DNA of 60,939 nucleotides from the IMG/VR virus record IMGVR_UViG_3300027980_000037, positions 1-60,939 of that record, one strand, 5' to 3'. Each line of letters starts with the position of its first letter. The stretch's first letter is position 1. Source of the DNA: a virus (taxonomy: Duplodnaviria > Caudoviricetes). Under the pieces are notes generated by a model, which was given only the letters and a program-made list of their open reading frames with translations, had not been told where the DNA came from and did no database searches. A program made the translations under genes and the position numbers. Shown here in pieces: positions 1 through 60,939 of this stretch.

Positions 1-152
1 TTGTGTGAAATGTGCAATGTCGCACATTTGTTCTATTGGAGTAGAAGCATGACCACAATCACCAAACTCGACAAAAAATCCTGCAAAGCAATCCAGCAAC
101 CGATTGAAGATGCTGTCAATGCAGCCCTTGAGCCTTTCGGTCTGAAGGCGGT
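1..152. repeat. Terminal direct repeat / circular assembly overlap (copy 1)
   Basis: 1-152 equals 60788-60939 except one mismatch (A26 vs C60813). Confidence 0.95.
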
Positions 153-453
153 TATCGGTGGCGGTAGTTACAACGAAACCGAACTGAAAACCAAACTGAC
201 AATTTCAGTGACCGACACTGACGTTCTGGAAGCGCAGGAACGTGCAGACTTTGCACTTTACAGCCGCAGCTACAACGTCACGCCGGAAGACTATGGCACA
301 GTGTTCCAGTATCAGGGTAAAGACTACGCCATTATCGGCTTCAACCCGCGCAGCCCTAAGTATGGCGTGAAGGTTCGCCGGTTGCATGATGGTCAGGTGA
401 TGAAGTTCACCGAGTCTGCCCTGCGTCACTGCCCTAGCAGAAAAGCCGCCTAG
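49..453 (+). CDS. Hypothetical early protein
   Basis: GGAG RBS before ATG49; downstream of a TTGCAT-17-TATTGT promoter across the circular junction. Confidence 0.8.
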   Translation: MTTITKLDKKSCKAIQQPIEDAVNAALEPFGLKAVIGGGSYNETELKTKLTISVTDTDVLEAQERADFALYSRSYNVTPEDYGTVFQYQGKDYAIIGFNPRSPKYGVKVRRLHDGQVMKFTESALRHCPSRKAA

Positions 454-499
454 AGTGCAGCTTGTAGTGTCGGTTCGCCGGCACTATCAGGTGCGCTTT
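453..499 (+). promoter_or_regulatory. Long intergenic RNA hairpin (UUCG loop), possible RNase III/processing site
   Basis: TAGTGTCGG-TTCG-CCGGCACTA, extended by CTTG/CAGG and AGTGCA/TGCGCT; several G-U pairs; no U-tract directly after the core stem. Confidence 0.5.
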
Positions 500-527
500 T
501 GCATCGACAACAGAAGGAACAATTCTC

Positions 528-1487
528 ATGTCACATTTTACAGTTTTAGTAGTTGGTGATGATATCGACAAACAGCTTGAACCTTTCTTCGAGCAAGGTG
601 ATGAAGGCGACTACTTTATGGAGTTTGAACCTGAAGTAGAAAGCCGTGAAGAACTGATTGCCAGTTGGAAGCGTCATAACGCTGAAATTGAAGCCATTCC
701 AGCTCAGGAACGTTCCAGCTATCACCAGACCTATGACACGCCCGAAGAATACGCTGAAAAATATCACGGCTGGATTGAGCGTGATGGTCAGTGGGGCTAT
801 ATCAGCAACCCTCGCGCCAAGTGGGATTGGTATGTGGTTGGTGGTCGCTGGTCTGGCTCTCTGAAGTACAAAGAAGGCGGTGTCGGCACTATGGGGCATC
901 ATCGTGGTACTGGCGCGGAAATTGCCAAAATGAAAAATCCGGGCGATTGGGATGAAGAAACCAAGCGGCAGGTTGCTAACCGCCTGTGCGATTCCTGCAC
1001 TGTTGGTGATCTGGATATTGAAGGCATGAAGCAGGAAGCTATCGAAGCCGCCAACGACAAGTATGAATCTTTTGAGGCCGCTGTCGGTCTGGAAGGCGCA
1101 CCGCTTCCGTTTTCAGAGTTCCGCAAAGACTACCCTGATGGTGACGATGGTCTGAAAGCCGCCCGTGATTCTTACGGTTCTATCGAGTGGGTTAAGAAAT
1201 ACGAAGCAGCACAAAAAGAAGACAAAGTGCCGTTTTTGTTTTTAGGTGATGCGGTCGAATTTTTCTGCTGCCATAACGGCGGGCGTGAAGAATTTGTTCG
1301 CCGCGCTGCTGCCGAATCCTTCAGCACCTACGCTGTTCTGAAGGACGATGTGTGGTACGAAAAAGGTGAAATGGGCTGGTTCGGAATCAGCACCAACGAA
1401 GTAGAAGATTGGCAGTCCGAGTTTTTAGACTTGGTAGGAACGTTGCCAGCCGATACGACAATTACTGTTGTCGATTGCCACATTTAG
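528..1487 (+). CDS. Conserved phage hypothetical protein (MSHFTVLV...KWDWY..GGRW...VDCH type)
   Basis: 319-aa ORF, AAGGA RBS, motif pattern typical of a widespread phage family. Confidence 0.8.
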   Translation: MSHFTVLVVGDDIDKQLEPFFEQGDEGDYFMEFEPEVESREELIASWKRHNAEIEAIPAQERSSYHQTYDTPEEYAEKYHGWIERDGQWGYISNPRAKWDWYVVGGRWSGSLKYKEGGVGTMGHHRGTGAEIAKMKNPGDWDEETKRQVANRLCDSCTVGDLDIEGMKQEAIEAANDKYESFEAAVGLEGAPLPFSEFRKDYPDGDDGLKAARDSYGSIEWVKKYEAAQKEDKVPFLFLGDAVEFFCCHNGGREEFVRRAAAESFSTYAVLKDDVWYEKGEMGWFGISTNEVEDWQSEFLDLVGTLPADTTITVVDCHI

Positions 1488-1532
1488 TGCGCAGTGTGTA
1501 GCGTCCTACGGGGCGCTATGCAGTACGTTCTA
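1485..1532 (+). promoter_or_regulatory. Long intergenic RNA hairpin (UACG loop), possible RNase III/processing site
   Basis: TGTGTAGCGTCC-TACG-GGGCGCTATGCA; same position and architecture as 453-499. Confidence 0.5.
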
Positions 1533-1555
1533 AACCACAAACTAGGAGAAGTCTC

Positions 1556-2392
1556 ATGTGTGACCGCGAAAAAAACGGCTATCACGTTATCGAGAGCCAC
1601 CAAGCCGGCAGACATCTTATCGACATCATTGATGATGATGCCGGTAGCGTCGAATGCCCGTTAGATTGGGAAGATTCAGACAGCCTGATATTTGCCTCAT
1701 TCGAGAAGCGCAGTGTGCTGTCACAGTACAACCCGTTCACCAGCACAAACGAAGTACCAGGCTACGCTAAAAAGCATGGCATGACGGTTATCAGCCTGTT
1801 CAGGTATGAGCATGGCTTGGTTATGTATGCAGCCGGCGAGAGAAACCCGTTTGCCTGTAATTTTGACTCAGGCTGTGTCGGTTGGATTCTGATTAAGGAA
1901 GAAGATTTTCTGAAGCCAGCCAATGAAGTAGCTGAAGGCATCTGCCAGACAATCACCGATTGGTGCAACGGCTCGATCTACGGAATGATTACCTACGAGA
2001 AGGGTGAAGACGGTAGCTGGGTGGATTGTCAGGAAGATGTGTGGGGCTATATCGGTATCGACGGTATCTCTACCGAAGCAGAATCTTCTGTTCAGACCTA
2101 CGACGCTAAAGACCGGGCTGTTGCGCTTCAAAACTGGTTCGCATTCGGTACACCGGCTGGCATTCCATTCGGCCCACATAAACCATTCTGCACAGAATGC
2201 GGAAGCGATAGTGTTGTTGTTGACTCTACTTCTGAGTGGGATGCAGAGAAGGAGATATTCGTTCACTGCTCAGACTTCGATCACTGGTGGTGTGGTAACT
2301 GCAATGCTGATGGCAAGCGGCTGGTTGAATTCATGTATCAGTATCAAGCCGAACTAATTAAGGAAAAATGGGAGCATGGCAATGAACATTGA
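1556..2392 (+). CDS. Hypothetical early protein with C-terminal Zn ribbon
   Basis: AGGAG RBS; YEHG...DSGCVGW...WGYIG motifs seen in phage early proteins; CTEC...CGNC. Confidence 0.75.
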   Translation: MCDREKNGYHVIESHQAGRHLIDIIDDDAGSVECPLDWEDSDSLIFASFEKRSVLSQYNPFTSTNEVPGYAKKHGMTVISLFRYEHGLVMYAAGERNPFACNFDSGCVGWILIKEEDFLKPANEVAEGICQTITDWCNGSIYGMITYEKGEDGSWVDCQEDVWGYIGIDGISTEAESSVQTYDAKDRAVALQNWFAFGTPAGIPFGPHKPFCTECGSDSVVVDSTSEWDAEKEIFVHCSDFDHWWCGNCNADGKRLVEFMYQYQAELIKEKWEHGNEH

Positions 2393-2813
2393 TGGATTCT
2401 ATAGAAAGAAATCAAAACCCAAAAAAGGCGTACCTACAACCTACGAAGGCATGACCAATAGAAGGGCTAGGTGGTGGATTGCTAGAGCAATCAAAATAAA
2501 ATCCTTACAGAAAAGCATTAATGAAGAACTAAAGGAGTGCGCTGTAGCTCTTGGAACTGGTATTCATCGTTCACGCGACCATGCTGGTATTGCTGTTCAG
2601 GTATCACGAACAGGAAGGCGTAAAGTAAAAGGCGCTGTTGATTATAAGTCTGCTTTCAATGAGCTTTGTGAAAGAAGTCAGCTTACTGATTACAGCAAGG
2701 AACGGCTAATGGAAAAACACCGTAAACCTGACCGCATTAACCACCCTACAAAATGTTTTTCTATTTCTGTTGGTGGAGATAGTGCAAAAAATCCGATTAG
2801 TTTGGCGGTGTGA
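2376..2813 (+). CDS. Hypothetical basic protein
   Basis: 145-aa ORF overlapping neighbours, K/R-rich. Confidence 0.65.
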   Translation: MAMNIDGFYRKKSKPKKGVPTTYEGMTNRRARWWIARAIKIKSLQKSINEELKECAVALGTGIHRSRDHAGIAVQVSRTGRRKVKGAVDYKSAFNELCERSQLTDYSKERLMEKHRKPDRINHPTKCFSISVGGDSAKNPISLAV

Positions 2814-2814
2814 T

Positions 2815-3519
2815 ATGAACAACATTAAACCTACGCTCGAAAATGTAATGCCGGCACTGGAAGATTGGCTGAACGATAACTTTCTTGGTGGCGCACAGCG
2901 AGACAACTGGAAGAACATCACCGAAGACAACTATCTTGGTGTGATTCTCTATAAGCCGACAGCGCGTGAATTCATGGTTGATTGTAGTAGTCGCGGCTTA
3001 ATCTATGTTGACGTTCTATGGCCTTTTTACAATGGCTGGAACGGCAAACAGATTGTTCGTCCAGAAGACTTGTTCGGCAGTAAGCACAGTGTCAAGGAAC
3101 GCGCCAGCACCAGCAAAACACGCTTCGATGGTGTTGGTATCTCCTGTGTCGGTCAGGCTGTCAAAAAGGTATACAACGCCACCTTCGACGATTGGAACTT
3201 ACTGAACCGTGAAGCAGCCAAGCGATGCCTGTTAGAGCGTCAGGGTGATGCTCTGGCTCAGTCGTTAGCCAGCACGATAGAAACCAGCGGGTCGCCTCGC
3301 CGGTTCAATGGTGGTGAGTGGCGCGTAGATATCTGCGATATTCCGGGCGCTAGTGGATCGCTAACCGTCCGTAACGCCGACCACATCGAGTTCTCTGGTT
3401 GGATGGATGAAACGGTAGCCCGTGAGTTTGTAGGGCTTCTGATGCGGATTAAAGCCGGCGAACTACAGAATCCTAAACCCGAGGGTGATTCGCACCTTCA
3501 GCAGAGTATGGAGCTATAG
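2815..3519 (+). CDS. Hypothetical protein
   Basis: ATG2815 immediately follows the previous stop; long ORF. Confidence 0.7.
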   Translation: MNNIKPTLENVMPALEDWLNDNFLGGAQRDNWKNITEDNYLGVILYKPTAREFMVDCSSRGLIYVDVLWPFYNGWNGKQIVRPEDLFGSKHSVKERASTSKTRFDGVGISCVGQAVKKVYNATFDDWNLLNREAAKRCLLERQGDALAQSLASTIETSGSPRRFNGGEWRVDICDIPGASGSLTVRNADHIEFSGWMDETVAREFVGLLMRIKAGELQNPKPEGDSHLQQSMEL

Positions 3520-3600
3520 ATGAAAACTAGTATCAAGTGGTTCAATGTTTTTGTATCAATCGCAATCGGTGTGACCTTCATTGTTTTTATTATTCCATGA
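3520..3600 (+). CDS. 26-aa single-TM micropeptide MKTSIKWFNVFVSIAIGVTFIVFIIP
   Basis: GGAG RBS, ATG directly after upstream stop, hydrophobic; below the ORF-track size cut-off. Confidence 0.6.
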   Translation: MKTSIKWFNVFVSIAIGVTFIVFIIP

Positions 3601-3803
3601 TGGCGACAACTCCGAGGGGGCGGCTGCGGAGTGTCCTCTTGTCGGTAAATCTTCATGCAAGAAACCGGCGCAATAGACCAAGCCTTTATGCGGGTCGCCA
3701 TTTTTCCTACCTGGAAAACATGAGCCGTTGTAAATAAAGGTAAGCAGCCATAATGATCTGGCTGATGCTCCGAGACTAAGCCGGCTTTCGAGCCGGCTTT
3801 TTT
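3600..3803 (+). ncRNA. Candidate structured ncRNA with two potential pseudoknots
   Basis: Several complementary segments (see findings); ends at an intrinsic terminator. Confidence 0.45.
3778..3803 (+). terminator. Rho-independent terminator
   Basis: AAGCCGGCT-TTCG-AGCCGGCTT followed by T run. Confidence 0.85.
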
Positions 3804-3885
3804 ATGTGCGATATGTTGCGCAAACCGGAAAACCGCCACCAAGTCATGCGGCTTTCAGTCTGGTTGTGTTAAGCAGAATCAGCCG

Positions 3886-3924
3886 TAAGTCTTTGATTTA
3901 GGTCGCTATGTTATAATGTGTATA
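3886..3924 (+). promoter_or_regulatory. IHF consensus site, extended -10 promoter (TGtTATAAT) and operator-like AATGTGTATA
   Basis: 3886-3898 reverse complement AATCAAAGACTTA fits WATCAANNNNTTR; TATAAT at 3912-3917. Confidence 0.6.
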
Positions 3925-3969
3925 CCAGTTAACGCTGGTGTGTTCTTTAACAATCTATGGAGACTACTT

Positions 3970-4488
3970 ATGAGTCATGCAGACTATAAGCCTGTGCGCA
4001 AAGCACTGCCCGAAACACTTCCAGCTATCACTAGAGTGGAAGCAGAAAAAGCAGTTAAGCGGCTGTACCGGAAGTTCGGCAAGCTGGACAACGGATATCA
4101 AATGACACGATACACTTGGTCACGCGGTGTTCGCCGGTGCTGGATATCAACCAAACCAACATCAGGCCATTGGAAGGGTTGGGGAAGATTGATACACGAT
4201 GTATCACACAACATCTTTGCCCGTACTTATCCAAACAAACTGCCACATGACCCGCTGCACGTTCATTACGAAACGAAGATCGCAGAGTACGTGGCTGGTA
4301 CAGATTGGTTGGATGGTGGTCTAAAGCCCAAAGTGAAACCGAAGCCGACTAAGGAAGAAAAACGGCTTGCAGAGATCGTCAGAACGAAGGCGGCACTGAA
4401 ACGGTGGAACACCAAGCAAAGCAGGGCGCAGACCGCTATCAAAAAGTACAACACCAAACTGAAACGGCTCGAAGCCGCAGGAGTGTGA
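3970..4488 (+). CDS. Hypothetical basic protein (HDxxH motif, coiled-coil C-terminus)
   Basis: TATGGAGACT RBS before ATG3970. Confidence 0.75.
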   Translation: MSHADYKPVRKALPETLPAITRVEAEKAVKRLYRKFGKLDNGYQMTRYTWSRGVRRCWISTKPTSGHWKGWGRLIHDVSHNIFARTYPNKLPHDPLHVHYETKIAEYVAGTDWLDGGLKPKVKPKPTKEEKRLAEIVRTKAALKRWNTKQSRAQTAIKKYNTKLKRLEAAGV

Positions 4489-4489
4489 T

Positions 4490-4633
4490 ATGGAACAGGC
4501 TATGACACCTAGAGTGAAGGGTATCTTTCTGAAGAAGATCGAGCAGAAGCGCAAGCAGGGCGTTTCGGAAGCCAAAATAGAGAAGTGGCGAAAGGCTTGG
4601 TTTTATGCCGGCAGAGTGATACAAAGTAAGTAA
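4490..4633 (+). CDS. 47-aa hypothetical protein
   Basis: AGGAG RBS; MEQAMTPRVKGIFLKK...; ends before terminator. Confidence 0.55.
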   Translation: MEQAMTPRVKGIFLKKIEQKRKQGVSEAKIEKWRKAWFYAGRVIQSK

Positions 4634-4654
4634 CACCTTCCCCCTGTTTTATTT

Positions 4655-4678
4655 GCCCGCCTTGTGCGGGCTTTTTTT
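4655..4678 (+). terminator. Rho-independent terminator between convergent operons
   Basis: GCCCGC-CTTGT-GCGGGC followed by T7. Confidence 0.85.
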
Positions 4679-5045
4679 ATGCCGGGTCTATCAGAATTTC
4701 AGTGCCATGAGCCGTTGCGGTTCGGGTAACGTGCTGGAAATACTTTCGTTCAACAATGTGTTCGCTGGTATCGTCTTCGAGTATGCCGGCACGAACCAGA
4801 CCGTCCTGCAGCGCCTTGCATCCACCCCAAAAGTTATCTTCGTCGAGTATCTTAGCCGGCGCGTGAGTCGTGATCGTGATTCTGGCTCGCTTGAGTTTCG
4901 GCTGTCCTGTGCCGGCTTCGAGTGCAGCCAGGTACACCTGTTCATACCATGACTTTCGGTACGTCATTTGTTTGCGCCAGTGCATACGCATCAGCGCATT
5001 CATTGATTTAGGGTATTTCCCACGCACGTACAGTCGTAAAGTCAT
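4677..5045 (-). CDS. RusA-like Holliday junction resolvase
   Basis: PKSMN...DEDN....K...DGLV.AGILEDD motif. Confidence 0.75.
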   Translation of the reverse strand: MTLRLYVRGKYPKSMNALMRMHWRKQMTYRKSWYEQVYLAALEAGTGQPKLKRARITITTHAPAKILDEDNFWGGCKALQDGLVRAGILEDDTSEHIVERKYFQHVTRTATAHGTEILIDPA

Positions 5046-5382
5046 GTTCTAGTCCTGCCTTTTCAAATACATTGATGTCGGTTAGGTGGCATACCCATTC
5101 GAGCATTATCACCTGAGATTGATGCAGCGATTCCCATTCCCATACACCGCCGGCATAGGTATCGAGTCCGTAATGACCTTGATGCAGTTCTTTGGATAGC
5201 GGGATCACCAGCCAGTGATTCTGGCGTTGACCCATGCCCGGATTAGCGGCCCGACCAAAGGTATCAATGATCGAGCCGCCGTGACAATGAGCTATGGTTG
5301 CCGGCGCACCGGTTAGAAGGCAATTCAACTGTGCAACTGCATCCCAATGGCGCTTTTGTGCAGCGTCAGGGCTACGCGGCAT
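5008..5382 (-). CDS. Ref/DUF968-like nuclease
   Basis: C..TG...AHCH...MGQR...IPL..LHQG..G pattern; some Zn-binding Cys replaced. Confidence 0.6.
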   Translation of the reverse strand: MPRSPDAAQKRHWDAVAQLNCLLTGAPATIAHCHGGSIIDTFGRAANPGMGQRQNHWLVIPLSKELHQGHYGLDTYAGGVWEWESLHQSQVIMLEWVCHLTDINVFEKAGLEHDFTTVRAWEIP

Positions 5383-5812
5383 GGCGTAGGGTATTGGTGA
5401 CTAGTTCCTGAGCCTTGATGTAGCTGGACTCCTGATAGGAGCCGCCAGCTAACAGAAGGTCTGCACCGGCTTCAGTGTACTCATTAGCAACCAGAAACAC
5501 GCGCCAGACAATCTGGAAATCGTCTTTGTGTTCCATTTCCAGCCGGATGCGTATGAAGGTCTTGGTTTCCAAATCCTGCTTTATCGGCATCTTGGTCTGG
5601 TCAAAGCCATTACACGCCATTGTGTAGACCGCTTGAGCCTCACCGTCGCCATATTCCTTGCGGATTTCTTCGACAGACTTGCCCCAATACTTATTCACCT
5701 GGACAGGGGAAAGCACCGGCAAATCCCAGCAATACTCTGGATGCCGTACTTTGTTCCGGTCTATCTCAACCGTAACTTCCTGTTCGTCGATGAAGTACAT
5801 ATCGTTAGCCAT
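5372..5812 (-). CDS. Hypothetical protein
   Basis: 146-aa ORF in coupled operon. Confidence 0.65.
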   Translation of the reverse strand: MANDMYFIDEQEVTVEIDRNKVRHPEYCWDLPVLSPVQVNKYWGKSVEEIRKEYGDGEAQAVYTMACNGFDQTKMPIKQDLETKTFIRIRLEMEHKDDFQIVWRVFLVANEYTEAGADLLLAGGSYQESSYIKAQELVTNTLRHAA

Positions 5813-6398
5813 TGATTTCTGTCTTCTCTACAGATCTCGCCATGAATTGTGGACAACTGTAACTGAAGGTGCTATCGCCTTCAACTGCAACCCTTACAGC
5901 CATAGCCGCAGACTGCACAGCTTCCTTGTACGTGTTCTCTGCAGTTTCTTCGCCGTACTCATGCTCTAGCATGGCTTTGTTTAGCTCGCCGGCTTCTTCG
6001 TTGAACGCTGTTAGCTGGTGTTTATTGTCTGGAAACTTTGACCGGGCTTTCACTAATTCGTTCTTAACGTGCTGCAAAAAACGATCATCCGGCGACATCC
6101 TGCAAATAACCATTTCTTCACCACCCAGCTCGAAGGCTTGCCAAAGAATCAGGGCTACATCGTGAGATAGGTGGTCAGTACCTTCGTGCTTCAGTGCTTC
6201 TGAAATAATCTTCTCAAGTTTCCTGATAGTCTCAAACTGGCTGTTTATCTTGTCGTGCAAACGCTGGTCTTTCTTACCCTTTAGCACATTCTTCAGCTTT
6301 ATATTTTCGAGCGTCAGGCGGTTCAGCTTCGCGCCAGCGATATTCAGTTTGCGTCGGAGTACGGCAACAATGCTCAGTGGCTGTTTGTTCTGTGTCAT
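5805..6398 (-). CDS. Protein with C-terminal MazG-like nucleotide pyrophosphatase domain
   Basis: EEAGELNKA...KEAVQSAAMA.R motif. Confidence 0.65.
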   Translation of the reverse strand: MTQNKQPLSIVAVLRRKLNIAGAKLNRLTLENIKLKNVLKGKKDQRLHDKINSQFETIRKLEKIISEALKHEGTDHLSHDVALILWQAFELGGEEMVICRMSPDDRFLQHVKNELVKARSKFPDNKHQLTAFNEEAGELNKAMLEHEYGEETAENTYKEAVQSAAMAVRVAVEGDSTFSYSCPQFMARSVEKTEING

Positions 6399-6547
6399 TT
6401 TCTTATATCTCTGTTTTGGAATTGAATGCCGCGCTTCGCGGGCCTGTTAGTTTTAAGTTCATCTGGTACTTTCTTTCCGGTTTCTTTTTCCCACCTTTCC
6501 CACCAGTTTGAACGATACGGAACTACCGGTCGGTATCCTTTCGTCAT
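6395..6547 (-). CDS. 50-aa hypothetical protein (MTKGYRPVVPY...)
   Basis: ATGA overlaps with both neighbours; fills the gap exactly. Confidence 0.6.
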   Translation of the reverse strand: MTKGYRPVVPYRSNWWERWEKETGKKVPDELKTNRPAKRGIQFQNRDIRK

Positions 6548-6846
6548 TCAGTGATATCCCAAGTCTTGAAACGAATACCGAAGTTAACCTGATCGACATA
6601 AAGCTCAGGATCGTCGTTAAACGGTTCGCCATTCTTTAGGTGGCTGATGTGTTCATACTCGACAAAGGTGTTCCACTTCATGTCCTGACGAACACGCAGC
6701 GTGAGTGTCGGGTTGTCACCACCATAGTCAGCAAACGTGCTACTTCCTACTTTGTGACCAACAGCCAGGTCAATTACCGGCGAACAAGCGCAACAGGTGA
6801 GTACCACAAAAACCAGAAAGTAGAATTTAATAGCTTCTCTGTTCAT
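6544..6846 (-). CDS. Putative exported/outer-membrane beta-strand protein
   Basis: Hydrophobic signal with Cys, amphipathic strands, EYEHISH, C-terminal NFGIRF. Confidence 0.55.
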   Translation of the reverse strand: MNREAIKFYFLVFVVLTCCACSPVIDLAVGHKVGSSTFADYGGDNPTLTLRVRQDMKWNTFVEYEHISHLKNGEPFNDDPELYVDQVNFGIRFKTWDITE

Positions 6847-6848
6847 AG

Positions 6849-7295
6849 CTAATTCCAAAGTTCGTCAAAATGAAAGCCTTCAACAAAGTTCTTAGTGACC
6901 AGCTTTCCATTCTTATCAACAAAGTAGAGCGTCGGCACATCAGCTTCTTCATATCGGCTGTATCCAATGAAACCTATATCTTCAACATGAGGCGCTATAA
7001 ACTCGAAGAATTCTTCTATCTCGCCGTTGTAGTTTTTGATATCGCCTTTACCAAGCAATGAATAGCTTCCGCTAATATCATCAAAAGTGAAGTTCCGGCA
7101 GCTGGTGTTGGGCGTGTAGTAGCTGCCATCGCTAAACAAATAGTTCCAACGCCCCGGCTTATCTGCCAGAGCCGTGTCGTGTTCATCGTCGGAAATAGGA
7201 ACAAAAAAACACATAGCCTTCAGTGTGTCGATAACGTCTTCCGGCGTGTTTTGTTTTAGGTCAACATTGACAAAGATTTCTGTGTACATACCCAT
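6849..7295 (-). CDS. Conserved phage hypothetical protein (MGMYTE...KNY..EIE.F...GY.RYE)
   Basis: Motif pattern; coupled to upstream stop. Confidence 0.7.
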   Translation of the reverse strand: MGMYTEIFVNVDLKQNTPEDVIDTLKAMCFFVPISDDEHDTALADKPGRWNYLFSDGSYYTPNTSCRNFTFDDISGSYSLLGKGDIKNYNGEIEEFFEFIAPHVEDIGFIGYSRYEEADVPTLYFVDKNGKLVTKNFVEGFHFDELWN

Positions 7296-7720
7296 TACGG
7301 CGCTTCCAGTATTGGTTTTCTTGAACTGGCGTATGTTGCTTTGTCGGCAAAATGACGTACAGCATGGTAGGTATACCAAGCACGGAACTTGCTCATTCCG
7401 TTTGCCCGGTTTATTTCACGGAACAGCTTATCTGCTGCTGACTTTGAATCCGGCGGGATCTCGCGCTCACGCATCAACTGGTACAGAGCATCGTGAACCA
7501 GTGAGCCGGTCAGAATGTCGGGAGTGTCTTTGCACGGCCCGCTTGCACCATCCCACGCATAGCCGGCACGAATGCACAGAGTGCCGTTATCATGCAGCTC
7601 GATAAATTCTGTGTTTATATGAGTGTTGGTCAACCCTTCGAGCAACGGGTGCTGAAACAGCACCCATTCCTGTAGCTGGTACTTATACCCGTTCTTGTAC
7701 TTTATTGATATTGGTGTCAC
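7295..7720 (-). CDS. DUF1353-like protein
   Basis: GYAWDGAS...SLVHDALY...ADKLF...RAW..Y.AVR.F. Confidence 0.7.
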   Translation of the reverse strand: MTPISIKYKNGYKYQLQEWVLFQHPLLEGLTNTHINTEFIELHDNGTLCIRAGYAWDGASGPCKDTPDILTGSLVHDALYQLMREREIPPDSKSAADKLFREINRANGMSKFRAWYTYHAVRHFADKATYASSRKPILEAP

Positions 7721-8006
7721 GTTCCTTCTCCTGTTTAAATAATTCTTCGTCACCGTCGATTCTCATGAGGTTTATTTCGGGGCAGTAAGGCAAATACTCG
7801 TCTGTTCCTTTTGCTATTTCTGTTGACTTAAAAAGAGGAATCTCTTTCCATAGTATCGGCGGGTCTACTCTCCAAATCTTATCGGCAAGAAGAAACCTAT
7901 CAGGCACATTACCTAGATACTCAATAGCCGTTACACTCTTTCCGTTGTTGCCGCACACTCCATCGTTGATAACAATGCAAAGGCATCCGGGTTCAATCGG
8001 TTTCAT
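7683..8006 (-). CDS. Hypothetical protein
   Basis: 107-aa ORF in operon. Confidence 0.65.
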   Translation of the reverse strand: MKPIEPGCLCIVINDGVCGNNGKSVTAIEYLGNVPDRFLLADKIWRVDPPILWKEIPLFKSTEIAKGTDEYLPYCPEINLMRIDGDEELFKQEKERDTNINKVQERV

Positions 8007-8298
8007 CTTTATTCACCAAAGTTAACCGGCGTTCAAGCTCTTTTATTTTGTCGCGCTGCCTTGCTGTTTTTTCTTCTAATAGGCGGTTTTTTTCTGACAG
8101 GCTTGTGACATGATCTTCTTCGCCGGTCTTAGGCTCAAACAGATTACGCAATGAATCGTCTTGGATGCACCGCGCACCGGTATTGAAATATCCATAACCA
8201 TCATTCTGTGTATAAAAAGCTGCTTTAAGGCACATTACCTCACCTTTTGTGCGGTAGTCCTGACCCCAATGGGCGCACTGTTTGCATATAGAACTCAT
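7993..8298 (-). CDS. Hypothetical Cys-containing protein
   Basis: CxxC N-terminus, coiled-coil C-terminus. Confidence 0.6.
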   Translation of the reverse strand: MSSICKQCAHWGQDYRTKGEVMCLKAAFYTQNDGYGYFNTGARCIQDDSLRNLFEPKTGEEDHVTSLSEKNRLLEEKTARQRDKIKELERRLTLVNKDETD

Positions 8299-9059
8299 TC
8301 CTGCCTCGCTTTCATGTATGGCGTGTAAAAGTGATGTGAGAACTTCTTAGCAGCTTCTTCGCTGTGATCCAGCTCACGCTTGCTGTCGAATCCACAGACC
8401 GCCTTCACAATACTGTCGATAGCTTCTTCTCTTTTATCGGATGGACGCAAAGCCTTGTAATCAAGGTAGTCCTGCTTCCATTCGCTTTCTTCGATGAACC
8501 ACTTCTGGAAATCATCATCTTGGTACAGCATGGCGGCTCGTTTGCTCTTACCACCGCCTTTGTTATCCGGCAGCTGACCTTCTTCTTCCTGCTTGCGAAT
8601 ACGGTCTGCATGGCCTTTGGCGAGCGTCTGATTGATAATCTTGCCGGTATCGTCGTACTCCATAAGGATTAAGCCAAACTGAAAGCCAGGTATCCCAGCT
8701 GAAGATTGGTCGGAGGTCTTCTGTGCCTTCCACCAGCTCATATCGTCATGCCCGAAATGCAGAGCAATTGAAGCGCCTTTAGCTTCCGACCAGTTGCGCC
8801 CCCACAGGAAGCATTCAGTAACGCGCTGCTCCCAGCCATCGTCACCGACAGGGTGAATGACGCACTGGTAGTGTTGACCGGATCGCTTGTTGCTGCGGGT
8901 CATGGTGGTGTCGAAGGCATCCAGCGCCTCACGGCTTTCTAGCAGAACAACAACCTTGAAACCGGCTTTACTGTTTTCTAACCAGCTATCAAGCTCACAG
9001 TCGCCGGCGAAGGCGGTGTAGTCGCTTACTTGCTTCTCGATGTCAGCGGTTTCGTTCAT
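8295..9059 (-). CDS. Hypothetical protein
   Basis: Long ORF; C-terminal CG..S.RELD motif common in phages. Confidence 0.7.
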   Translation of the reverse strand: MNETADIEKQVSDYTAFAGDCELDSWLENSKAGFKVVVLLESREALDAFDTTMTRSNKRSGQHYQCVIHPVGDDGWEQRVTECFLWGRNWSEAKGASIALHFGHDDMSWWKAQKTSDQSSAGIPGFQFGLILMEYDDTGKIINQTLAKGHADRIRKQEEEGQLPDNKGGGKSKRAAMLYQDDDFQKWFIEESEWKQDYLDYKALRPSDKREEAIDSIVKAVCGFDSKRELDHSEEAAKKFSHHFYTPYMKARQE

Positions 9060-9285
9060 CTGCCATCCTTGTTTCAAAATCGTTGTCGAACATTCCGTTA
9101 GCCACCTGTTCTTTGTGACTCAGGATCGCGCCACCAATTGTCGGACAGGCGCATCTTCGGCCCTTATAAACGTAGTGGTTGCAGTCTTCACAGATGGTCA
9201 ACGGTTCGCCGTACTTGGCGACAAGCTCTGGATCTGGTTTAGTCGCCACTTTTCTTCTCCGGCATAAGTGCTGACACAGCTTCAA
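9043..9285 (-). CDS. Small Zn-finger-like hypothetical protein
   Basis: CEDC...CAC; start uncertain. Confidence 0.45.
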   Translation of the reverse strand: MKLCQHLCRRRKVATKPDPELVAKYGEPLTICEDCNHYVYKGRRCACPTIGGAILSHKEQVANGMFDNDFETRMADERNR

Positions 9286-9478
9286 TCAATCGTTTCGCCG
9301 GAGCTGTCGCGCTGGCTATACATCTTCTGCACGGCTCAACTTTGTGTTTCAGTTCAAGTGTGTTTTGATAATTACTGTTTTCGATTATCGTGAAATTAAG
9401 ATGCGTTCCACACTTATCACAAACGAATTGATGATTAAGGATTTGTATTGGTGTTAAGGTTTTTATTTCATTCGCCAT
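9239..9478 (-). CDS. Small Zn-ribbon hypothetical protein
   Basis: CDKC...VEPCRRC. Confidence 0.6.
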   Translation of the reverse strand: MANEIKTLTPIQILNHQFVCDKCGTHLNFTIIENSNYQNTLELKHKVEPCRRCIASATAPAKRLIEAVSALMPEKKSGD

Positions 9479-9792
9479 GTTCTCGCCTTGTGGTTGGTTT
9501 CTTTACAGGGCCGCTCTCCGGTAGAGACTATCTTTCCGTCAGTCGATAAATCGTAGAGCCGCTTTTGCATGGTGTTGCAGCGGTGAACTGACATACCAAA
9601 CTGTTTATTGCATATCTCGACCAGTTCGCCGCAAGTGTGATTGGGTCGACCGCGAATCAGCTCAAGCATGAACTCGCGGTCTTTAGCACGGGTTGTCTTA
9701 TTGGTCTTCGCCTCTGCTTCATGGGAAGTAGGCGGGTCGACCTTCCGTGCTATTGGGTTGTCGAAATCAAGCTGCGTCTGGCGATGTTCCAT
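9463..9792 (-). CDS. Winged-HTH-like DNA-binding protein
   Basis: AR..DP.TSH.A, T..EL, KRL.DL...G pattern. Confidence 0.6.
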   Translation of the reverse strand: MEHRQTQLDFDNPIARKVDPPTSHEAEAKTNKTTRAKDREFMLELIRGRPNHTCGELVEICNKQFGMSVHRCNTMQKRLYDLSTDGKIVSTGERPCKETNHKARTWRMK

Positions 9793-9967
9793 CTTCAGCT
9801 TCTTTTTCGAGTTTGGCTTCAGCGATGTGTTTACACTCTTTGCCGCCGCCGAACTGAAAGGCTTTGCAATGGCACTGCCAGTCCGGGCGGTTTTCCATGT
9901 AAGTTACTTCGTAGCCAGCTTTGCTCGGATCGCTTGACGCGATAACTGTTTTGAAAAATCCTGACAT
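9767..9967 (-). CDS. SWIM zinc-finger protein
   Basis: CHC...CKH motif; AGAGG RBS. Confidence 0.7.
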   Translation of the reverse strand: MSGFFKTVIASSDPSKAGYEVTYMENRPDWQCHCKAFQFGGGKECKHIAEAKLEKEAEDGTSPDAA

Positions 9968-10055
9968 TCTCTTGACCTCTTTGATAAACAAAAATCCTGC
10001 AGTGCAGGTATGTAACCGCGACTGTCGCGGGCTTTTGGTGTGTACTTTCTAACCA

Positions 10056-10400
10056 TCACTCACACTCCTGTTCTACCTCTGCGATGCCCATAGCCAGTAC
10101 AGCGTTCATGTATGCGTCGAGTTCTTCTGGTTCGTAGCCTTCACAGTAGTCGCCATATATAGGGTCTATTTCAACGATGTGCTTCTTGTGTAGACTGTGA
10201 TAGCGGCAGAAATAGTCGCATCCCATCTCCCGCAGCTTGTCTTTAATCGCGGCGAGTAATAGAGCGTCATACTCGCTACAGCGGCAACGCCATCTAATTT
10301 CCTGATTAGCTAGACAGTCCAAGTATTCGTTACCCGCAGGACATTCATCGCCTGATTCGTGAGCGCACCACCGCGCTACCTGTTCTCTGTTAGTGGTCAT
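10056..10400 (-). CDS. Hypothetical Cys-rich protein
   Basis: ORF ending EVEQECE. Confidence 0.65.
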   Translation of the reverse strand: MTTNREQVARWCAHESGDECPAGNEYLDCLANQEIRWRCRCSEYDALLLAAIKDKLREMGCDYFCRYHSLHKKHIVEIDPIYGDYCEGYEPEELDAYMNAVLAMGIAEVEQECE

Positions 10401-10609
10401 GGTTGCACTACACATTTACTATCTTCATGAAACGCCTTAACAGCAGCATCAATATCTGCATTTCGCCCTATTGAAAAACGTACACCGTTGAAGTTAAAGG
10501 TGATATAAGCCACATCGAACAATGCTGCTTTATCCTTTGCTTCTGTGACTGCTCTCCTTATATCAGTGCCAGCCATAAACTCTACCTCTATTACCATGTA
10601 TGACATCAC
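10397..10609 (-). CDS. Hypothetical protein
   Basis: 70-aa ORF with AGGAG RBS. Confidence 0.65.
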   Translation of the reverse strand: MMSYMVIEVEFMAGTDIRRAVTEAKDKAALFDVAYITFNFNGVRFSIGRNADIDAAVKAFHEDSKCVVQP

Positions 10610-10923
10610 TCACACTCCTGTTCTACTTTGGCGAGGGCTTTGCCTATGCGCCTCAGTTCTTGACCTGCCAAAGCCATGTAGTCGGCTTTATTCGTTGAAT
10701 ACCCCTCCACTTGCTCTGCAAGCCACACCCAAGAATCTTCATTCTTTTTCATCGTTGGGTGATCACCCTCTAATGCATCCCGCAGCGCATCCCGCTCTGC
10801 CTGTAGTGCGGCGCGTTCTTTTGCTTCCTCATTCAGCCGGCAGAACGGGCAGTAGTCGTGAATCGTTGAGGCAAAATCGTGTTTCCGGCAATCTGCCCGT
10901 ATCTTTTCCAGTTCATCGCTCAT
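10606..10923 (-). CDS. Hypothetical protein
   Basis: GGAG RBS; ends KVEQECE. Confidence 0.65.
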   Translation of the reverse strand: MSDELEKIRADCRKHDFASTIHDYCPFCRLNEEAKERAALQAERDALRDALEGDHPTMKKNEDSWVWLAEQVEGYSTNKADYMALAGQELRRIGKALAKVEQECE

Positions 10924-10927
10924 AGAA

Positions 10928-11311
10928 CTACCACTCTCCATGCACAACAACCTGACCTACGTTGTAGCGGCGGCTACGGCGAATCATGCTGGCATCAAAT
11001 AACTTGGATTCGTGAAGGTCGGCTTCCCATTCTTCGATGGTGGTGCGGATCTCGGTCAGCAGCACGGCTTTGTCTGTGGCCTCAAGAGCGTCGAAACTGT
11101 CTGCCGCCGCCATGCCATGATGTTCGGCTGCGTATTCCTTCATATCGGCAATCAGGGCGCTTGGTAGGCAGTCTGCATAAGTACCATCGGACACTTCTGC
11201 GATCCATACCGGAACTTCAGGAAAAGACTGTCTGGCGGCTGTCAGGGCCTCCACCGGAGTAGGGTATTCGCCTTGAAAACCGTTGTTCGGGTTGTGGCTA
11301 AAGCTGTACAT
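10928..11311 (-). CDS. Hypothetical early protein
   Basis: TGGAGACT RBS; first gene after leftward promoter. Confidence 0.75.
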   Translation of the reverse strand: MYSFSHNPNNGFQGEYPTPVEALTAARQSFPEVPVWIAEVSDGTYADCLPSALIADMKEYAAEHHGMAAADSFDALEATDKAVLLTEIRTTIEEWEADLHESKLFDASMIRRSRRYNVGQVVVHGEW

Positions 11312-11339
11312 TGAAAGTCTCCAATAAAAACCTCGATAA

Positions 11340-11390
11340 ATACTGCACCAAATGTGGACACCTTGCAAGTATTTTGATACAAACTATACT
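11340..11390. promoter_or_regulatory. Back-to-back sigma70 promoters sharing a palindromic TTGCAA -35; operator CCAAATGTGGACA
   Basis: Plus strand TTGCAA-16-TATACT; minus strand TTGCAA-17-CAGTAT. Confidence 0.65.
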
Positions 11391-11425
11391 CATTCGCCCA
11401 CTTCCTACTTACCGGAGACTGAAAA

Positions 11426-12439
11426 ATGCCACAGATTTTAACGAACTTACCCGCCTTGTTAGCCGAACAGGGGCTTATTACAAGGTTCGAGAGCTGCACA
11501 ACAGACAAATCTATTCAATTTGCAGCAGAACAACATCACATTTCTCGTATTTTTAAGGAAAACGAGAAACTTGCTGAATGCACACCTGATTCTGTAAAGA
11601 CCGCTCTATTGAATGTAGCGTTCACCGGTCTTTCTTTAGACCCGACGCAGAAACAGGCTTATCTGATTGCATACGGCAAAGAGTGCCAGTTCATGCCTTC
11701 GTATCGCGGTATGTTGCACCTGGTATTTAAAGCCGGAACTATCAAAGATGTGCAGCCGGTACTGGTGTACGAAGGCGACACATTTGAAGTAGCGACCGTC
11801 AACGGCGAGCGCACTGTTAATCATGTCGAAGTAGCGACCGACAGAAGCCCCGCCAAGATCATCGCTTGTTACCTCATTACCAACTTCACCAACGGCGGCA
11901 GACACATACAGGTGAGCCGTAAGAGCGACCTTGAAGCCTTCCAGAAGGCGGCAACACATAAGCCGAATGGACAGCCAAAGAAAGGCACTGCCGGCATGGT
12001 TTGGAAAGGCGCATGGAAGGGTGAAATGTGCATCAAATCCACCATTCGCCGTGCTGAGAAATACTGGCCCAAAGACCCCGAAGGCTTCCTTGCTCACGCT
12101 TCCGCTGTCATGGAAATGTTTGACCCGGCTGATCCGAACTACACCTACGCAGACCCCGAAGATGTAACGCCCGTAGATGAAGAAGGCGAACCGGTACTGC
12201 TGATGTCAGAAGAAGATGTGCTGACCATTCATGCAGCCCTTACAGAAGGTATGGATGGCGTTGAAGGCTTGTCACCGGAAGACGCTTCTACGTGGATCAA
12301 CATGAAGGCGCAGGGTGAGGGCTACAACAGTATCGAACACGCGCCGGCAGAGCGTAAGGACGAGTTCAAGAATGCTCTGCTGGAACGCCTTATGGTGTAC
12401 CGCCAGAAGCATCAGGGCGCGCAAAATGCTAACTCCTGA
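11426..12439 (+). CDS. recT: RecT-family recombinase
   Basis: GLSLDP...AYLI.Y...CQF..SYRG...VYEGD.F...EM..K...RR..K. Confidence 0.85.
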   Translation: MPQILTNLPALLAEQGLITRFESCTTDKSIQFAAEQHHISRIFKENEKLAECTPDSVKTALLNVAFTGLSLDPTQKQAYLIAYGKECQFMPSYRGMLHLVFKAGTIKDVQPVLVYEGDTFEVATVNGERTVNHVEVATDRSPAKIIACYLITNFTNGGRHIQVSRKSDLEAFQKAATHKPNGQPKKGTAGMVWKGAWKGEMCIKSTIRRAEKYWPKDPEGFLAHASAVMEMFDPADPNYTYADPEDVTPVDEEGEPVLLMSEEDVLTIHAALTEGMDGVEGLSPEDASTWINMKAQGEGYNSIEHAPAERKDEFKNALLERLMVYRQKHQGAQNANS

Positions 12440-13109
12440 GCAACACGCTGAAGTCAGGCTCGGCATGATAACGAGCAGCCGTATCAATACTATTGTGTAC
12501 GGCGGTTACGCAGCACTTAATACGTTAGCAAACGAGCTGCGCAAAGAACGAGCCGGAAACGTCACGCCGCGACCGCTGGGTGTAACCAGTGGTGTGCCGG
12601 CGCTCGATTGGGGTGTCAATAACGAAGACTTTGCAGCTGCTGAGTTTTGGAACCGCCACCCTGAGTACGTTATGACCGACCCGAAATGGGTTAACTGGCA
12701 CAACAAAACCGAAACGGTTTTTTATCAGAACTGTGGGGCTTCACCAGACAGGGCGCTTGAGTCTATCGGTAAGCGACCAACACCGCTCGAAATCAAATGC
12801 CCGTATGACCCCGACATTCATAAGAAGTACCGCAACAGTATGACAGTGCCGCGTGAGTATCTGCCGCAAGTCTACTGGCAGATCATGGTTATGAATGCAC
12901 CCGGCAGTTGGTTTATCAGCTTTGACCCACGCGAAAACGCACAGAAGTACCGTTATTTTGAAGTGTATGTCATTCGTGACAACACATACGAAAGCATGAT
13001 TTTAAGCAAGGTGACTAAATTTCTTGAAACCTATCTTGCCGGCGAATCATTTGAACCGCAGTCACAAAACGCTGCATCACTGAAAGAAATGTTTGGAGCT
13101 AAAAAATGA
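12426..13109 (+). CDS. YqaJ/lambda-exonuclease-like nuclease
   Basis: R.G.IT.S, WG...E, GASPD, EIKCP, Y.PQ..WQ, F.SFDPR. Confidence 0.85.
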   Translation: MLTPEQHAEVRLGMITSSRINTIVYGGYAALNTLANELRKERAGNVTPRPLGVTSGVPALDWGVNNEDFAAAEFWNRHPEYVMTDPKWVNWHNKTETVFYQNCGASPDRALESIGKRPTPLEIKCPYDPDIHKKYRNSMTVPREYLPQVYWQIMVMNAPGSWFISFDPRENAQKYRYFEVYVIRDNTYESMILSKVTKFLETYLAGESFEPQSQNAASLKEMFGAKK

Positions 13110-13963
13110 GCGAAGTAGTAGAAGAAGTAAACAAAAATCAGTTGCCGGAAACCGTGTTCTTTTCTTTGGAGCAAGTGCCTAAAGCTCCCGACGCTAAAGA
13201 AAGTGCTGCCGTTCTTATTGAGTCGGTCGCCAACATGAAAGAAGTGACCAACGAAGAAGATGCAGCTATGGTCGGTGAGTTTGTTGCTCAGTGCCGCAAT
13301 CTGGCTAACTCTCTGGATAAGCTGCGGCTCGAAGGAACTTTGCCGGCTCGACAGATACAAGCTGTTGTTAATGGCGAATTCAACGAACTGATTGAACAGG
13401 TTCGTAATGCCGGCGAATACAGCGAAGGTTTGCTGACCCCATACTTGCAGGAAAAAGAACGGAAGCGTCTTGCCGCAGAAACCGCAGCCCGCGAAGAACG
13501 TGAACGAGTCGAGCGCGAAGAAGCTGAAGCACGACAGGCTATTGCTGATGCCGAAGCAGAAGAAGCCGCTGAAGCACAGCGTAAGGCTGACGCTGAAAAT
13601 GCCAGCACCACCGAAGAAACACCGGCAGAAGAACCGGCAGAACCGGAAGGCCCAACCCCCAAAGAGAAGGCAGAAGCAGCCAGAAAGCGGCTGGAAGAAC
13701 TCGGCAACCGTAAGCCGGCAACCACACAGGCTGTAGAAAAAGGTGTTCAGGGAGTCGCTGGCGCTACCGTGAAGGTCAAAGAAAACTGGACGTGGGAAAT
13801 CGACGATATCACCAAAGTGCCGGAAGAATATCTGGTTGACCCTGAGAAGCGCGTACAGAAGTCTGTGCTTACTACGATGGCGAAGGCTCAGAAAGCCAAA
13901 GCAAATGTGCCAGGTATCCGTTTCTTCGATAAAGGCGGCATCAATACGAGAGTTAAAAAATGA
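13106..13963 (+). CDS. Coiled-coil protein of the recombination module
   Basis: E/A/R-rich coil; C-terminal W.WEI.D...VP.EYL...PG. Confidence 0.75.
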   Translation: MSEVVEEVNKNQLPETVFFSLEQVPKAPDAKESAAVLIESVANMKEVTNEEDAAMVGEFVAQCRNLANSLDKLRLEGTLPARQIQAVVNGEFNELIEQVRNAGEYSEGLLTPYLQEKERKRLAAETAAREERERVEREEAEARQAIADAEAEEAAEAQRKADAENASTTEETPAEEPAEPEGPTPKEKAEAARKRLEELGNRKPATTQAVEKGVQGVAGATVKVKENWTWEIDDITKVPEEYLVDPEKRVQKSVLTTMAKAQKAKANVPGIRFFDKGGINTRVKK

Positions 13964-14373
13964 GACTTTCCCAGCTTATAGCGGGAATCTTGTTGGCACT
14001 TGTCGCTCATGCAGAAGAATGGCCGACAGCGGAAACCAGCTCTCGTCTGGTGGAAGCTGCTCGGCTGGTTGAGCAGCGCGGGCATGAAATGTACGGAGTT
14101 GAAGCCCGCACTGTGCTGGTTGAGTACGACGCTTCTATATCCAAAGACTACGGCGGCTTTGCTGACTGTGTTCCGTGGATCATCAGAATCAACCCGTACT
14201 ACGCAGCAATTGACCCGGACTTTTCTGTTGAAGCAACAATCCCGCACGAATACGCGCATCTGATTATGTGTTCTTTGTACGGAACAATGGGCAAAGACCC
14301 ACACAATGAAGAATGGCAAATGATAATGATTGGCTTAGGTGGCAACCCTTACCGCCATCCAAAAAAGAGGTAA
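13960..14373 (+). CDS. SprT-like zinc metalloprotease with N-terminal signal peptide
   Basis: TIPHEYAH...PH..EW; signal MRLSQLIAGILLALVAHA. Confidence 0.75.
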   Translation: MRLSQLIAGILLALVAHAEEWPTAETSSRLVEAARLVEQRGHEMYGVEARTVLVEYDASISKDYGGFADCVPWIIRINPYYAAIDPDFSVEATIPHEYAHLIMCSLYGTMGKDPHNEEWQMIMIGLGGNPYRHPKKR

Positions 14374-14377
14374 AGAT

Positions 14378-14848
14378 ATGAATGTGTTTCAAAAACTGTT
14401 GTTAAAAATGGCTGGTGTGAAGCTCACTTATGAGGTTCGGTCGTTCAAGCCAAACGCACGTAAAAAAACTTCCGGCAAACTTCTTGGTTCGTTTGAAGGC
14501 GACTACGGCGAAGCTGAACGGTTCTTTGTGGGCCGCCGGCTGGCTGCTGGGTGGCGCTTGAATCTGGAAGCTCATGCCGTTCTTAACTCTCGTCAGGAAG
14601 CTATCGGTATCAACGATCCATACGAAGAAACCGAAGAAGAAATCACGCTCACTGGTGATGGCCCTGAGTCTGAAGCAGATTACATCGTAGAGCCGCAAAC
14701 TCCGGCTAAGGTTACTGCTGTTACATGGCAGTCAAACCCCGAATGGGATGAATCTGATCATGAGTGCGACACCATCGGGCCTCTGAAAATCGTGGATGGT
14801 ACACCGTTACCGTCTTGTTCTAAGTGCTGGAAACCCATAGGAGTATAG
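14378..14848 (+). CDS. Hypothetical protein
   Basis: GAGG RBS. Confidence 0.65.
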
Positions 14849-14850
14849 AT

Positions 14851-15303
14851 ATGGCTGGCGGCGTTAATAAAGTAATTCTTATCGGCAACTTAGGTGCTGA
14901 TCCAGAAGTTCACACATTCGATGATGGCGGCACAGTTGTTAATTTCAATGTTGCTACCAGCGAAAACTGGAAAGATAAAAAGACCGGGGAAAAGGTCGAA
15001 AAAACCGAATGGCATCGCGTCAAAGCATTCGGAAAGCTGGCTGAAATCTGTGCTGCTTATCTGAAGAAAGGCAGCAAGGTGTATGTCGAAGGTAAGAACG
15101 AAACCCGCAAGTACCAGAAAACCATTGAAGGTACTGAGGTTGACTTCTACACCACAGAAATCAATGCCCGTGAAATGCGTATGCTCGATAGCAGGGGCGA
15201 CAATCAGGGTCAGGGTGGCGACTATGCTGCTGCCAAGTCAGGCGATGCAAAGCCGGCGGTGGTAAGAGCAAGCGCTGAAATCGACGATGATATTCCGTTC
15301 TAA
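14851..15303 (+). CDS. ssb: Single-stranded DNA-binding protein
   Basis: [14 protein letters not shown]...TEWHRV...DDDIPF. Confidence 0.95.
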
Positions 15304-15476
15304 TGAGCGTTAACCGTAGACACAAATGGATTTATCGTAACGGTTATATGGTATGCCGCTGTGGTGTTCGTTACAGGAAAGGAATGACTTATAAAGTATA
15401 CGAGCATCCCACTAAGGGTAATTCTTTTAATGCTGGTAATTGTGAGGCAAAGGAAAAAGAATGTTCCAAAAATTAA
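15303..15476 (+). CDS. 57-aa hypothetical protein (MSVNRRHKW...CRCG)
   Basis: TAATG coupling to ssb; in operon direction. Confidence 0.55.
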   Translation: MSVNRRHKWIYRNGYMVCRCGVRYRKGMTYKVYEHPTKGNSFNAGNCEAKEKECSKN

Positions 15477-15928
15477 AAACATGGCTATCACCGAAGGTTC
15501 TCAACCTGTTGAACGACAGGATTTGTAACCGACCGGCTGATATTCTTATCGACGAAGACTACATGGAACGCTGGTATGTTATCCCTCGCAACCGGTGGTT
15601 CAATATCTATTTTCATCGGTTCTTTGGTAGCGATGCGCCAGTGCCTCACGATCACCCGTGGTGGTCTGTGTCATGGATTCTTCATGGCTGGTATATCGAG
15701 AACACACCGACCGGTAAGTTTGTCCGTATGCAGGGAGATATCACCTATCGACCAGCAGAAGGTCTTCACTGGATTCAGATAGACCAACCGGTGTGGACTT
15801 TGTTTATCACGGGCCGAAAGAAAAGAACCTGGGGTTTCCAATGTCCTAAAGGCTGGGTGAGTTTTGATAAGTACATTGCCAACAGGGGTGAAAGCCGGTT
15901 GGCGCGTGGCTGCGGAGAATACGAATGA
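15461..15928 (+). CDS. Cupin-like phage protein
   Basis: HDHPW...IL.G.Y.E...H...WTLF.TG...WGF. Confidence 0.7.
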   Translation: MFQKLKTWLSPKVLNLLNDRICNRPADILIDEDYMERWYVIPRNRWFNIYFHRFFGSDAPVPHDHPWWSVSWILHGWYIENTPTGKFVRMQGDITYRPAEGLHWIQIDQPVWTLFITGRKKRTWGFQCPKGWVSFDKYIANRGESRLARGCGEYE

Positions 15929-16182
15929 ACGGAATAGATGTAATTTTCGACATTTTTATATGCGTCATGTACTGCATTATTTATTTTCAAAACAAGAAAA
16001 TGTCAAAAACAATCGAGCGATACCGCACTTGCAACAAGTATTATTGGATTGCTTTACACACCATCGGGAGCGGTGTGTCAACGAACAATGTGCCTATAAA
16101 CAAAGACTTCCCCAATGTTTCAGACTACGCAAGGCGGGTGCTGAAAGAAGTCGGCAAGTACCACGAAAAGTACAATAATTGA
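15925..16182 (+). CDS. Hypothetical membrane-anchored protein
   Basis: ATGA overlap; AT-rich. Confidence 0.55.
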   Translation: MNGIDVIFDIFICVMYCIIYFQNKKMSKTIERYRTCNKYYWIALHTIGSGVSTNNVPINKDFPNVSDYARRVLKEVGKYHEKYNN

Positions 16183-16206
16183 CTATATCCACATTTGGGT
16201 TATAGT
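16179..16206 (+). promoter_or_regulatory. Sigma70-like promoter with operator, pointing antisense into the giant gene
   Basis: TTGACT-16-TATAGT with ATATCCACATTTGG in the spacer. Confidence 0.6.
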
Positions 16207-16250
16207 CCAGACTATGTGGGCAGCGCCACGACTAAGAATGGCGTGTTACG

Positions 16251-19200
16251 TTAGAACAGGTGTGCGAAGGCTTCCACTCTCGACATGACCTTGTTCTTGC
16301 GACTCTGAAGGCGGTCTATGGCCGCCTTTTTTTCGTCTGAATTCATCACATTGTTGTACTCGATTTGGCGTATCCGGTCATTGACCTTGCGGATTTCCTT
16401 CAGCATCTTGTTCAGATTGTTACGCGCAGCCAGCACACCGACTTTATCTTTGTATAGTGCTTTGGCTTCTTTACCAAGCCCCTGCTTCTTATAAGCATTG
16501 ATCGTGCGATAGATGTCGTTTGATTCTTCCAGCATTCCGTACATCTGGTTAGCGTACTTGGTGTAACGCGGGTTCGGGTTGCGCCAGAACCGTTTCACAA
16601 CAGGGTAGTCACGAATGTCTTTGGCGGTTTTGTCCGGGTATCCGAATGCGCCCCGCGTCATGTAGTCAGCCGCATCAAGGATATACATACCAGTTGCACC
16701 GAAGTAACCACGCAAAGCGTGTTCTAGGCGCTGCGGTGAGCGCAGCCACGCCGGCGCGCTGTCTGGCATAGCCTTTGCCATTTCACGCATGAACTCAGAT
16801 GTCCACGGGTTGTACTGAGCCTCTGGTATCCGGCCCTGCTCACTGAAGCCTACAATCGGGCTGTTCGTAAAGAAATCGAGGTTTGATTTCTGCTCCCATA
16901 TAGGCTTAATCAGCTGTGGTACAGGGTTGAAGGCGAAGGTTTCAAACATCATCGAAAGCCCACGCTCTTTCATCAGGTTCAAATCATCCCTGCCGGCAGT
17001 CTTGCGCCAGATACGCTCAGGCACTGTGGCAAACATAGCGCCCACTTCAAACGGTTTCGGGATACGGAAGTGTTCACCCTTGTTGTCATTAGCCATATCG
17101 CGACCGATCCAGATGTGCCAGTACAGGTCTTTATCCCACTCTGGAAGCCGTTCGTAATCGTCGTTATCCCAATTCCGGTACAGCAGAGCCAGTGACATAG
17201 CAGCCAGAATGAAGCCTTTGGTGGCGAATGCCTTCGGGTTATCCATCGCGCCGCGAGACAGGCGATACAAACCCTGCAACCTGGCATTAAAAAACGGAAC
17301 GGTAGCGACCAGAGCCATGACTGTCGGGTTGTCACCGACCATCGTGAAGTTCAACACATCACGCGCCTGATAAGCCGCTTCCGCTACCGAACCGCCAGCA
17401 CCGCGCACACGCTTATAAACAGCAACACGGTTGGCTTGCTCTGAAGCATTACCAACGCGCCGCCAGAACCGCCACATACCGGACGGTGAAACAATCGAAT
17501 TCATAAAGCTGTCAACGTGACCGCGAGGCACTTTCTTGGCGATCAGCTTACGAACATCATCTGAGTTGGTGTCATAGAAGCCACCGCCACCAGCACCAGC
17601 CGCCATAAGGGTCAGCATATCTTCATCTTCGTTCCAAGCTGACTTCATGCCTTTGACTGAATCGACAAATGGCTTCATACCAACGTCAGACTGTACCCAC
17701 GCAGCCAGTGTGTCACGGACGAAGTTAGCCATCATAAATGCAGGGTCAGTTGTAACCATTGTGGTCAGCAACCGTTTAGAACCGCCGAACAGCCCCATAA
17801 TGTTGTCGAACCGCTGAGTACCAACACCCTGCAGAGTGCGAAGCAGTAGCGGATCGTGAACGCGGTAGTAAACCCGCTGACCGTTCTGAAGCACCGTCAC
17901 AATGTTGTCGCCGGCTGGCGCGACCTTGCGGAACACCTTCAGCCACTGGTCGCGCTGCTCGGGAGTCATGCGCTGGACTACTTGCATACCGAAGGTATCG
18001 ACTTGCCCGGGCGCTGGCGTGTTACCAACAATGAGGCCCGCCTTGCGTAGCGCAGAAGCCATCTGCTGCAACGATATCTGAACCGCTTCTGTTTCAAGGT
18101 CGATCTTCTCTAATGCACCGCCATCATAAGCCAGCGCAACACGCTGCATGGCATGGTTGCGATAAGCCGCGTCCATCATGTAGGTCATGTTCATAACCAT
18201 GTTCTCGAAGACGTGACCGACTTTGCGCTCAGAACCCTTCAAGCGCATGATGCCGGAATTCACATTCGAGACACCGCCGCGCATACCACGCGGCTTCCTG
18301 CCTTCACCCTTGCTGTATTCGTCAAATTCGATTGACTCCATAGCTCGATGGAAAGGCACATACATATTGTTGATGAATGTTTTGCGAAGCTCGGCATCCA
18401 GTACGCCAGACTTCTCTAGCAGATCGAGGGCTTCGCTGTTCATCTTCATCCAATCCTTGTGGACTTTCTCGAAGATTGATTCGCCGTTTTCATCGAGGTA
18501 CTTATCCTTCAGTTCCAGAATTTCTTCGATGTCTTCCGGGTCAAACAGTTTTTCACGCTCAGTACCGTCTTTATTCTTCTCGTTCATCAACTGCTTCGCA
18601 CGTTTGGCAGCTGCGTACAGCTCCCATAAGTGCAACAGGTTGCCATCCTTGTGATCGGTGAGAGGCCGGAAGATTTCAATGATGCCCTTGCGCCCTGCTT
18701 TCGGCTGGAAAGAACCGTCTTTCAACTGAGGAATGCCGCCTATCATCACATAGGTCATTACCGACCGAATGTTTCTGGTAGCCAGCACAGCTTTGTATGG
18801 CGAGTAAGCAGCATCTAGGGTCTGACCAAAGGTATCGACTTCTAGCGCCCGCAGTGACTCGGCGTTATCAATGATGTTCTGTCGGATCGCCCGCCAATCC
18901 CAATTGGTCATGTTGCGGAACCAAATACGCATACGGTCGCGCAGTGTGTAATCTTCCTGCGGTTTAGCCAGGTACTTACCTGTCAGTGCTTCCATGCGAT
19001 CGCCACCAGTAGCTCGCTTGCTGTACATATTTCTGGTGTTGCCGTACTTCTTGTTGATGAAAGCCTTTGTGATATCTCGGAACTCTTTTACCGTTCCGAT
19101 TTTCAGATTAGATGCCACCGTATCGAAGGCATCATCAATAAGAATCATCGCTTTGTTAAGACCGTCGATGTTTCTCGGGTTGTGCTTTTTGTACTTCGGC

Positions 19201-22200
19201 TGGTACTTACTGGTGTACTGAAAAATCAGGTCTTTGCGTACCTGTTCCAACAACGCCTCACGGTTTGCACCAGATGGAGTTTTAAGGAACGATTTCAATT
19301 CGATTAGCCCCAAGAAGCTATTGTGCGGAGTGAGCATACTCAGGAAGCGGTCGATGTGCTGACCGACAGGTTCGTGACGATCTTCATACCGCTTGCTGAA
19401 GCGTGGCTTGAACGGTCTGCCGGCTGGGGTGGTCATGCGGCGAGAAAGGTCAATCAGGGCTTCGTCAGCACTCTTGTACTTCGTCTGGTTGCGAACAAAG
19501 CGACCAAGCACAATGTCTTCCATTGCCAGTGATATCAAGTCAATGGTGTCTGCTATATCTGCCTCACGCTCATTCTCGATGTAATCGCGGTCAGGATAGA
19601 TCTCGATGTCGCCCTGCTGGGCATCGGCATCAATAAACCGGGCTGCTTTGATTGTCTCAAAGATAAAAGAATCGAGCGCGTCTGTGTCCATCGGATCTTC
19701 GATAAACTTCTGCAACTCAAGCATTGCTGCCGGATTCTTTGCGCCTTCCAAGAACAGCCGGTCTGTCTGGCTGAGTGCTGGCATAGACATTTCCACCACA
19801 TTACCCTTGCTGAATACAGGATTGATTCGCTCGGCATCAGTCGATGGCCCGTATTCCTCGTAGATTTCTTCCATTGCTTTTGATATTTCGTCGCGGAAGG
19901 CATCAGGGTTTTCGAGTGTGGCGGTCTGGCTGGCAGACATGATGGTTTGCTGGTAATCCATGTTCGCTTTCGTGAGATCGCGAGCCGCCCGGATAATCAA
20001 CGCGTCAACTTCTTCTTCTGTGATTTCTTGATTGAATCCGATACGGCGAAGCGCCTGACGCATTGCTACCCGTGCGCGGGCAAGTATTCCTATATTGTTA
20101 TTGCCACGCTCAGTTAGGATCGCCAGTGTTTCTTTGGCTAAAACATCATTGTTTTCATTCGGGTTGCGCAGCTCTGCTTCTTTCCACGCATCAGCTACAC
20201 GCTTGTTTCCTGAGCGAGCCATACTCTTAACAGCTCCCAGCACATCATTGAACTCTGGAAGTTTTTCCAGACCGTAGTGACCAATGATTTCGTGAGAGGC
20301 TACGCGGGCAACATCATCTGCATTACGCAGATTGTCGGCTACCATATAAACCTTGTTCGTTCCCTCAAGGTACACGCCCTCAATAATGTCACTTGGTTCT
20401 ACGTCAAACGGTAGATCTGAGTTCGACTGCACAACCTCGATGTCTACAACACCACCGAACTGTGACTTGAATGGCGACAGGAACATATCAACCTGTTCTA
20501 CAGTCAGACCTTCCTCTACCTGTTCTGTGCCGGCAGACAAGAATTTGTGAGCGCGAGTGTCTGGAAGCGCACCTCTACCTCCGGTGCGTCGAACAGTTTT
20601 ACCGTTGTTTATCCAATCAGTGAATTGCATATCAAGGCGGTTTAATAGTCGCTTTATGTTGTCTGCAACCCCGTTTAAGGTTCTGTAATTCTCCCTGTTT
20701 GAGACAAGCACAATTCGGTTTGCGCCAGCCTTACCAAGCTCACGCATAATCAATGGCGCACCAGTTTCCATATCACCTCTACGCAAAAGACCAGCTTCAT
20801 CAAGGTCGTATGGCAGGAAGCCGGTAATCATGGCTCTTTGGTTGAGCATCAGAATTCCTTCCTGACCATCTAGGTTTTCTTGAACCCACGCTTCTATATC
20901 TTCTGCACTGTTAATCTTTGCCGGCGGTACTTCTTCAACCTCGCCAACAAAGCGACGTTCAATCAGCGGAATTGTTTCTTCGTTACCGGTTTCCTGCGGC
21001 CTTTCGACTTCCCTCTTGCTCTGGTCAACACCGGAGCCAGGATGAAAGAATGTGTACTTCGAGCCGCGAGCAACAACAATACTGCCTTTAAAGTTAAGAC
21101 CTGTCTGTGTTAGAGAAAGGTTTATAGATCTTGCGAGCTTTCTGTCGCTGTCACTCTGAGTTGTAATGCCGCCCGGATGATTGTGTGCCATCCAGAAATT
21201 CACGCCATTTGGATCACTCATTACTGCCGGAAAGAAAACTTCCGAATACATGGTGGTAGCAGATATGCCACCAACAGAAAGGCGAACAACAAACAACGGC
21301 TTGTTGTTTTTATCTGTAATCAATCCAAGCAACACTTCGTGCGACTTCTGACCGATAACGGCATGAAAGATGTCTGCAGCCTGTTGCGCGGTGTCCACTG
21401 TTTCGTGCGGATACTTAATCATCGACTGAACAGCGTTACCAACTGGCTGCTGATACAGGGTCGCCGGTGTTCCTTTTTCCGGCTTAATGATTGTTGGCTT
21501 CTTAGCCGCCGGCGGTGCTGATGGCACTGGCTGTGGTTTTGTTTCCGGTTTATTCAGAATCGCATAGACCTCTGTCTTTGACAGAATGTGGTCACGCCGG
21601 ATCTTCGCCGGATAAGCCGCTTTCGTTTTAGCCGGCGATACCGTGAACTGTGAAAGGTTTAGATTGCTGATGTCGATGGCATAAACTTCGCCACCAACCT
21701 TCGATATTTCGTCAGGCGATGAATAAAGGAACGTATTACCGTTTACCTGTTGGAACTGACCATCAGGCCCGACAGGGTGCATTAGAGAATCGACATACCA
21801 TATACGGCTTACGATATCCCCCTCGGCAAGTGATACCCGCGACACGGGTCGCTTGCTGAACAACTGGTTCTGCTTGCCTTTAGGCGCGTCGCCCCACTGT
21901 TCCTTCATGTAATCGTTGGTGGCAGAAAGCAGATCATCGAGGCTTGCCGGCTCAGAACCAAAGATATCTTCGGTGCTGCCCTTGCTTATCTCGTTGTTGA
22001 TACGCTCTGCCAGATGCGACAGGGCTGAACCCATGCGCTGACCGCTACGCATATTGGCATCAAGGAATCGTGCGAATCTGTCAGCTGTCGGGTCGATCTC
22101 GGTGAAGGCATCACGCTGTGCCAGGAATTCTTCGACAGTAAGACCAGCGCCCTTCGCTGAACGTATTGCCTCGATAGCGTCAGTCAACGGCGTAACGGCA

Positions 22201-25200
22201 TCCAGATCGCCCAGCTTGCCATTAGCTGCAGACTGCGCCCGCGCAAAATTCGGGGCTGCTTTGTTGAGCGCGGCAATGATGTTCTTAATGCCCGGGTCAG
22301 CTTCTTCAGCCATCAGGCTAAGGATTCGCTCGTTTCGGTATGCAGTCCAGAACACAGCCTGTTGCACTCGATCTGCAAGCTGCTTGGTCGGGCGACCGTC
22401 TTCGGTCATAAACGCTGCGCGCTCGGCCACCGGTATATTCTCGTTCATAAACTCAACCATGAACGGCATATTGCTGGCTGCTAACAGGTTGCCCTTATCA
22501 TCGGGGTTTAGCATCCCGATCATCTTTTCGCTTACAACATCTTTTGCTGCCTGTTCTGATGGCGAGAATGCTGCTTGCGCACTGACGTTACCTTCCTTGC
22601 CAAGATCTGCAAGTTCGGCATCAGACATTTCTTCTTGAATGACGCGAACAAGAACAGAGAATCCATAAACACTGTCTTTCTTGTCCTCGCCAAAATTAAA
22701 ACCGAACTGGCTCTCGTTTTTAATTATGTAATCGTGATACTCCTTTTGCAGCGCTTCGGTAGATTCGTTCTCGTCTTTACCGAAAGATGATTTGAACAAC
22801 ATCACACGACCGTTGCCGGAAACAACAACACCGTCTTTGGTTATCACGGGAGCGCCATCTTCGGCTGTTGTAGTAAAACCGACTCGCTCTGGCTGGAACT
22901 TCGATTTTGTTTCGTTTATCCATTGTTGTGTAGCGTCACGGCTGCGGTCACGTGGCTGCATTTCCTCTGGATAGTTTTTGTTCTTCTTGCCTGATATCAG
23001 GTTGCTTGCTACAAGGTCGCGAAGATCCCATATCTCCCACCTGGTACTAACCTTTCTTGAGCCAAAAAGAGTCTGCTGGTTGCTGCCTATGCCAGCCTTC
23101 ATTTCTTCTGAAGTAGAGTCAGAGCCAAAATTGTTAACACCAGAAAAAATTCCACGTGGGGCTGTCATTTGCGACTCTTGCCCACTGTCTATCCAATCTT
23201 TAAGCTCTGATATTTTTCCTTGATAAGATATGTTTTCACCACTCGGGTACATGGCTTTGTAGGCGCTCATTGCTGCTGCCTTACGGTTAAACCCGACTAG
23301 AACTTTAGTCTGAACGTAAGTCATTCCACCATCGTCAAGCTGGTCTACAAACCAAACCTTGTCAGACGTTTCAAGAGCATCGCCTATAATCACATCAATC
23401 TTCATGCGATCATGGCCCTTAGTGCCTTCGATGTTTCCGTAATGAGCCTTTAGGGTTTTACCGTATCTCTCACTCCCTTTCGGGTACTGCATACGCAATG
23501 TTAAGCCGGCTGCTTCCCACTCGATTGCGGGCTGCTCAAAGTTACCTTCAGTGCCGGCGTTCTGTTGTGACGTTGTAGGCTCTGGCTTGTCGTTCTCGGG
23601 GTTGAATGGAGAGGCTGCAGCGGCTGCATTAACAGAGCCTTTTTCCACATTCTGAATCTTGCCGGGTTCACGCTTAATGCCGCCAGTATCATTAGCGTCA
23701 TAATTGCTGTATTCAAAGTTGTCGCCAGCAACGTACTGCTTGCCATCGACATCAATTACCCTGCCGCTGTAATCCCACGGGCGACGAGCGCCTTTCTTGG
23801 TGTTGCTGGTTTCACCGAATCCTTCGATATCAGTGATGGTTTCTGCGTTCCAATCTTCAATTGGTGTCAACTCTGTATAGTGGACACTACGAATTTCATC
23901 TTGGTGTTCAATAACACGGCGAATAGCAACCATCGTGCCATCAATGTTCATAACCTTTACGGTTTCCAGCTTGCCGTGAAACATTTCAGCGTGTGGTCTA
24001 TCTGAATACTGCTCATACTCTGGCAGTTGATCCAAGTACGGTTGGATATCTGGAATACCAGCTTCTACGTCATAGGTCTTATTTAGCGCCATGTTGCCGC
24101 GCTTGTAGGTAACAAACATCTGAAAGTCTGTGTCTGTGTTTCCTGCAAGCTGTTCAAGAACCCACTGCGCGCTAACCTGTATCTGCGCGTTCTTGCGAAG
24201 CACTTTGTTGTAACGAGTGACAATGATAACGCCTTCAGCCTGATCCGAATGAATCACGAAGGCGATATCATCATTACTGAAAGTGCCGGCTTCTTTTTTG
24301 TTCTTCTTATTGGCTTTGAAGTCATTGTGTTTCTTTAGCCGGCGAAGCCATGAGTTACCGTCAGTGTCTTCTTCACTGTAGTACGGGCGCATTGCATCAA
24401 CTACTGCATTAGCGACCTCTACTTTAAACTCGTCAACAGTCTGTTCAGTAGGGGCTTTGGTTTCCGGTGCGAAAATTTCTTTTGAAGTTCCCCAACCACC
24501 ATCGCGATTCCACTCGTAGTTGCGAGCGACCACATATTTCTTCTTACCGTGCTGAACCCTAGTGCCTGTCCAATCACCACGCTGGCGACCTTTGTCGTAC
24601 TGCTCTATTTGCTGACCTACATCAATTGTTTCGCCTTCATAATCTTCCTGCGGAACAAGCTCCACATAGCGAATTTGTTTCGGGCCTCTCTCGCCCTGAT
24701 GTGTAATACCAGCCGCCGTAAACAAGCGACCACCAACCTCGACCGGCTTGTTTATCTTGCCCGTAGACAGCTTCACAGCATCGTGAGTCTTGTCGAGCTT
24801 CTTAACATCATTCGGTTCTAGCTTAGGTACGCTGTTATCAGCCTTCGTTTTTGCTTTAGGCTTGGCTTTAGGCTTGGCTTTCGGTTTCGGCGCGGCTTCG
24901 GTCTTGTTGTCTTCAGATGGGGTGAATGCCGCAACCAAAGCATCAGCTTCAGCTTTAGTTATCGGGCCGGTGTCTTTGCGAGCAATGCGAGTACCTGGCG
25001 ACATTTTCGCTTTCTTTGTATCGCCCCCCAATACATCTGCTTTTGTTTGCTCAATATGGCGACCGGTTTTAACCCATCCTTCCGGCAGCTCGCCTGTCAC
25101 ATCTGACTCAACATCAAGGTAAATCAATCCGGCGTTATACATATCGCCAGACATGGAAGTTTTGATTCCAGCTTTATTGAGAGAAACAACACCTTGTTTT

Positions 25201-27293
25201 ACTTTCGGGTTTACTACGTCACCCATAAAGCCGGTGAAATCTGTACCCTGCGCTTCTATGCTCGCAAGGTCTTTATCCAAAGATTCTTGTTCTGACCGGG
25301 CTGCTTCCGGCAAACGACTGTAGTCGATGTAGCGACGAAGACTGCTGGTTGCTTTAGCTCCGTATGCAGTGAGATATGTTTGGAACTCACCTTCAATAAA
25401 GTCAGCTTCTTTTTTGACCTCTTTCTGTGCAGCAGCCAGCCGCTTCCTGCCGGCTTCACTGGTTGGTTCTTTGCCTGTTTTCGGGTCGAAGCCAGAAGCT
25501 ACGGCAGACTCAAGCTGCTCGATCTTCGTTCTGCTCGATAGCACGTTTGACATGACCGACTGATGGAAGATTTCATTCTTCTGCTGGCTGTCGGGCCATT
25601 CGCCGCCAGCCGCCGTGTAATCGGATTTAAGGCTTTCGTCAGGCGATGGGAAGCTCGTCACATAGTCATAGCCGCCGGAAGTGTCCGGTGCTGCCCCTGT
25701 GGGCGCTGTATCGGGCAGAGTGACCGTATCACCGTCTGGCTGGCTATCAGGCTCAGGTTCGGTGTCTGGCGGCTGTACCGTGTTCCCTGTGTCCACCTGT
25801 GGCGCTGTATCAGGCTGCGGGGTCATGGGGATATCATCATCAGGCTCGGGCTGAGTTTCGCTCTCAGGGGCTGATTCTGGCGCTGCCTCGGCTTCCGGCT
25901 GGTTAGCCGGCTGGTTAGCCGGCTGGAATGTCTCAGGGTTGCTCATAGCCCGCGTGGCGAGCTGTGTCAGCTCTGTCAGGGCTTTAGCTGCGGTTGTATC
26001 CGTATCCTTTGGATCTGATGCCCTGTTCATCACATCAGCAACTGGCGCTATATCCAGCCCCTGATTAGCGAAAACGCGGGTAACTTCCTTAAACTTCCTT
26101 GCTAGGGCTGCTTCTGCGACCTTATTCGACTTATACGAGGCTTCACGCTCGGATACGTTGACATCGAATGTGCCGAAGCCGACACCCATAGCACCGCCGG
26201 CAATAGCGCCGCCAACCATTTCGTCGACAACACCATCCCATGTATCCAGATCGAGGTCGATCCCCTGCATGGTGACGTTCTGGATTGCCCGGGAAGAACC
26301 GGACTGACCGGCTTCCTGTACTGCTTCAGAGAGAAAACCAGCGCCAGCACCGCGAAGGCGGTTTGAAGCCCATACGCCAGAACCACCAAGCACCTTACCC
26401 AACACAGAGCCAAGCGGAGCGCCAAGCAGGGCCGACACACCAGTAACCTTGCTGGCAGCACTCTTTGAAAGCTCGTTAGCTAGTGTGTGTGAGGCGTACT
26501 GTACGCGCTCCATCGGTGACAGTTCGGGGGCTGACTGAAAGATTTCTTGGAAGCGCGGGTTAGCCCACAGATCTTCGGGGTCTGATTCCATGACCTGTCT
26601 GTAGACTTCAGCACCGGCGGCTGTGCCTTCGACAGCACCCTCACCAATACCGAAACCGACACCACCAAGCATACCGTCGACGATCCGCAGCTTCTTAGCA
26701 GCTGCAGCGCCTTTGGCTACCGTAGCTGCTGATGCGCCGGCTTTTGAACCAGCCTTAACAGCTGCATCAAGGGTCGCTCTGCCGAATGGGTTAGCAAATA
26801 ACTGCAGACCTTTGGTGACTGCACCACCAGCACCCATACCAAGCATAGTGCCAGGTATCGAACTTGCGCCGGCAAGCCCGACCTTATGCAAGCTCCAATC
26901 GTCGATCTCCCACGAACCGTCAGGGTTTACCTTAGTCCAATCTCGGCTGATTTCGTGCAGGGCATCTGCAGACATACCGCTGTACCAATGGTCAACGGCA
27001 CTCGAAGCGGCATCTTCCAACGCAGAGCCAGCGTCTTCCATACCACCCATACGCATGAGCCAGCCCATGCCTTCGCCAATCTGAGCGAAGCCACCCATGA
27101 CAGCCCTTCCGTAGTCGGAAGCACCAATATCAGGATCGTCTGATTGTGAGGATATTTGGGAACTGTAAGTGCTGCTTAAATAATCATCGAGCGGGGAGCC
27201 GCCTGATATTTGTTGTCCAGCAGATTCTGTTTTAGCCGGCGCACCTTCGCCGCCATACTGCTGTTTCAAATAATCGTCTAATGGCGATGCCAT
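16251..27293 (-). CDS. Large polyvalent virion/ejected protein (PPase-like, ddrB-like ParB, JAB/RadC, MPTase-like, LPD38-like domains)
   Basis: 3680 aa; QPRDRSR...GAPV...SGNGR (ParB-like); HNHPGG...SDSD (JAB); HEIIGHYG (metallopeptidase); RIPKPFEVG (LPD38-like). Confidence 0.85.
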   Translation of the reverse strand: MASPLDDYLKQQYGGEGAPAKTESAGQQISGGSPLDDYLSSTYSSQISSQSDDPDIGASDYGRAVMGGFAQIGEGMGWLMRMGGMEDAGSALEDAASSAVDHWYSGMSADALHEISRDWTKVNPDGSWEIDDWSLHKVGLAGASSIPGTMLGMGAGGAVTKGLQLFANPFGRATLDAAVKAGSKAGASAATVAKGAAAAKKLRIVDGMLGGVGFGIGEGAVEGTAAGAEVYRQVMESDPEDLWANPRFQEIFQSAPELSPMERVQYASHTLANELSKSAASKVTGVSALLGAPLGSVLGKVLGGSGVWASNRLRGAGAGFLSEAVQEAGQSGSSRAIQNVTMQGIDLDLDTWDGVVDEMVGGAIAGGAMGVGFGTFDVNVSEREASYKSNKVAEAALARKFKEVTRVFANQGLDIAPVADVMNRASDPKDTDTTAAKALTELTQLATRAMSNPETFQPANQPANQPEAEAAPESAPESETQPEPDDDIPMTPQPDTAPQVDTGNTVQPPDTEPEPDSQPDGDTVTLPDTAPTGAAPDTSGGYDYVTSFPSPDESLKSDYTAAGGEWPDSQQKNEIFHQSVMSNVLSSRTKIEQLESAVASGFDPKTGKEPTSEAGRKRLAAAQKEVKKEADFIEGEFQTYLTAYGAKATSSLRRYIDYSRLPEAARSEQESLDKDLASIEAQGTDFTGFMGDVVNPKVKQGVVSLNKAGIKTSMSGDMYNAGLIYLDVESDVTGELPEGWVKTGRHIEQTKADVLGGDTKKAKMSPGTRIARKDTGPITKAEADALVAAFTPSEDNKTEAAPKPKAKPKAKPKAKTKADNSVPKLEPNDVKKLDKTHDAVKLSTGKINKPVEVGGRLFTAAGITHQGERGPKQIRYVELVPQEDYEGETIDVGQQIEQYDKGRQRGDWTGTRVQHGKKKYVVARNYEWNRDGGWGTSKEIFAPETKAPTEQTVDEFKVEVANAVVDAMRPYYSEEDTDGNSWLRRLKKHNDFKANKKNKKEAGTFSNDDIAFVIHSDQAEGVIIVTRYNKVLRKNAQIQVSAQWVLEQLAGNTDTDFQMFVTYKRGNMALNKTYDVEAGIPDIQPYLDQLPEYEQYSDRPHAEMFHGKLETVKVMNIDGTMVAIRRVIEHQDEIRSVHYTELTPIEDWNAETITDIEGFGETSNTKKGARRPWDYSGRVIDVDGKQYVAGDNFEYSNYDANDTGGIKREPGKIQNVEKGSVNAAAAASPFNPENDKPEPTTSQQNAGTEGNFEQPAIEWEAAGLTLRMQYPKGSERYGKTLKAHYGNIEGTKGHDRMKIDVIIGDALETSDKVWFVDQLDDGGMTYVQTKVLVGFNRKAAAMSAYKAMYPSGENISYQGKISELKDWIDSGQESQMTAPRGIFSGVNNFGSDSTSEEMKAGIGSNQQTLFGSRKVSTRWEIWDLRDLVASNLISGKKNKNYPEEMQPRDRSRDATQQWINETKSKFQPERVGFTTTAEDGAPVITKDGVVVSGNGRVMLFKSSFGKDENESTEALQKEYHDYIIKNESQFGFNFGEDKKDSVYGFSVLVRVIQEEMSDAELADLGKEGNVSAQAAFSPSEQAAKDVVSEKMIGMLNPDDKGNLLAASNMPFMVEFMNENIPVAERAAFMTEDGRPTKQLADRVQQAVFWTAYRNERILSLMAEEADPGIKNIIAALNKAAPNFARAQSAANGKLGDLDAVTPLTDAIEAIRSAKGAGLTVEEFLAQRDAFTEIDPTADRFARFLDANMRSGQRMGSALSHLAERINNEISKGSTEDIFGSEPASLDDLLSATNDYMKEQWGDAPKGKQNQLFSKRPVSRVSLAEGDIVSRIWYVDSLMHPVGPDGQFQQVNGNTFLYSSPDEISKVGGEVYAIDISNLNLSQFTVSPAKTKAAYPAKIRRDHILSKTEVYAILNKPETKPQPVPSAPPAAKKPTIIKPEKGTPATLYQQPVGNAVQSMIKYPHETVDTAQQAADIFHAVIGQKSHEVLLGLITDKNNKPLFVVRLSVGGISATTMYSEVFFPAVMSDPNGVNFWMAHNHPGGITTQSDSDRKLARSINLSLTQTGLNFKGSIVVARGSKYTFFHPGSGVDQSKREVERPQETGNEETIPLIERRFVGEVEEVPPAKINSAEDIEAWVQENLDGQEGILMLNQRAMITGFLPYDLDEAGLLRRGDMETGAPLIMRELGKAGANRIVLVSNRENYRTLNGVADNIKRLLNRLDMQFTDWINNGKTVRRTGGRGALPDTRAHKFLSAGTEQVEEGLTVEQVDMFLSPFKSQFGGVVDIEVVQSNSDLPFDVEPSDIIEGVYLEGTNKVYMVADNLRNADDVARVASHEIIGHYGLEKLPEFNDVLGAVKSMARSGNKRVADAWKEAELRNPNENNDVLAKETLAILTERGNNNIGILARARVAMRQALRRIGFNQEITEEEVDALIIRAARDLTKANMDYQQTIMSASQTATLENPDAFRDEISKAMEEIYEEYGPSTDAERINPVFSKGNVVEMSMPALSQTDRLFLEGAKNPAAMLELQKFIEDPMDTDALDSFIFETIKAARFIDADAQQGDIEIYPDRDYIENEREADIADTIDLISLAMEDIVLGRFVRNQTKYKSADEALIDLSRRMTTPAGRPFKPRFSKRYEDRHEPVGQHIDRFLSMLTPHNSFLGLIELKSFLKTPSGANREALLEQVRKDLIFQYTSKYQPKYKKHNPRNIDGLNKAMILIDDAFDTVASNLKIGTVKEFRDITKAFINKKYGNTRNMYSKRATGGDRMEALTGKYLAKPQEDYTLRDRMRIWFRNMTNWDWRAIRQNIIDNAESLRALEVDTFGQTLDAAYSPYKAVLATRNIRSVMTYVMIGGIPQLKDGSFQPKAGRKGIIEIFRPLTDHKDGNLLHLWELYAAAKRAKQLMNEKNKDGTEREKLFDPEDIEEILELKDKYLDENGESIFEKVHKDWMKMNSEALDLLEKSGVLDAELRKTFINNMYVPFHRAMESIEFDEYSKGEGRKPRGMRGGVSNVNSGIMRLKGSERKVGHVFENMVMNMTYMMDAAYRNHAMQRVALAYDGGALEKIDLETEAVQISLQQMASALRKAGLIVGNTPAPGQVDTFGMQVVQRMTPEQRDQWLKVFRKVAPAGDNIVTVLQNGQRVYYRVHDPLLLRTLQGVGTQRFDNIMGLFGGSKRLLTTMVTTDPAFMMANFVRDTLAAWVQSDVGMKPFVDSVKGMKSAWNEDEDMLTLMAAGAGGGGFYDTNSDDVRKLIAKKVPRGHVDSFMNSIVSPSGMWRFWRRVGNASEQANRVAVYKRVRGAGGSVAEAAYQARDVLNFTMVGDNPTVMALVATVPFFNARLQGLYRLSRGAMDNPKAFATKGFILAAMSLALLYRNWDNDDYERLPEWDKDLYWHIWIGRDMANDNKGEHFRIPKPFEVGAMFATVPERIWRKTAGRDDLNLMKERGLSMMFETFAFNPVPQLIKPIWEQKSNLDFFTNSPIVGFSEQGRIPEAQYNPWTSEFMREMAKAMPDSAPAWLRSPQRLEHALRGYFGATGMYILDAADYMTRGAFGYPDKTAKDIRDYPVVKRFWRNPNPRYTKYANQMYGMLEESNDIYRTINAYKKQGLGKEAKALYKDKVGVLAARNNLNKMLKEIRKVNDRIRQIEYNNVMNSDEKKAAIDRLQSRKNKVMSRVEAFAHLF

Positions 27294-27316
27294 AGCACTT
27301 CCTTATTGTTCCCTTC

Positions 27317-28468
27317 TCAGGGTATTGCTGGTTGTGCCACGCCGGATGCGCTAGGTTTAGCAACACCGATTTGGCTCTGTTCCTGTATCCACCGTTGTTT
27401 TTCGGGAGTGTCTTCCAGCCCGAATAAAGAATCCGCAGCTTTTGAAAGACGCGCACCTAGTGCGTTCTTTTCTTTGTCTGCAAGGCGCTGTCTTCCAGCG
27501 TCGAGATTTTTTTGCCTGTAGTCTCGCATCGGCTGAAGCACGTTATCCATTAACGCGCCGCCAATCATTCCAATAGGCGAGTTTCCAATAGTTCTGCCTT
27601 CTTCTGCTGGCATTACTTCCTGTGCTGCAGATTGTGAAGGGTCGATACCTGGTTCTGAAACATTCGGCTGTTTTGTGGTCGACAGAACCGGTGCTGGTTC
27701 TTCACCAGCATCAGTCATATATGGCTTGCCGGTTTCCTGCTCCTGATCGAGAATGGTTTTCCATTCTTTACCGGAAGCCAGATGTTCTTCTTTGGTTTCC
27801 TGACCGCCACCTTTCTTACCGCCACCTTTCTTACCACCCATTTGTGGCGGCGGTGTCAGCCCGGTCAAAATGCCAGCTTCAGCAACCATAGCGTTCAAGA
27901 ACTTCGGCTCACCGAATGAATATGGTTGCAGGATTGTGGCAGCACCTTCGGCTGTGTTGTCGTATCCAGACCAGCCTTCACGAACACCACGACGATACAG
28001 AGCCAACGCGATTCGAGAGTAATCTGATTTGAATGATGCTGTCTGTTGCGGCGTAGGCTCTAGCAGCTCGTCGTATTTACTACGAACATCGGCAAGCATC
28101 TTGTTTGTGGCTTGTTCGGCCCTAAACATGATGTCGTTGTCTTCTTTCGAGTCACTGCGAGCCAACCTCTTGTCTTCGATTGCAAGCTGCTTATCCAGCC
28201 GGCGGTCTGCCTCCGCCTGTTCTTTTGCGAACCGGCGTTCCCACTCTGCGTTTTTACGGTCTTCAGCCGCAAGCAACGCATCAGCATCAAGAGTAGCCTT
28301 GAGCCGCATACGGTTTTCAGCGCGGGTGTTTTCCAGATCAGCCTGACGCTCACGCCACTGGCGATCCCTCTCGCTTTCATCGCTACGCATTGATTGCGCA
28401 ACCATTTTGCTGCCGCCATCAGCCAGCGCGCCTAACGCATCAGACCACCTGTTCGGATCTCTAGCCAC
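27317..28468 (-). CDS. Putative internal virion/ejection protein
   Basis: Position before giant gene; charged helical N-half. Confidence 0.6.
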   Translation of the reverse strand: MARDPNRWSDALGALADGGSKMVAQSMRSDESERDRQWRERQADLENTRAENRMRLKATLDADALLAAEDRKNAEWERRFAKEQAEADRRLDKQLAIEDKRLARSDSKEDNDIMFRAEQATNKMLADVRSKYDELLEPTPQQTASFKSDYSRIALALYRRGVREGWSGYDNTAEGAATILQPYSFGEPKFLNAMVAEAGILTGLTPPPQMGGKKGGGKKGGGQETKEEHLASGKEWKTILDQEQETGKPYMTDAGEEPAPVLSTTKQPNVSEPGIDPSQSAAQEVMPAEEGRTIGNSPIGMIGGALMDNVLQPMRDYRQKNLDAGRQRLADKEKNALGARLSKAADSLFGLEDTPEKQRWIQEQSQIGVAKPSASGVAQPAIP

Positions 28469-29147
28469 TTTTCACCGCCTGTTCAATCGCTGCTTGCATA
28501 TTAGCAGGGCGCTGTTTTTTTTCTAGTTTTGAAGTTGTGTTCAGATTCGGGTTCATACCAATACCCTGCATTGATTTCTCGAAGCCATCTGGAACTTGAC
28601 CAGCCTGAGCCTCGTTGCTGATGTGAACAGCCGCCATATCTTCGGCTTCCATCATGTGCTGCTCACCGTCCTGACCGTTGAGCATATCTTCGCCCATCAT
28701 CTTGCGGGATTCGGTAAACGCTAACTTCAGCTGCTCTTGATATTCCTCGCTGTCTTTTTCAAACGGCAAGATGCCGGCATCAGCAGCCATATCCATCAGG
28801 ATTTCTGTCTGTTCAGCACCGGCATGGAAGATTTCATCACCCTCGATGTTTGCACCGGCTTGTGCGGCGCTATTGATGATCTGCTCACCAATGTTGTACT
28901 GAGCTTTGGCGATATTCACATACACAGGATTGTCAGGGTTATTCAAATACTGAAGCACCTGATCTGCACCAGAGCCTTCAACGTATTTGGCAAACTGATA
29001 CACCAGCTGGTTGTAAACTTCCTGCTGCTCAGGTGTTACTTCGCCTTCCGCAACTGGCTGTTCGCCAGGGGCTAAACCTGTCGGGCGAAGATCATCCGGC
29101 GACTTGCCGGATGGCGCTGGCAATAGTTCTTGTGGCTGATTATCCAA
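28461..29147 (-). CDS. Hypothetical virion-associated protein
   Basis: 228-aa acidic ORF in structural operon. Confidence 0.6.
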   Translation of the reverse strand: MDNQPQELLPAPSGKSPDDLRPTGLAPGEQPVAEGEVTPEQQEVYNQLVYQFAKYVEGSGADQVLQYLNNPDNPVYVNIAKAQYNIGEQIINSAAQAGANIEGDEIFHAGAEQTEILMDMAADAGILPFEKDSEEYQEQLKLAFTESRKMMGEDMLNGQDGEQHMMEAEDMAAVHISNEAQAGQVPDGFEKSMQGIGMNPNLNTTSKLEKKQRPANMQAAIEQAVKSG

Positions 29148-29985
29148 ACTTATTCACCTCTGGTTTCGCCATCTTCTGAACACCATTGTCGACCATAGTC
29201 GGTGGCAGTGCTGGCATAGGGTCGCCACCATAAGGACTACCGCCTTCGTGACTAACCTTCGAGTGATCCGTGAAACCTTCGACCGGCCCTTTCTTGTTCG
29301 CGCCATAAAACGTACCGCGTGAATAAGGGTCTGGCGACTTCGCCATCATGGAGCTGGCAACCTGAAGGCCCGTTGAAGCGGCAATCCATTTGCTTGTGGT
29401 GTCGAGATTGCCCCAGCTGCCGGCTACTTTCTGACCGGCGCTTTTAACAGCTTCCATAACACCCTTGCTGCCAACTTCTTTAACAACCTGATTGGTGGTT
29501 GCTTTGACAACTTCCTGACCGGCGTTCTTCGCCAGCTGACCACCAACTTGTTTACCAAGCTCACCACCAACACCAACAGTGCCTTGTGCTGAAGATGTTG
29601 CACCAACTTCAAGCGCCTTTTCTGCACCGGTTGCGGCCACCTGAGCGCCAGCACTAGCAGCTGCTTGTGTTCCTGCGAGCGCGGTATCTGTAATACCCTT
29701 GCCGGCGACACCAAGATTCTGAGCGAAGCTGCTGAATATGCCGGCATTACCGCTGGCGGTAGCACCGAAACCCGGCATTGATGCCAGCACACCGTTTGCA
29801 GCAGGGAAATAACTGAGCGCCACCCCGAAGGTAAAGTAAGCCGCCACCACCATGATCGCGATTTTCGCGATGGCAGGAATGTTGTTGATTACGCGCTTAA
29901 AGACATCACCAACCTTCTTTACAGCCCGCTTAACAGTGCCGACTACCTTCTTTCCTGCGCGCTTGACAAAATTACCGATTCCCAT
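29140..29985 (-). CDS. Putative DNA ejection/pilot protein
   Basis: Basic N-terminus, TM segment, G/A-rich. Confidence 0.6.
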   Translation of the reverse strand: MGIGNFVKRAGKKVVGTVKRAVKKVGDVFKRVINNIPAIAKIAIMVVAAYFTFGVALSYFPAANGVLASMPGFGATASGNAGIFSSFAQNLGVAGKGITDTALAGTQAAASAGAQVAATGAEKALEVGATSSAQGTVGVGGELGKQVGGQLAKNAGQEVVKATTNQVVKEVGSKGVMEAVKSAGQKVAGSWGNLDTTSKWIAASTGLQVASSMMAKSPDPYSRGTFYGANKKGPVEGFTDHSKVSHEGGSPYGGDPMPALPPTMVDNGVQKMAKPEVNKFG

Positions 29986-30445
29986 ATTTCTTACCCTGTT
30001 TTGGTCTTACCATCGTGAAAGCCGTAGCACATTCCTGTAGACCGGCTTCCTCAAACACCTGATCGTGCATTCCGTAAGCATAGGCGTGTGCAGTGCCTAT
30101 GGTTACTTCCGACACTGACGGAAGCGACCACGCCCAATCCAAAAAGCCCGCTGTCAACAAAGCCTGTGCTTTGGTGTTATCGGCAGTGAGAATAATTGTG
30201 GTCGCGTTCTTTTTGGCGGCGTTGTACCACAGAGGGTTTGCAGACCCTACAACAATACCTTCAATTTTGTGTTTGCCTTGAACAACCAAACAGCAAGCCA
30301 GTTTGTTAGCGATAGCATATTTTATGGTCGCCACCATATCCGCTTTCTTTGCTGGTATATCTTTGTATGGGCTAACACCTTTGGCGTTAGCCAGCATTTC
30401 AAAAAGCTGCCAGATGTCGGTTTCTTTTGCTTTTCTTAGAATCAT
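29972..30445 (-). CDS. GNAT-like acetyltransferase-fold protein
   Basis: LRKA...D...L start, F.DWA, FE.AG; typical podovirus location. Confidence 0.55.
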   Translation of the reverse strand: MILRKAKETDIWQLFEMLANAKGVSPYKDIPAKKADMVATIKYAIANKLACCLVVQGKHKIEGIVVGSANPLWYNAAKKNATTIILTADNTKAQALLTAGFLDWAWSLPSVSEVTIGTAHAYAYGMHDQVFEEAGLQECATAFTMVRPKQGKKYGNR

Positions 30446-31509
30446 TATCCACCACCACCCATCGGTGTTCCTTCGTACCCATATCCGCTCGGCGCTGATG
30501 CGCGCCCGGGCCACCACGTATCATCCCACAACGGCGAGTTTTCGTATTGGTGAGCCAGAAGATCAAGGTCAGCCCGATACCTGTCGGCTGCAATCTTGAT
30601 TGCTGCTTCTTCCTGCTGGGCATTCAGACCATCTGCGCTGTAGATCGCCCGCACTTCCTCGGAATATGAATTCTGGCGCTGTGATACAGATGCAAGGTAT
30701 TGCTGACCGTATGCGATAGAACCGTTCTCACGCATTGTGTCTAGCGTCTTCAAGTGGTCTGCTGTCGCAAGCGATGCAGCCTGACCAGCAAGTGTCATGT
30801 TCTGAGCGCCGCGTGATGCAGCCATCATCATTGCGCGACCAATAGACTGCTCATAGTACGGAGCCATGTCGCTTTGTCGTACAGACTGCGGCAGCATTTG
30901 CATGGCGGTTTGTACTTCGTAAGCAACAGGCTTTGGAACTGGTGTCAGCAGATCTTGAATTGATGATTCGCTACCATCGAAACCCTCGAAACCTGGCACA
31001 TTAGCCATATTGTCGATCAACTCGGTCATGGCTTGGTCGTAAGCTGGATTACCTTCCGCCCATTCTTCGCCGGCTGATGGCTCTGGCAGCGGCTGCGGGG
31101 TCACTGTGGCTTGTTCCGTTTGTGGGGTTGTTACTGTAGGAAGAACCGGTGCTGGCTGTGTAGGGTTATCGCCGCCGTAGTTTCCAACATCGCCAATACC
31201 TTCTAGGGTGGCTTTTTGGTTTTCCTCAGACTCTTTGGCTGATTTCTGCCACGGCAATTCAATACCGTTATTCTCGAAGAAGTTACCTGTAGTGGAACCC
31301 AGCCCGGATGATTGTGTAGAGACAGAAAGAACAGGCTTTGCTTCGGTACTGGTTTCGCCGGTAAGTTCCGGTTGTTTGTTCTCAGCATGGCGAGCTACAA
31401 CAGCATCTGCCGGCGAATTACCGCCACCAGAAGACGGTTGATTCAGGCCGGCTTTTTCGGCGGTCTTTTCAATCAATGGTTTAGCTTTGGAGATTCCTGC
31501 TGATAGCAT
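30445..31509 (-). CDS. Putative internal virion protein
   Basis: 354-aa ORF; A/Q-rich helical C-half. Confidence 0.55.
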   Translation of the reverse strand: MLSAGISKAKPLIEKTAEKAGLNQPSSGGGNSPADAVVARHAENKQPELTGETSTEAKPVLSVSTQSSGLGSTTGNFFENNGIELPWQKSAKESEENQKATLEGIGDVGNYGGDNPTQPAPVLPTVTTPQTEQATVTPQPLPEPSAGEEWAEGNPAYDQAMTELIDNMANVPGFEGFDGSESSIQDLLTPVPKPVAYEVQTAMQMLPQSVRQSDMAPYYEQSIGRAMMMAASRGAQNMTLAGQAASLATADHLKTLDTMRENGSIAYGQQYLASVSQRQNSYSEEVRAIYSADGLNAQQEEAAIKIAADRYRADLDLLAHQYENSPLWDDTWWPGRASAPSGYGYEGTPMGGGG

Positions 31510-31675
31510 TGCATAACCCTCTGTTCATGCTGGATATAATACCGCGATTCCCATTTTTTAACAGCTTTAGCAAGCTCAGGGCTTCGATACCATTTTTTCA
31601 GCGCATCTTGTAATAGTCGGTGGTGAGACTGCGGAAGGGTGCGGCGCTGAAACTCGCTGTCTGCCTGTCTCACAG

Positions 31676-31978
31676 CTACTCGACCTTAAAGCAGCTTTGT
31701 TCTTCATCCCGCTGCCATAGCCGGATGCACTCGAAGCGTCTGTTACAGGATAGCTGCTGGCTGTGCTTCTCTGCTATGACCGGCGGTAGGTCTTCCCAAG
31801 TTGCGCCTTTATCCGGCATAGCCGTAATCGGACATGGTTGCAGAAGTATGGCGGGTATCTGAACCCGTTGTACGTCCGTAACTTCGACGATCTGCGGCTC
31901 ACTCGGTCGGCTGCGCCATGTGCATCCCGTTAATGACGATATCAGGAATACGCTCAGAAGCGCACCACCAATCATCAT
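31676..31978 (-). CDS. o-spanin (Rz1-like lipoprotein)
   Basis: Lipobox LTGC, Pro-rich P..LL.PC, overlaps i-spanin. Confidence 0.75.
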   Translation of the reverse strand: MMIGGALLSVFLISSLTGCTWRSRPSEPQIVEVTDVQRVQIPAILLQPCPITAMPDKGATWEDLPPVIAEKHSQQLSCNRRFECIRLWQRDEEQSCFKVE

Positions 31979-32279
31979 CCGACATAAGGTTGTTTGCACC
32001 TTCACTATTCTCTCTCATTTGTTGTGCGGCTTTTTGCGCACTGTTCAACCATTGCAGCATTACTTCTGCCATAACACTGCTTCGTTCTTGTTCCCGCTCA
32101 AACGCTGCAAGAATTTGATCTCGGTCATTGGTGATAACACCTAATGTAGCCGTAGCATTAACCAGCGCCTGATCTGCTACCGCCAGCTCGCCTGACAGGT
32201 TTTCGATCTTGCCGTTCTGATACCAAAGAGCTACACCAGCAGCTAAAAGAATCCCGGCTATTACTGCGTAGATATTCAC
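31899..32279 (-). CDS. i-spanin (Rz-like)
   Basis: N-terminal TM plus coiled coil; W.....IPD. Confidence 0.75.
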   Translation of the reverse strand: MNIYAVIAGILLAAGVALWYQNGKIENLSGELAVADQALVNATATLGVITNDRDQILAAFEREQERSSVMAEVMLQWLNSAQKAAQQMRENSEGANNLMSDDDWWCASERIPDIVINGMHMAQPTE

Positions 32280-32494
32280 TTAACACCCCGCGTATGTTCA
32301 TAAGCTGCAGCACCGATATAAACGATGATGTTGCCGGTACTAAAAACTGCTACCGCCGGCATACCAACAGCGTATGACGCATCACTTATCCAGATCGGCC
32401 CTAACAATGCGTAGCCAATCATAAACACCAGTGATGTGTACGCAAACCGTCTGCGATTTTTCCAAAGGTCTTTAGGTTGGTCAGTTGCAGACAT
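32276..32494 (-). CDS. Putative holin
   Basis: 72 aa, two TM segments, W.NRRR; between endolysin and spanins. Confidence 0.6.
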   Translation of the reverse strand: MSATDQPKDLWKNRRRFAYTSLVFMIGYALLGPIWISDASYAVGMPAVAVFSTGNIIVYIGAAAYEHTRGVK

Positions 32495-32894
32495 ACTTCT
32501 TGCCCTCTGTTCGGTGTTTGTTACCGGTCAGGCGCTGGTATCGACGGTATTCACCCTCGATGCCCTTGAATTGATTGCCGCACAGATAGTCGTGAATCTC
32601 TGACTTGCTGTACTCGCTTGGCTTATTGTCTTTGTGCTTCTTGTGTTCTGCCAAAGCCCACGGAATGTTACGCAACACAAGATCATGCTCAACGGCTCTT
32701 GCTGACTGCTGTAGCGGCTCGATCTGCTTTAACACTTCCTGCTTGGTGGCGTAGTCGCCGTTATGAACCTCGGCAACAGTAGCCGGCTCAATAGTGTCTG
32801 GCACTTCGATCTTGTCAACGATCAGCCAGATCGCCGCAACAGCTGCAGCTATACCGCCCCAATCCTTTACTCGTTGTTTGGTTTGTTCAATCAC
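32481..32894 (-). CDS. Membrane-anchored lysis-module protein
   Basis: N-terminal TM. Confidence 0.55.
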   Translation of the reverse strand: MIEQTKQRVKDWGGIAAAVAAIWLIVDKIEVPDTIEPATVAEVHNGDYATKQEVLKQIEPLQQSARAVEHDLVLRNIPWALAEHKKHKDNKPSEYSKSEIHDYLCGNQFKGIEGEYRRYQRLTGNKHRTEGKKYVCN

Positions 32895-33364
32895 GATACA
32901 AGCTCGTAGTTGTGGATGAATTCAGATTCAGTGCCTTTGCCAAGAGGCGTGTTGTAATACTGCTTCCAGTACGCAGCCATACCTGTCACATCGTCTGCAT
33001 TCGGTATAGAAGCCGGTTGCCGGTAATAATGAACCCTGCACATAGCAGCCGCGTAGTAAAGGTTGCCGTGCATCAGATCTGCTTTCGGATTGCCGACAGT
33101 GCCGGCAATGTTCATCAGCGCACTTGCTGTGTCTGATTTGTATTTCAAGTAGTGTTCCCAAATATCGTCGTGGGTGGCTGGCTCCATCTGAAAAAAGCCT
33201 ACAGCTGGGCCATTGCCAAGCTGGTGCAGATACTCCAAACGGCTTTCCTGTGCGGCAGTACCCATCATCAGGTTTTCAGCTGCCGGTGAATAACGAATGT
33301 GAGGCGACAGCATTTTCAGCGCCGGCCTGACAACGTGCTTTCTGAACTGTTCTGAGTTAATCAA
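32891..33364 (-). CDS. Endolysin (lysozyme/transglycosylase-like)
   Basis: GTAAQES...G..QMEP.TH...YWK.YYNT..G.GT. Confidence 0.8.
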   Translation of the reverse strand: MINSEQFRKHVVRPALKMLSPHIRYSPAAENLMMGTAAQESRLEYLHQLGNGPAVGFFQMEPATHDDIWEHYLKYKSDTASALMNIAGTVGNPKADLMHGNLYYAAAMCRVHYYRQPASIPNADDVTGMAAYWKQYYNTPLGKGTESEFIHNYELVS

Positions 33365-33957
33365 TGTTCACCCTGCTTGAATATGAACTCGCGGATATTG
33401 ATGTGCAGTCTTTCGTTTTCACGAATCAGATCGTCGCGGTCGTTTTGTCGGATCTTTTCAATTTGTTCCTGCTGTTGAAGAAGCAATGTCCATAATTTTT
33501 GATCTACAGCATTTCTTGTACCCGCTTCATCATCAATAGAATCTTCAAGGTCTTTTTCGGTTTCGTTGACAATGGCAATAACCGCTACGGTATCTTCTTT
33601 CCGGTCGGTTCGCTCGGCAACTGCCATTTCCGCAACAGGCTTCACTACAAGCTGCGTGTAGGCAGCAAAGCCGCCGATCATAATGACGATAAACGTCAGA
33701 AAAACACCAGTCCACCCAATCAAAGTAGAGTTGTTAATGCCCTTGCTGCTGCTAACTGATTCACTTAGCCGGGTCTGTCCTTTCTGCACTTCGGATATGG
33801 CAGAAGTCATGCGGTCAATCGCACGTTCAGTCGTTCCGGCAAAGGCTTGAAACTCGGTGACTACCTTTGTGAGTTTGTTGCTTAACTCATTGGTAGTCGA
33901 GTACAGTTCCTCGATATGCTCGCCGTGCTTCTTACCGTTTATTTCAGGCTCAGACAT
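33361..33957 (-). CDS. Coiled-coil single-TM protein
   Basis: Central TM; upstream of endolysin. Confidence 0.6.
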   Translation of the reverse strand: MSEPEINGKKHGEHIEELYSTTNELSNKLTKVVTEFQAFAGTTERAIDRMTSAISEVQKGQTRLSESVSSSKGINNSTLIGWTGVFLTFIVIMIGGFAAYTQLVVKPVAEMAVAERTDRKEDTVAVIAIVNETEKDLEDSIDDEAGTRNAVDQKLWTLLLQQQEQIEKIRQNDRDDLIRENERLHINIREFIFKQGEH

Positions 33958-33971
33958 TTGATTTCCTTTGT

Positions 33972-34394
33972 TTATGCCAAAGTGTAAAGAGCCAAACCGT
34001 AATCGAGCATTTTGTTTGGTCTGTAGTTATTACTGGACGCTAGAACGATAGTGATCTTGTCTGAGCCTGATAACGAAAGGTCTTTGATGTAAATTTCCTC
34101 AAAACTTCCGGTAAAAAAATGAGCAGTACCGTCCTCAGAATCTAACGATGCCGAAAAAGAAAATAAATTAAGCTCTGGACTTATAGCAAAAAACGGGCCT
34201 TGACCGGCAGTTGCCCTTCCCATAACCCTCACAGAACCAGAAGCGCCCTCGCTAGGTTCATGCAGAAAGTAAAGCCAATGGTTAGCTCTGTCAGCGTGTT
34301 CCTGCTCAAGACGAACAGCGTAATCTGCCGGAGTATCATCAATCTGGTCGAACAACACAGAAACAAACGGCTTGTTTAATCTTTCATCCATCAT
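33972..34394 (-). CDS. Hypothetical beta-rich virion protein (paralog of 34394-34795)
   Basis: Shared GT.F.F.G and SNNY motifs. Confidence 0.6.
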   Translation of the reverse strand: MMDERLNKPFVSVLFDQIDDTPADYAVRLEQEHADRANHWLYFLHEPSEGASGSVRVMGRATAGQGPFFAISPELNLFSFSASLDSEDGTAHFFTGSFEEIYIKDLSLSGSDKITIVLASSNNYRPNKMLDYGLALYTLA

Positions 34395-34795
34395 TAAGTC
34401 GGGTCTAAACTTCTGGTGATGTGCTGTGCCAGGTAGTTGTTTGATTCAATCAGAACAGACAGGCTTGGCGTTCCTTCTGCTATAGCCATGTTTAACTCTA
34501 AATCTATCCTTACAGCAGCCAAAGCACCGAAAAACTGAAACACTGTTCCTTCGTCGTAGTGTGTGGCAGACAGATCGAGCAGCTTTAGTTCTTCATCTGG
34601 AAGAACCCAGCCGCTTACCTCAAGCATCGGGCGTATGCGAAGCCGAATCTGACCGGCAGTAAAACTCCTGCTGCTCGGCATGATGTAGATGTTATGCCGG
34701 GTCTTCATAATGTGATCGGCTGATAACTCTTTAGTGATAGGAAAGTCTGCATTCACAGCGCCATCACAAACAAAGGTTTTAGCCCATGTGGTCAT
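34394..34795 (-). CDS. Hypothetical beta-rich virion protein
   Basis: Coupled ORF. Confidence 0.6.
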   Translation of the reverse strand: MTTWAKTFVCDGAVNADFPITKELSADHIMKTRHNIYIMPSSRSFTAGQIRLRIRPMLEVSGWVLPDEELKLLDLSATHYDEGTVFQFFGALAAVRIDLELNMAIAEGTPSLSVLIESNNYLAQHITRSLDPT

Positions 34796-35247
34796 TAGGC
34801 TATCGTGACCTCAACCAGAACCTGACCGGACATACCGGAAGCACCGCCAGCGCCATCTGTTATCACTTCGATAGGTGCTAGTGCCGCTACGGTGTTGGCC
34901 GCAGACGCTACCGCGCTGTTTACCGTGCCGGCAACATCTGTTGCTCCTACTTCACAGGCAGAATCAAGCGTCACTGCAACACCAGCTAACTCAAGGGTGA
35001 TTGCTGTTGCTGCTGTGTTATTCAGTAGATCATTGACAACGTGAACGCCGGTTATTTCGCCAGCAATCGGGGCAACAACCCATTGGCTTTTTGCTGTGTT
35101 TAGGTCTTCAAAGTGGCAAGGAATGTAATACTTTGCCAATTTGTCTAAACCAGCTTCTATGCCGGCAAACTGTGTCCGTATTTTCTGCGAAGCACCAGCA
35201 GAACCTGATGCCGGCTCGCCGCTGTCCGTAAATAAGTTGCTAGCCAT
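34795..35247 (-). CDS. Putative tail appendage protein
   Basis: IR.QF..IE.G.DKL attachment-like N-terminus; A/V/T-rich. Confidence 0.6.
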   Translation of the reverse strand: MASNLFTDSGEPASGSAGASQKIRTQFAGIEAGLDKLAKYYIPCHFEDLNTAKSQWVVAPIAGEITGVHVVNDLLNNTAATAITLELAGVAVTLDSACEVGATDVAGTVNSAVASAANTVAALAPIEVITDGAGGASGMSGQVLVEVTIA

Positions 35248-38187
35248 TTAAGTTCTCCTGTCGATGTGGCGTTTCTCGAAGATGGCGGTCAATCCGCGCA
35301 GCGTATGCGCTGGGTCGCTGCTTGTTGAGCCACTAAACAAAGCCGCGAAGTTAACACCCTCACCTTCCATTTTAAGAGGATACAAACCGAACATCGGTTT
35401 ATCCCATGTAAACGAATCCCATGTAAAAGAATCCCATGTGCCGCCACCAGTGCCTGATGGAACTGATTTGGCAAGGCTCTTGGAATAATCGGGGTCATTC
35501 AAGTTGTAATTCCAAAGTACATCAAGCGTCACGGTAGAGCCGATGTGAGCGTCGAGTCTGGCCTGTTTGTATTTCTTCCACATCATAGGGTTTTTGGTGT
35601 GGGCAAACGCCAGACGGACATGGTAATCAATGTCTTCGCTGTCGAAGCTGTTACCTACCTGACCTTCGTATATCCAGCCATCATCTGATCCAAAGAACAT
35701 ACGCTCGCGACCAGTAACACCTTCTTCGCAGCAAACACAAACAACATTTTTTTTGTATTCGAGCCGCATGATGCCGGATATTTTTTTGTCTCTCCAACCG
35801 ATAGAAATAATTGTTCCATCGTCAAAGAAACAGCGATACAGATTCTTGCGGCGAAGGGTCATTGAACCAACCGCAGATATTTCACCGTCGATTATTTCGT
35901 TAATAACCGGCTGTATCTTCTGGCTAATTGAGTTGTCCAGATAGTCACCATACTTGTCTGTTGACTGCATGGTAGTAAAGCCACGATCATCGAAGAAAAC
36001 GCCTACGCCTATACGTCCTATAGAGTTAGGGTGTGCGCCGGCTTTAGGGTTGTATATCTCAAGGTCAAAATTGGCAGCTGAATCCCCGTTAAGCACGTAG
36101 GTTTGGTTGCGGGTAAATATAAACAGCAGCTTACCCACTTCTTCAAGGAAGCCAGTACCTTCGTTACCAACAGCATACTCTTGAGCGCCGGTAACAACGC
36201 GGAACTGAAGCGGATCTGAAAGAGAAGAATGCTGAACAGAGCCACCCGGGAACATTAAAAACAGGTGAAGCAAATGAACGCCAAGATGGTTTGGCGTATC
36301 GTTGGTCATTCCTGTTGTGATGAATGAAACTACCTCGTCGCCGTTCTGAGCATCGTCGCAATACTCGAATGCCCTACCAACACCGTTAACTCCGTAGAAC
36401 GAATATCTGGCTGCATGACCTGAGAAATTGTAATTTCTGAACTCGTACTCGCCGCCGGCTGGAAATGTTGGGGTTGCTGATGCGGTTGTCGGGTCTACTT
36501 CGGCAATCTTGACCGCGCTTACCTCGATGTCATTACCAACAGAGAAAACACCGCCTGTGATATTACTGACAACGAAATAGCCGGCAGCGTCCACGCCCCA
36601 GCTACCGCTGGTGGTTATTACTCGCTCTATGGTCGCTGTAGCGCCGGTAGTGCCATCCTCAATGGTTGTGCCTACCAATGGGGCTATTTGTGCAGTACCT
36701 GTGCCGGCAACAAAATAGATTTCTGTGTTGGGTGTTACTTCAGACCAGCCGCCGCCGCTTGATTTCCAGAGTATGCCCTTGCTGCCGTTGCCGCTGTCGC
36801 GGAACGCAAAAACAACGTCGTTGTAGAACCAGACACCTCGAATCGGGCCGCTACCATCGTTAACACCAACCTGACCAATGCCACTCAATGCGTTTACAGA
36901 GGCAAGCTCTAGGTATGAGGCATGAAGATCTGGGTCTGATTCGCCTTCTTTGACGTTACTACCGTTGCTGGTCATGCCGGTATCGACACCACCAATTTCC
37001 AGAACCTCACCTTGATTAAAGCCGCCAGAATCTTTGAATATCAAGTTTCCGTAATAATAACCACCGGTCGATGTTGATGTGGTCATGTCATAAGTAGTTT
37101 TTTCTGGTGGTGAAACGTATGTGCCATTGGTGTATTCACTCAACTGCATAGCGCCAATAAGAGTGTGATGGCTGTCGTTATCTATTTCCTCATTTATTGT
37201 TGAAAACCACGTGTTAGAGTACGTAGACCAGTTATATCCTTTGGCGTTTATAAGGAATCCAAACTGACCAGATCCGCTCACGCTATCAACGTGCATTGTT
37301 ATCGTGACATGGATACCTGGCAACACATCTGTAATCTGAGAATCAGAGGAATCGTATGAGGCTGCAACATCACAATTACCACTGCTATAAACAGCTGTTA
37401 CTCCATCATCGTAATAACTCTGTTCAATGCCGCCAACAACCTTCGCGTTAACCTGACCGTCGCCGGCACTGGCATCGTCTTGGCTTTTCCATGTAACCTC
37501 ACTGCCAACAGTTGTTATCTCAAAGCCAATGCCTTCAGCGGTAAGCCTGTCAGCTGCATCACGATCATCAAGAGCAAACCAGAAATCGAACTGCCATATT
37601 TCGCCGGCTTCAGCTGTGAATGTGGTTTCTGGAAGGCTAAATCCGTTAGATGCGTTTGCGGTATGCAAAGTACCGCCAGTAGGGTCACGAAAAGCCGTAA
37701 GGTTGACGGTATCGCCTAAACTGGTCAGATAACTGACATTGTTGGTTGTATCGTCCAGATCTCCGTATCGTTCCTTAGTCCAGTAGGTAGCCAACGCCTC
37801 TGAATAAAGCATTTCGTTTGATGTAACCGGAGCGAATGCCTGTGTAATAGCGAGCAGAGTGCCATCAGCACCACTGTCTGCACCGTCTATAACATCGCCG
37901 GCTGCAGGGTAGGGGTTTGGTATAGAGGTGCTGCTTTTCCACGGCATAATCCAGTAAGGCGCGTATGCGTCGCCCTCTGTCGTACCATCGTATTTGACGT
38001 AACCGGCTGTACGCTCGTAGCCGCCTTTGATGCCCATTTCATAATTGATAGCCGAAAGGCATTCGCCATTCGGGATGGTCATTTCACTTTCGATCAGGTT
38101 AAGGCCACCAGTTAAAGCGAAAGCATCTTGGTCTAAAGATACCTTTGCCGGCTTCTTTTTTAGTATGACGTTGCCAAGATTAGCCAT
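35248..38187 (-). CDS. Tail tubular/DNA-stabilization (nozzle-like) protein
   Basis: GGLNL N-terminus, beta-propeller-like C-half, WD..TWD..TWD; podovirus position. Confidence 0.7.
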   Translation of the reverse strand: MANLGNVILKKKPAKVSLDQDAFALTGGLNLIESEMTIPNGECLSAINYEMGIKGGYERTAGYVKYDGTTEGDAYAPYWIMPWKSSTSIPNPYPAAGDVIDGADSGADGTLLAITQAFAPVTSNEMLYSEALATYWTKERYGDLDDTTNNVSYLTSLGDTVNLTAFRDPTGGTLHTANASNGFSLPETTFTAEAGEIWQFDFWFALDDRDAADRLTAEGIGFEITTVGSEVTWKSQDDASAGDGQVNAKVVGGIEQSYYDDGVTAVYSSGNCDVAASYDSSDSQITDVLPGIHVTITMHVDSVSGSGQFGFLINAKGYNWSTYSNTWFSTINEEIDNDSHHTLIGAMQLSEYTNGTYVSPPEKTTYDMTTSTSTGGYYYGNLIFKDSGGFNQGEVLEIGGVDTGMTSNGSNVKEGESDPDLHASYLELASVNALSGIGQVGVNDGSGPIRGVWFYNDVVFAFRDSGNGSKGILWKSSGGGWSEVTPNTEIYFVAGTGTAQIAPLVGTTIEDGTTGATATIERVITTSGSWGVDAAGYFVVSNITGGVFSVGNDIEVSAVKIAEVDPTTASATPTFPAGGEYEFRNYNFSGHAARYSFYGVNGVGRAFEYCDDAQNGDEVVSFITTGMTNDTPNHLGVHLLHLFLMFPGGSVQHSSLSDPLQFRVVTGAQEYAVGNEGTGFLEEVGKLLFIFTRNQTYVLNGDSAANFDLEIYNPKAGAHPNSIGRIGVGVFFDDRGFTTMQSTDKYGDYLDNSISQKIQPVINEIIDGEISAVGSMTLRRKNLYRCFFDDGTIISIGWRDKKISGIMRLEYKKNVVCVCCEEGVTGRERMFFGSDDGWIYEGQVGNSFDSEDIDYHVRLAFAHTKNPMMWKKYKQARLDAHIGSTVTLDVLWNYNLNDPDYSKSLAKSVPSGTGGGTWDSFTWDSFTWDKPMFGLYPLKMEGEGVNFAALFSGSTSSDPAHTLRGLTAIFEKRHIDRRT

Positions 38188-38929
38188 TGTACTCACCGCC
38201 AACATGACCCGGGATTCCGACAAGCAAATCATCGTCAATAGCTGACAACGTATCCTGCTCGTTACCGAAGGTCTGGTCGGCAGAGAGTTGATTCATAAAC
38301 ATACTGTACTCAGCTGCCATGCTTTGCTGGATTCCTTGAGCCGCTTCCTTGCCGGCATACAGGATCGCAGCGCCACACACTATCGCCCTGTGGTATTCCT
38401 CTGGAATGTCAGGGGTATCGGTATCAGACGAAAGAAGCGTTGGTCTGCGCCAGAATTCACCGGTAATCGTGTAGGCTTCTTCTGACGGCACATCAAGTAC
38501 CAGGCTGTTGTCTGGTTTTATGGTGAAGTAGGTAGGAACACTGTTTTCTGAATGGTCGCCAGTTTCATAATGGCGGCGAAACACATTCCATTCGACGTAC
38601 ATCAGCTGGATTGCTTCATCAGTGTTTTTGTTGAGCCAGAAAGATGTCTTATCCCACCGCCTGACAGTGACAGATGTATTGCCATCGCCTGTGCCGTGGG
38701 TCGGTGGGATACGACTACCAACAGTCATGGTTTCAGAGTATTCAGTCCAAAGGAACTTCCAATCCTGATACTGATTGTTGATATGGTTGTTCGCCTGAGT
38801 GATCCAGCGAACAACATTGCCTAGCTGCGCGGTTTGACCAGCTACCGCCGATGGGATGCCGCTGCCGGCTTCTGCACCACCAACGCCTAGTTCTTCAGCT
38901 AACTCCTGACATAAAGCCAAATAGTTCAT
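38180..38929 (-). CDS. Head-tail adaptor / tail tubular protein A-like
   Basis: MNYL.LCQ...W.FL...P.IPEEYH.AIV. Confidence 0.7.
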   Translation of the reverse strand: MNYLALCQELAEELGVGGAEAGSGIPSAVAGQTAQLGNVVRWITQANNHINNQYQDWKFLWTEYSETMTVGSRIPPTHGTGDGNTSVTVRRWDKTSFWLNKNTDEAIQLMYVEWNVFRRHYETGDHSENSVPTYFTIKPDNSLVLDVPSEEAYTITGEFWRRPTLLSSDTDTPDIPEEYHRAIVCGAAILYAGKEAAQGIQQSMAAEYSMFMNQLSADQTFGNEQDTLSAIDDDLLVGIPGHVGGEYNG

Positions 38930-38944
38930 ACCGCGCCCTCATGT

Positions 38945-39379
38945 TTAAGCCGGCCCAAACCGATTGGTCAAAAGCAGTTCGATGTTTTTCTTCTTCGCGC
39001 CACGACCAGTAATAGGTTTAATGCCTTTGGTTTCTTCGACGATCTTCTTCACTTTCTGAGCTGTCAAATCTTCCAGACGCTCGCCAAGTGATTCGCGTGT
39101 TTCTTCCGGCTCGTCTTTCGTGCTGGTTGCGACGCTGGTGTTTGTATCCAAACCCTGCATACCGCTTTCAGTTTCTTCAGACTCTTTCTCGACAATGTTT
39201 CCTTCTGAGTTCGAGAAATCCGGGTACTTCTTCTGGAATTCGTCGATAGACATAAAGCGCTGCTCACGGGTGAGTTCAGCACCACCGCCTGTGAAGAATT
39301 TACCGTTTTGCGAGTAGGCAGCCATTGAGTCGCCGCGAATTGTTTCGTGTGGCTGGTTAAGATCCAGTTTTGCTGACAT
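38945..39379 (-). CDS. Hypothetical protein
   Basis: 144-aa ORF. Confidence 0.65.
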   Translation of the reverse strand: MSAKLDLNQPHETIRGDSMAAYSQNGKFFTGGGAELTREQRFMSIDEFQKKYPDFSNSEGNIVEKESEETESGMQGLDTNTSVATSTKDEPEETRESLGERLEDLTAQKVKKIVEETKGIKPITGRGAKKKNIELLLTNRFGPA

Positions 39380-39384
39380 TTTGG

Positions 39385-39618
39385 TTAATCCTCTAAATCG
39401 GGATTTTGTGCAGAACCCGCCATTCGCTCCCGAAACGAAAGGCCGGCTTCAATACTGCCGCCATTGGCAGTAGGCTTTGAATTAAGGGTTGGTCGAGTGC
39501 CAAGCAGATGATCGTTTTCGCCGCCGGCACATTGACCGGAGATCTGCTTAATGAAGCCTGACCGTGATGCTGAACGCATTCCTTCAGAATTGTCCAGATG
39601 TCTGCGCTTATCTGACAT
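39385..39618 (-). CDS. Small hypothetical protein
   Basis: GGGAG RBS. Confidence 0.55.
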   Translation of the reverse strand: MSDKRRHLDNSEGMRSASRSGFIKQISGQCAGGENDHLLGTRPTLNSKPTANGGSIEAGLSFRERMAGSAQNPDLED

Positions 39619-39682
39619 AGTTTTCTCCCGAAAAAGGTTCAGCCCCCTATAAGGGGGCATCCCCTGTCAGCAATCCAACGGA

Positions 39683-39865
39683 TTAGCCGAACCGGTGTCC
39701 ACCGGGCGCTTTCGATTTCGGATTGGCTTGGGGCTTCTGTGCCTTGCCGACAGAACCCATACCGCAAGAGGCAGGGTCTTTGTCGATCTTGGATTTCTCC
39801 GTAAGACCAGATGCCAGACCAGCTTTATCCTGAGAAGCGTGGTGGCGAGACTTATTGGTACGCAT
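39683..39865 (-). CDS. Small basic hypothetical protein
   Basis: GGGAG RBS. Confidence 0.55.
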   Translation of the reverse strand: MRTNKSRHHASQDKAGLASGLTEKSKIDKDPASCGMGSVGKAQKPQANPKSKAPGGHRFG

Positions 39866-39878
39866 AATTTTTCTCCCG

Positions 39879-39911
39879 AAAAAGAGCATTACCCCCCGAA
39901 GGGGGTGATGC
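39879..39911 (-). terminator. Terminator-like hairpin after capsid genes
   Basis: GCATCACCCCC-TTCG-GGGGGTAATGC then TCTTTTT on minus strand. Confidence 0.65.
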
Positions 39912-39936
39912 TTGCGTTTACATGGAAGCTACCGGC

Positions 39937-40365
39937 TTACCACCACTCAATCGTGATGTTGGTAAAGCCCTGACCTGTCGGACTACCGACAGCAGCCTTG
40001 AACAGCAGTTCGAGCTGACTGATGTTTTCGCCTTGCGCCGATACATCAATCACACCATCGCCGCCGTAACCTAGGGTTGCAGCCGCAGTACAGTCAGATG
40101 GGCCGAAAGACACACCATCGGTGTCAGCCGTAGTTCCGAGATCCAGAGCAGCAAACTTATCCGCATCGGCCGCTGTGCCGATATGGATAGCCGCCGTACT
40201 GGTTGAACCGGCAAATATTTCGGTTGCCTGTACCGATACTTCCGCGATTTTGCACCGAGTCATGCCGGCGGGAACAGGGATAGCGGTCGCTTCGTTAGAA
40301 GCGCCGAAATCCACATTGCCGTAGCCATAAGTGATGCGAAGCGGTTGGTCGTAATGTGAACTCAT
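39937..40365 (-). CDS. Putative capsid decoration protein
   Basis: Directly after MCP; beta-rich, IGT.AD.DKF. Confidence 0.6.
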   Translation of the reverse strand: MSSHYDQPLRITYGYGNVDFGASNEATAIPVPAGMTRCKIAEVSVQATEIFAGSTSTAAIHIGTAADADKFAALDLGTTADTDGVSFGPSDCTAAATLGYGGDGVIDVSAQGENISQLELLFKAAVGSPTGQGFTNITIEWW

Positions 40366-40375
40366 ATCTTCACCT

Positions 40376-41326
40376 TTACCCTGCGCTAGTCCACTTCAGA
40401 ATACGAGTTTCGTCGTTACTGTATCCTGAGTGAATGATGCCAAAACCACCGAGGTAGTACCACGCAATACCCCGTGAACGACCGAAGTCGCCAGGAATCT
40501 TGCCGCGAATTTCTTCGGGGATCGCCAATGCTTCAGCAACAGTGTCTTCACCGAAGAAGAAAGCCCAATCAGATGCACTGTTCGTGGCAAATGACGTGGC
40601 TTCTTTAGCGATGTGAGTCTGTTCAATGAAGCGAGTACCTTCGTACCGGCCAATTTCACCATTCATAATCTTGGAGAAGCCGGTTTCGATGTACTTGTGA
40701 ATGTCTTCAAGGTTGTTCTTGAAAGACCGGTAGGTTGAAGGCCATGCGACGCAGTAGTAATCGTCGTCGGCGTAAGGCGGGATGTTCCGCTCTTTCATTT
40801 CGTCGACGATCAGCTTCACATGAACGTTCAGAAGCGCGCTGTTGTTGTTGGCTGCTACAGCACCATCATACTTGGTAGTAATGGTCGTACCGTTTTCGCC
40901 AACTACGCTGCCACCGGTAGCGTCGAACTGTGCGTGAGCAGCAGTGTCGAGTACCTTCTTGGCATCATTTTTCAGCACTTTGTGAATGATCTCTTTCACC
41001 GGCTGCTTGGACAGATCATCCAGTTTGCCAGTGTAGGGTACGCTGTTACCGTATTCGGTAATGGTCAGCTGACCCTGAGTGATCGAATAGTTTGTTTCAG
41101 GCATGGCTTCCTGTTCATTCAGTTCGCCACCCGCTGTTGCAACGTCAGAATAGACGTTCCAGTGGAACAGGTTGCCCTTACCAAGACCTTTGTCCGTCGC
41201 ATCTTTTGCATCACAGAATTGGCGAAAGCGCACAATCGGCTGTAATGCGGTGCGAAGAACATTGGTCAGCTCGTCGGTATACATATACCCACCGAGAGCG
41301 TTTACTGCCCAAAGTTGTCCTGCCAT
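40376..41326 (-). CDS. Major capsid protein (N4-gp56-like)
   Basis: EYGNSV.YT, GEIGRYEG.RF.E, DFGR..G.AWY..GGF. Confidence 0.85.
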   Translation of the reverse strand: MAGQLWAVNALGGYMYTDELTNVLRTALQPIVRFRQFCDAKDATDKGLGKGNLFHWNVYSDVATAGGELNEQEAMPETNYSITQGQLTITEYGNSVPYTGKLDDLSKQPVKEIIHKVLKNDAKKVLDTAAHAQFDATGGSVVGENGTTITTKYDGAVAANNNSALLNVHVKLIVDEMKERNIPPYADDDYYCVAWPSTYRSFKNNLEDIHKYIETGFSKIMNGEIGRYEGTRFIEQTHIAKEATSFATNSASDWAFFFGEDTVAEALAIPEEIRGKIPGDFGRSRGIAWYYLGGFGIIHSGYSNDETRILKWTSAG

Positions 41327-41355
41327 TTTATTGCTCCAAAATGGCTTACTTGCTT

Positions 41356-42759
41356 CTAATCTGCTAACCCTCGCGACTTGCGAAGTGAAGCTACATAAGC
41401 CGAGTTATCTGCCGATACCGACTCTGTAAGGACTTCGTGCCTCTGACTGTTCGAGGTTTGGGGCTGGGAAGGTACAGTGCGTTCCTTGTGCGCCAACCGG
41501 CCTTCAATATGGTTGGGGTTAGGAACCTGCTCTACTGGCACTTGATCCGGGTCTGTAGAGAAATCAAGCGGTGAAGGAACGTCGCCTTTCAATAAGGCTT
41601 TGGTGCGTTCCCCCGCCAATCGAACAACTTCTGTCATGGGTCGACCGAACATAATCGGTGCGTTTTTGACCTTCTCGATTTCTGCTTGAACCATTGTGAA
41701 CCCGTGGGGGTTTACGTTTGATGCCAGGTCAGCAAATTCGTCGACAAAAACTTGATTGGCGGCGATCCTGTCTTGTTCAACAAGATCTTCGTCAGTGGTA
41801 GCAGTCTGTTCCGACAAAGCCCGCTGCACTTGTTCCTGTACTGCGGTATTTATCGCTTCTTCCGTGATCGGGGTGGCGGTATGACCGCGCCCACTCATAA
41901 TCTTGGAAATGGCTGAAGTCAGTTTCTCCTGAGCTTCTTCCACCGAATCAGATTCAAAAAAACTTTCTGCCATTTCGGCAGCTAGTTCCTGCGCATCTGC
42001 TTCTACAGTGCCACCCTCACCGCCATTTGGTAGGTCAGGATAATCAGTACGAGTGCTGGACTGATTTAGTGGGTTGCCATTACGGTCTAACCCGGCTTTG
42101 AGATTCGCTTCCTGCTGTGCAAGAGTCGCTTCCCGCTCGTCGAGTGATTCGTGATACTCGCTAAGACTCGCCTGTAAGGTAGAGGCTCGCTGAAGTTTCT
42201 CGTCACCCGCCAGCTTAATTTGTAGTTCGCGAATACTGCCGGCGTTATCAATGTCTTCCTGAGTAACGTCGATTTTCTTCCCGTACACAGTGATAGTAGT
42301 AGTTTCACCATTATTGTCAACATTGCCGGATTCCGGCGCTGCCGGCGCTGCAGCTGCTGCAGCCACATCGTCGTGACCTTCCTCGCCAACCGCAGGGCCG
42401 GTAAGGCTTTCACGAACTTCTTCGCTAACATTTGGGTCGCCAAGTAATGCGTGAGCGCGCTGTTTCTCAAGGCGCTGTTCATCGGTCAATTCCGCATCAT
42501 CAATGTCAATTTCCTTGTTGACCTGTGATTTGCGTTTGCCGTAAATATCGCTCAAAGAGTCTTCACGGGCCTGGAAGCGGTCTGCTTCAAGATATGCCGC
42601 TGGTGTTTCTTCTTTGGCATCCAGTGACGCTGGATCGGTGTCGGTCGAAGTGACCGGCGTTCCATCGTCATTACGGTCTTCGGGGTTTTCCGGCTGGGTA
42701 GTACCCGTGGCTACTGCTGTATCAGCAGTTTCTTCGTTTTGAATGGCTGCATCGCTCAT
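41356..42759 (-). CDS. Putative scaffolding protein
   Basis: Very acidic; between portal and MCP; basic C-tail. Confidence 0.65.
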   Translation of the reverse strand: MSDAAIQNEETADTAVATGTTQPENPEDRNDDGTPVTSTDTDPASLDAKEETPAAYLEADRFQAREDSLSDIYGKRKSQVNKEIDIDDAELTDEQRLEKQRAHALLGDPNVSEEVRESLTGPAVGEEGHDDVAAAAAAPAAPESGNVDNNGETTTITVYGKKIDVTQEDIDNAGSIRELQIKLAGDEKLQRASTLQASLSEYHESLDEREATLAQQEANLKAGLDRNGNPLNQSSTRTDYPDLPNGGEGGTVEADAQELAAEMAESFFESDSVEEAQEKLTSAISKIMSGRGHTATPITEEAINTAVQEQVQRALSEQTATTDEDLVEQDRIAANQVFVDEFADLASNVNPHGFTMVQAEIEKVKNAPIMFGRPMTEVVRLAGERTKALLKGDVPSPLDFSTDPDQVPVEQVPNPNHIEGRLAHKERTVPSQPQTSNSQRHEVLTESVSADNSAYVASLRKSRGLAD

Positions 42760-43148
42760 TGTGTTGCCTCACTTTCCAGTTGTTCTGCTGACAGTATTTG
42801 CTTCTCAATCTCGTCACCACGCGAAAGTACCTGTGCGACAGTGAACAAAATTCCTTTACCGATAGTAACAGCGTACTTGGCTTCTTTTATGGCATCGAAA
42901 TCATCATCAGCTGCTTCGATGATTGCATTAGTTCCGCTTTGAACAAGATCGTGAGCGTAGGTTGTAATCATCTTGCCCACTGGGTCATTGTTAGCCCACT
43001 GCTCTACATCTAGCGACCAACGATAGTCTTCGAGGTCGCCAACAAGAAAGCCTTGTTTTGTTAATTCATCTTTGAAGTCTTCAAAGAGTTCGTTTTCTGC
43101 TACCGGAATTTCACCGGCTTTTTCTTCTTCTGATAGTGTTTTACTCAT
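42756..43148 (-). CDS. Hypothetical head-assembly protein
   Basis: Between portal and scaffold. Confidence 0.6.
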   Translation of the reverse strand: MSKTLSEEEKAGEIPVAENELFEDFKDELTKQGFLVGDLEDYRWSLDVEQWANNDPVGKMITTYAHDLVQSGTNAIIEAADDDFDAIKEAKYAVTIGKGILFTVAQVLSRGDEIEKQILSAEQLESEATQ

Positions 43149-45445
43149 TGTGGCGCATTAGGGATATCGCCATATCTGTCGCGGTCTATTGTTCCTGCTT
43201 TATCGTTACCTGACAGATCGGTTGCACCCTCTCCGTTATTGCTGCTGACATTTGTGCTTGCGTTTTGCATACGGTCAAAAAGTTCCAACTCGAAATCGCG
43301 GTCTTTCTCACGAATCGAATTAGACAGTGCTTCCCGCTGCAAGAATAATTCACGGCGCTTCTGTTCGTTCTGTTCCTGACGAAGTGCCGCATCAATCTGT
43401 GAGCGCCGGCCTTCAAGCCAGATGCGCTGACCTTCTATGTTGCCTTTAAGCTGGATTTCCATTTTCTTGATCTCAGCATTCATTTGTGCAACTTGAAGTG
43501 TGGTGGTTGCGCCTATGTTGGCGACTTCAACTTTAACCTGACCTTCAATCTGTTTCTGCTCGATAATCTGAGTGAGCTGCTGTACCTGTTGTTCGAGCTG
43601 TTTAACTTTCGGGTCTTGATCGTCGTTGATGATGCTACCAAAGAAACGAGAACCGTCTTTGTAACCGACAGTACCCATAACCTCTTTGATAACTTCCTTC
43701 CTGTCCATTTCCTGTATTACGTCAGGGATGAACTTGCCGAGCATATCGAATGCAAGCGCAAGTTTCTCGATGCGCTTGGCAGGGCTGGTGCTGTTGAATC
43801 CGACATTCACGTTGACCTTGATGTTTTCCTGTAGCAGTTTAAGAACGCTGCCAGGTTCTTCTTCACCGACTTCGCTGCCAACCATGCGAAGCAGGGCAAC
43901 ATCTGATTCATAAAACGCTTCCAGAGCCACAAGCTGCAGCAGAACAGGGCGCATCCATGTTTCACTGAAAGTGCGTATTCCGAATTCTTTGATCTCGTTG
44001 GTATCTTCGCGGAGCATCTGCATACCGCCAACGGTTTCATTCATCTTCCGGTTGGTCTGGATGCTGCTGTTATCGAAGCTGCCAAGAACACCGTCGATAT
44101 CAGCGTTAATGTAATCTTGTTCACGATAGGAGCTGGCTGTGACATCACGGGTTTCGTGAACTTTTACGTCACTCTCAGGGTTTGTCATCATCGTGACAGA
44201 CGTTGCTGTGTTCCGCAGGATAGATCTGATATCAACACCAGAACCGCGACGAACAAAATATCGCTTGCCAAGCGCCAGCTTCACGTTGTCGTTGCGAAGG
44301 TTTGCTACATCGTTGGCTTCACCCTGCAGCTCCCTAATCAGTTCAGCATCAGATGCCGGGTATTGTTTGTGAGATTCGATGTTGGCAACGCCAAGCACAT
44401 ACGGGCGCATATTGTGGGCATATACTTCGCGCAGAGGCTTCGGGTCGGAAAGAATGATTTCAGTACCAAGCGTATCCCAAATGTAGTCAACGCCATCGAC
44501 TCTGGCGATATTGTGGTGAACCCATACAGTTTGGTAGTCATTGATAACGGTGGCGTTATCGTATTTATCCAGACGCTCACCTTCACGGGCTGCACGAATT
44601 GAATCCCAATCCTGCTGAAGCGCCGCTGTAAGCATCGCATCACTAAGGTTGCGATATTCGCCGGAAGCAATCTTCTGCTTGATATCCCCAATGTACATCG
44701 GGTCAAGCTCGATAACATAAGGGCTGTCGTTAATAGGGTCGCGCCAATCGGCGGCTGGGTCGAAGCGGATATTCTCGACCGGCTTCAAAACACAGTCGGG
44801 CCGATCTTCTTCGATAATGGTGTGTTCGGTGTCTGAATACAGGCTCTGCCCTGCTTCATCTTCAAAGCGGTCACGCAAGCGTATTTTCTTGCTCTTGAAG
44901 CGCCAGAATTGCTTGCTGATTACAACGCCTTGTGTGCGGGCATCCTGTGATGCGCCAACAACGGTCTGAAACCAGTACATCTTTGGATCGTCGAGGCGGG
45001 CATTCAAAAGGCTTTTGTGTATTGATGCAGCTTTAGTTTGCTGTGGGTTGTTTACGTCGACAGGCTCGCAGTCGACAACATCAGATGTTGAGAAGAAAGC
45101 GATAGCTGTAGCAGCTTCGCCCTTGCGAATTGCTGTTCGTGTTTTCGGGCGAAAGAACTTCGACCGCTTCTGAAATTGGTTGGTGTAGTATTTCGAGCCG
45201 TTTGGATGCTGGCTGTTAAAAGCACGAAGGTTGTCTTCCATGCGCCGGCGAATACTGGCATCAAAATAGTTTTCACTGGATTGGTAAGAATCGCGGCTAC
45301 GGCGCAGCCAATCATCATCCCCCGGCTGAAACGGGCTGTCTCCACCTGGCACTTGTTCTGCGCCGGCTGAAGTGTTTGATACCCGATCATCCGGCCCTAA
45401 CAACTTTGGCTGGTTTCTCTGGTTACGACTATTTAGCGCCGCCAT
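43145..45445 (-). CDS. Portal protein
   Basis: 766 aa; SK.F.PKTR, FDP.A, NET.GG, Q-rich barrel tail. Confidence 0.85.
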   Translation of the reverse strand: MAALNSRNQRNQPKLLGPDDRVSNTSAGAEQVPGGDSPFQPGDDDWLRRSRDSYQSSENYFDASIRRRMEDNLRAFNSQHPNGSKYYTNQFQKRSKFFRPKTRTAIRKGEAATAIAFFSTSDVVDCEPVDVNNPQQTKAASIHKSLLNARLDDPKMYWFQTVVGASQDARTQGVVISKQFWRFKSKKIRLRDRFEDEAGQSLYSDTEHTIIEEDRPDCVLKPVENIRFDPAADWRDPINDSPYVIELDPMYIGDIKQKIASGEYRNLSDAMLTAALQQDWDSIRAAREGERLDKYDNATVINDYQTVWVHHNIARVDGVDYIWDTLGTEIILSDPKPLREVYAHNMRPYVLGVANIESHKQYPASDAELIRELQGEANDVANLRNDNVKLALGKRYFVRRGSGVDIRSILRNTATSVTMMTNPESDVKVHETRDVTASSYREQDYINADIDGVLGSFDNSSIQTNRKMNETVGGMQMLREDTNEIKEFGIRTFSETWMRPVLLQLVALEAFYESDVALLRMVGSEVGEEEPGSVLKLLQENIKVNVNVGFNSTSPAKRIEKLALAFDMLGKFIPDVIQEMDRKEVIKEVMGTVGYKDGSRFFGSIINDDQDPKVKQLEQQVQQLTQIIEQKQIEGQVKVEVANIGATTTLQVAQMNAEIKKMEIQLKGNIEGQRIWLEGRRSQIDAALRQEQNEQKRRELFLQREALSNSIREKDRDFELELFDRMQNASTNVSSNNGEGATDLSGNDKAGTIDRDRYGDIPNAPQ

Positions 45446-45447
45446 AC

Positions 45448-46002
45448 CTATTCCTCGCCTTTGATACCGATAGCTATGTGCCTGATTGCGCTACCATCTT
45501 CCTGCGGTACGTCTTTTACGTCAAGCAGCACGTTACCGTTCTGGACACCTCTGGTAAGCGTTTCATCGCGCTCTTTGTCGCGTTTCCTCTTATCGAAGTC
45601 GGTGATGTCCATTTGTGGTTCACCGTCCAGACCTCGAATCAGCTCAAGTCTGGTGTAACAGTCATAGTCGAATGCCTTTAGCGGCATACCATACCTTTCA
45701 AGGATTTCACCGCAGCCGCGCATTGCTTCTTTGCGCTCAGGGTCGTTCTGGATATCCTCGATCTTGATGATGTACCCGTAGCACATGGTAATGCGCTGGC
45801 TGAAGATTGTGATGATACCGCCCTGTTCGTCAGGGCTTATTACCCACCACCATTTAGGGTACAAACGGTTAATTTTTGCGCCAATATCCTTGCATAAGAT
45901 ACCAAGTGACGCATTGATCTGGTTTAGATGCTCAGGGCTTGTTACCCATTCCTTTTCGGCACGGCTGATGGCATCTTGGTCTATGCTTTTAGCATCGCTC
46001 AT
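45448..46002 (-). CDS. Hypothetical protein
   Basis: 184-aa ORF upstream of portal. Confidence 0.65.
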   Translation of the reverse strand: MSDAKSIDQDAISRAEKEWVTSPEHLNQINASLGILCKDIGAKINRLYPKWWWVISPDEQGGIITIFSQRITMCYGYIIKIEDIQNDPERKEAMRGCGEILERYGMPLKAFDYDCYTRLELIRGLDGEPQMDITDFDKRKRDKERDETLTRGVQNGNVLLDVKDVPQEDGSAIRHIAIGIKGEE

Positions 46003-47378
46003 TTTTTATTATCCGGCTGGAAGAATTTGCGACCGCGAATCTCATAGTCTGGTTTGCGTTGGTCGCCCTGACTAAGAAGATCCGTTATTTGTTTTGTCGA
46101 TACTGATTTTTTCTTTACTGGCTTACGCGTGTTGGAAAGAGCATTTCGGTAACCAATGGCGATGTAACCCACGCGAACCGATTCATTAGCCACACTGAAA
46201 TTCATATCCAGACCGCCATCAGACATGATACCGGAGCAGCTGGCTATGCACTGCTGCTGACCGACACCCCTGCGCACACGAAGTATCTCGCTTTCGCTGT
46301 GATAGCTTTTTGCGGCAGAAGGAACAGCGCCTGACTTTGACCGGCCTGATGTGCAGAACTGTGAACCAAGATTGGTTACAGCGCCGATACTCATGCCGAT
46401 ATCATCGACATTCTCAGTGCCGGCTGGCATACCGTTTGAAAAAAGAATTGCCAGCTGTGTAGGGAATCCAGTGCGAGCCAAAACGTGCCGGCCAGTTTCT
46501 GTCGGTGTATCGAATTCACCGATATCTACTTCGTAATTTGAATTGAGTTTTACCCCAATACTGTAAACCAGAGCTTCGACAGTGCCTTCGCTCTTTGCTA
46601 TAGAGACACCGTTGCTGCCATACAAACCTGTGTAGAAGGCGTTTATCTCTGTGCTGTCATAAACGTAATGACTGATGCTTTCGTCAGGTCGCCATTCGGC
46701 GGCTGCGTTGCCACCATTTTTAGCGAATTGGTCGCGGATCGCCATACCCAATTCTTTGATGCTTGAGTTATTTACGTCCGGGTCTTTTTTGGCGACGCTG
46801 AACGAGAAGTTACAGCTGTTTCTCAGGTTGTTATTGTTGTTACCAACACCCATGTGTATAACGAAGTCAGGTTTAAATCCAAAAACTACAGCTTCTGTTG
46901 AGGAAACTGCAGCCGGCATGGTTGTTTCAACAACCTTTGTTTCAGCAATCCCTTTCAACATCATTAGCATGGTGTAAAGACGCTGGTCTGCATCGACAAC
47001 CGTATAGTTCAGCGTCACACCTCTAGATGTGCGTTCACTGTAATTGCCACGCGAAAGAAGGTTGCCGTTATCCTGTGGATCGAGCTGATTTACAGCTCCA
47101 TCAATAATCGCCTGTGCGTAAGTTCTGGTGGGCGAATTTTCATCGCGCATGGATGCGCCGACATTTGCTTGAGTGACGTTTGCAGATCCGTCGAATGCAA
47201 TCACTCCGACCGATGGCGCGAAGCCATCTTCTTCTGTATCGAGAGCAGAACACCCGGACGAAAAGGACAGGATTGCTAGAGGGTCGGGAGCGCTTTCGAT
47301 GGTTACATCGACTTCGCCTGTGCTTGTAGGCGGTTGCTCCGTTGTAAAACCGTGTCGTAAATGACGGTTTATAGGCAT
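45999..47378 (-). CDS. Hypothetical beta-rich virion protein with internal repeats
   Basis: GFKPDFVI / GFPTQLAIL repeated units. Confidence 0.6.
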   Translation of the reverse strand: MPINRHLRHGFTTEQPPTSTGEVDVTIESAPDPLAILSFSSGCSALDTEEDGFAPSVGVIAFDGSANVTQANVGASMRDENSPTRTYAQAIIDGAVNQLDPQDNGNLLSRGNYSERTSRGVTLNYTVVDADQRLYTMLMMLKGIAETKVVETTMPAAVSSTEAVVFGFKPDFVIHMGVGNNNNNLRNSCNFSFSVAKKDPDVNNSSIKELGMAIRDQFAKNGGNAAAEWRPDESISHYVYDSTEINAFYTGLYGSNGVSIAKSEGTVEALVYSIGVKLNSNYEVDIGEFDTPTETGRHVLARTGFPTQLAILFSNGMPAGTENVDDIGMSIGAVTNLGSQFCTSGRSKSGAVPSAAKSYHSESEILRVRRGVGQQQCIASCSGIMSDGGLDMNFSVANESVRVGYIAIGYRNALSNTRKPVKKKSVSTKQITDLLSQGDQRKPDYEIRGRKFFQPDNKK

Positions 47379-47425
47379 CTGTGTTGTCCTGCGCGGGTTT
47401 GGGTTAGCGTACTACAACAGCCAAA

Positions 47426-47692
47426 CTATTCAACGTAACGCGGCTCCGTTAAACCAAATTCCAGCTTAACGTGACGAAGCACCATGTCTGGTACTGCCCG
47501 CCAGTAAGGGTTTGGCTCACCATTGCGCTCAGGTTCTGCAAACCATGAAGTCACCATTGAACGGCTGTATCCGGTCAGTTTGATCAGAAATTCCGTGTAC
47601 TTGGTGTGGTCGTAGTCTTTGTGATCGACCGACTGCATAATGTTCCACAGCTCTACATTGTTATCGGGGTTGCCCCGTTTTTTATTAGCCAT
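47426..47692 (-). CDS. Small HTH transcription regulator, probably leaderless
   Basis: LIKLTGYSRSMVTSWF helix-turn-helix pattern; TTGAAC-18-TAATAT with ATG 7 nt after -10. Confidence 0.6.
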   Translation of the reverse strand: MANKKRGNPDNNVELWNIMQSVDHKDYDHTKYTEFLIKLTGYSRSMVTSWFAEPERNGEPNPYWRAVPDMVLRHVKLEFGLTEPRYVE

Positions 47693-47708
47693 ATCCACAT
47701 ATTACAGG

Positions 47709-49226
47709 TTAAACGCACTCTGGTTCAAGGTTCTCAATTGATTCGTAAATCGACTGATCTTCCTTTATAGGCACTGGCTGTGCGAAAGTGAATCCCAGCG
47801 CATCAGCAGCATCAGGGCTGGGAAGACCGCGTTTAGCCATTTCTTCCTTCCGCTCAAGCCGCATTATCATGTTGTTATCGTAGCCGTACTCAGGGCCGAT
47901 AAGATCCTCGAACAACTCGTTATCCTGCGGAATATCCGCAGATTTAAGCCATTCGCGCATACGCCACCACATTTCCATACGCGGGTTATAGAACGTCTTA
48001 GTGTCCAGTACCGCCTTCCGGTCGCCGGCATACACCGGTGTGACGTTAAAACCCAACTGCACCAGCTGCAGGAATACAGCGTGACCGTAGCCGTTAGCGT
48101 CAATGAAGATGCAGTCAGGATTCGCCTCGTTGATAAATTCAGCCAGGTATCCAGACAGCTTGTTCACATCAGCTTCACGCCAGCGCCTGATGTCGTTGAA
48201 TACCTTCGGGCCTTGCCTAATGAGCGCCACCGTCTGTGCATCACCATAGGAACCAACATCAATGCCCATCAACTTCGGTAAGTTAGCCGGTATGGTTTTG
48301 TCCTCGATCTCGCGTTCTTGTGCATCTTCAACACGGTCATTCGGGATAAGCTGCTTCGAGCCGGATTTAGGGAACTTGCCCAAGATACGGACGCGCACGA
48401 AGTCAGAGTCGATACCCCAATCTTCAATCCACTGGCGAAGCTGTTCGTTGTCAGCCATCTTGGCTTCACGGCTATCGACACGGAATGTGTGCCAGCGTTT
48501 GCGAAGAAGTGTCCAGCACTGCCGGAAGCGTCCGGTGTTACTGGTCGGGTTGCCAAAGCACAACCACATTGCCCCGGGCGTTGTCATTGCACCCTCTGCA
48601 GTCTCCCAAATGCTCGCGTCAATCTCTGAAGCCTCATCGAACAGCATGAGAACGTGGGCTTCGTGAGTACCGGCGAATGCTGAACTGTTGGCAGCACTCC
48701 ACGGTACAGCAGTAGCGAACCAAGTATCAGGGCGCTGTTTATGTTTGAGCTGGGTAGCTGTGTAATTAAACCAATGCCCGCAGATGCAGCAACCATGCCA
48801 TTTCGCAAGCTCACGCCATGTCTTAGTAGTAAGCTGGTTCTTGGTGTTGGCAGTAACCACGATCTGCGGGTTTGGTCTGGTGCTGATGAACCACAAAATA
48901 ATCCAGCTGGTCATGGCGGTTTTGCCGATACCGTGACCTGAAGCCACAGCCATTCGGATCGCTTTTTCTATGACCTTTTCGCCTTCCGGCGTTTCGTTCC
49001 AATCTTTCTGGATTAACTCGCCAAGCAGCGTCAGGAATTCACGCTGCCATTTGTCCGGGCCATCAGGATATTCTTCAAGGAAAGTGCCTTCCTCACCCCA
49101 CGGGAAAGCGAATTCAACGAACCCTAGAGGATCGTCGTAGTATTCTGCAATTGCTTCTGCAAGTTGGAGTTCTGCATCAGTCTCAGGAATATGATCGTCT
49201 GCAAAAACATCAATGGCTGGTTGCAT
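47709..49226 (-). CDS. terL: Terminase large subunit
   Basis: SGHGIGKT Walker A, FDEAS Walker B, GNPT, GIDV and SPD.ADA nuclease motifs. Confidence 0.95.
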   Translation of the reverse strand: MQPAIDVFADDHIPETDAELQLAEAIAEYYDDPLGFVEFAFPWGEEGTFLEEYPDGPDKWQREFLTLLGELIQKDWNETPEGEKVIEKAIRMAVASGHGIGKTAMTSWIILWFISTRPNPQIVVTANTKNQLTTKTWRELAKWHGCCICGHWFNYTATQLKHKQRPDTWFATAVPWSAANSSAFAGTHEAHVLMLFDEASEIDASIWETAEGAMTTPGAMWLCFGNPTSNTGRFRQCWTLLRKRWHTFRVDSREAKMADNEQLRQWIEDWGIDSDFVRVRILGKFPKSGSKQLIPNDRVEDAQEREIEDKTIPANLPKLMGIDVGSYGDAQTVALIRQGPKVFNDIRRWREADVNKLSGYLAEFINEANPDCIFIDANGYGHAVFLQLVQLGFNVTPVYAGDRKAVLDTKTFYNPRMEMWWRMREWLKSADIPQDNELFEDLIGPEYGYDNNMIMRLERKEEMAKRGLPSPDAADALGFTFAQPVPIKEDQSIYESIENLEPECV

Positions 49227-51818
49227 TTACACGCTCACACCGAAGCCTCGCAGCAACTTGAGAACGGCGGCATACATCATCGGGCCATCCATTGTTATTC
49301 CGTCCTTGCTGACAAAGGCGAATGAAATAGTAGGGGTTGATTGAGTGCCGCCAAACGAAGTGCTGCCAAGTTTCACAGTATCGTTTGGTACGCCGTTTAC
49401 GGCAGCATCGCCGGATTCGATGTTAAACCCGTTCACAAATGCGTCTGTTCGGCTGGTGCTTGCCGGATTCTGGCGGCGGCACATATAGAACTTCTTGTCC
49501 ATGACCTCGGTGGCGTAGTCGATCTCTGTGCTAACGAGGCGGGCCGCGTTGGTGTTCATACAGTATTCTGTTTCACCAAGACTCTTAGCCTCGAATGTTA
49601 CGCGCCAGCGAGCATTTGCAGCCGAACTGCACTCAAACATTTGCTCTGTAGCAAACTCGGCAATACCAATAGGCGTACCGTCATACACAAACACACCAAA
49701 CGCATAATTGCTGGCATCGACGCTTTCATCTGTCGGGTTGAAGCCGGTATCTACAAGTTGTCCAGCGCCATCACGACCACTCAGGTCATAGCCGTTGGCG
49801 TTGTGTCCGATATTAGCGTGAAGCGTACAGGCATCGCCGGTAATGATGCCGATTTCGTTGTAATCGAAACCGCTGCAACCAATCCAGAAGTCAGCCATGC
49901 CTTCGAGTGCGCCGAAGCTCGCCAGATCTTCTGCGAACTGTCGCAGAGCCGCTTTCTGTGCGTCGGTAGCGTCAGGGCAGTTCTCGGTGAAATCCAGACC
50001 GCTTGTGTTGGCATTAACATCGCGTGACAATTTTGAAGGTGTGGTTACTACATGACCGTAATCTTTTTGCTCACCGGCTATCTCGTTAACCAGTGCCATG
50101 AAATCTTCGATGTAATACTGGGTATCGTTTGGCGGGCTACCCTGACTGCCGCCGGTTACGATATCGTGCATGATTAACGCCATTGTCGAGCCGGTATAGC
50201 GAACAGTATGTTTCAACTGACGGTCTACCAAATGAGTATAGGTATCAATCGTGCCGCCATCTGATTCAACAATAAGGCCGGCAATTGTTCTCAGGTGGTT
50301 GTAGCCGCCGTTTTCGTAATCACGATTAGATATCGCCTGACAAATTTCTGGCGTTGAAGTCCTGCTGGTTTTAATACCAAGTTCGAGCAGAATACTAAAT
50401 AACACCCGCATCCATTCTTCACCGCCGTTGCGATAACCATTGCCCGGGAAAACAGCGTGATACGCACCACGCGACCAGCTTGTTCCAGCCGGTATTGCGC
50501 CAATGTAGCTATTTGGGTCGAGCAGGAAATCTTGGTTTCTGTTGATATCTGCAAGCAGATGGGTTCTGCAAGCGACGTAATCATCGTAGGTAGTGAGAAC
50601 ACCAGTACCCCACGAAGTAACGAGATCACCAACGACAGAAGCATCAGCCAAACCGCTGCTGCCACAATCGTAATCAATCGTGTGTGCATCAATCACGGTG
50701 TAAGCAACATCGGTGGCGTTGTAGCCAGCTGGCGTAGCGGCAGAAACCGTGATTGTTCCATCACCGGAAAGACCGTGAGGCGCACCAGTTTTCATAACCA
50801 TTCTGGCGGTTGTTCCAGAAGGGTTTGTTAGAGAGTCGCGCCAACCCTGCGGGAAATCGACACCTGCGGTTAAATTCGACCAATAGTGGGTTGAGTGAAC
50901 CGATAGCTCATGCCCCTGATCGTACAACGTTTGAAGCTGCTGCCATGTAAAAGCAGTACCAAGCTCGATGATTATGGCGTTGGCAATGATGCCAAAACAG
51001 GCTTTGTGGTCATGTTCGTTGAGTTTTTCTACGACAGTCTTGTTGTAGTCCGGGTCTGATGCGCTGACTGCACTGTTCTGCTGATCTAACGGCCCGTCTA
51101 TACCATCATCAAAATAGAAAATTGTTGAGGGGTTTTTTTTGCGGTTCAGTGTGAACCCGCCAAAGATACACTTGTAGTCTCCGTCTTCGCCCCAGCTAGA
51201 GAGAGGCCAGCCATTAGGTGTGCCGTTGCTATCACCTAATACAAGTCGAATTTGATCACAACCATCACTGGTAAGATCAATGACGCTTCCCTGAGTCCTG
51301 AATATCTCTCTGGATGGGTGATATCCAATAATTTTGTTATTTACATTCCATGGCATACCCCATAGGCAGTTCCATCCTGGCAACAAACCGTCATTCATGT
51401 AAAAACGAATTTCTTGAACGCCGCCACTTGAGCTATTGCGGAACTGAAGTGCTAAATAATCGTCGCTACTGAAGGTGGCGTATGACAACCATACCCAAGC
51501 ACCAAAAACATCGTAATTATCGTAAGTTATAATACCAGATGGGTTTGTCCATACAACACCCCAGCCGGAAGTGTCGGAAGCAAGTTGAAGGCCTTTGCCA
51601 AACAGGTTCGGGTTATCGACTTGCCGACTGTACGGCGAACCAAATAGCGCAAGGTTGGGGTCTGTAAGATCACCGTCGCAGATGATTGTGCCGTATTGAG
51701 ACACGATGTTGTTTCGATTGTCTCGCCCGTGCTGGGCGTGAAGTCTGGCAGGAAAAGACGCACTGCGCCGTGCGTCAAAGTGACCTATTGACCGTCGATT
51801 GATCGGCTTGTCGCCCAT
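49227..51818 (-). CDS. Virion-associated protein with NodB-type polysaccharide deacetylase domain
   Basis: FYFDDG, GHELSVHS..H, FPG.G, MHDI. Confidence 0.7.
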   Translation of the reverse strand: MGDKPINRRSIGHFDARRSASFPARLHAQHGRDNRNNIVSQYGTIICDGDLTDPNLALFGSPYSRQVDNPNLFGKGLQLASDTSGWGVVWTNPSGIITYDNYDVFGAWVWLSYATFSSDDYLALQFRNSSSGGVQEIRFYMNDGLLPGWNCLWGMPWNVNNKIIGYHPSREIFRTQGSVIDLTSDGCDQIRLVLGDSNGTPNGWPLSSWGEDGDYKCIFGGFTLNRKKNPSTIFYFDDGIDGPLDQQNSAVSASDPDYNKTVVEKLNEHDHKACFGIIANAIIIELGTAFTWQQLQTLYDQGHELSVHSTHYWSNLTAGVDFPQGWRDSLTNPSGTTARMVMKTGAPHGLSGDGTITVSAATPAGYNATDVAYTVIDAHTIDYDCGSSGLADASVVGDLVTSWGTGVLTTYDDYVACRTHLLADINRNQDFLLDPNSYIGAIPAGTSWSRGAYHAVFPGNGYRNGGEEWMRVLFSILLELGIKTSRTSTPEICQAISNRDYENGGYNHLRTIAGLIVESDGGTIDTYTHLVDRQLKHTVRYTGSTMALIMHDIVTGGSQGSPPNDTQYYIEDFMALVNEIAGEQKDYGHVVTTPSKLSRDVNANTSGLDFTENCPDATDAQKAALRQFAEDLASFGALEGMADFWIGCSGFDYNEIGIITGDACTLHANIGHNANGYDLSGRDGAGQLVDTGFNPTDESVDASNYAFGVFVYDGTPIGIAEFATEQMFECSSAANARWRVTFEAKSLGETEYCMNTNAARLVSTEIDYATEVMDKKFYMCRRQNPASTSRTDAFVNGFNIESGDAAVNGVPNDTVKLGSTSFGGTQSTPTISFAFVSKDGITMDGPMMYAAVLKLLRGFGVSV

Positions 51819-51822
51819 TGGC

Positions 51823-52119
51823 TTAACCTATGAGCGCGACAGTTGCACTACCAGTGCCGCCGGTGCTTTTGCAATCCAGTTCCAAACGCTGCGGGATCTC
51901 GATGCAGTACACGCCATCAGCGGTGAAGTTCAGACCGTCGATATCTTCAAAGTCTGTGGTAGCGCCTTCCGGTCGACCGCCAAACTGAATATCGTGACCG
52001 TTAATACCGGTGATGTAGATAGCCAGACAGTTCGATGTGCGCGCCGTTACCAGCGGAATTTCATCATCGTCATAGGCTTTGCTGCTAGATACCGACCAAG
52101 ATTTAATCTGTTTAGCCAT
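51823..52119 (-). CDS. Small beta-rich hypothetical protein
   Basis: AGGGG RBS; first gene of late block. Confidence 0.65.
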   Translation of the reverse strand: MAKQIKSWSVSSSKAYDDDEIPLVTARTSNCLAIYITGINGHDIQFGGRPEGATTDFEDIDGLNFTADGVYCIEIPQRLELDCKSTGGTGSATVALIG

Positions 52120-52177
52120 CGTTTTCCCCTGTGGGAATTGGTTGTCGGACTGATTACACCCCGAAAAGGCTTTTTAT

Positions 52178-52375
52178 TCAAGAGCCACCGGCTGTAAAGC
52201 CTTGTTCATAGCCTTCTTCGTGACCCTCGTTACGTGCGGCAAAGGTGCATTGCTGACAGGGTTTGACCTCTATACCACCACCAAGAGCGTTACCACCATC
52301 TAGCGTCGAACCGCAGCCGGAACAGACTATGTTGATAAGAACGCCCGCCGGCTTTATTTTTTCGCTGTCACTCAC
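52178..52375 (-). CDS. Small Zn-ribbon protein
   Basis: CSGC...V.PCQQC. Confidence 0.6.
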   Translation of the reverse strand: MSDSEKIKPAGVLINIVCSGCGSTLDGGNALGGGIEVKPCQQCTFAARNEGHEEGYEQGFTAGGS

Positions 52376-52595
52376 GGCCTTTAATCAGAACCTTGCGCTT
52401 GATGCTGTAAATATCCAAGCTGGTTCTTTCCTCGATTTCATCAATCGCCCAAATAATCAGGATAAGCCACCACACGGTTATGATCGCGATACCGACAGAG
52501 ATATCATCAACCTTTATGTCTGCGCCTTTCCACCAAGTCACAGCGGCAGAAATAAGCATGATTACCAAACCAATACCAAAGTACCAATAGTACAT
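52368..52595 (-). CDS. Small membrane protein
   Basis: Two TM segments; AGGAG RBS. Confidence 0.6.
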   Translation of the reverse strand: MYYWYFGIGLVIMLISAAVTWWKGADIKVDDISVGIAIITVWWLILIIWAIDEIEERTSLDIYSIKRKVLIKGRE

Positions 52596-52605
52596 ATCAC
52601 TCTCC

Positions 52606-52701
52606 TTACGAAAGCGTTGATGTAACACCAAGAATAAGCACAACTACAAACGCCATTGCGACAATCAATGTCAAGCACAACTGTCTGCTTGTAGCTCGCA
52701 T
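52606..52701 (-). CDS. 31-aa single-TM micropeptide
   Basis: MRATSRQLCLTLIVAMAFVVVLILGVTSTLS; TGATG coupling. Confidence 0.5.
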   Translation of the reverse strand: MRATSRQLCLTLIVAMAFVVVLILGVTSTLS

Positions 52702-52892
52702 CAGTCTTCACCCATAAAATCTTTGTAGTCTTCTTCAGACAATTCGATGATATTCAGAATCGTGACAGCAGCTCCGTCATTCTCACGACCGGCAGCTTCA
52801 GCGATCCGCTTCATTGACGGATGCTTTGGGCCATTCAAAACAAACTGACCGGAACCGGTTGTGCCTAAATAGCTGATGAAAAAATATCTCAT
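52701..52892 (-). CDS. Hypothetical protein
   Basis: 63 aa; I.ELS.EDY C-terminus. Confidence 0.6.
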   Translation of the reverse strand: MRYFFISYLGTTGSGQFVLNGPKHPSMKRIAEAAGRENDGAAVTILNIIELSEEDYKDFMGED

Positions 52893-53056
52893 TTATGTGT
52901 CCTCATATCGTCGAGCGCACCTTGTTTTCGTTCTTCACTCAACAGCATTTCTTTGATGCGTTGTAAGTTTATTGGGTGTATTTGGTTTGGTGGTATTTCC
53001 TGACTGAAGCCTTTTAGTATTTTTTTGATGTGTTCTTCTGTCAGCTCGTCAGTCAT
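52889..53056 (-). CDS. 55-aa hypothetical protein (MTDELTEEHI...)
   Basis: Overlap-coupled on both sides. Confidence 0.55.
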   Translation of the reverse strand: MTDELTEEHIKKILKGFSQEIPPNQIHPINLQRIKEMLLSEERKQGALDDMRTHK

Positions 53057-53351
53057 TGGTGAATTCCATCATCTTCATATTGAAGTCGTATTCCATCATC
53101 CACCCTGAATACTTTTGGCTCAAGTAATTTCTGCAAGTGCCATCGTATTCCTCGCGCTCGGCAGACAAGCGGCTGGTGTTCCAGAAAATAACAGCCCTGC
53201 CAGGTATCGGCGGCGGCAATTCAGACATGGGTTTCCACGGCATAGAGCGTTGGTGTTCTGTTATCGCCCTCGATCTCTCGAAGGTCTTTTCGTTGTTATC
53301 GCCGTACACTTCTTTGTCCACTGGTCGCGGGAAATCGCCCTTACCTGACAT
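53049..53351 (-). CDS. Hypothetical protein
   Basis: MSGKGD.PRP N-terminus. Confidence 0.6.
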   Translation of the reverse strand: MSGKGDFPRPVDKEVYGDNNEKTFERSRAITEHQRSMPWKPMSELPPPIPGRAVIFWNTSRLSAEREEYDGTCRNYLSQKYSGWMMEYDFNMKMMEFTND

Positions 53352-53766
53352 TTGTGGGCCTCGGTTTTAGGTTTGATGTGTTTTTATAAGAAAGCACTGC
53401 GCCGCATCCGTCACAACAAAGAACACTGCCTCTCTTGACCGGAGTGCTGTCAGCATGAAGCGCCCACTTTGATTTAACTTCAAAGACGGTTGCAAATTTT
53501 CTACGAAGGTATTTAAACGCGACCTTGCCGCAGTCTTTGTGAATGATATCTATGTATGAGCCATCGGCGTAGACGTTCCAGTTGTAAGGTCTGGTGATTC
53601 TTGGGAATGGCTGGTACTCGCGGGTAAACGGGTTCATCGCGAAGATAGTACCCCATTCCTCAACCTCTACTTGGTGAGGCGAAGCTATTCTTGAGCTGTC
53701 ATAAGCAACTGTATTTTTAAACAGCCGAACAGCTAATTTTTCGTCTTCTAGTTCTTGGCTAGTCAT
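53341..53766 (-). CDS. Hypothetical Zn-binding protein
   Basis: HKDCG...CDGCG. Confidence 0.6.
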   Translation of the reverse strand: MTSQELEDEKLAVRLFKNTVAYDSSRIASPHQVEVEEWGTIFAMNPFTREYQPFPRITRPYNWNVYADGSYIDIIHKDCGKVAFKYLRRKFATVFEVKSKWALHADSTPVKRGSVLCCDGCGAVLSYKNTSNLKPRPTNVR

Positions 53767-53837
53767 TTCTTGTTGTTATTTTACCGGCGAAGCCGGTCGA
53801 AATTTTTTGAAGCTTCGCATTTCATATTTTATCCCGG

Positions 53838-54065
53838 CTAACTGTAACGGCGGCGATACGCTTTCTCGTCGACCTTCCAGCCATTTTTCGCCATGTGACG
53901 GTCTTTGACCGCTTGCCATTCCGCAAAACTATTACCGTAAGAAACGACAGCCTCATTACACGCAACAAAATCCGCAACCCTCGGCGGCGATGTAGCCAAG
54001 CGGGCCGTGATCGCAACCGACGCTACCGACGCAACTACAAGCTTTAAGAAATTCCTACGATTCAT
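53838..54065 (-). CDS. Small protein with Tat-like signal
   Basis: MNRRNFLK plus hydrophobic stretch. Confidence 0.55.
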   Translation of the reverse strand: MNRRNFLKLVVASVASVAITARLATSPPRVADFVACNEAVVSYGNSFAEWQAVKDRHMAKNGWKVDEKAYRRRYS

Positions 54066-54498
54066 TTTTTTATCCGAAATTTTGTATACGGCTGTTCGGA
54101 CTCTTACCGCAGCCGCCTAACGCAACCCAGCCCATTGCTGCTGCTCTCTGGAACTGGCGAGTTCCACTACAACCGAATATATCCGCATTTATAGCCAGTG
54201 TCCACATTTGGGGGGAGAAAACCGAAAAAATGGGCGTGGGTGTTATGGGGAACCCTTATTTAGTAAGAGAGAAGGTTCATTCGATTCCGATTGGCTGGCG
54301 GGTTTTTGCGGGCTGCTTCGGTGGGGCTGTTGTTCACACTGCATGGCGCTCTGCTGCTGCTGGCTGCTCTGCTGCTGCTGATGTGATGCCACAGTATGCA
54401 CATTGTCGATCGGTGTCGCTGTGGCTGCTCTCGTTGGCTGTGGTTGGTGGATGCCAGGTCGAATGAGTGATGCCAGGTCGATGCTGTGACTTCAGGGC

Positions 54499-54524
54499 AA
54501 AAGAAAGCCCGCGCTAGGCGGGCT
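54499..54524 (-). terminator. Rho-independent terminator
   Basis: AGCCCGC-loop-GCGGGCT then T-rich on minus strand. Confidence 0.75.
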
Positions 54525-54557
54525 GTGAGTTGGTAGCTGATGAATGCTGTTAGCGGC

Positions 54558-54821
54558 TCATGCCTCACCGCCTTCGAGCTGCTCAGTGATGCTGTCGATG
54601 CTGTCGCTCAGGTGTTGATACAGGTCGGCCCGCTTGTAGCTGTCCGGGCATGATAGCTTGCGCCTCACGTGGGCGGTCACACTGCCCCGCGAATGAGTAA
54701 GACCCTTCATTTCGAGGCTGATGGCGTGTTTCCACTGTAAAAGCTGAAAAAGAGGTATCTCAACCACCACACCGTTAAAGTCATAGATGCCCACATTGCT
54801 TGCTAATAGTTGCTGTGACAT
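54558..54821 (-). CDS. Hypothetical early protein
   Basis: LE.KGL.HSRGSV. Confidence 0.65.
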   Translation of the reverse strand: MSQQLLASNVGIYDFNGVVVEIPLFQLLQWKHAISLEMKGLTHSRGSVTAHVRRKLSCPDSYKRADLYQHLSDSIDSITEQLEGGEA

Positions 54822-54823
54822 GA

Positions 54824-55144
54824 CTAGTACCCCGCAGCTTCAGCACGATAGTCGCGCTGGCGATGGCTGATATCTTGAAAATCAGGATAGCCGTACTCAT
54901 TAAGCGGCATTGGATTGGTGGCAACGACCTGATGCAGCGTCGAAGACAGGCGACCATCGCAATCACTGCCATCACGCTCGATAAATCGCGTCAGCTCCTG
55001 CCCATCGTCAGACAGCTCCCAAGTAATCCGCGAGGCACTGTAGCCCTCGTCGGTACGCTCGAAAGTAGAATGCTCAAGGCTTTGCCCCGGCTCGATTGTT
55101 AGCGTTACCACGCCATTGTTGTAGGTTTTAAATCTCATGCTCAT
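54824..55144 (-). CDS. Conserved phage early hypothetical protein
   Basis: TDEGY...DCDGR...QRDY.AE.AGY. Confidence 0.7.
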   Translation of the reverse strand: MSMRFKTYNNGVVTLTIEPGQSLEHSTFERTDEGYSASRITWELSDDGQELTRFIERDGSDCDGRLSSTLHQVVATNPMPLNEYGYPDFQDISHRQRDYRAEAAGY

Positions 55145-55148
55145 ACCC

Positions 55149-55232
55149 CTATGGTAATAACAGAATGATTAGAAGCACTGCCAGCACGAAGCTGGCAGTA
55201 CCCCAATGGATTACAGGCGGGCGCTTGCTCAT
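55149..55232 (-). CDS. 27-aa single-TM micropeptide
   Basis: MSKRPPVIHWGTASFVLAVLLIILLLP; ATGA overlap; AAGGA RBS. Confidence 0.55.
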   Translation of the reverse strand: MSKRPPVIHWGTASFVLAVLLIILLLP

Positions 55233-55561
55233 GCGCTTTCCTTGATGTGCCAAGTAATGCCCTTGCTAGACATTGCCTCGCCCAACGTCAGGTCACACTC
55301 GGTATCAGTAATAACGCCGGAGAATTGGTCAAGCTCAGAGGCTGGCAGATATCCCAGCTCAGGAAAGCCTAATCCAAGATCGCAAAGCCCGAACAGCATC
55401 GTAGCGCCATTGATAAGCTCGGCGTGTACGATGTGCCATTCCGCTGATGCTACTTCAAAGCGCACAATGACCGGACGGTCATAGTTAGCCACCTCGGGAT
55501 TGTCTGCAGCGCCAGCACAAAATAGCTGAGTTGAGAGTGAATCGGATATGTATGATTTCAT
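55229..55561 (-). CDS. DUF2958-like protein
   Basis: PV.VRF...W...FGLCDLG.G.PELGY. Confidence 0.75.
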   Translation of the reverse strand: MKSYISDSLSTQLFCAGAADNPEVANYDRPVIVRFEVASAEWHIVHAELINGATMLFGLCDLGLGFPELGYLPASELDQFSGVITDTECDLTLGEAMSSKGITWHIKESA

Positions 55562-55633
55562 TGTGTCAGTCTCCAAGTAGCCCACACCACACGGGCCTTA
55601 TACACACTTTAATTTATGTGCAGCTACTGTCAA
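55562..55633 (-). promoter_or_regulatory. Early cassette promoter, GUGGU hairpin and extended RBS
   Basis: TTGACA-16-TAAAGT; GCCCGT-GTGGT-GTGGGC; TGGAGACTGA. Confidence 0.75.
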
Positions 55634-55751
55634 GTGGTTTATTTTCGGAGATTCCGGGCAGCCTGGGCGATGGTGTGACATCACATATATCTTACTTCGG
55701 GGCTGTAGCTCAACGGTTCGCTTCCTTTTTGCTGTGGCTCAACGGTCAGGC

Positions 55752-55778
55752 AAAAAAAAGCCCCTGACTAGCAGGGGC
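55752..55778 (-). terminator. Rho-independent terminator
   Basis: GCCCCTG-loop-CAGGGGC then T8 on minus strand. Confidence 0.85.
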
Positions 55779-55795
55779 GAGAGACTGCGACAAGT

Positions 55796-56257
55796 TCAGA
55801 ACTCGCCACGCATTGCCAGCGACACTGTGCTGTCGGGCGTGACAATGAAATGATCGAGAACTCGCACATCTATCAGTTCCATAGCATCACGGATACGGCG
55901 GGTAATGCTTTTATCTGATGCTGATGGCTCAGGCACACCGGACGGATGATTGTGTGCCAGCACGATAGCGGCAGCGTTCAGGTCGATAGCACTGCGTACC
56001 AGCTCACGCGGGTATACCGTGGTCGCATCAATAGTGCCTTTGAATTCTTCGCGGAACTCAAGAACACGGTGGCGATTGTCGAGATACAGCACACCAAACA
56101 CTTCCTGCTTACGGTGGGCGAGATTCGCCTTTAAGAAATCACGGCTGGCTGCTGGTGATTCGATTGCAACGCCCTTCTCGATGCCGCAAAGCTTTAAGTA
56201 CGCTGCTGCGACTTCTTCGATATTGGCTGCTTGTCCTGCTTTGTTGTATAGCTTCAT
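55796..56257 (-). CDS. radC: RadC-like JAB/MPN domain protein
   Basis: QEVF..LYLD...GTID...VYPRE...HNHPSG...PS.SD...VLDH. Confidence 0.9.
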   Translation of the reverse strand: MKLYNKAGQAANIEEVAAAYLKLCGIEKGVAIESPAASRDFLKANLAHRKQEVFGVLYLDNRHRVLEFREEFKGTIDATTVYPRELVRSAIDLNAAAIVLAHNHPSGVPEPSASDKSITRRIRDAMELIDVRVLDHFIVTPDSTVSLAMRGEF

Positions 56258-56328
56258 TGTCAGTCTCCAAAATGCCCGCTACCACAGCGGGGTTATAAAC
56301 ATAGTATCAATTGTGGATAGTGTTGCAA
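56258..56328 (-). promoter_or_regulatory. Early cassette promoter, operator, GUGGU hairpin and extended RBS
   Basis: TTGCAA-16-(TGa)TACTAT; CCCGCT-GTGGT-AGCGGG; TGGAGACTGA. Confidence 0.8.
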
Positions 56329-56460
56329 GTTCTTTTTTTCAGGTAGTGGTAGCCAGGACGATTCAGTGACGCGAGCCTTCCTTCTCACATTGTGGCAGTA
56401 GCTCAACGGTGGGTCAGTCGCTCAACGGTCTACCTCTTGGCTGTAGCTCAACCGCCAGAC

Positions 56461-56499
56461 AAAAGAATGCCCCGCTACCGTTGGGGGCGATAGCGGGGC
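56461..56499 (-). terminator. Rho-independent terminator
   Basis: GCCCCGCTA...TAGCGGGGC then ATTCTTTT on minus strand. Confidence 0.7.
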
Positions 56500-56529
56500 G
56501 TGGGGTTGCCGCAGGACGCGGCAGGGAGA

Positions 56530-57327
56530 CTAACTGTTTGCAGCTTTCGGCGTGATATCTTCGAGCCTGTGCAGTTCTTCAATCAGGCTTTCTTTCTGCT
56601 CTGGTGTGCATTCAAGGATATGCCGCGCCAGTTCATCAGTGCTGATATCGCCGCTGTCGAGTATCCGGCGCAAGGCGAACTCACTGTCACATTCGATAGC
56701 GACACAGGCTTCAGTCAGATTGTTATGAGTATCAACGGCCTGTTGACTGCCGCCAGCAAACAACACCAGCCGCACAACATACTTCGCATCCGGCAATACC
56801 TTCCCACCAGCGTCTGTGATATCACGCTTGTCCATATCGCTCAGTGATTCAGCGGTGCATTCTTCGATGTAGTATTCACCTGAAGCCAGCATGAATACCG
56901 ATTCCGGCGGCTTGAACTCGGGATAGTGGTTTGTGTCGGGGTCGATGCCGTACTTCTCGTACAGCTTCGGCAGGGCTTCGGGCGGGTATCCACCAACCTG
57001 CGTCCATTCGTAAGTACGGGTATCCAGCACGAAGAAACCTGCATCCCCATGACTGCGTTTTTCCTGATATTCAGTCATTAACAGTTCTGATACCAGTGGT
57101 GTTTTACCGCCAAACACACCGAGGCTCATATTGTCGGCATAGCCGCAGTGCTGGTGACAAACACCTACCAGCCGCGCATAAGCATAGGCAAAGTCATTGC
57201 CCCGGCTCTCCATCAGCTTGCGGTGAATGTCCAGAATCATCGGCACAGCGTAACCGCCCCAATGCAGATATATTTCCTGACTGACGTTTTCACCATCAGT
57301 TACTACGATTATTGCTCTATCACCCAT
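56530..57327 (-). CDS. Conserved phage early hypothetical protein
   Basis: MGDRA.I...IYLHWGG...YA.ARL. Confidence 0.75.
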   Translation of the reverse strand: MGDRAIIVVTDGENVSQEIYLHWGGYAVPMILDIHRKLMESRGNDFAYAYARLVGVCHQHCGYADNMSLGVFGGKTPLVSELLMTEYQEKRSHGDAGFFVLDTRTYEWTQVGGYPPEALPKLYEKYGIDPDTNHYPEFKPPESVFMLASGEYYIEECTAESLSDMDKRDITDAGGKVLPDAKYVVRLVLFAGGSQQAVDTHNNLTEACVAIECDSEFALRRILDSGDISTDELARHILECTPEQKESLIEELHRLEDITPKAANS

Positions 57328-57353
57328 GAGTATTCTCCAGTTAAGGGTTGTGG

Positions 57354-57611
57354 TTAAAATTCTTCCATCATTGAAGCAGCACCATCTAGGTCACTGCCAA
57401 GAACGTCATACAATGAACCAGCCTTCATTGCTGTATCAGGGTTATGAGGCTCGTTGGTGCATTTGCTGTTAGGGTCACTATTGAACTCGTTGCCGAAAAC
57501 ACCGCAGCCATTCTTTCTGAATAGCTTGTTTGCTTGCTCAATAGGAAGGTCTACATCATGCAGGGAGTCGATATCCCACGGCTCGCCACAGTGTCTGCAA
57601 TAAATATCCAT
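57354..57611 (-). CDS. Conserved phage early hypothetical protein
   Basis: MDIYC..CGEPWD...D.DG.A. Confidence 0.75.
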   Translation of the reverse strand: MDIYCRHCGEPWDIDSLHDVDLPIEQANKLFRKNGCGVFGNEFNSDPNSKCTNEPHNPDTAMKAGSLYDVLGSDLDGAASMMEEF

Positions 57612-57682
57612 TATCAGTCTCCATTTATGCCCGCCACCACGGCGGGATAGCTTCAGATTACCAAATGTGGACACCATTGCAA
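57612..57682 (-). promoter_or_regulatory. Early cassette promoter, operator, GUGGU hairpin and extended RBS
   Basis: TTGCAA-16-(TGg)TAATCT; CCCGCC-GTGGT-GGCGGG; ATGGAGACTGATA. Confidence 0.8.
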
Positions 57683-57825
57683 GCGTTATTTTTGAGCAGG
57701 TTTCAGCCGGCAACCCAGAGCCAGCAATGACTATCACTGGCGTAGGTCAACAGTAGATCAGTCGTGGGTCAACAGCCCCGGGGTCGGCAAGGATACCTGG
57801 TATATCAGTAGTGGCAGATGTTGAC

Positions 57826-57838
57826 TAAGTGATTGATT
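57826..57838 (-). promoter_or_regulatory. IHF consensus site just downstream of terS
   Basis: AATCAATCACTTA fits WATCAANNNNTTR. Confidence 0.55.
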
Positions 57839-57856
57839 CGCAAGGTCTTGCGAAAA

Positions 57857-58648
57857 TCAGTCCACATTTGAATCGTGGTCAACCGTCACGGGCCGGCGAC
57901 CACCCATTGTTTTGCGTCGTTGAACCGCCCTTTCCATAGCGTCGGCGGTGTTCACTATCACGTTCACATCACTGGTGTCGTTCAACAGCCCGATGGATTT
58001 AGCCAATGAATCCAACGCTTTCTGCGGGTCAACTGTCTTCAGCTTGATAACGGTGGTGCGTATCGTGTCGCCGGAGTCTGTCACAATCTCTTTCACGGTT
58101 AGATCAACAGACCGTAAGCGGCGCTGTACCTCTACTGGCAGCTTGGTTACGTCTGTAATCATTAGCTGCCCGTTATCGTCGGACTCGAAATAGTCCACCA
58201 CATTAGCCTGAGCGTGGTTGTACCAGTCGCGCATGATGGCTTCGGCGGCTATCTTCGCGGAATCTGCTCGCCGGCTAACTTTTTTGTGAATCGAGTCTAG
58301 GAATTGGCTTATCTGTGGGTGACGCAGGACACGCCACGCCTCTGTATAGCACGTAGCGCGTGAGGCTTTGGGATACACAGTGGCATAGGCTTCAGCGGCA
58401 TTGTGACCGTTTGACAGGTAGTGTTGAGCTACTTCGGTGTATTTAGCCAGAGTATCTGGTCTTAGCTGTCTTGTTGTACTGGCTTGAATGGTGTTAGGTG
58501 GTAGGGCTTTGTTGTTTACAGGCGGGGGCAGGGCTTCGCCGGCTTCACTAGCGTCACGCTTTGCTATACGAACATTGGTTTCATCCTCGAATTTTGCAAT
58601 AAGGTCTTCAAGGCTTGATTTAGAAGTGTTTCGGCGCTGTTGGCTCAT
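57857..58648 (-). CDS. terS: Terminase small subunit
   Basis: Y....NA..AY...A.R.LR.P.I HTH; K...D.QKALD.LAK..G. Confidence 0.8.
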   Translation of the reverse strand: MSQQRRNTSKSSLEDLIAKFEDETNVRIAKRDASEAGEALPPPVNNKALPPNTIQASTTRQLRPDTLAKYTEVAQHYLSNGHNAAEAYATVYPKASRATCYTEAWRVLRHPQISQFLDSIHKKVSRRADSAKIAAEAIMRDWYNHAQANVVDYFESDDNGQLMITDVTKLPVEVQRRLRSVDLTVKEIVTDSGDTIRTTVIKLKTVDPQKALDSLAKSIGLLNDTSDVNVIVNTADAMERAVQRRKTMGGRRPVTVDHDSNVD

Positions 58649-58772
58649 GGTAAAGACGTAGCCCTCGCACTGGTTAGGTGGTCAACGGGCTTCGCCGGGT
58701 GTGCCGCGTTAAGGGTTGCGACACTGCACAGGTAGGGGTATGAGTTATGGAGACTGATACTGTCTGTGCGTG
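58649..58772 (-). ncRNA. Structured terS leader / candidate anti-RBS small RNA
   Basis: Hairpin GCACAG/CTGTGC with loop containing TATCAGTCTCCATA and CTCATACCCCTA, antisense to early-gene initiation regions. Confidence 0.6.
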
Positions 58773-58777
58773 AAGCC

Positions 58778-58806
58778 ATTATACACCAATTTCGGATAGT
58801 TGTGAC
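58778..58806 (-). promoter_or_regulatory. Promoter for the terS leader
   Basis: GTCACA-17-TATAAT. Confidence 0.6.
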
Positions 58807-59357
58807 TCTAATTTCTGTCGGTATGCCGGCAGTTCGTTTTCCTGCTCTGTGTCGGTAGGGTAACGGGCGTGATATTTCTCTGCAAGTGACATAACAGTTT
58901 GCCACGCGGTGTCACATTGTTCCTGTGACCAAGCGGCCTTCTTCCTAAGATTTTGGAAGCCGATATGAACCATTAGCTTCTTACCCTCAGTCTCGAATAG
59001 CCCAAACAGGATTTTCGGCGCTTCAATCTGCAGGGTTTCCGGCTTGGGCGTGAATTCGTCATGCTGTGTAGATCTGCCATAGCCCAGCAGCTTCGGGATT
59101 GATGGCGGGTAGTCGCTGCCTTCCAGTGCGGCAACATGAACGGCCCGGACAATCTGGTGCGGCTGCATGGCTTCAATCTGTGCCATAGCACTAGGGTTAT
59201 CTTCCGGTACTTCGCCATTGTTGCTGATCCATTGGTTGCCGTACATACCACCAAGATGCAGCCAAAGCCATTGGCTCTGCGTGAAGCCGGCGGGAATTTC
59301 GGTTTCGATACCTGGCGCTTTCATCTGAACTTCCCGCTTATCCCTATCTTCAGCCAT
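58779..59357 (-). CDS. Replication-associated protein (lambda P-like position)
   Basis: LW......YG..W....G...PP....; downstream of initiator. Confidence 0.55.
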   Translation of the reverse strand: MAEDRDKREVQMKAPGIETEIPAGFTQSQWLWLHLGGMYGNQWISNNGEVPEDNPSAMAQIEAMQPHQIVRAVHVAALEGSDYPPSIPKLLGYGRSTQHDEFTPKPETLQIEAPKILFGLFETEGKKLMVHIGFQNLRKKAAWSQEQCDTAWQTVMSLAEKYHARYPTDTEQENELPAYRQKLESQLSEIGV

Positions 59358-59629
59358 TCAGGGTGTTTATCTTTTTCACGTGGCTTCGCCTGTTCTGTGT
59401 TGTGTTTTTCCCTAGCAAACAGGAGTTTTGCTATCGACAGCTTATGGTTCAGTTTGTACGCAAGGTTATTATCATCAAGGTTTGACCAATGGTTGATAAC
59501 CAGACATTCGGGAATTCTGACCATAGGTAGTGTCTCGGGTATAGGCTTGAGTTCGTAATACTCGCCTTCCTTCAGCCCCAGCATTTCAGCCTGATATTTG
59601 TACAGGTACAGTCTGGTCTGGAAACTCAT
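59321..59629 (-). CDS. Hypothetical protein
   Basis: ATGA-coupled ORF. Confidence 0.55.
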   Translation of the reverse strand: MSFQTRLYLYKYQAEMLGLKEGEYYELKPIPETLPMVRIPECLVINHWSNLDDNNLAYKLNHKLSIAKLLFAREKHNTEQAKPREKDKHPEWLKIGISGKFR

Positions 59630-60684
59630 TGCAGCCGCCTTTGCCTACTGGCTATCTGGCTGGCTGCTCCATTCTGTAGCCGGCTTTGAGCATTGGGCTT
59701 CTGTTTTTCTGCCGGTGGCGGTTCAATGCTGTATTCCTCGTTGTACCGGCTGTTGAAGAATGTGGCGGCTTGCAGGGTTTTATCAGTACCCAGCTTTCCA
59801 GAAACTAGGCAGTGCTGGTAGTAGATGCTGGTGTATTCCATCAGGGCTTCCAGCGTGACATTGCCGGCTTGTATCTCACGCCTAGCAAATCGCTCTGCAT
59901 CATTCCAGCGTTGGCCGCCATAGCGTTTTGGGTAGATAGGGCGAAGTTTTGCCCACATTTCTTGCCACGCTTGTTCCGTAATCTTTTGAACCTTGCCTTT
60001 GCCTTTGCCTCTGCCTCTGCTTGTCGTGACATTTTGGGACATTTGCGTGACATTTTTGCAGGATTCATCTAAACAATTGATTCCAGTCCCGTTTTTGTTG
60101 TGCCAGTTTTTATGGCAACTGCAACAAAGCCAACGAACCTCAAGGGCTTTTGCGTAATCGTCGTGATGCGCTGCAATACTGTCAGAATCATCACCACAAT
60201 CTTCACAAAACTTGGGTCTGGTTAAAATACCACCAGCTATAGCCATAGCAACCAACTCATGTGCAGCTTGTTTGGTTCTAGGCACTTCCGCTGGCTTAGA
60301 TACACTGCCTTTAGCCCTTTGTCGGCGTTTGCGTATCCTGTTTGCCTCACGCTTTTCAGCTTGGTTTTGAATCTCGCGGTAAGTTTGGTAGTTAACAACT
60401 CGGTAGCCGCAATTGTCACCACATCCCGGTCTAATTGGAATAATCCTGCGCCCTTCCTCGGCCTCGTTCTTACTCTGTGGGTCTGGTGACATCAATGTGT
60501 CCATGTGACCGCGGAGACTGTCCAGATCGTGCGGGTAGTTGATTAGCCGGTGCAGTGATTCGAGCGATTTATCCACCAGCCCTTCACGGTCTGCCAGTAC
60601 CAGCAAATCCATGAAAACGTGCCTTGTGCCGTAGTCGGCGGCAAGGCTTGAGAACATGATGTCCTCGAAAATCTTTACATACAT
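59626..60684 (-). CDS. Replication initiator (O/DnaT-like) with inserted HNH-like Zn domain
   Basis: Y.K.F..I..SS N-terminus, V.NY..YR, R.RKRRQR, CEDC...HHDDY...WLC..CH, YPKR, QA.TFF. Confidence 0.7.
   Translation of the reverse strand: MYVKIFEDIMFSSLAADYGTRHVFMDLLVLADREGLVDKSLESLHRLINYPHDLDSLRGHMDTLMSPDPQSKNEAEEGRRIIPIRPGCGDNCGYRVVNYQTYREIQNQAEKREANRIRKRRQRAKGSVSKPAEVPRTKQAAHELVAMAIAGGILTRPKFCEDCGDDSDSIAAHHDDYAKALEVRWLCCSCHKNWHNKNGTGINCLDESCKNVTQMSQNVTTSRGRGKGKGKVQKITEQAWQEMWAKLRPIYPKRYGGQRWNDAERFARREIQAGNVTLEALMEYTSIYYQHCLVSGKLGTDKTLQAATFFNSRYNEEYSIEPPPAEKQKPNAQSRLQNGAASQIASRQRRLQ
60025..60057. repeat. Iteron-like GTGACATTT repeats (putative origin)
   Basis: CGTGACATTTT, GGGACATTT, CGTGACATTTTT inside the initiator; GCGTGACATT also at 59853 and 60751. 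Confidence 0.55.
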
Positions 60685-60762
60685 AGTAGTCAGTCTCCTT
60701 TAACCAATATCCTGATTTTACGCTGTTTTTCTGTTTTTGTCACTCAAATAGCGTGACATTGG

Positions 60763-60796
60763 TTGCATACTACACCAAATGTGGATATTGTGTGAA
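60763..60796. promoter_or_regulatory. Overlapping divergent promoters with central operator CCAAATGTGGATAT
   Basis: Plus strand TTGCAT-17-TATTGT; minus strand TTCACA-18-TAGTAT. Confidence 0.6.
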
Positions 60797-60939
60797 ATGT
60801 GCAATGTCGCACCTTTGTTCTATTGGAGTAGAAGCATGACCACAATCACCAAACTCGACAAAAAATCCTGCAAAGCAATCCAGCAACCGATTGAAGATGC
60901 TGTCAATGCAGCCCTTGAGCCTTTCGGTCTGAAGGCGGT
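60788..60939. repeat. Terminal direct repeat / circular assembly overlap (copy 2)
   Basis: Matches 1-152. Confidence 0.95.

What the first reader, a model, noticed from the sequence alone, without database searches (positions are those of the whole stretch)
58649..58806. Candidate multi-target anti-RBS RNA in the terS leader that could silence early genes
Seen: a minus-strand promoter (GTCACA-17-TATAAT, 58806-58778) would start an RNA reading ...GCACAG-acagtatcagtctccataactcatacccctac-CTGTGC..., a 6-bp stem presenting a 32-nt loop. The segment TATCAGTCTCCATA is the exact reverse complement of the initiation regions of seven genes: 57611 (ATGGAGACTGATA, 13 nt), radC 56257 and DUF2958-like 55561 (TGGAGACTGA, 10 nt), 3970 (TATGGAGACT, 10 nt), recT 11426 and initiator 60684 (GGAGACTGA, 9 nt), and 11311 (TGGAGACT, 8 nt). 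The adjacent segment CTCATACCCCTA is the exact 12-nt complement of the RBS plus start of gene 55144 (TAGGGGTATGAG). A second hairpin (GTGTCGC/GCGGCAC) also has a C/U-rich loop. Knowledge: bacterial sRNAs repress translation by pairing over the SD/AUG. Inference: when packaging transcription starts, this RNA blocks translation of early, recombination and replication operons together, acting as an RNA early-to-late switch. I do not recognise this as a described phage system.
Basis: partly seen in the sequence, partly recalled or inferred. Interest (0 to 1): 0.92.

Follow-up and report, generated by a model that had tools for sequence, protein, structure and literature searches.

The report
Anti-RBS loops in phage terS leader
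The short stretch in front of a phage packaging gene carries exposed RNA loops that match, as mirror images, the ribosome landing sites of the phage's early genes, and one distant relative shows the same with different letters, so it may be an RNA brake on early genes, although no expression data exist.

Summary
Observation confirmed; interpretation partly supported. GGAGACTGA occurs 6 times (0.32 expected): 5 as RBS, and once inverted in the terS leader. The leader is the top anti-TIR locus of 1872 windows. It beats its dinucleotide shuffles: 7 TIRs at 9 nt, reached by 1 of 20000; 7 of 78 TIRs at or below -6 kcal/mol after accessibility costs, reached by 2 of 246. A plain RNAduplex test showed nothing.

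New points:
- The promoter belongs to the phage's operator-bearing early promoter family, so it is not "late".
- The only syntenic relative, L002 (terS 42% identical), has unrelated leader letters. Yet its loops complement its own initiator RBS (10 nt) and the first gene after terS (8 nt). That is 3 of 9 TIRs, reached by 2 of 594 shuffles, and rank 1 of 348 windows.
- In both phages a 44/47-codon ORF spans the leader and overlaps both neighbours' stop and start. This is a rival or companion reading.

No RNA data, no terminator and only two phages. Functional anti-RBS pairing is about 0.45 likely. A discrete late-switch sRNA is unsupported.

The parts
58778..58806 (-). Promoter GTCACA-17-TATAAT, with a degenerate copy (TATCCGAAATTGG) of the phage's operator-like spacer motif TRTCCACATTTGG. 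The predicted transcription start is about 58771.
   Evidence: only promoter-like site in 57500-60000. (same architecture as the promoters at 60787, 57673, 56319, 11360 and 16186; closest to the initiator promoter). (L002 keeps AATyGGTGnTATnATG at the same junction).
58649..58771 (-). Predicted 123-nt structured, C-rich 5' leader of terS (three hairpins).
   Evidence: fold, z -3.43. (C 47 of 130 nt, G 27).
58726..58769 (-). Hairpin 1: a 6-bp stem with a 32-nt loop. An inner mini-helix leaves the CUCCAUA heptaloop unpaired.
   Evidence: unpaired probability of CUCCAUA 0.99-1.0.
58746..58759 (-). Anti-tag UAUCAGUCUCCAUA, complementary to the (U)GGAGACU(GA) ribosome-binding tag of seven promoter-proximal genes.
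58733..58744 (-). CUCAUACCCCUA, a 12-nt complement of the SD region of the gene at 55138/55144.
   Evidence: After a 9.6 kcal/mol target opening cost, the total is -6.9 kcal/mol.
58701..58724 (-). Hairpin 2 with the unpaired loop AACCCUUAAC.
   Evidence: loop unpaired probability 1.0. Only a weak 7-nt match to TIR 31509.
58645..58779 (-). 44-codon ORF spanning the whole spacer. Its ATG overlaps the TAA of the upstream gene (TAATG), and its TGA overlaps the terS ATG (ATGA).
   Evidence: Codon score is intermediate. Not in the protein collection. The L002 counterpart is 3556-3699, with ATGA at both ends.
57857..58648 (-). terS (small terminase). Its SD-like GAGGG lies 13 nt from the ATG.
   Evidence: PF03592 E 1.1e-10; phrog_51..
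57612..57624 (-). Target tag AUGGAGACUGAUA of the first gene after terS (ATG 57611).
   Evidence: total -12.8 kcal/mol.
56260..56269 (-). Target tag UGGAGACUGA of radC (ATG 56257).
   Evidence: -11.0.
55566..55575 (-). Target tag UGGAGACUGA of the DUF2958 gene (ATG 55561).
   Evidence: -9.4.
60690..60698 (-). Target tag GGAGACUGA of the replication initiator (ATG 60684). This is the first gene of the overlapping-ORF chain that ends in terS.
   Evidence: (-8.5).
11414..11422 (+).
   Evidence: -7.4. I did not run a family search on this gene.
3956..3965 (+). Target tag UAUGGAGACU (ATG 3970).
   Evidence: -9.5.
11316..11323 (-). Target tag UGGAGACU (ATG 11311, minus strand).
   Evidence: -3.9, weak.
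55140..55151 (-). UAGGGGUAUGAG, the SD region of the 104/106-aa gene.

Best explanation
What it is. The 123-130 nt in front of terS form a structured, C-rich RNA leader. Its exposed loops carry anti-Shine-Dalgarno sequences tailored to the extended ribosome-binding 'tag' of the phage's promoter-proximal early genes.

How it is made. The RNA arises in two ways:
- as the 5' UTR of a terS transcript started at about 58771 from a promoter of the phage's own operator-bearing family, here with a perfect -10 and a degenerate operator;
- as an internal part of the initiator-to-terS polycistronic mRNA.

How it probably works. The loop CUCCAUA and its flanks nucleate 9-13-bp duplexes over the SD and spacer of the tagged mRNAs. 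This can happen in trans, or in cis for the initiator 1.9 kb upstream on the same mRNA. The duplex would occlude 30S binding and so damp or shut off translation of these genes.

What is shown:
- the complementarity and its statistical excess;
- predicted accessibility of the loops;
- membership of the promoter in the family;
- recurrence, with different letters, in one distant syntenic phage.

What is inferred:
- that the RNA is made;
- that pairing occurs in vivo;
- that the effect is repression, rather than the early mRNAs acting on terS;
- the timing.

In the read-through mRNA the same stretch is probably translated as a 44-codon bridge ORF. That would melt the loops, so the regulatory form would be the promoter-derived untranslated leader.
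For: - The inverted tag is unique. 5 of 6 GGAGACTGA copies are RBS in gene sense, and the sixth is this inverted one.
- Local excess over shuffles:
  - 7 of 79 TIRs at 9 nt: 1 of 20000 shuffles.
  - Accessibility-corrected helices: 7 of 78 TIRs at or below -6 kcal/mol, 2 of 246 shuffles. Sum of the best 6: 0 of 246.
- The locus ranks 1 of 1872 natural windows.
- The CUCCAUA loop is unpaired with probability about 1.0 in three transcript contexts.
- The promoter is one of a family of 6 with the operator motif in the spacer.
- Replication in L002:
  - Relatedness: terS 42% identical; the upstream protein is homologous at E 4e-10; the leader cannot be convincingly aligned.
  - Loop 1, ACUCCUGCAA, is the 10-nt complement of the initiator TIR.
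  - Loop 3, GCUCCAAG, is the 8-nt complement of the TIR of the first gene after terS.
  - 3 of 9 TIRs at or below -6 kcal/mol: 2 of 594 shuffles. Sum of the best 3: 1 of 594.
  - Rank 1 of 348 natural windows.
- The tag extends beyond what 16S pairing needs. It is shared by seven genes of unrelated function, which a common pairing partner would explain.
Against: - No RNA run holds the phage.
- No minus-strand intrinsic terminator follows the loops.
- Only two phages are available, so co-variation rests on one comparison.
- An unrestricted RNAduplex test shows no enrichment (131 of 300 shuffles as good).
- Genome-wide, one inverted 9-mer is expected about 0.16 times.
- In L002 the word GCAGGAG is over-represented generally: 10 copies against 1.72 expected, and 7 of the 9 sense copies lie inside genes. 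The loop is therefore not TIR-specific there.
- In L002 the runners-up among natural windows are close (-23.7 and -22.7 against -24.5).
- The k-mer test in L002 is only modest: 211 of 20000 at 8 nt and 684 of 20000 at 10 nt.
- The stretch is an open frame coupled to both neighbours, so ribosomes may cover it.
- Gene starts were called by my own crude SD-based script.
Confidence: 0.45

Rival explanations
1. Translational-coupling bridge only. The 130-nt stretch is a 44-codon ORF, or at least a translated spacer. It carries ribosomes from the upstream gene to terS within a chain of overlapping genes. Its RNA structure sequesters the terS start until ribosomes arrive. On this reading the complementarity to other RBSs is a chance by-product of C-rich sequence meeting a repeated RBS family.
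For: - Window chain: initiator-ATGA-102 aa-ATGA-X-TAATG-small ORF-ATGA-terS.
- L002 chain: initiator-ATGA-X-ATGA-small ORF-ATGA-terS.
- 13 of 60 same-strand junctions in the window are 4-nt overlaps.
- terS in the window has no well-spaced SD.
- The 5' end of the spacer pairs with the terS start (window) or with the terS SD (L002). Fold z-scores are -3.43 and -2.86.
- terS start unpaired probability is 0.47 in the read-through context against 0.98 in the promoter-derived RNA.
- Frame 0 has the best codon score of the three frames (-0.04 against -0.43 and -0.36).
Against: - The frame is open in 24% (window) and 47% (L002) of shuffles.
- In L002 the opposite strand is open across the spacer too.
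- The codon score lies below 99% of real in-frame segments.
- The two peptides share no similarity, and neither is in the protein collection.
- The ATG is formed by the end of the -10 hexamer plus G in both phages.
- This reading does not explain the excess of TIR complementarity in two phages.
- It is not exclusive of the best explanation.
Confidence: 0.3
2. A discrete late sRNA of about 60-125 nt, made when packaging genes switch on, silences early, recombination and replication operons as the early-to-late switch.
For: - Same complementarity evidence as above.
- The degenerate operator and perfect -10 could let this promoter escape the regulator of the early promoters (inference).
Against: - The promoter is of the early family.
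- No terminator or other 3'-end signal lies within the leader.
- terS is not adjacent to terL or the structural genes.
- terS sits in one overlapping-ORF chain with the initiator.
- No timing data exist.
Confidence: 0.1
3. A DNA-level or plus-strand element. Either the inverted tag is a protein-binding DNA site used in both orientations downstream of family promoters, or it is the RBS of a plus-strand small gene or antisense RNA.
For: - The tag lies downstream of a family promoter in all 8 cases.
- On the plus strand, AGGGG-8 nt-ATG(58748) and GGAG-7 nt-CTG(58760) / 13 nt-GTG(58766) look like initiation regions.
- A plus-strand terminator-like hairpin lies at 58815-58842.
Against: - No plus-strand promoter-like site in 57500-60000.
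- The plus-strand ORFs are 8 aa, or 30 aa running past the terminator-like site and antisense to the upstream gene.
- L002 has two different inverted words in its leader, each matching a different TIR. That would need two DNA-binding specificities but only one RNA.
Confidence: 0.07

Closest known systems
c4 antisense RNA of phages P1/P7 (immI operon)
   Same: Both are phage RNAs encoded upstream in the same operon and orientation as their target. Complementary sequences are thought to sit in loops and to pair around a ribosome-binding site to block translation. Sources: passages seen in PMC12197685 and PMC8198154. Citron & Schuster 1990 was seen only as a reference entry.
   Different: - c4 controls one operon (icd/ant) for immunity.
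- From recall, c4 is a processed 77-nt RNA.
- Here there is no Rfam hit of any kind.
- Here the RNA is a terS 5' leader or ORF.
- Up to eight dispersed genes share the target tag, and one (the initiator) lies upstream of the regulator.
Multi-target base-pairing sRNAs with C-rich seed loops that occlude SD sequences (RsaE/RoxS type, RNAIII hairpins; recalled, not from a call)
   Same: C/U-rich motifs are displayed in hairpin loops and pair with purine-rich SDs of several mRNAs.
   Different: - Those are stand-alone sRNAs with their own terminators, encoded by bacteria.
- Here there is no terminator and no Rfam match.
- Here the pairing extends 5-9 nt beyond the SD core into a phage-specific tag.
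T4 RegB endoribonuclease and RegA translational repressor
   Same: Both are phage devices that inactivate many early mRNAs together, by acting at their translation initiation regions. RegB cuts GGAG in an extended motif, GGAGRAYARAA (PMC3014915, passages seen).
   Different: These are proteins, not an RNA. I did not search the window for a RegA or RegB homologue. Here the recognition would be by base pairing.
Translationally coupled overlapping genes (ATGA/TAATG junctions) with long-range RNA structure masking a downstream start, as in RNA phage MS2 (recalled)
   Same: Overlapping stop and start at both ends of the spacer. The 5' end of the spacer pairs with the terS initiation region.
   Different: The bridge ORF has no conserved peptide. 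It also carries the anti-tag loops.

Membership tests
Rfam C4 antisense RNA family and any other curated RNA family | Match to a curated covariance model. | tested here: not met
   cmscan of 57500-60000 at E<=1 gave 0 hits. The whole window at gathering score gave 0 hits.
Trans-encoded base-pairing sRNA | Own promoter. | tested here: met
   The promoter-like site 58806-58778 shares the architecture and operator-like spacer of five other promoters of this phage. This is prediction only.
Trans-encoded base-pairing sRNA | Rho-independent terminator giving a discrete short RNA. | tested here: not met
   No minus-strand terminator-like site between 58771 and the terS stop, other than a 5-bp stem at 57878-57862.
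Trans-encoded base-pairing sRNA | Accessible seed complementary to the TIRs of several mRNAs, above chance. | tested here: met
   A plain RNAduplex test was negative.
Trans-encoded base-pairing sRNA | Seed and target co-vary in relatives. | tested here: inconclusive
   Positive in the single syntenic relative L002. No other relative with this synteny was found.
Trans-encoded base-pairing sRNA | RNA detected; repression shown. | not testable with these tools
   No RNA run is listed. No bench data.
Translationally coupled small gene | Start overlaps the upstream stop, and stop overlaps the downstream start. | tested here: met
   TAATG and ATGA in the window; ATGA and ATGA in L002.
Translationally coupled small gene | Coding signature or conserved peptide. 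| tested here: inconclusive
   - Codon score -0.04, between coding (0.305 +/- 0.122) and off-frame (-0.509 +/- 0.252).
- No similarity between the two peptides.
- Neither peptide is in the protein collection.
- Open by chance in 24% and 47% of shuffles.
Small terminase (Terminase_2) gene downstream | Pfam PF03592 above the curated cut-off. | tested here: met
   42.7 bits against a cut-off of 26.1. phrog_51 at 2e-15.

The most novel reading that the evidence does not exclude
A phage mRNA leader acts as a multi-headed anti-Shine-Dalgarno regulator. Its loops co-evolve with an extended SD 'address tag' placed on the first gene behind each early promoter, including the replication initiator of its own operon. 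One untranslated 5' UTR would thereby throttle a whole early regulon. Translation of the same stretch as a bridge ORF in the polycistronic mRNA would switch the regulator off. The design would be conserved across divergent marine-sediment phages with no sequence conservation of the RNA itself.
Probability: 0.3. Interest if true: 0.82.

Novelty: new variant of a known kind. Interest (0 to 1): 0.62.

Why it matters
If real, this would be an RNA counterpart of T4 RegB/RegA. A single base-pairing element would recognise a shared 'tag' in the ribosome-binding sites of early genes and so control a phage regulon after transcription.

It would also explain why seven unrelated genes keep an SD extended by ACU(GA), beyond what 16S pairing needs.

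It would add a case in which the same 130 nt serve as promoter-proximal 5' UTR, coupling ORF and regulator.

The hypothesis is directly testable with reporter fusions and compensatory mutations, without needing the unknown host. If it fails, the locus is still a clean example of a conserved bridge ORF that couples terS to the replication operon.

Tried and rejected
- Known RNA families: none. tRNA or tmRNA: none.
- Close relatives:
  - blastn and tblastn of the region and of terS against 50,697 phage records gave no match.
  - terL finds 251 records, all below 60% identity.
  - terS word search found only itself among 689 candidates.
  - Cluster mates are near-identical.
  - The exhaustive HMMER search gave 527 hits at E<=0.001, but only one above 40% identity (P0006, 44%).
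- Scans of viral contigs:
  - With terS, P0006, P0008 and alignment A4: nothing.
  - With P0007: one weak locus, L003, not syntenic.
  - With an operator-plus-minus-10 pattern: nothing.
- Scans of genome contigs: A4 found nothing. The initiator alignment found L009.
- The initiator alignment in viral contigs found L004-L008. None of L003-L009 has the upstream protein next to the initiator, and none of L004-L009 has terS there (tblastn; HMM). All were dropped from the leader comparison, which therefore rests on 1 relative (L002) of 8 loci fetched.
- No RNA holder is listed for the phage. Two DNA runs hold it. Their contigs show no variant in 55000-60812 and one C>A at 60813.
- Plain RNAduplex energies: no enrichment. 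I judged this test uninformative, because shuffles also reach about -27 kcal/mol through long interior loops.
- Plus-strand small gene or type I toxin-like reading: rejected. There is no plus-strand promoter, and the ORF runs past the terminator-like site.
- Pairing between the GUGGU hairpin loops of the early leaders and ACCAC in the leader: only 5 nt, at chance level, not pursued.
- Pac-site reading: not testable here.
- Literature:
  - Two full-text searches turned up no description of a terS-leader anti-RBS RNA. That is two searches only, not proof of absence.
  - I read passages of PMC3014915, PMC8198154 and PMC12197685 through 'find'.
  - I did not ask for supplements.

Full report
**Setting**

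The window is a whole phage-like contig. Bases 1-152 repeat at 60788-60939, and it is an IMG/VR virus record.

Around the finding all genes lie on the minus strand:
- replication initiator, 60684-59626 (phrog hits);
- a 102-aa ORF;
- a protein of unknown function, X, at 59357/59324-58779;
- a 130-nt gap, 58778-58649;
- terS, 58648-57857 (PF03592);
- three promoter-leader cassettes (an 85-aa gene, radC, a DUF2958 gene).

terL lies 8.6 kb further on, at 49226-47709. The 'terS leader' therefore sits inside the early/replication block, not at the head of a late operon.

**Observation**

GGAGACTGA occurs six times against 0.32 expected. Five copies precede start codons in gene sense. The sixth, at 58749-57 on the plus strand, is the inverted copy in the leader.

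With flanks, the leader 14-mer UAUCAGUCUCCAUA pairs perfectly with 8-13 nt before seven starts. The neighbouring 12-mer pairs with the SD region of the gene at 55138/55144.

The fold contains the two hairpins described (-44 kcal/mol, z -3.43). It leaves CUCCAUA as an apical heptaloop with unpaired probability about 1.0 in three transcript contexts.

**Is it more than chance?**

- Against 20000 dinucleotide shuffles of the leader, the observed 7 / 5 / 2 TIRs (of 79) hit at 9 / 10 / 12 nt are reached 1 / 0 / 2 times.
- I also scored contiguous helices of at least 7 bp, adding opening energies for both RNAs.
  - 7 of 78 TIRs score at or below -6 kcal/mol (2 of 246 shuffles).
  - 5 score at or below -8 (1 of 246).
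  - The sum of the best six is -58.5 against -32.7 +/- 6.6 (0 of 246).
- Among 1872 natural 130-nt windows on both strands, with their own nearby TIRs excluded, this locus ranks first. The next non-trivial window is a T-run matching A-rich spacers.

Two cautions apply.
- The seven tags are one family, so one hit brings many. An inverted 9-mer somewhere in 61 kb is expected about 0.16 times.
- Unrestricted RNAduplex energies show no enrichment.

My estimate of the genome-wide chance level for the window alone is about 0.01-0.06, before counting its position.

**The promoter**

The -35/-10 spacer of the predicted promoter contains TATCCGAAATTGG.

I confirmed TRTCCACATTTG in the spacers of promoters at 60787, 57673, 56319, 11360 and 16186. 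The leader promoter has the same layout and is most similar to the initiator promoter.

So the promoter is credible, but it belongs to the early family. It differs by three changes in the operator core and by a perfect TATAAT. Whether that makes it escape the regulator is inference. At the same junction L002 keeps AATyGGTGnTATnATG, which reads as an extended -10, TGcTATCAT.

**Relatives**

The phage is isolated.
- There is no DNA or terS match among 50,697 phage records.
- Only near-identical cluster mates exist.
- The nearest terS is 44% identical.

One metagenome contig, L002, carries that terS with the same gene order: initiator, X homologue (E 4e-10), a 136-nt spacer, terS. Six further loci share only the initiator N-domain and have no terS nearby, so they were left out.

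**The co-variation test in L002**

The L002 spacer is not convincingly alignable to the window's beyond the junction. It is again C-rich (60 C of 136 nt) and again folds into three hairpins (z -2.86).
- Its first hairpin loop contains ACUCCUGCAA. This is the exact 10-nt complement of UUGCAGGAGU, 8 nt before the initiator ATG.
- The heptaloop of its third hairpin, GCUCCAA(G), complements CUUGGAGC before the first gene after terS.
- CUCCUGC also matches the TIR at 6759.

With the same scoring as for the window:
- 3 of 9 TIRs fall at or below -6 kcal/mol (2 of 594 shuffles);
- the sum of the best three is -24.5 against -9.4 +/- 4.8 (1 of 594);
- the leader ranks first of 348 natural windows.

Weaknesses of the L002 evidence:
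- the runners-up are close (-23.7 and -22.7);
- the exact-word test is modest (211 of 20000 at 8 nt; 684 of 20000 at 10 nt);
- GCAGGAG is generally over-represented in L002 (10 against 1.72);
- gene starts come from my own crude caller.

Even so, the same a-priori hypothesis passes in an independent, diverged genome with different letters. The targets are also the same two classes of gene: the initiator, and the first gene after terS.

The gap is exactly an ORF.
- In the window, ATG 58779-77 overlaps the TAA of X (TAATG), and the frame runs 44 codons to a TGA that overlaps the terS ATG (ATGA).
- In L002 a 47-codon frame does the same, with ATGA at both ends.
- In both phages, every junction from the initiator to terS is such an overlap.
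- 13 of 60 same-strand junctions in the window are 4-nt overlaps.
- terS in the window lacks a well-spaced SD.
- In both phages the 5' end of the spacer pairs with the terS initiation region.

Against a real protein:
- the frame is open in 24% and 47% of shuffles;
- the codon score is intermediate;
- the peptides are unrelated and uncatalogued;
- the ATG is simply the end of the -10 hexamer plus G.

I read this as a probable bridge ORF whose translation matters, rather than its product.

It does not exclude the anti-RBS reading. A transcript from about 58771 lacks that ATG, so its leader would be untranslated and folded, with the terS start open (unpaired 0.98 against 0.47 in the read-through context).

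**Mechanism, committed**

Most likely (0.45), the loops of the untranslated leader pair over the SD and spacer of the tagged early mRNAs and lower their translation. For the initiator this could also happen in cis on the long mRNA.
- Shown: complementarity, statistics, predicted accessibility, promoter family, and one co-varying relative.
- Inferred: expression, pairing in vivo, sign of the effect, and timing.

The 'late switch by a discrete sRNA' version gets 0.1. Bridge ORF or coupling spacer with chance complementarity gets 0.3. DNA-site or plus-strand readings get 0.07. The rest is unknown.

**Comparison with known systems**

The closest is the P1/P7 c4 RNA. It is encoded upstream in the same operon and is thought to use loop sequences to pair around a ribosome-binding site (passages in PMC12197685 and PMC8198154). 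This element is not a member of that family or of any Rfam family, and it would address up to eight dispersed genes.

Functionally it parallels T4 RegB/RegA, which act on many early initiation regions through an extended GGAG motif (PMC3014915), but with RNA in place of protein.

Two literature searches found no description of such a terS-leader element. This is not an exhaustive check.

**Verdict**

- Novelty: a new variant of a known kind (RBS-occluding base-pairing RNA).
- Interest is 0.62. The design is unusual and cleanly testable, but it rests on two genomes and no expression data.

Noticed in passing
window 58645-58779 (-); L002 3556-3699 (+): A 44/47-codon ORF spans the terS leader, with stop/start overlaps at both ends. 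It is part of an unbroken chain of overlapping ORFs from the replication initiator to terS in both phages.
   Followed up: yes
window 60787, 58798, 57673, 56319, 11360 (-); 16186, 54199 (+): An operator-like word TRTCCACATTTG(G) sits in the -35/-10 spacer of a family of promoters. The copy at 58798, in front of the terS leader, has three core changes. The copy at 54199 has no obvious -10.
   Followed up: partly
window 57646-57612, 56291-56258, 55596-55562 (-): Three promoter-leader cassettes share a 5'-proximal hairpin with a GUGGU-containing loop, followed by the UGGAGACUGA tag. A terminator and 2-3 boxes ACCGTTGAGCTACAGCC precede the radC and DUF2958 promoters.
   Followed up: partly
window 55690-55717, 56383-56410, 56428-56455 (+): The repeat family D5 looks like a tRNA D-arm (GTAGCTCAACGGT) on the plus strand. 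ARAGORN and Rfam find no tRNA, so these are more likely protein-binding boxes.
   Followed up: partly
window 1-152 and 60788-60939: A 152-nt terminal direct repeat (99% identical; the C/A difference at 60813 is also seen in run contigs). The contig is probably a complete circularly assembled or terminally redundant genome, although IMG/VR classes it as linear and 73% complete.
   Followed up: no
window 58815-58842 (+): A plus-strand terminator-like hairpin (CTGTCGG-TATG-CCGGCAG plus a T-rich tail) lies just upstream of the leader promoter, inside the 3' end of gene X. It could stop antisense transcription.
   Followed up: no
window 58717-58708 and 57352-57343 (-): The 10-nt loop of leader hairpin 2, AACCCTTAAC, recurs in the same sense directly upstream of the SD of the 265-aa gene (ATG 57327). 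This is about chance level by my estimate.
   Followed up: no
window 56531-56525 (-) and 60519-60513 (-): Two further inverted 7-mers, AGUCUCC, occur in mRNA sense. One overlaps the stop codon of the 265-aa gene just before a terminator. The other is inside the initiator gene. The 7-mer count is at the chance level.
   Followed up: no
L002, whole locus: GCAGGAG occurs 10 times against 1.72 expected. Nine copies are in mRNA sense, and the single inverted copy is in the terS leader loop.
   Followed up: partly
window 16251-27293 (-): A single 3680-aa ORF sits at the end of the structural block. I did not analyse it.
   Followed up: no
window 59994-60021 and 60590-60621 (runs X1, X2): Other contigs of the same two DNA runs align to short conserved pieces of the initiator gene. 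A related phage therefore co-occurs with this one.
   Followed up: no
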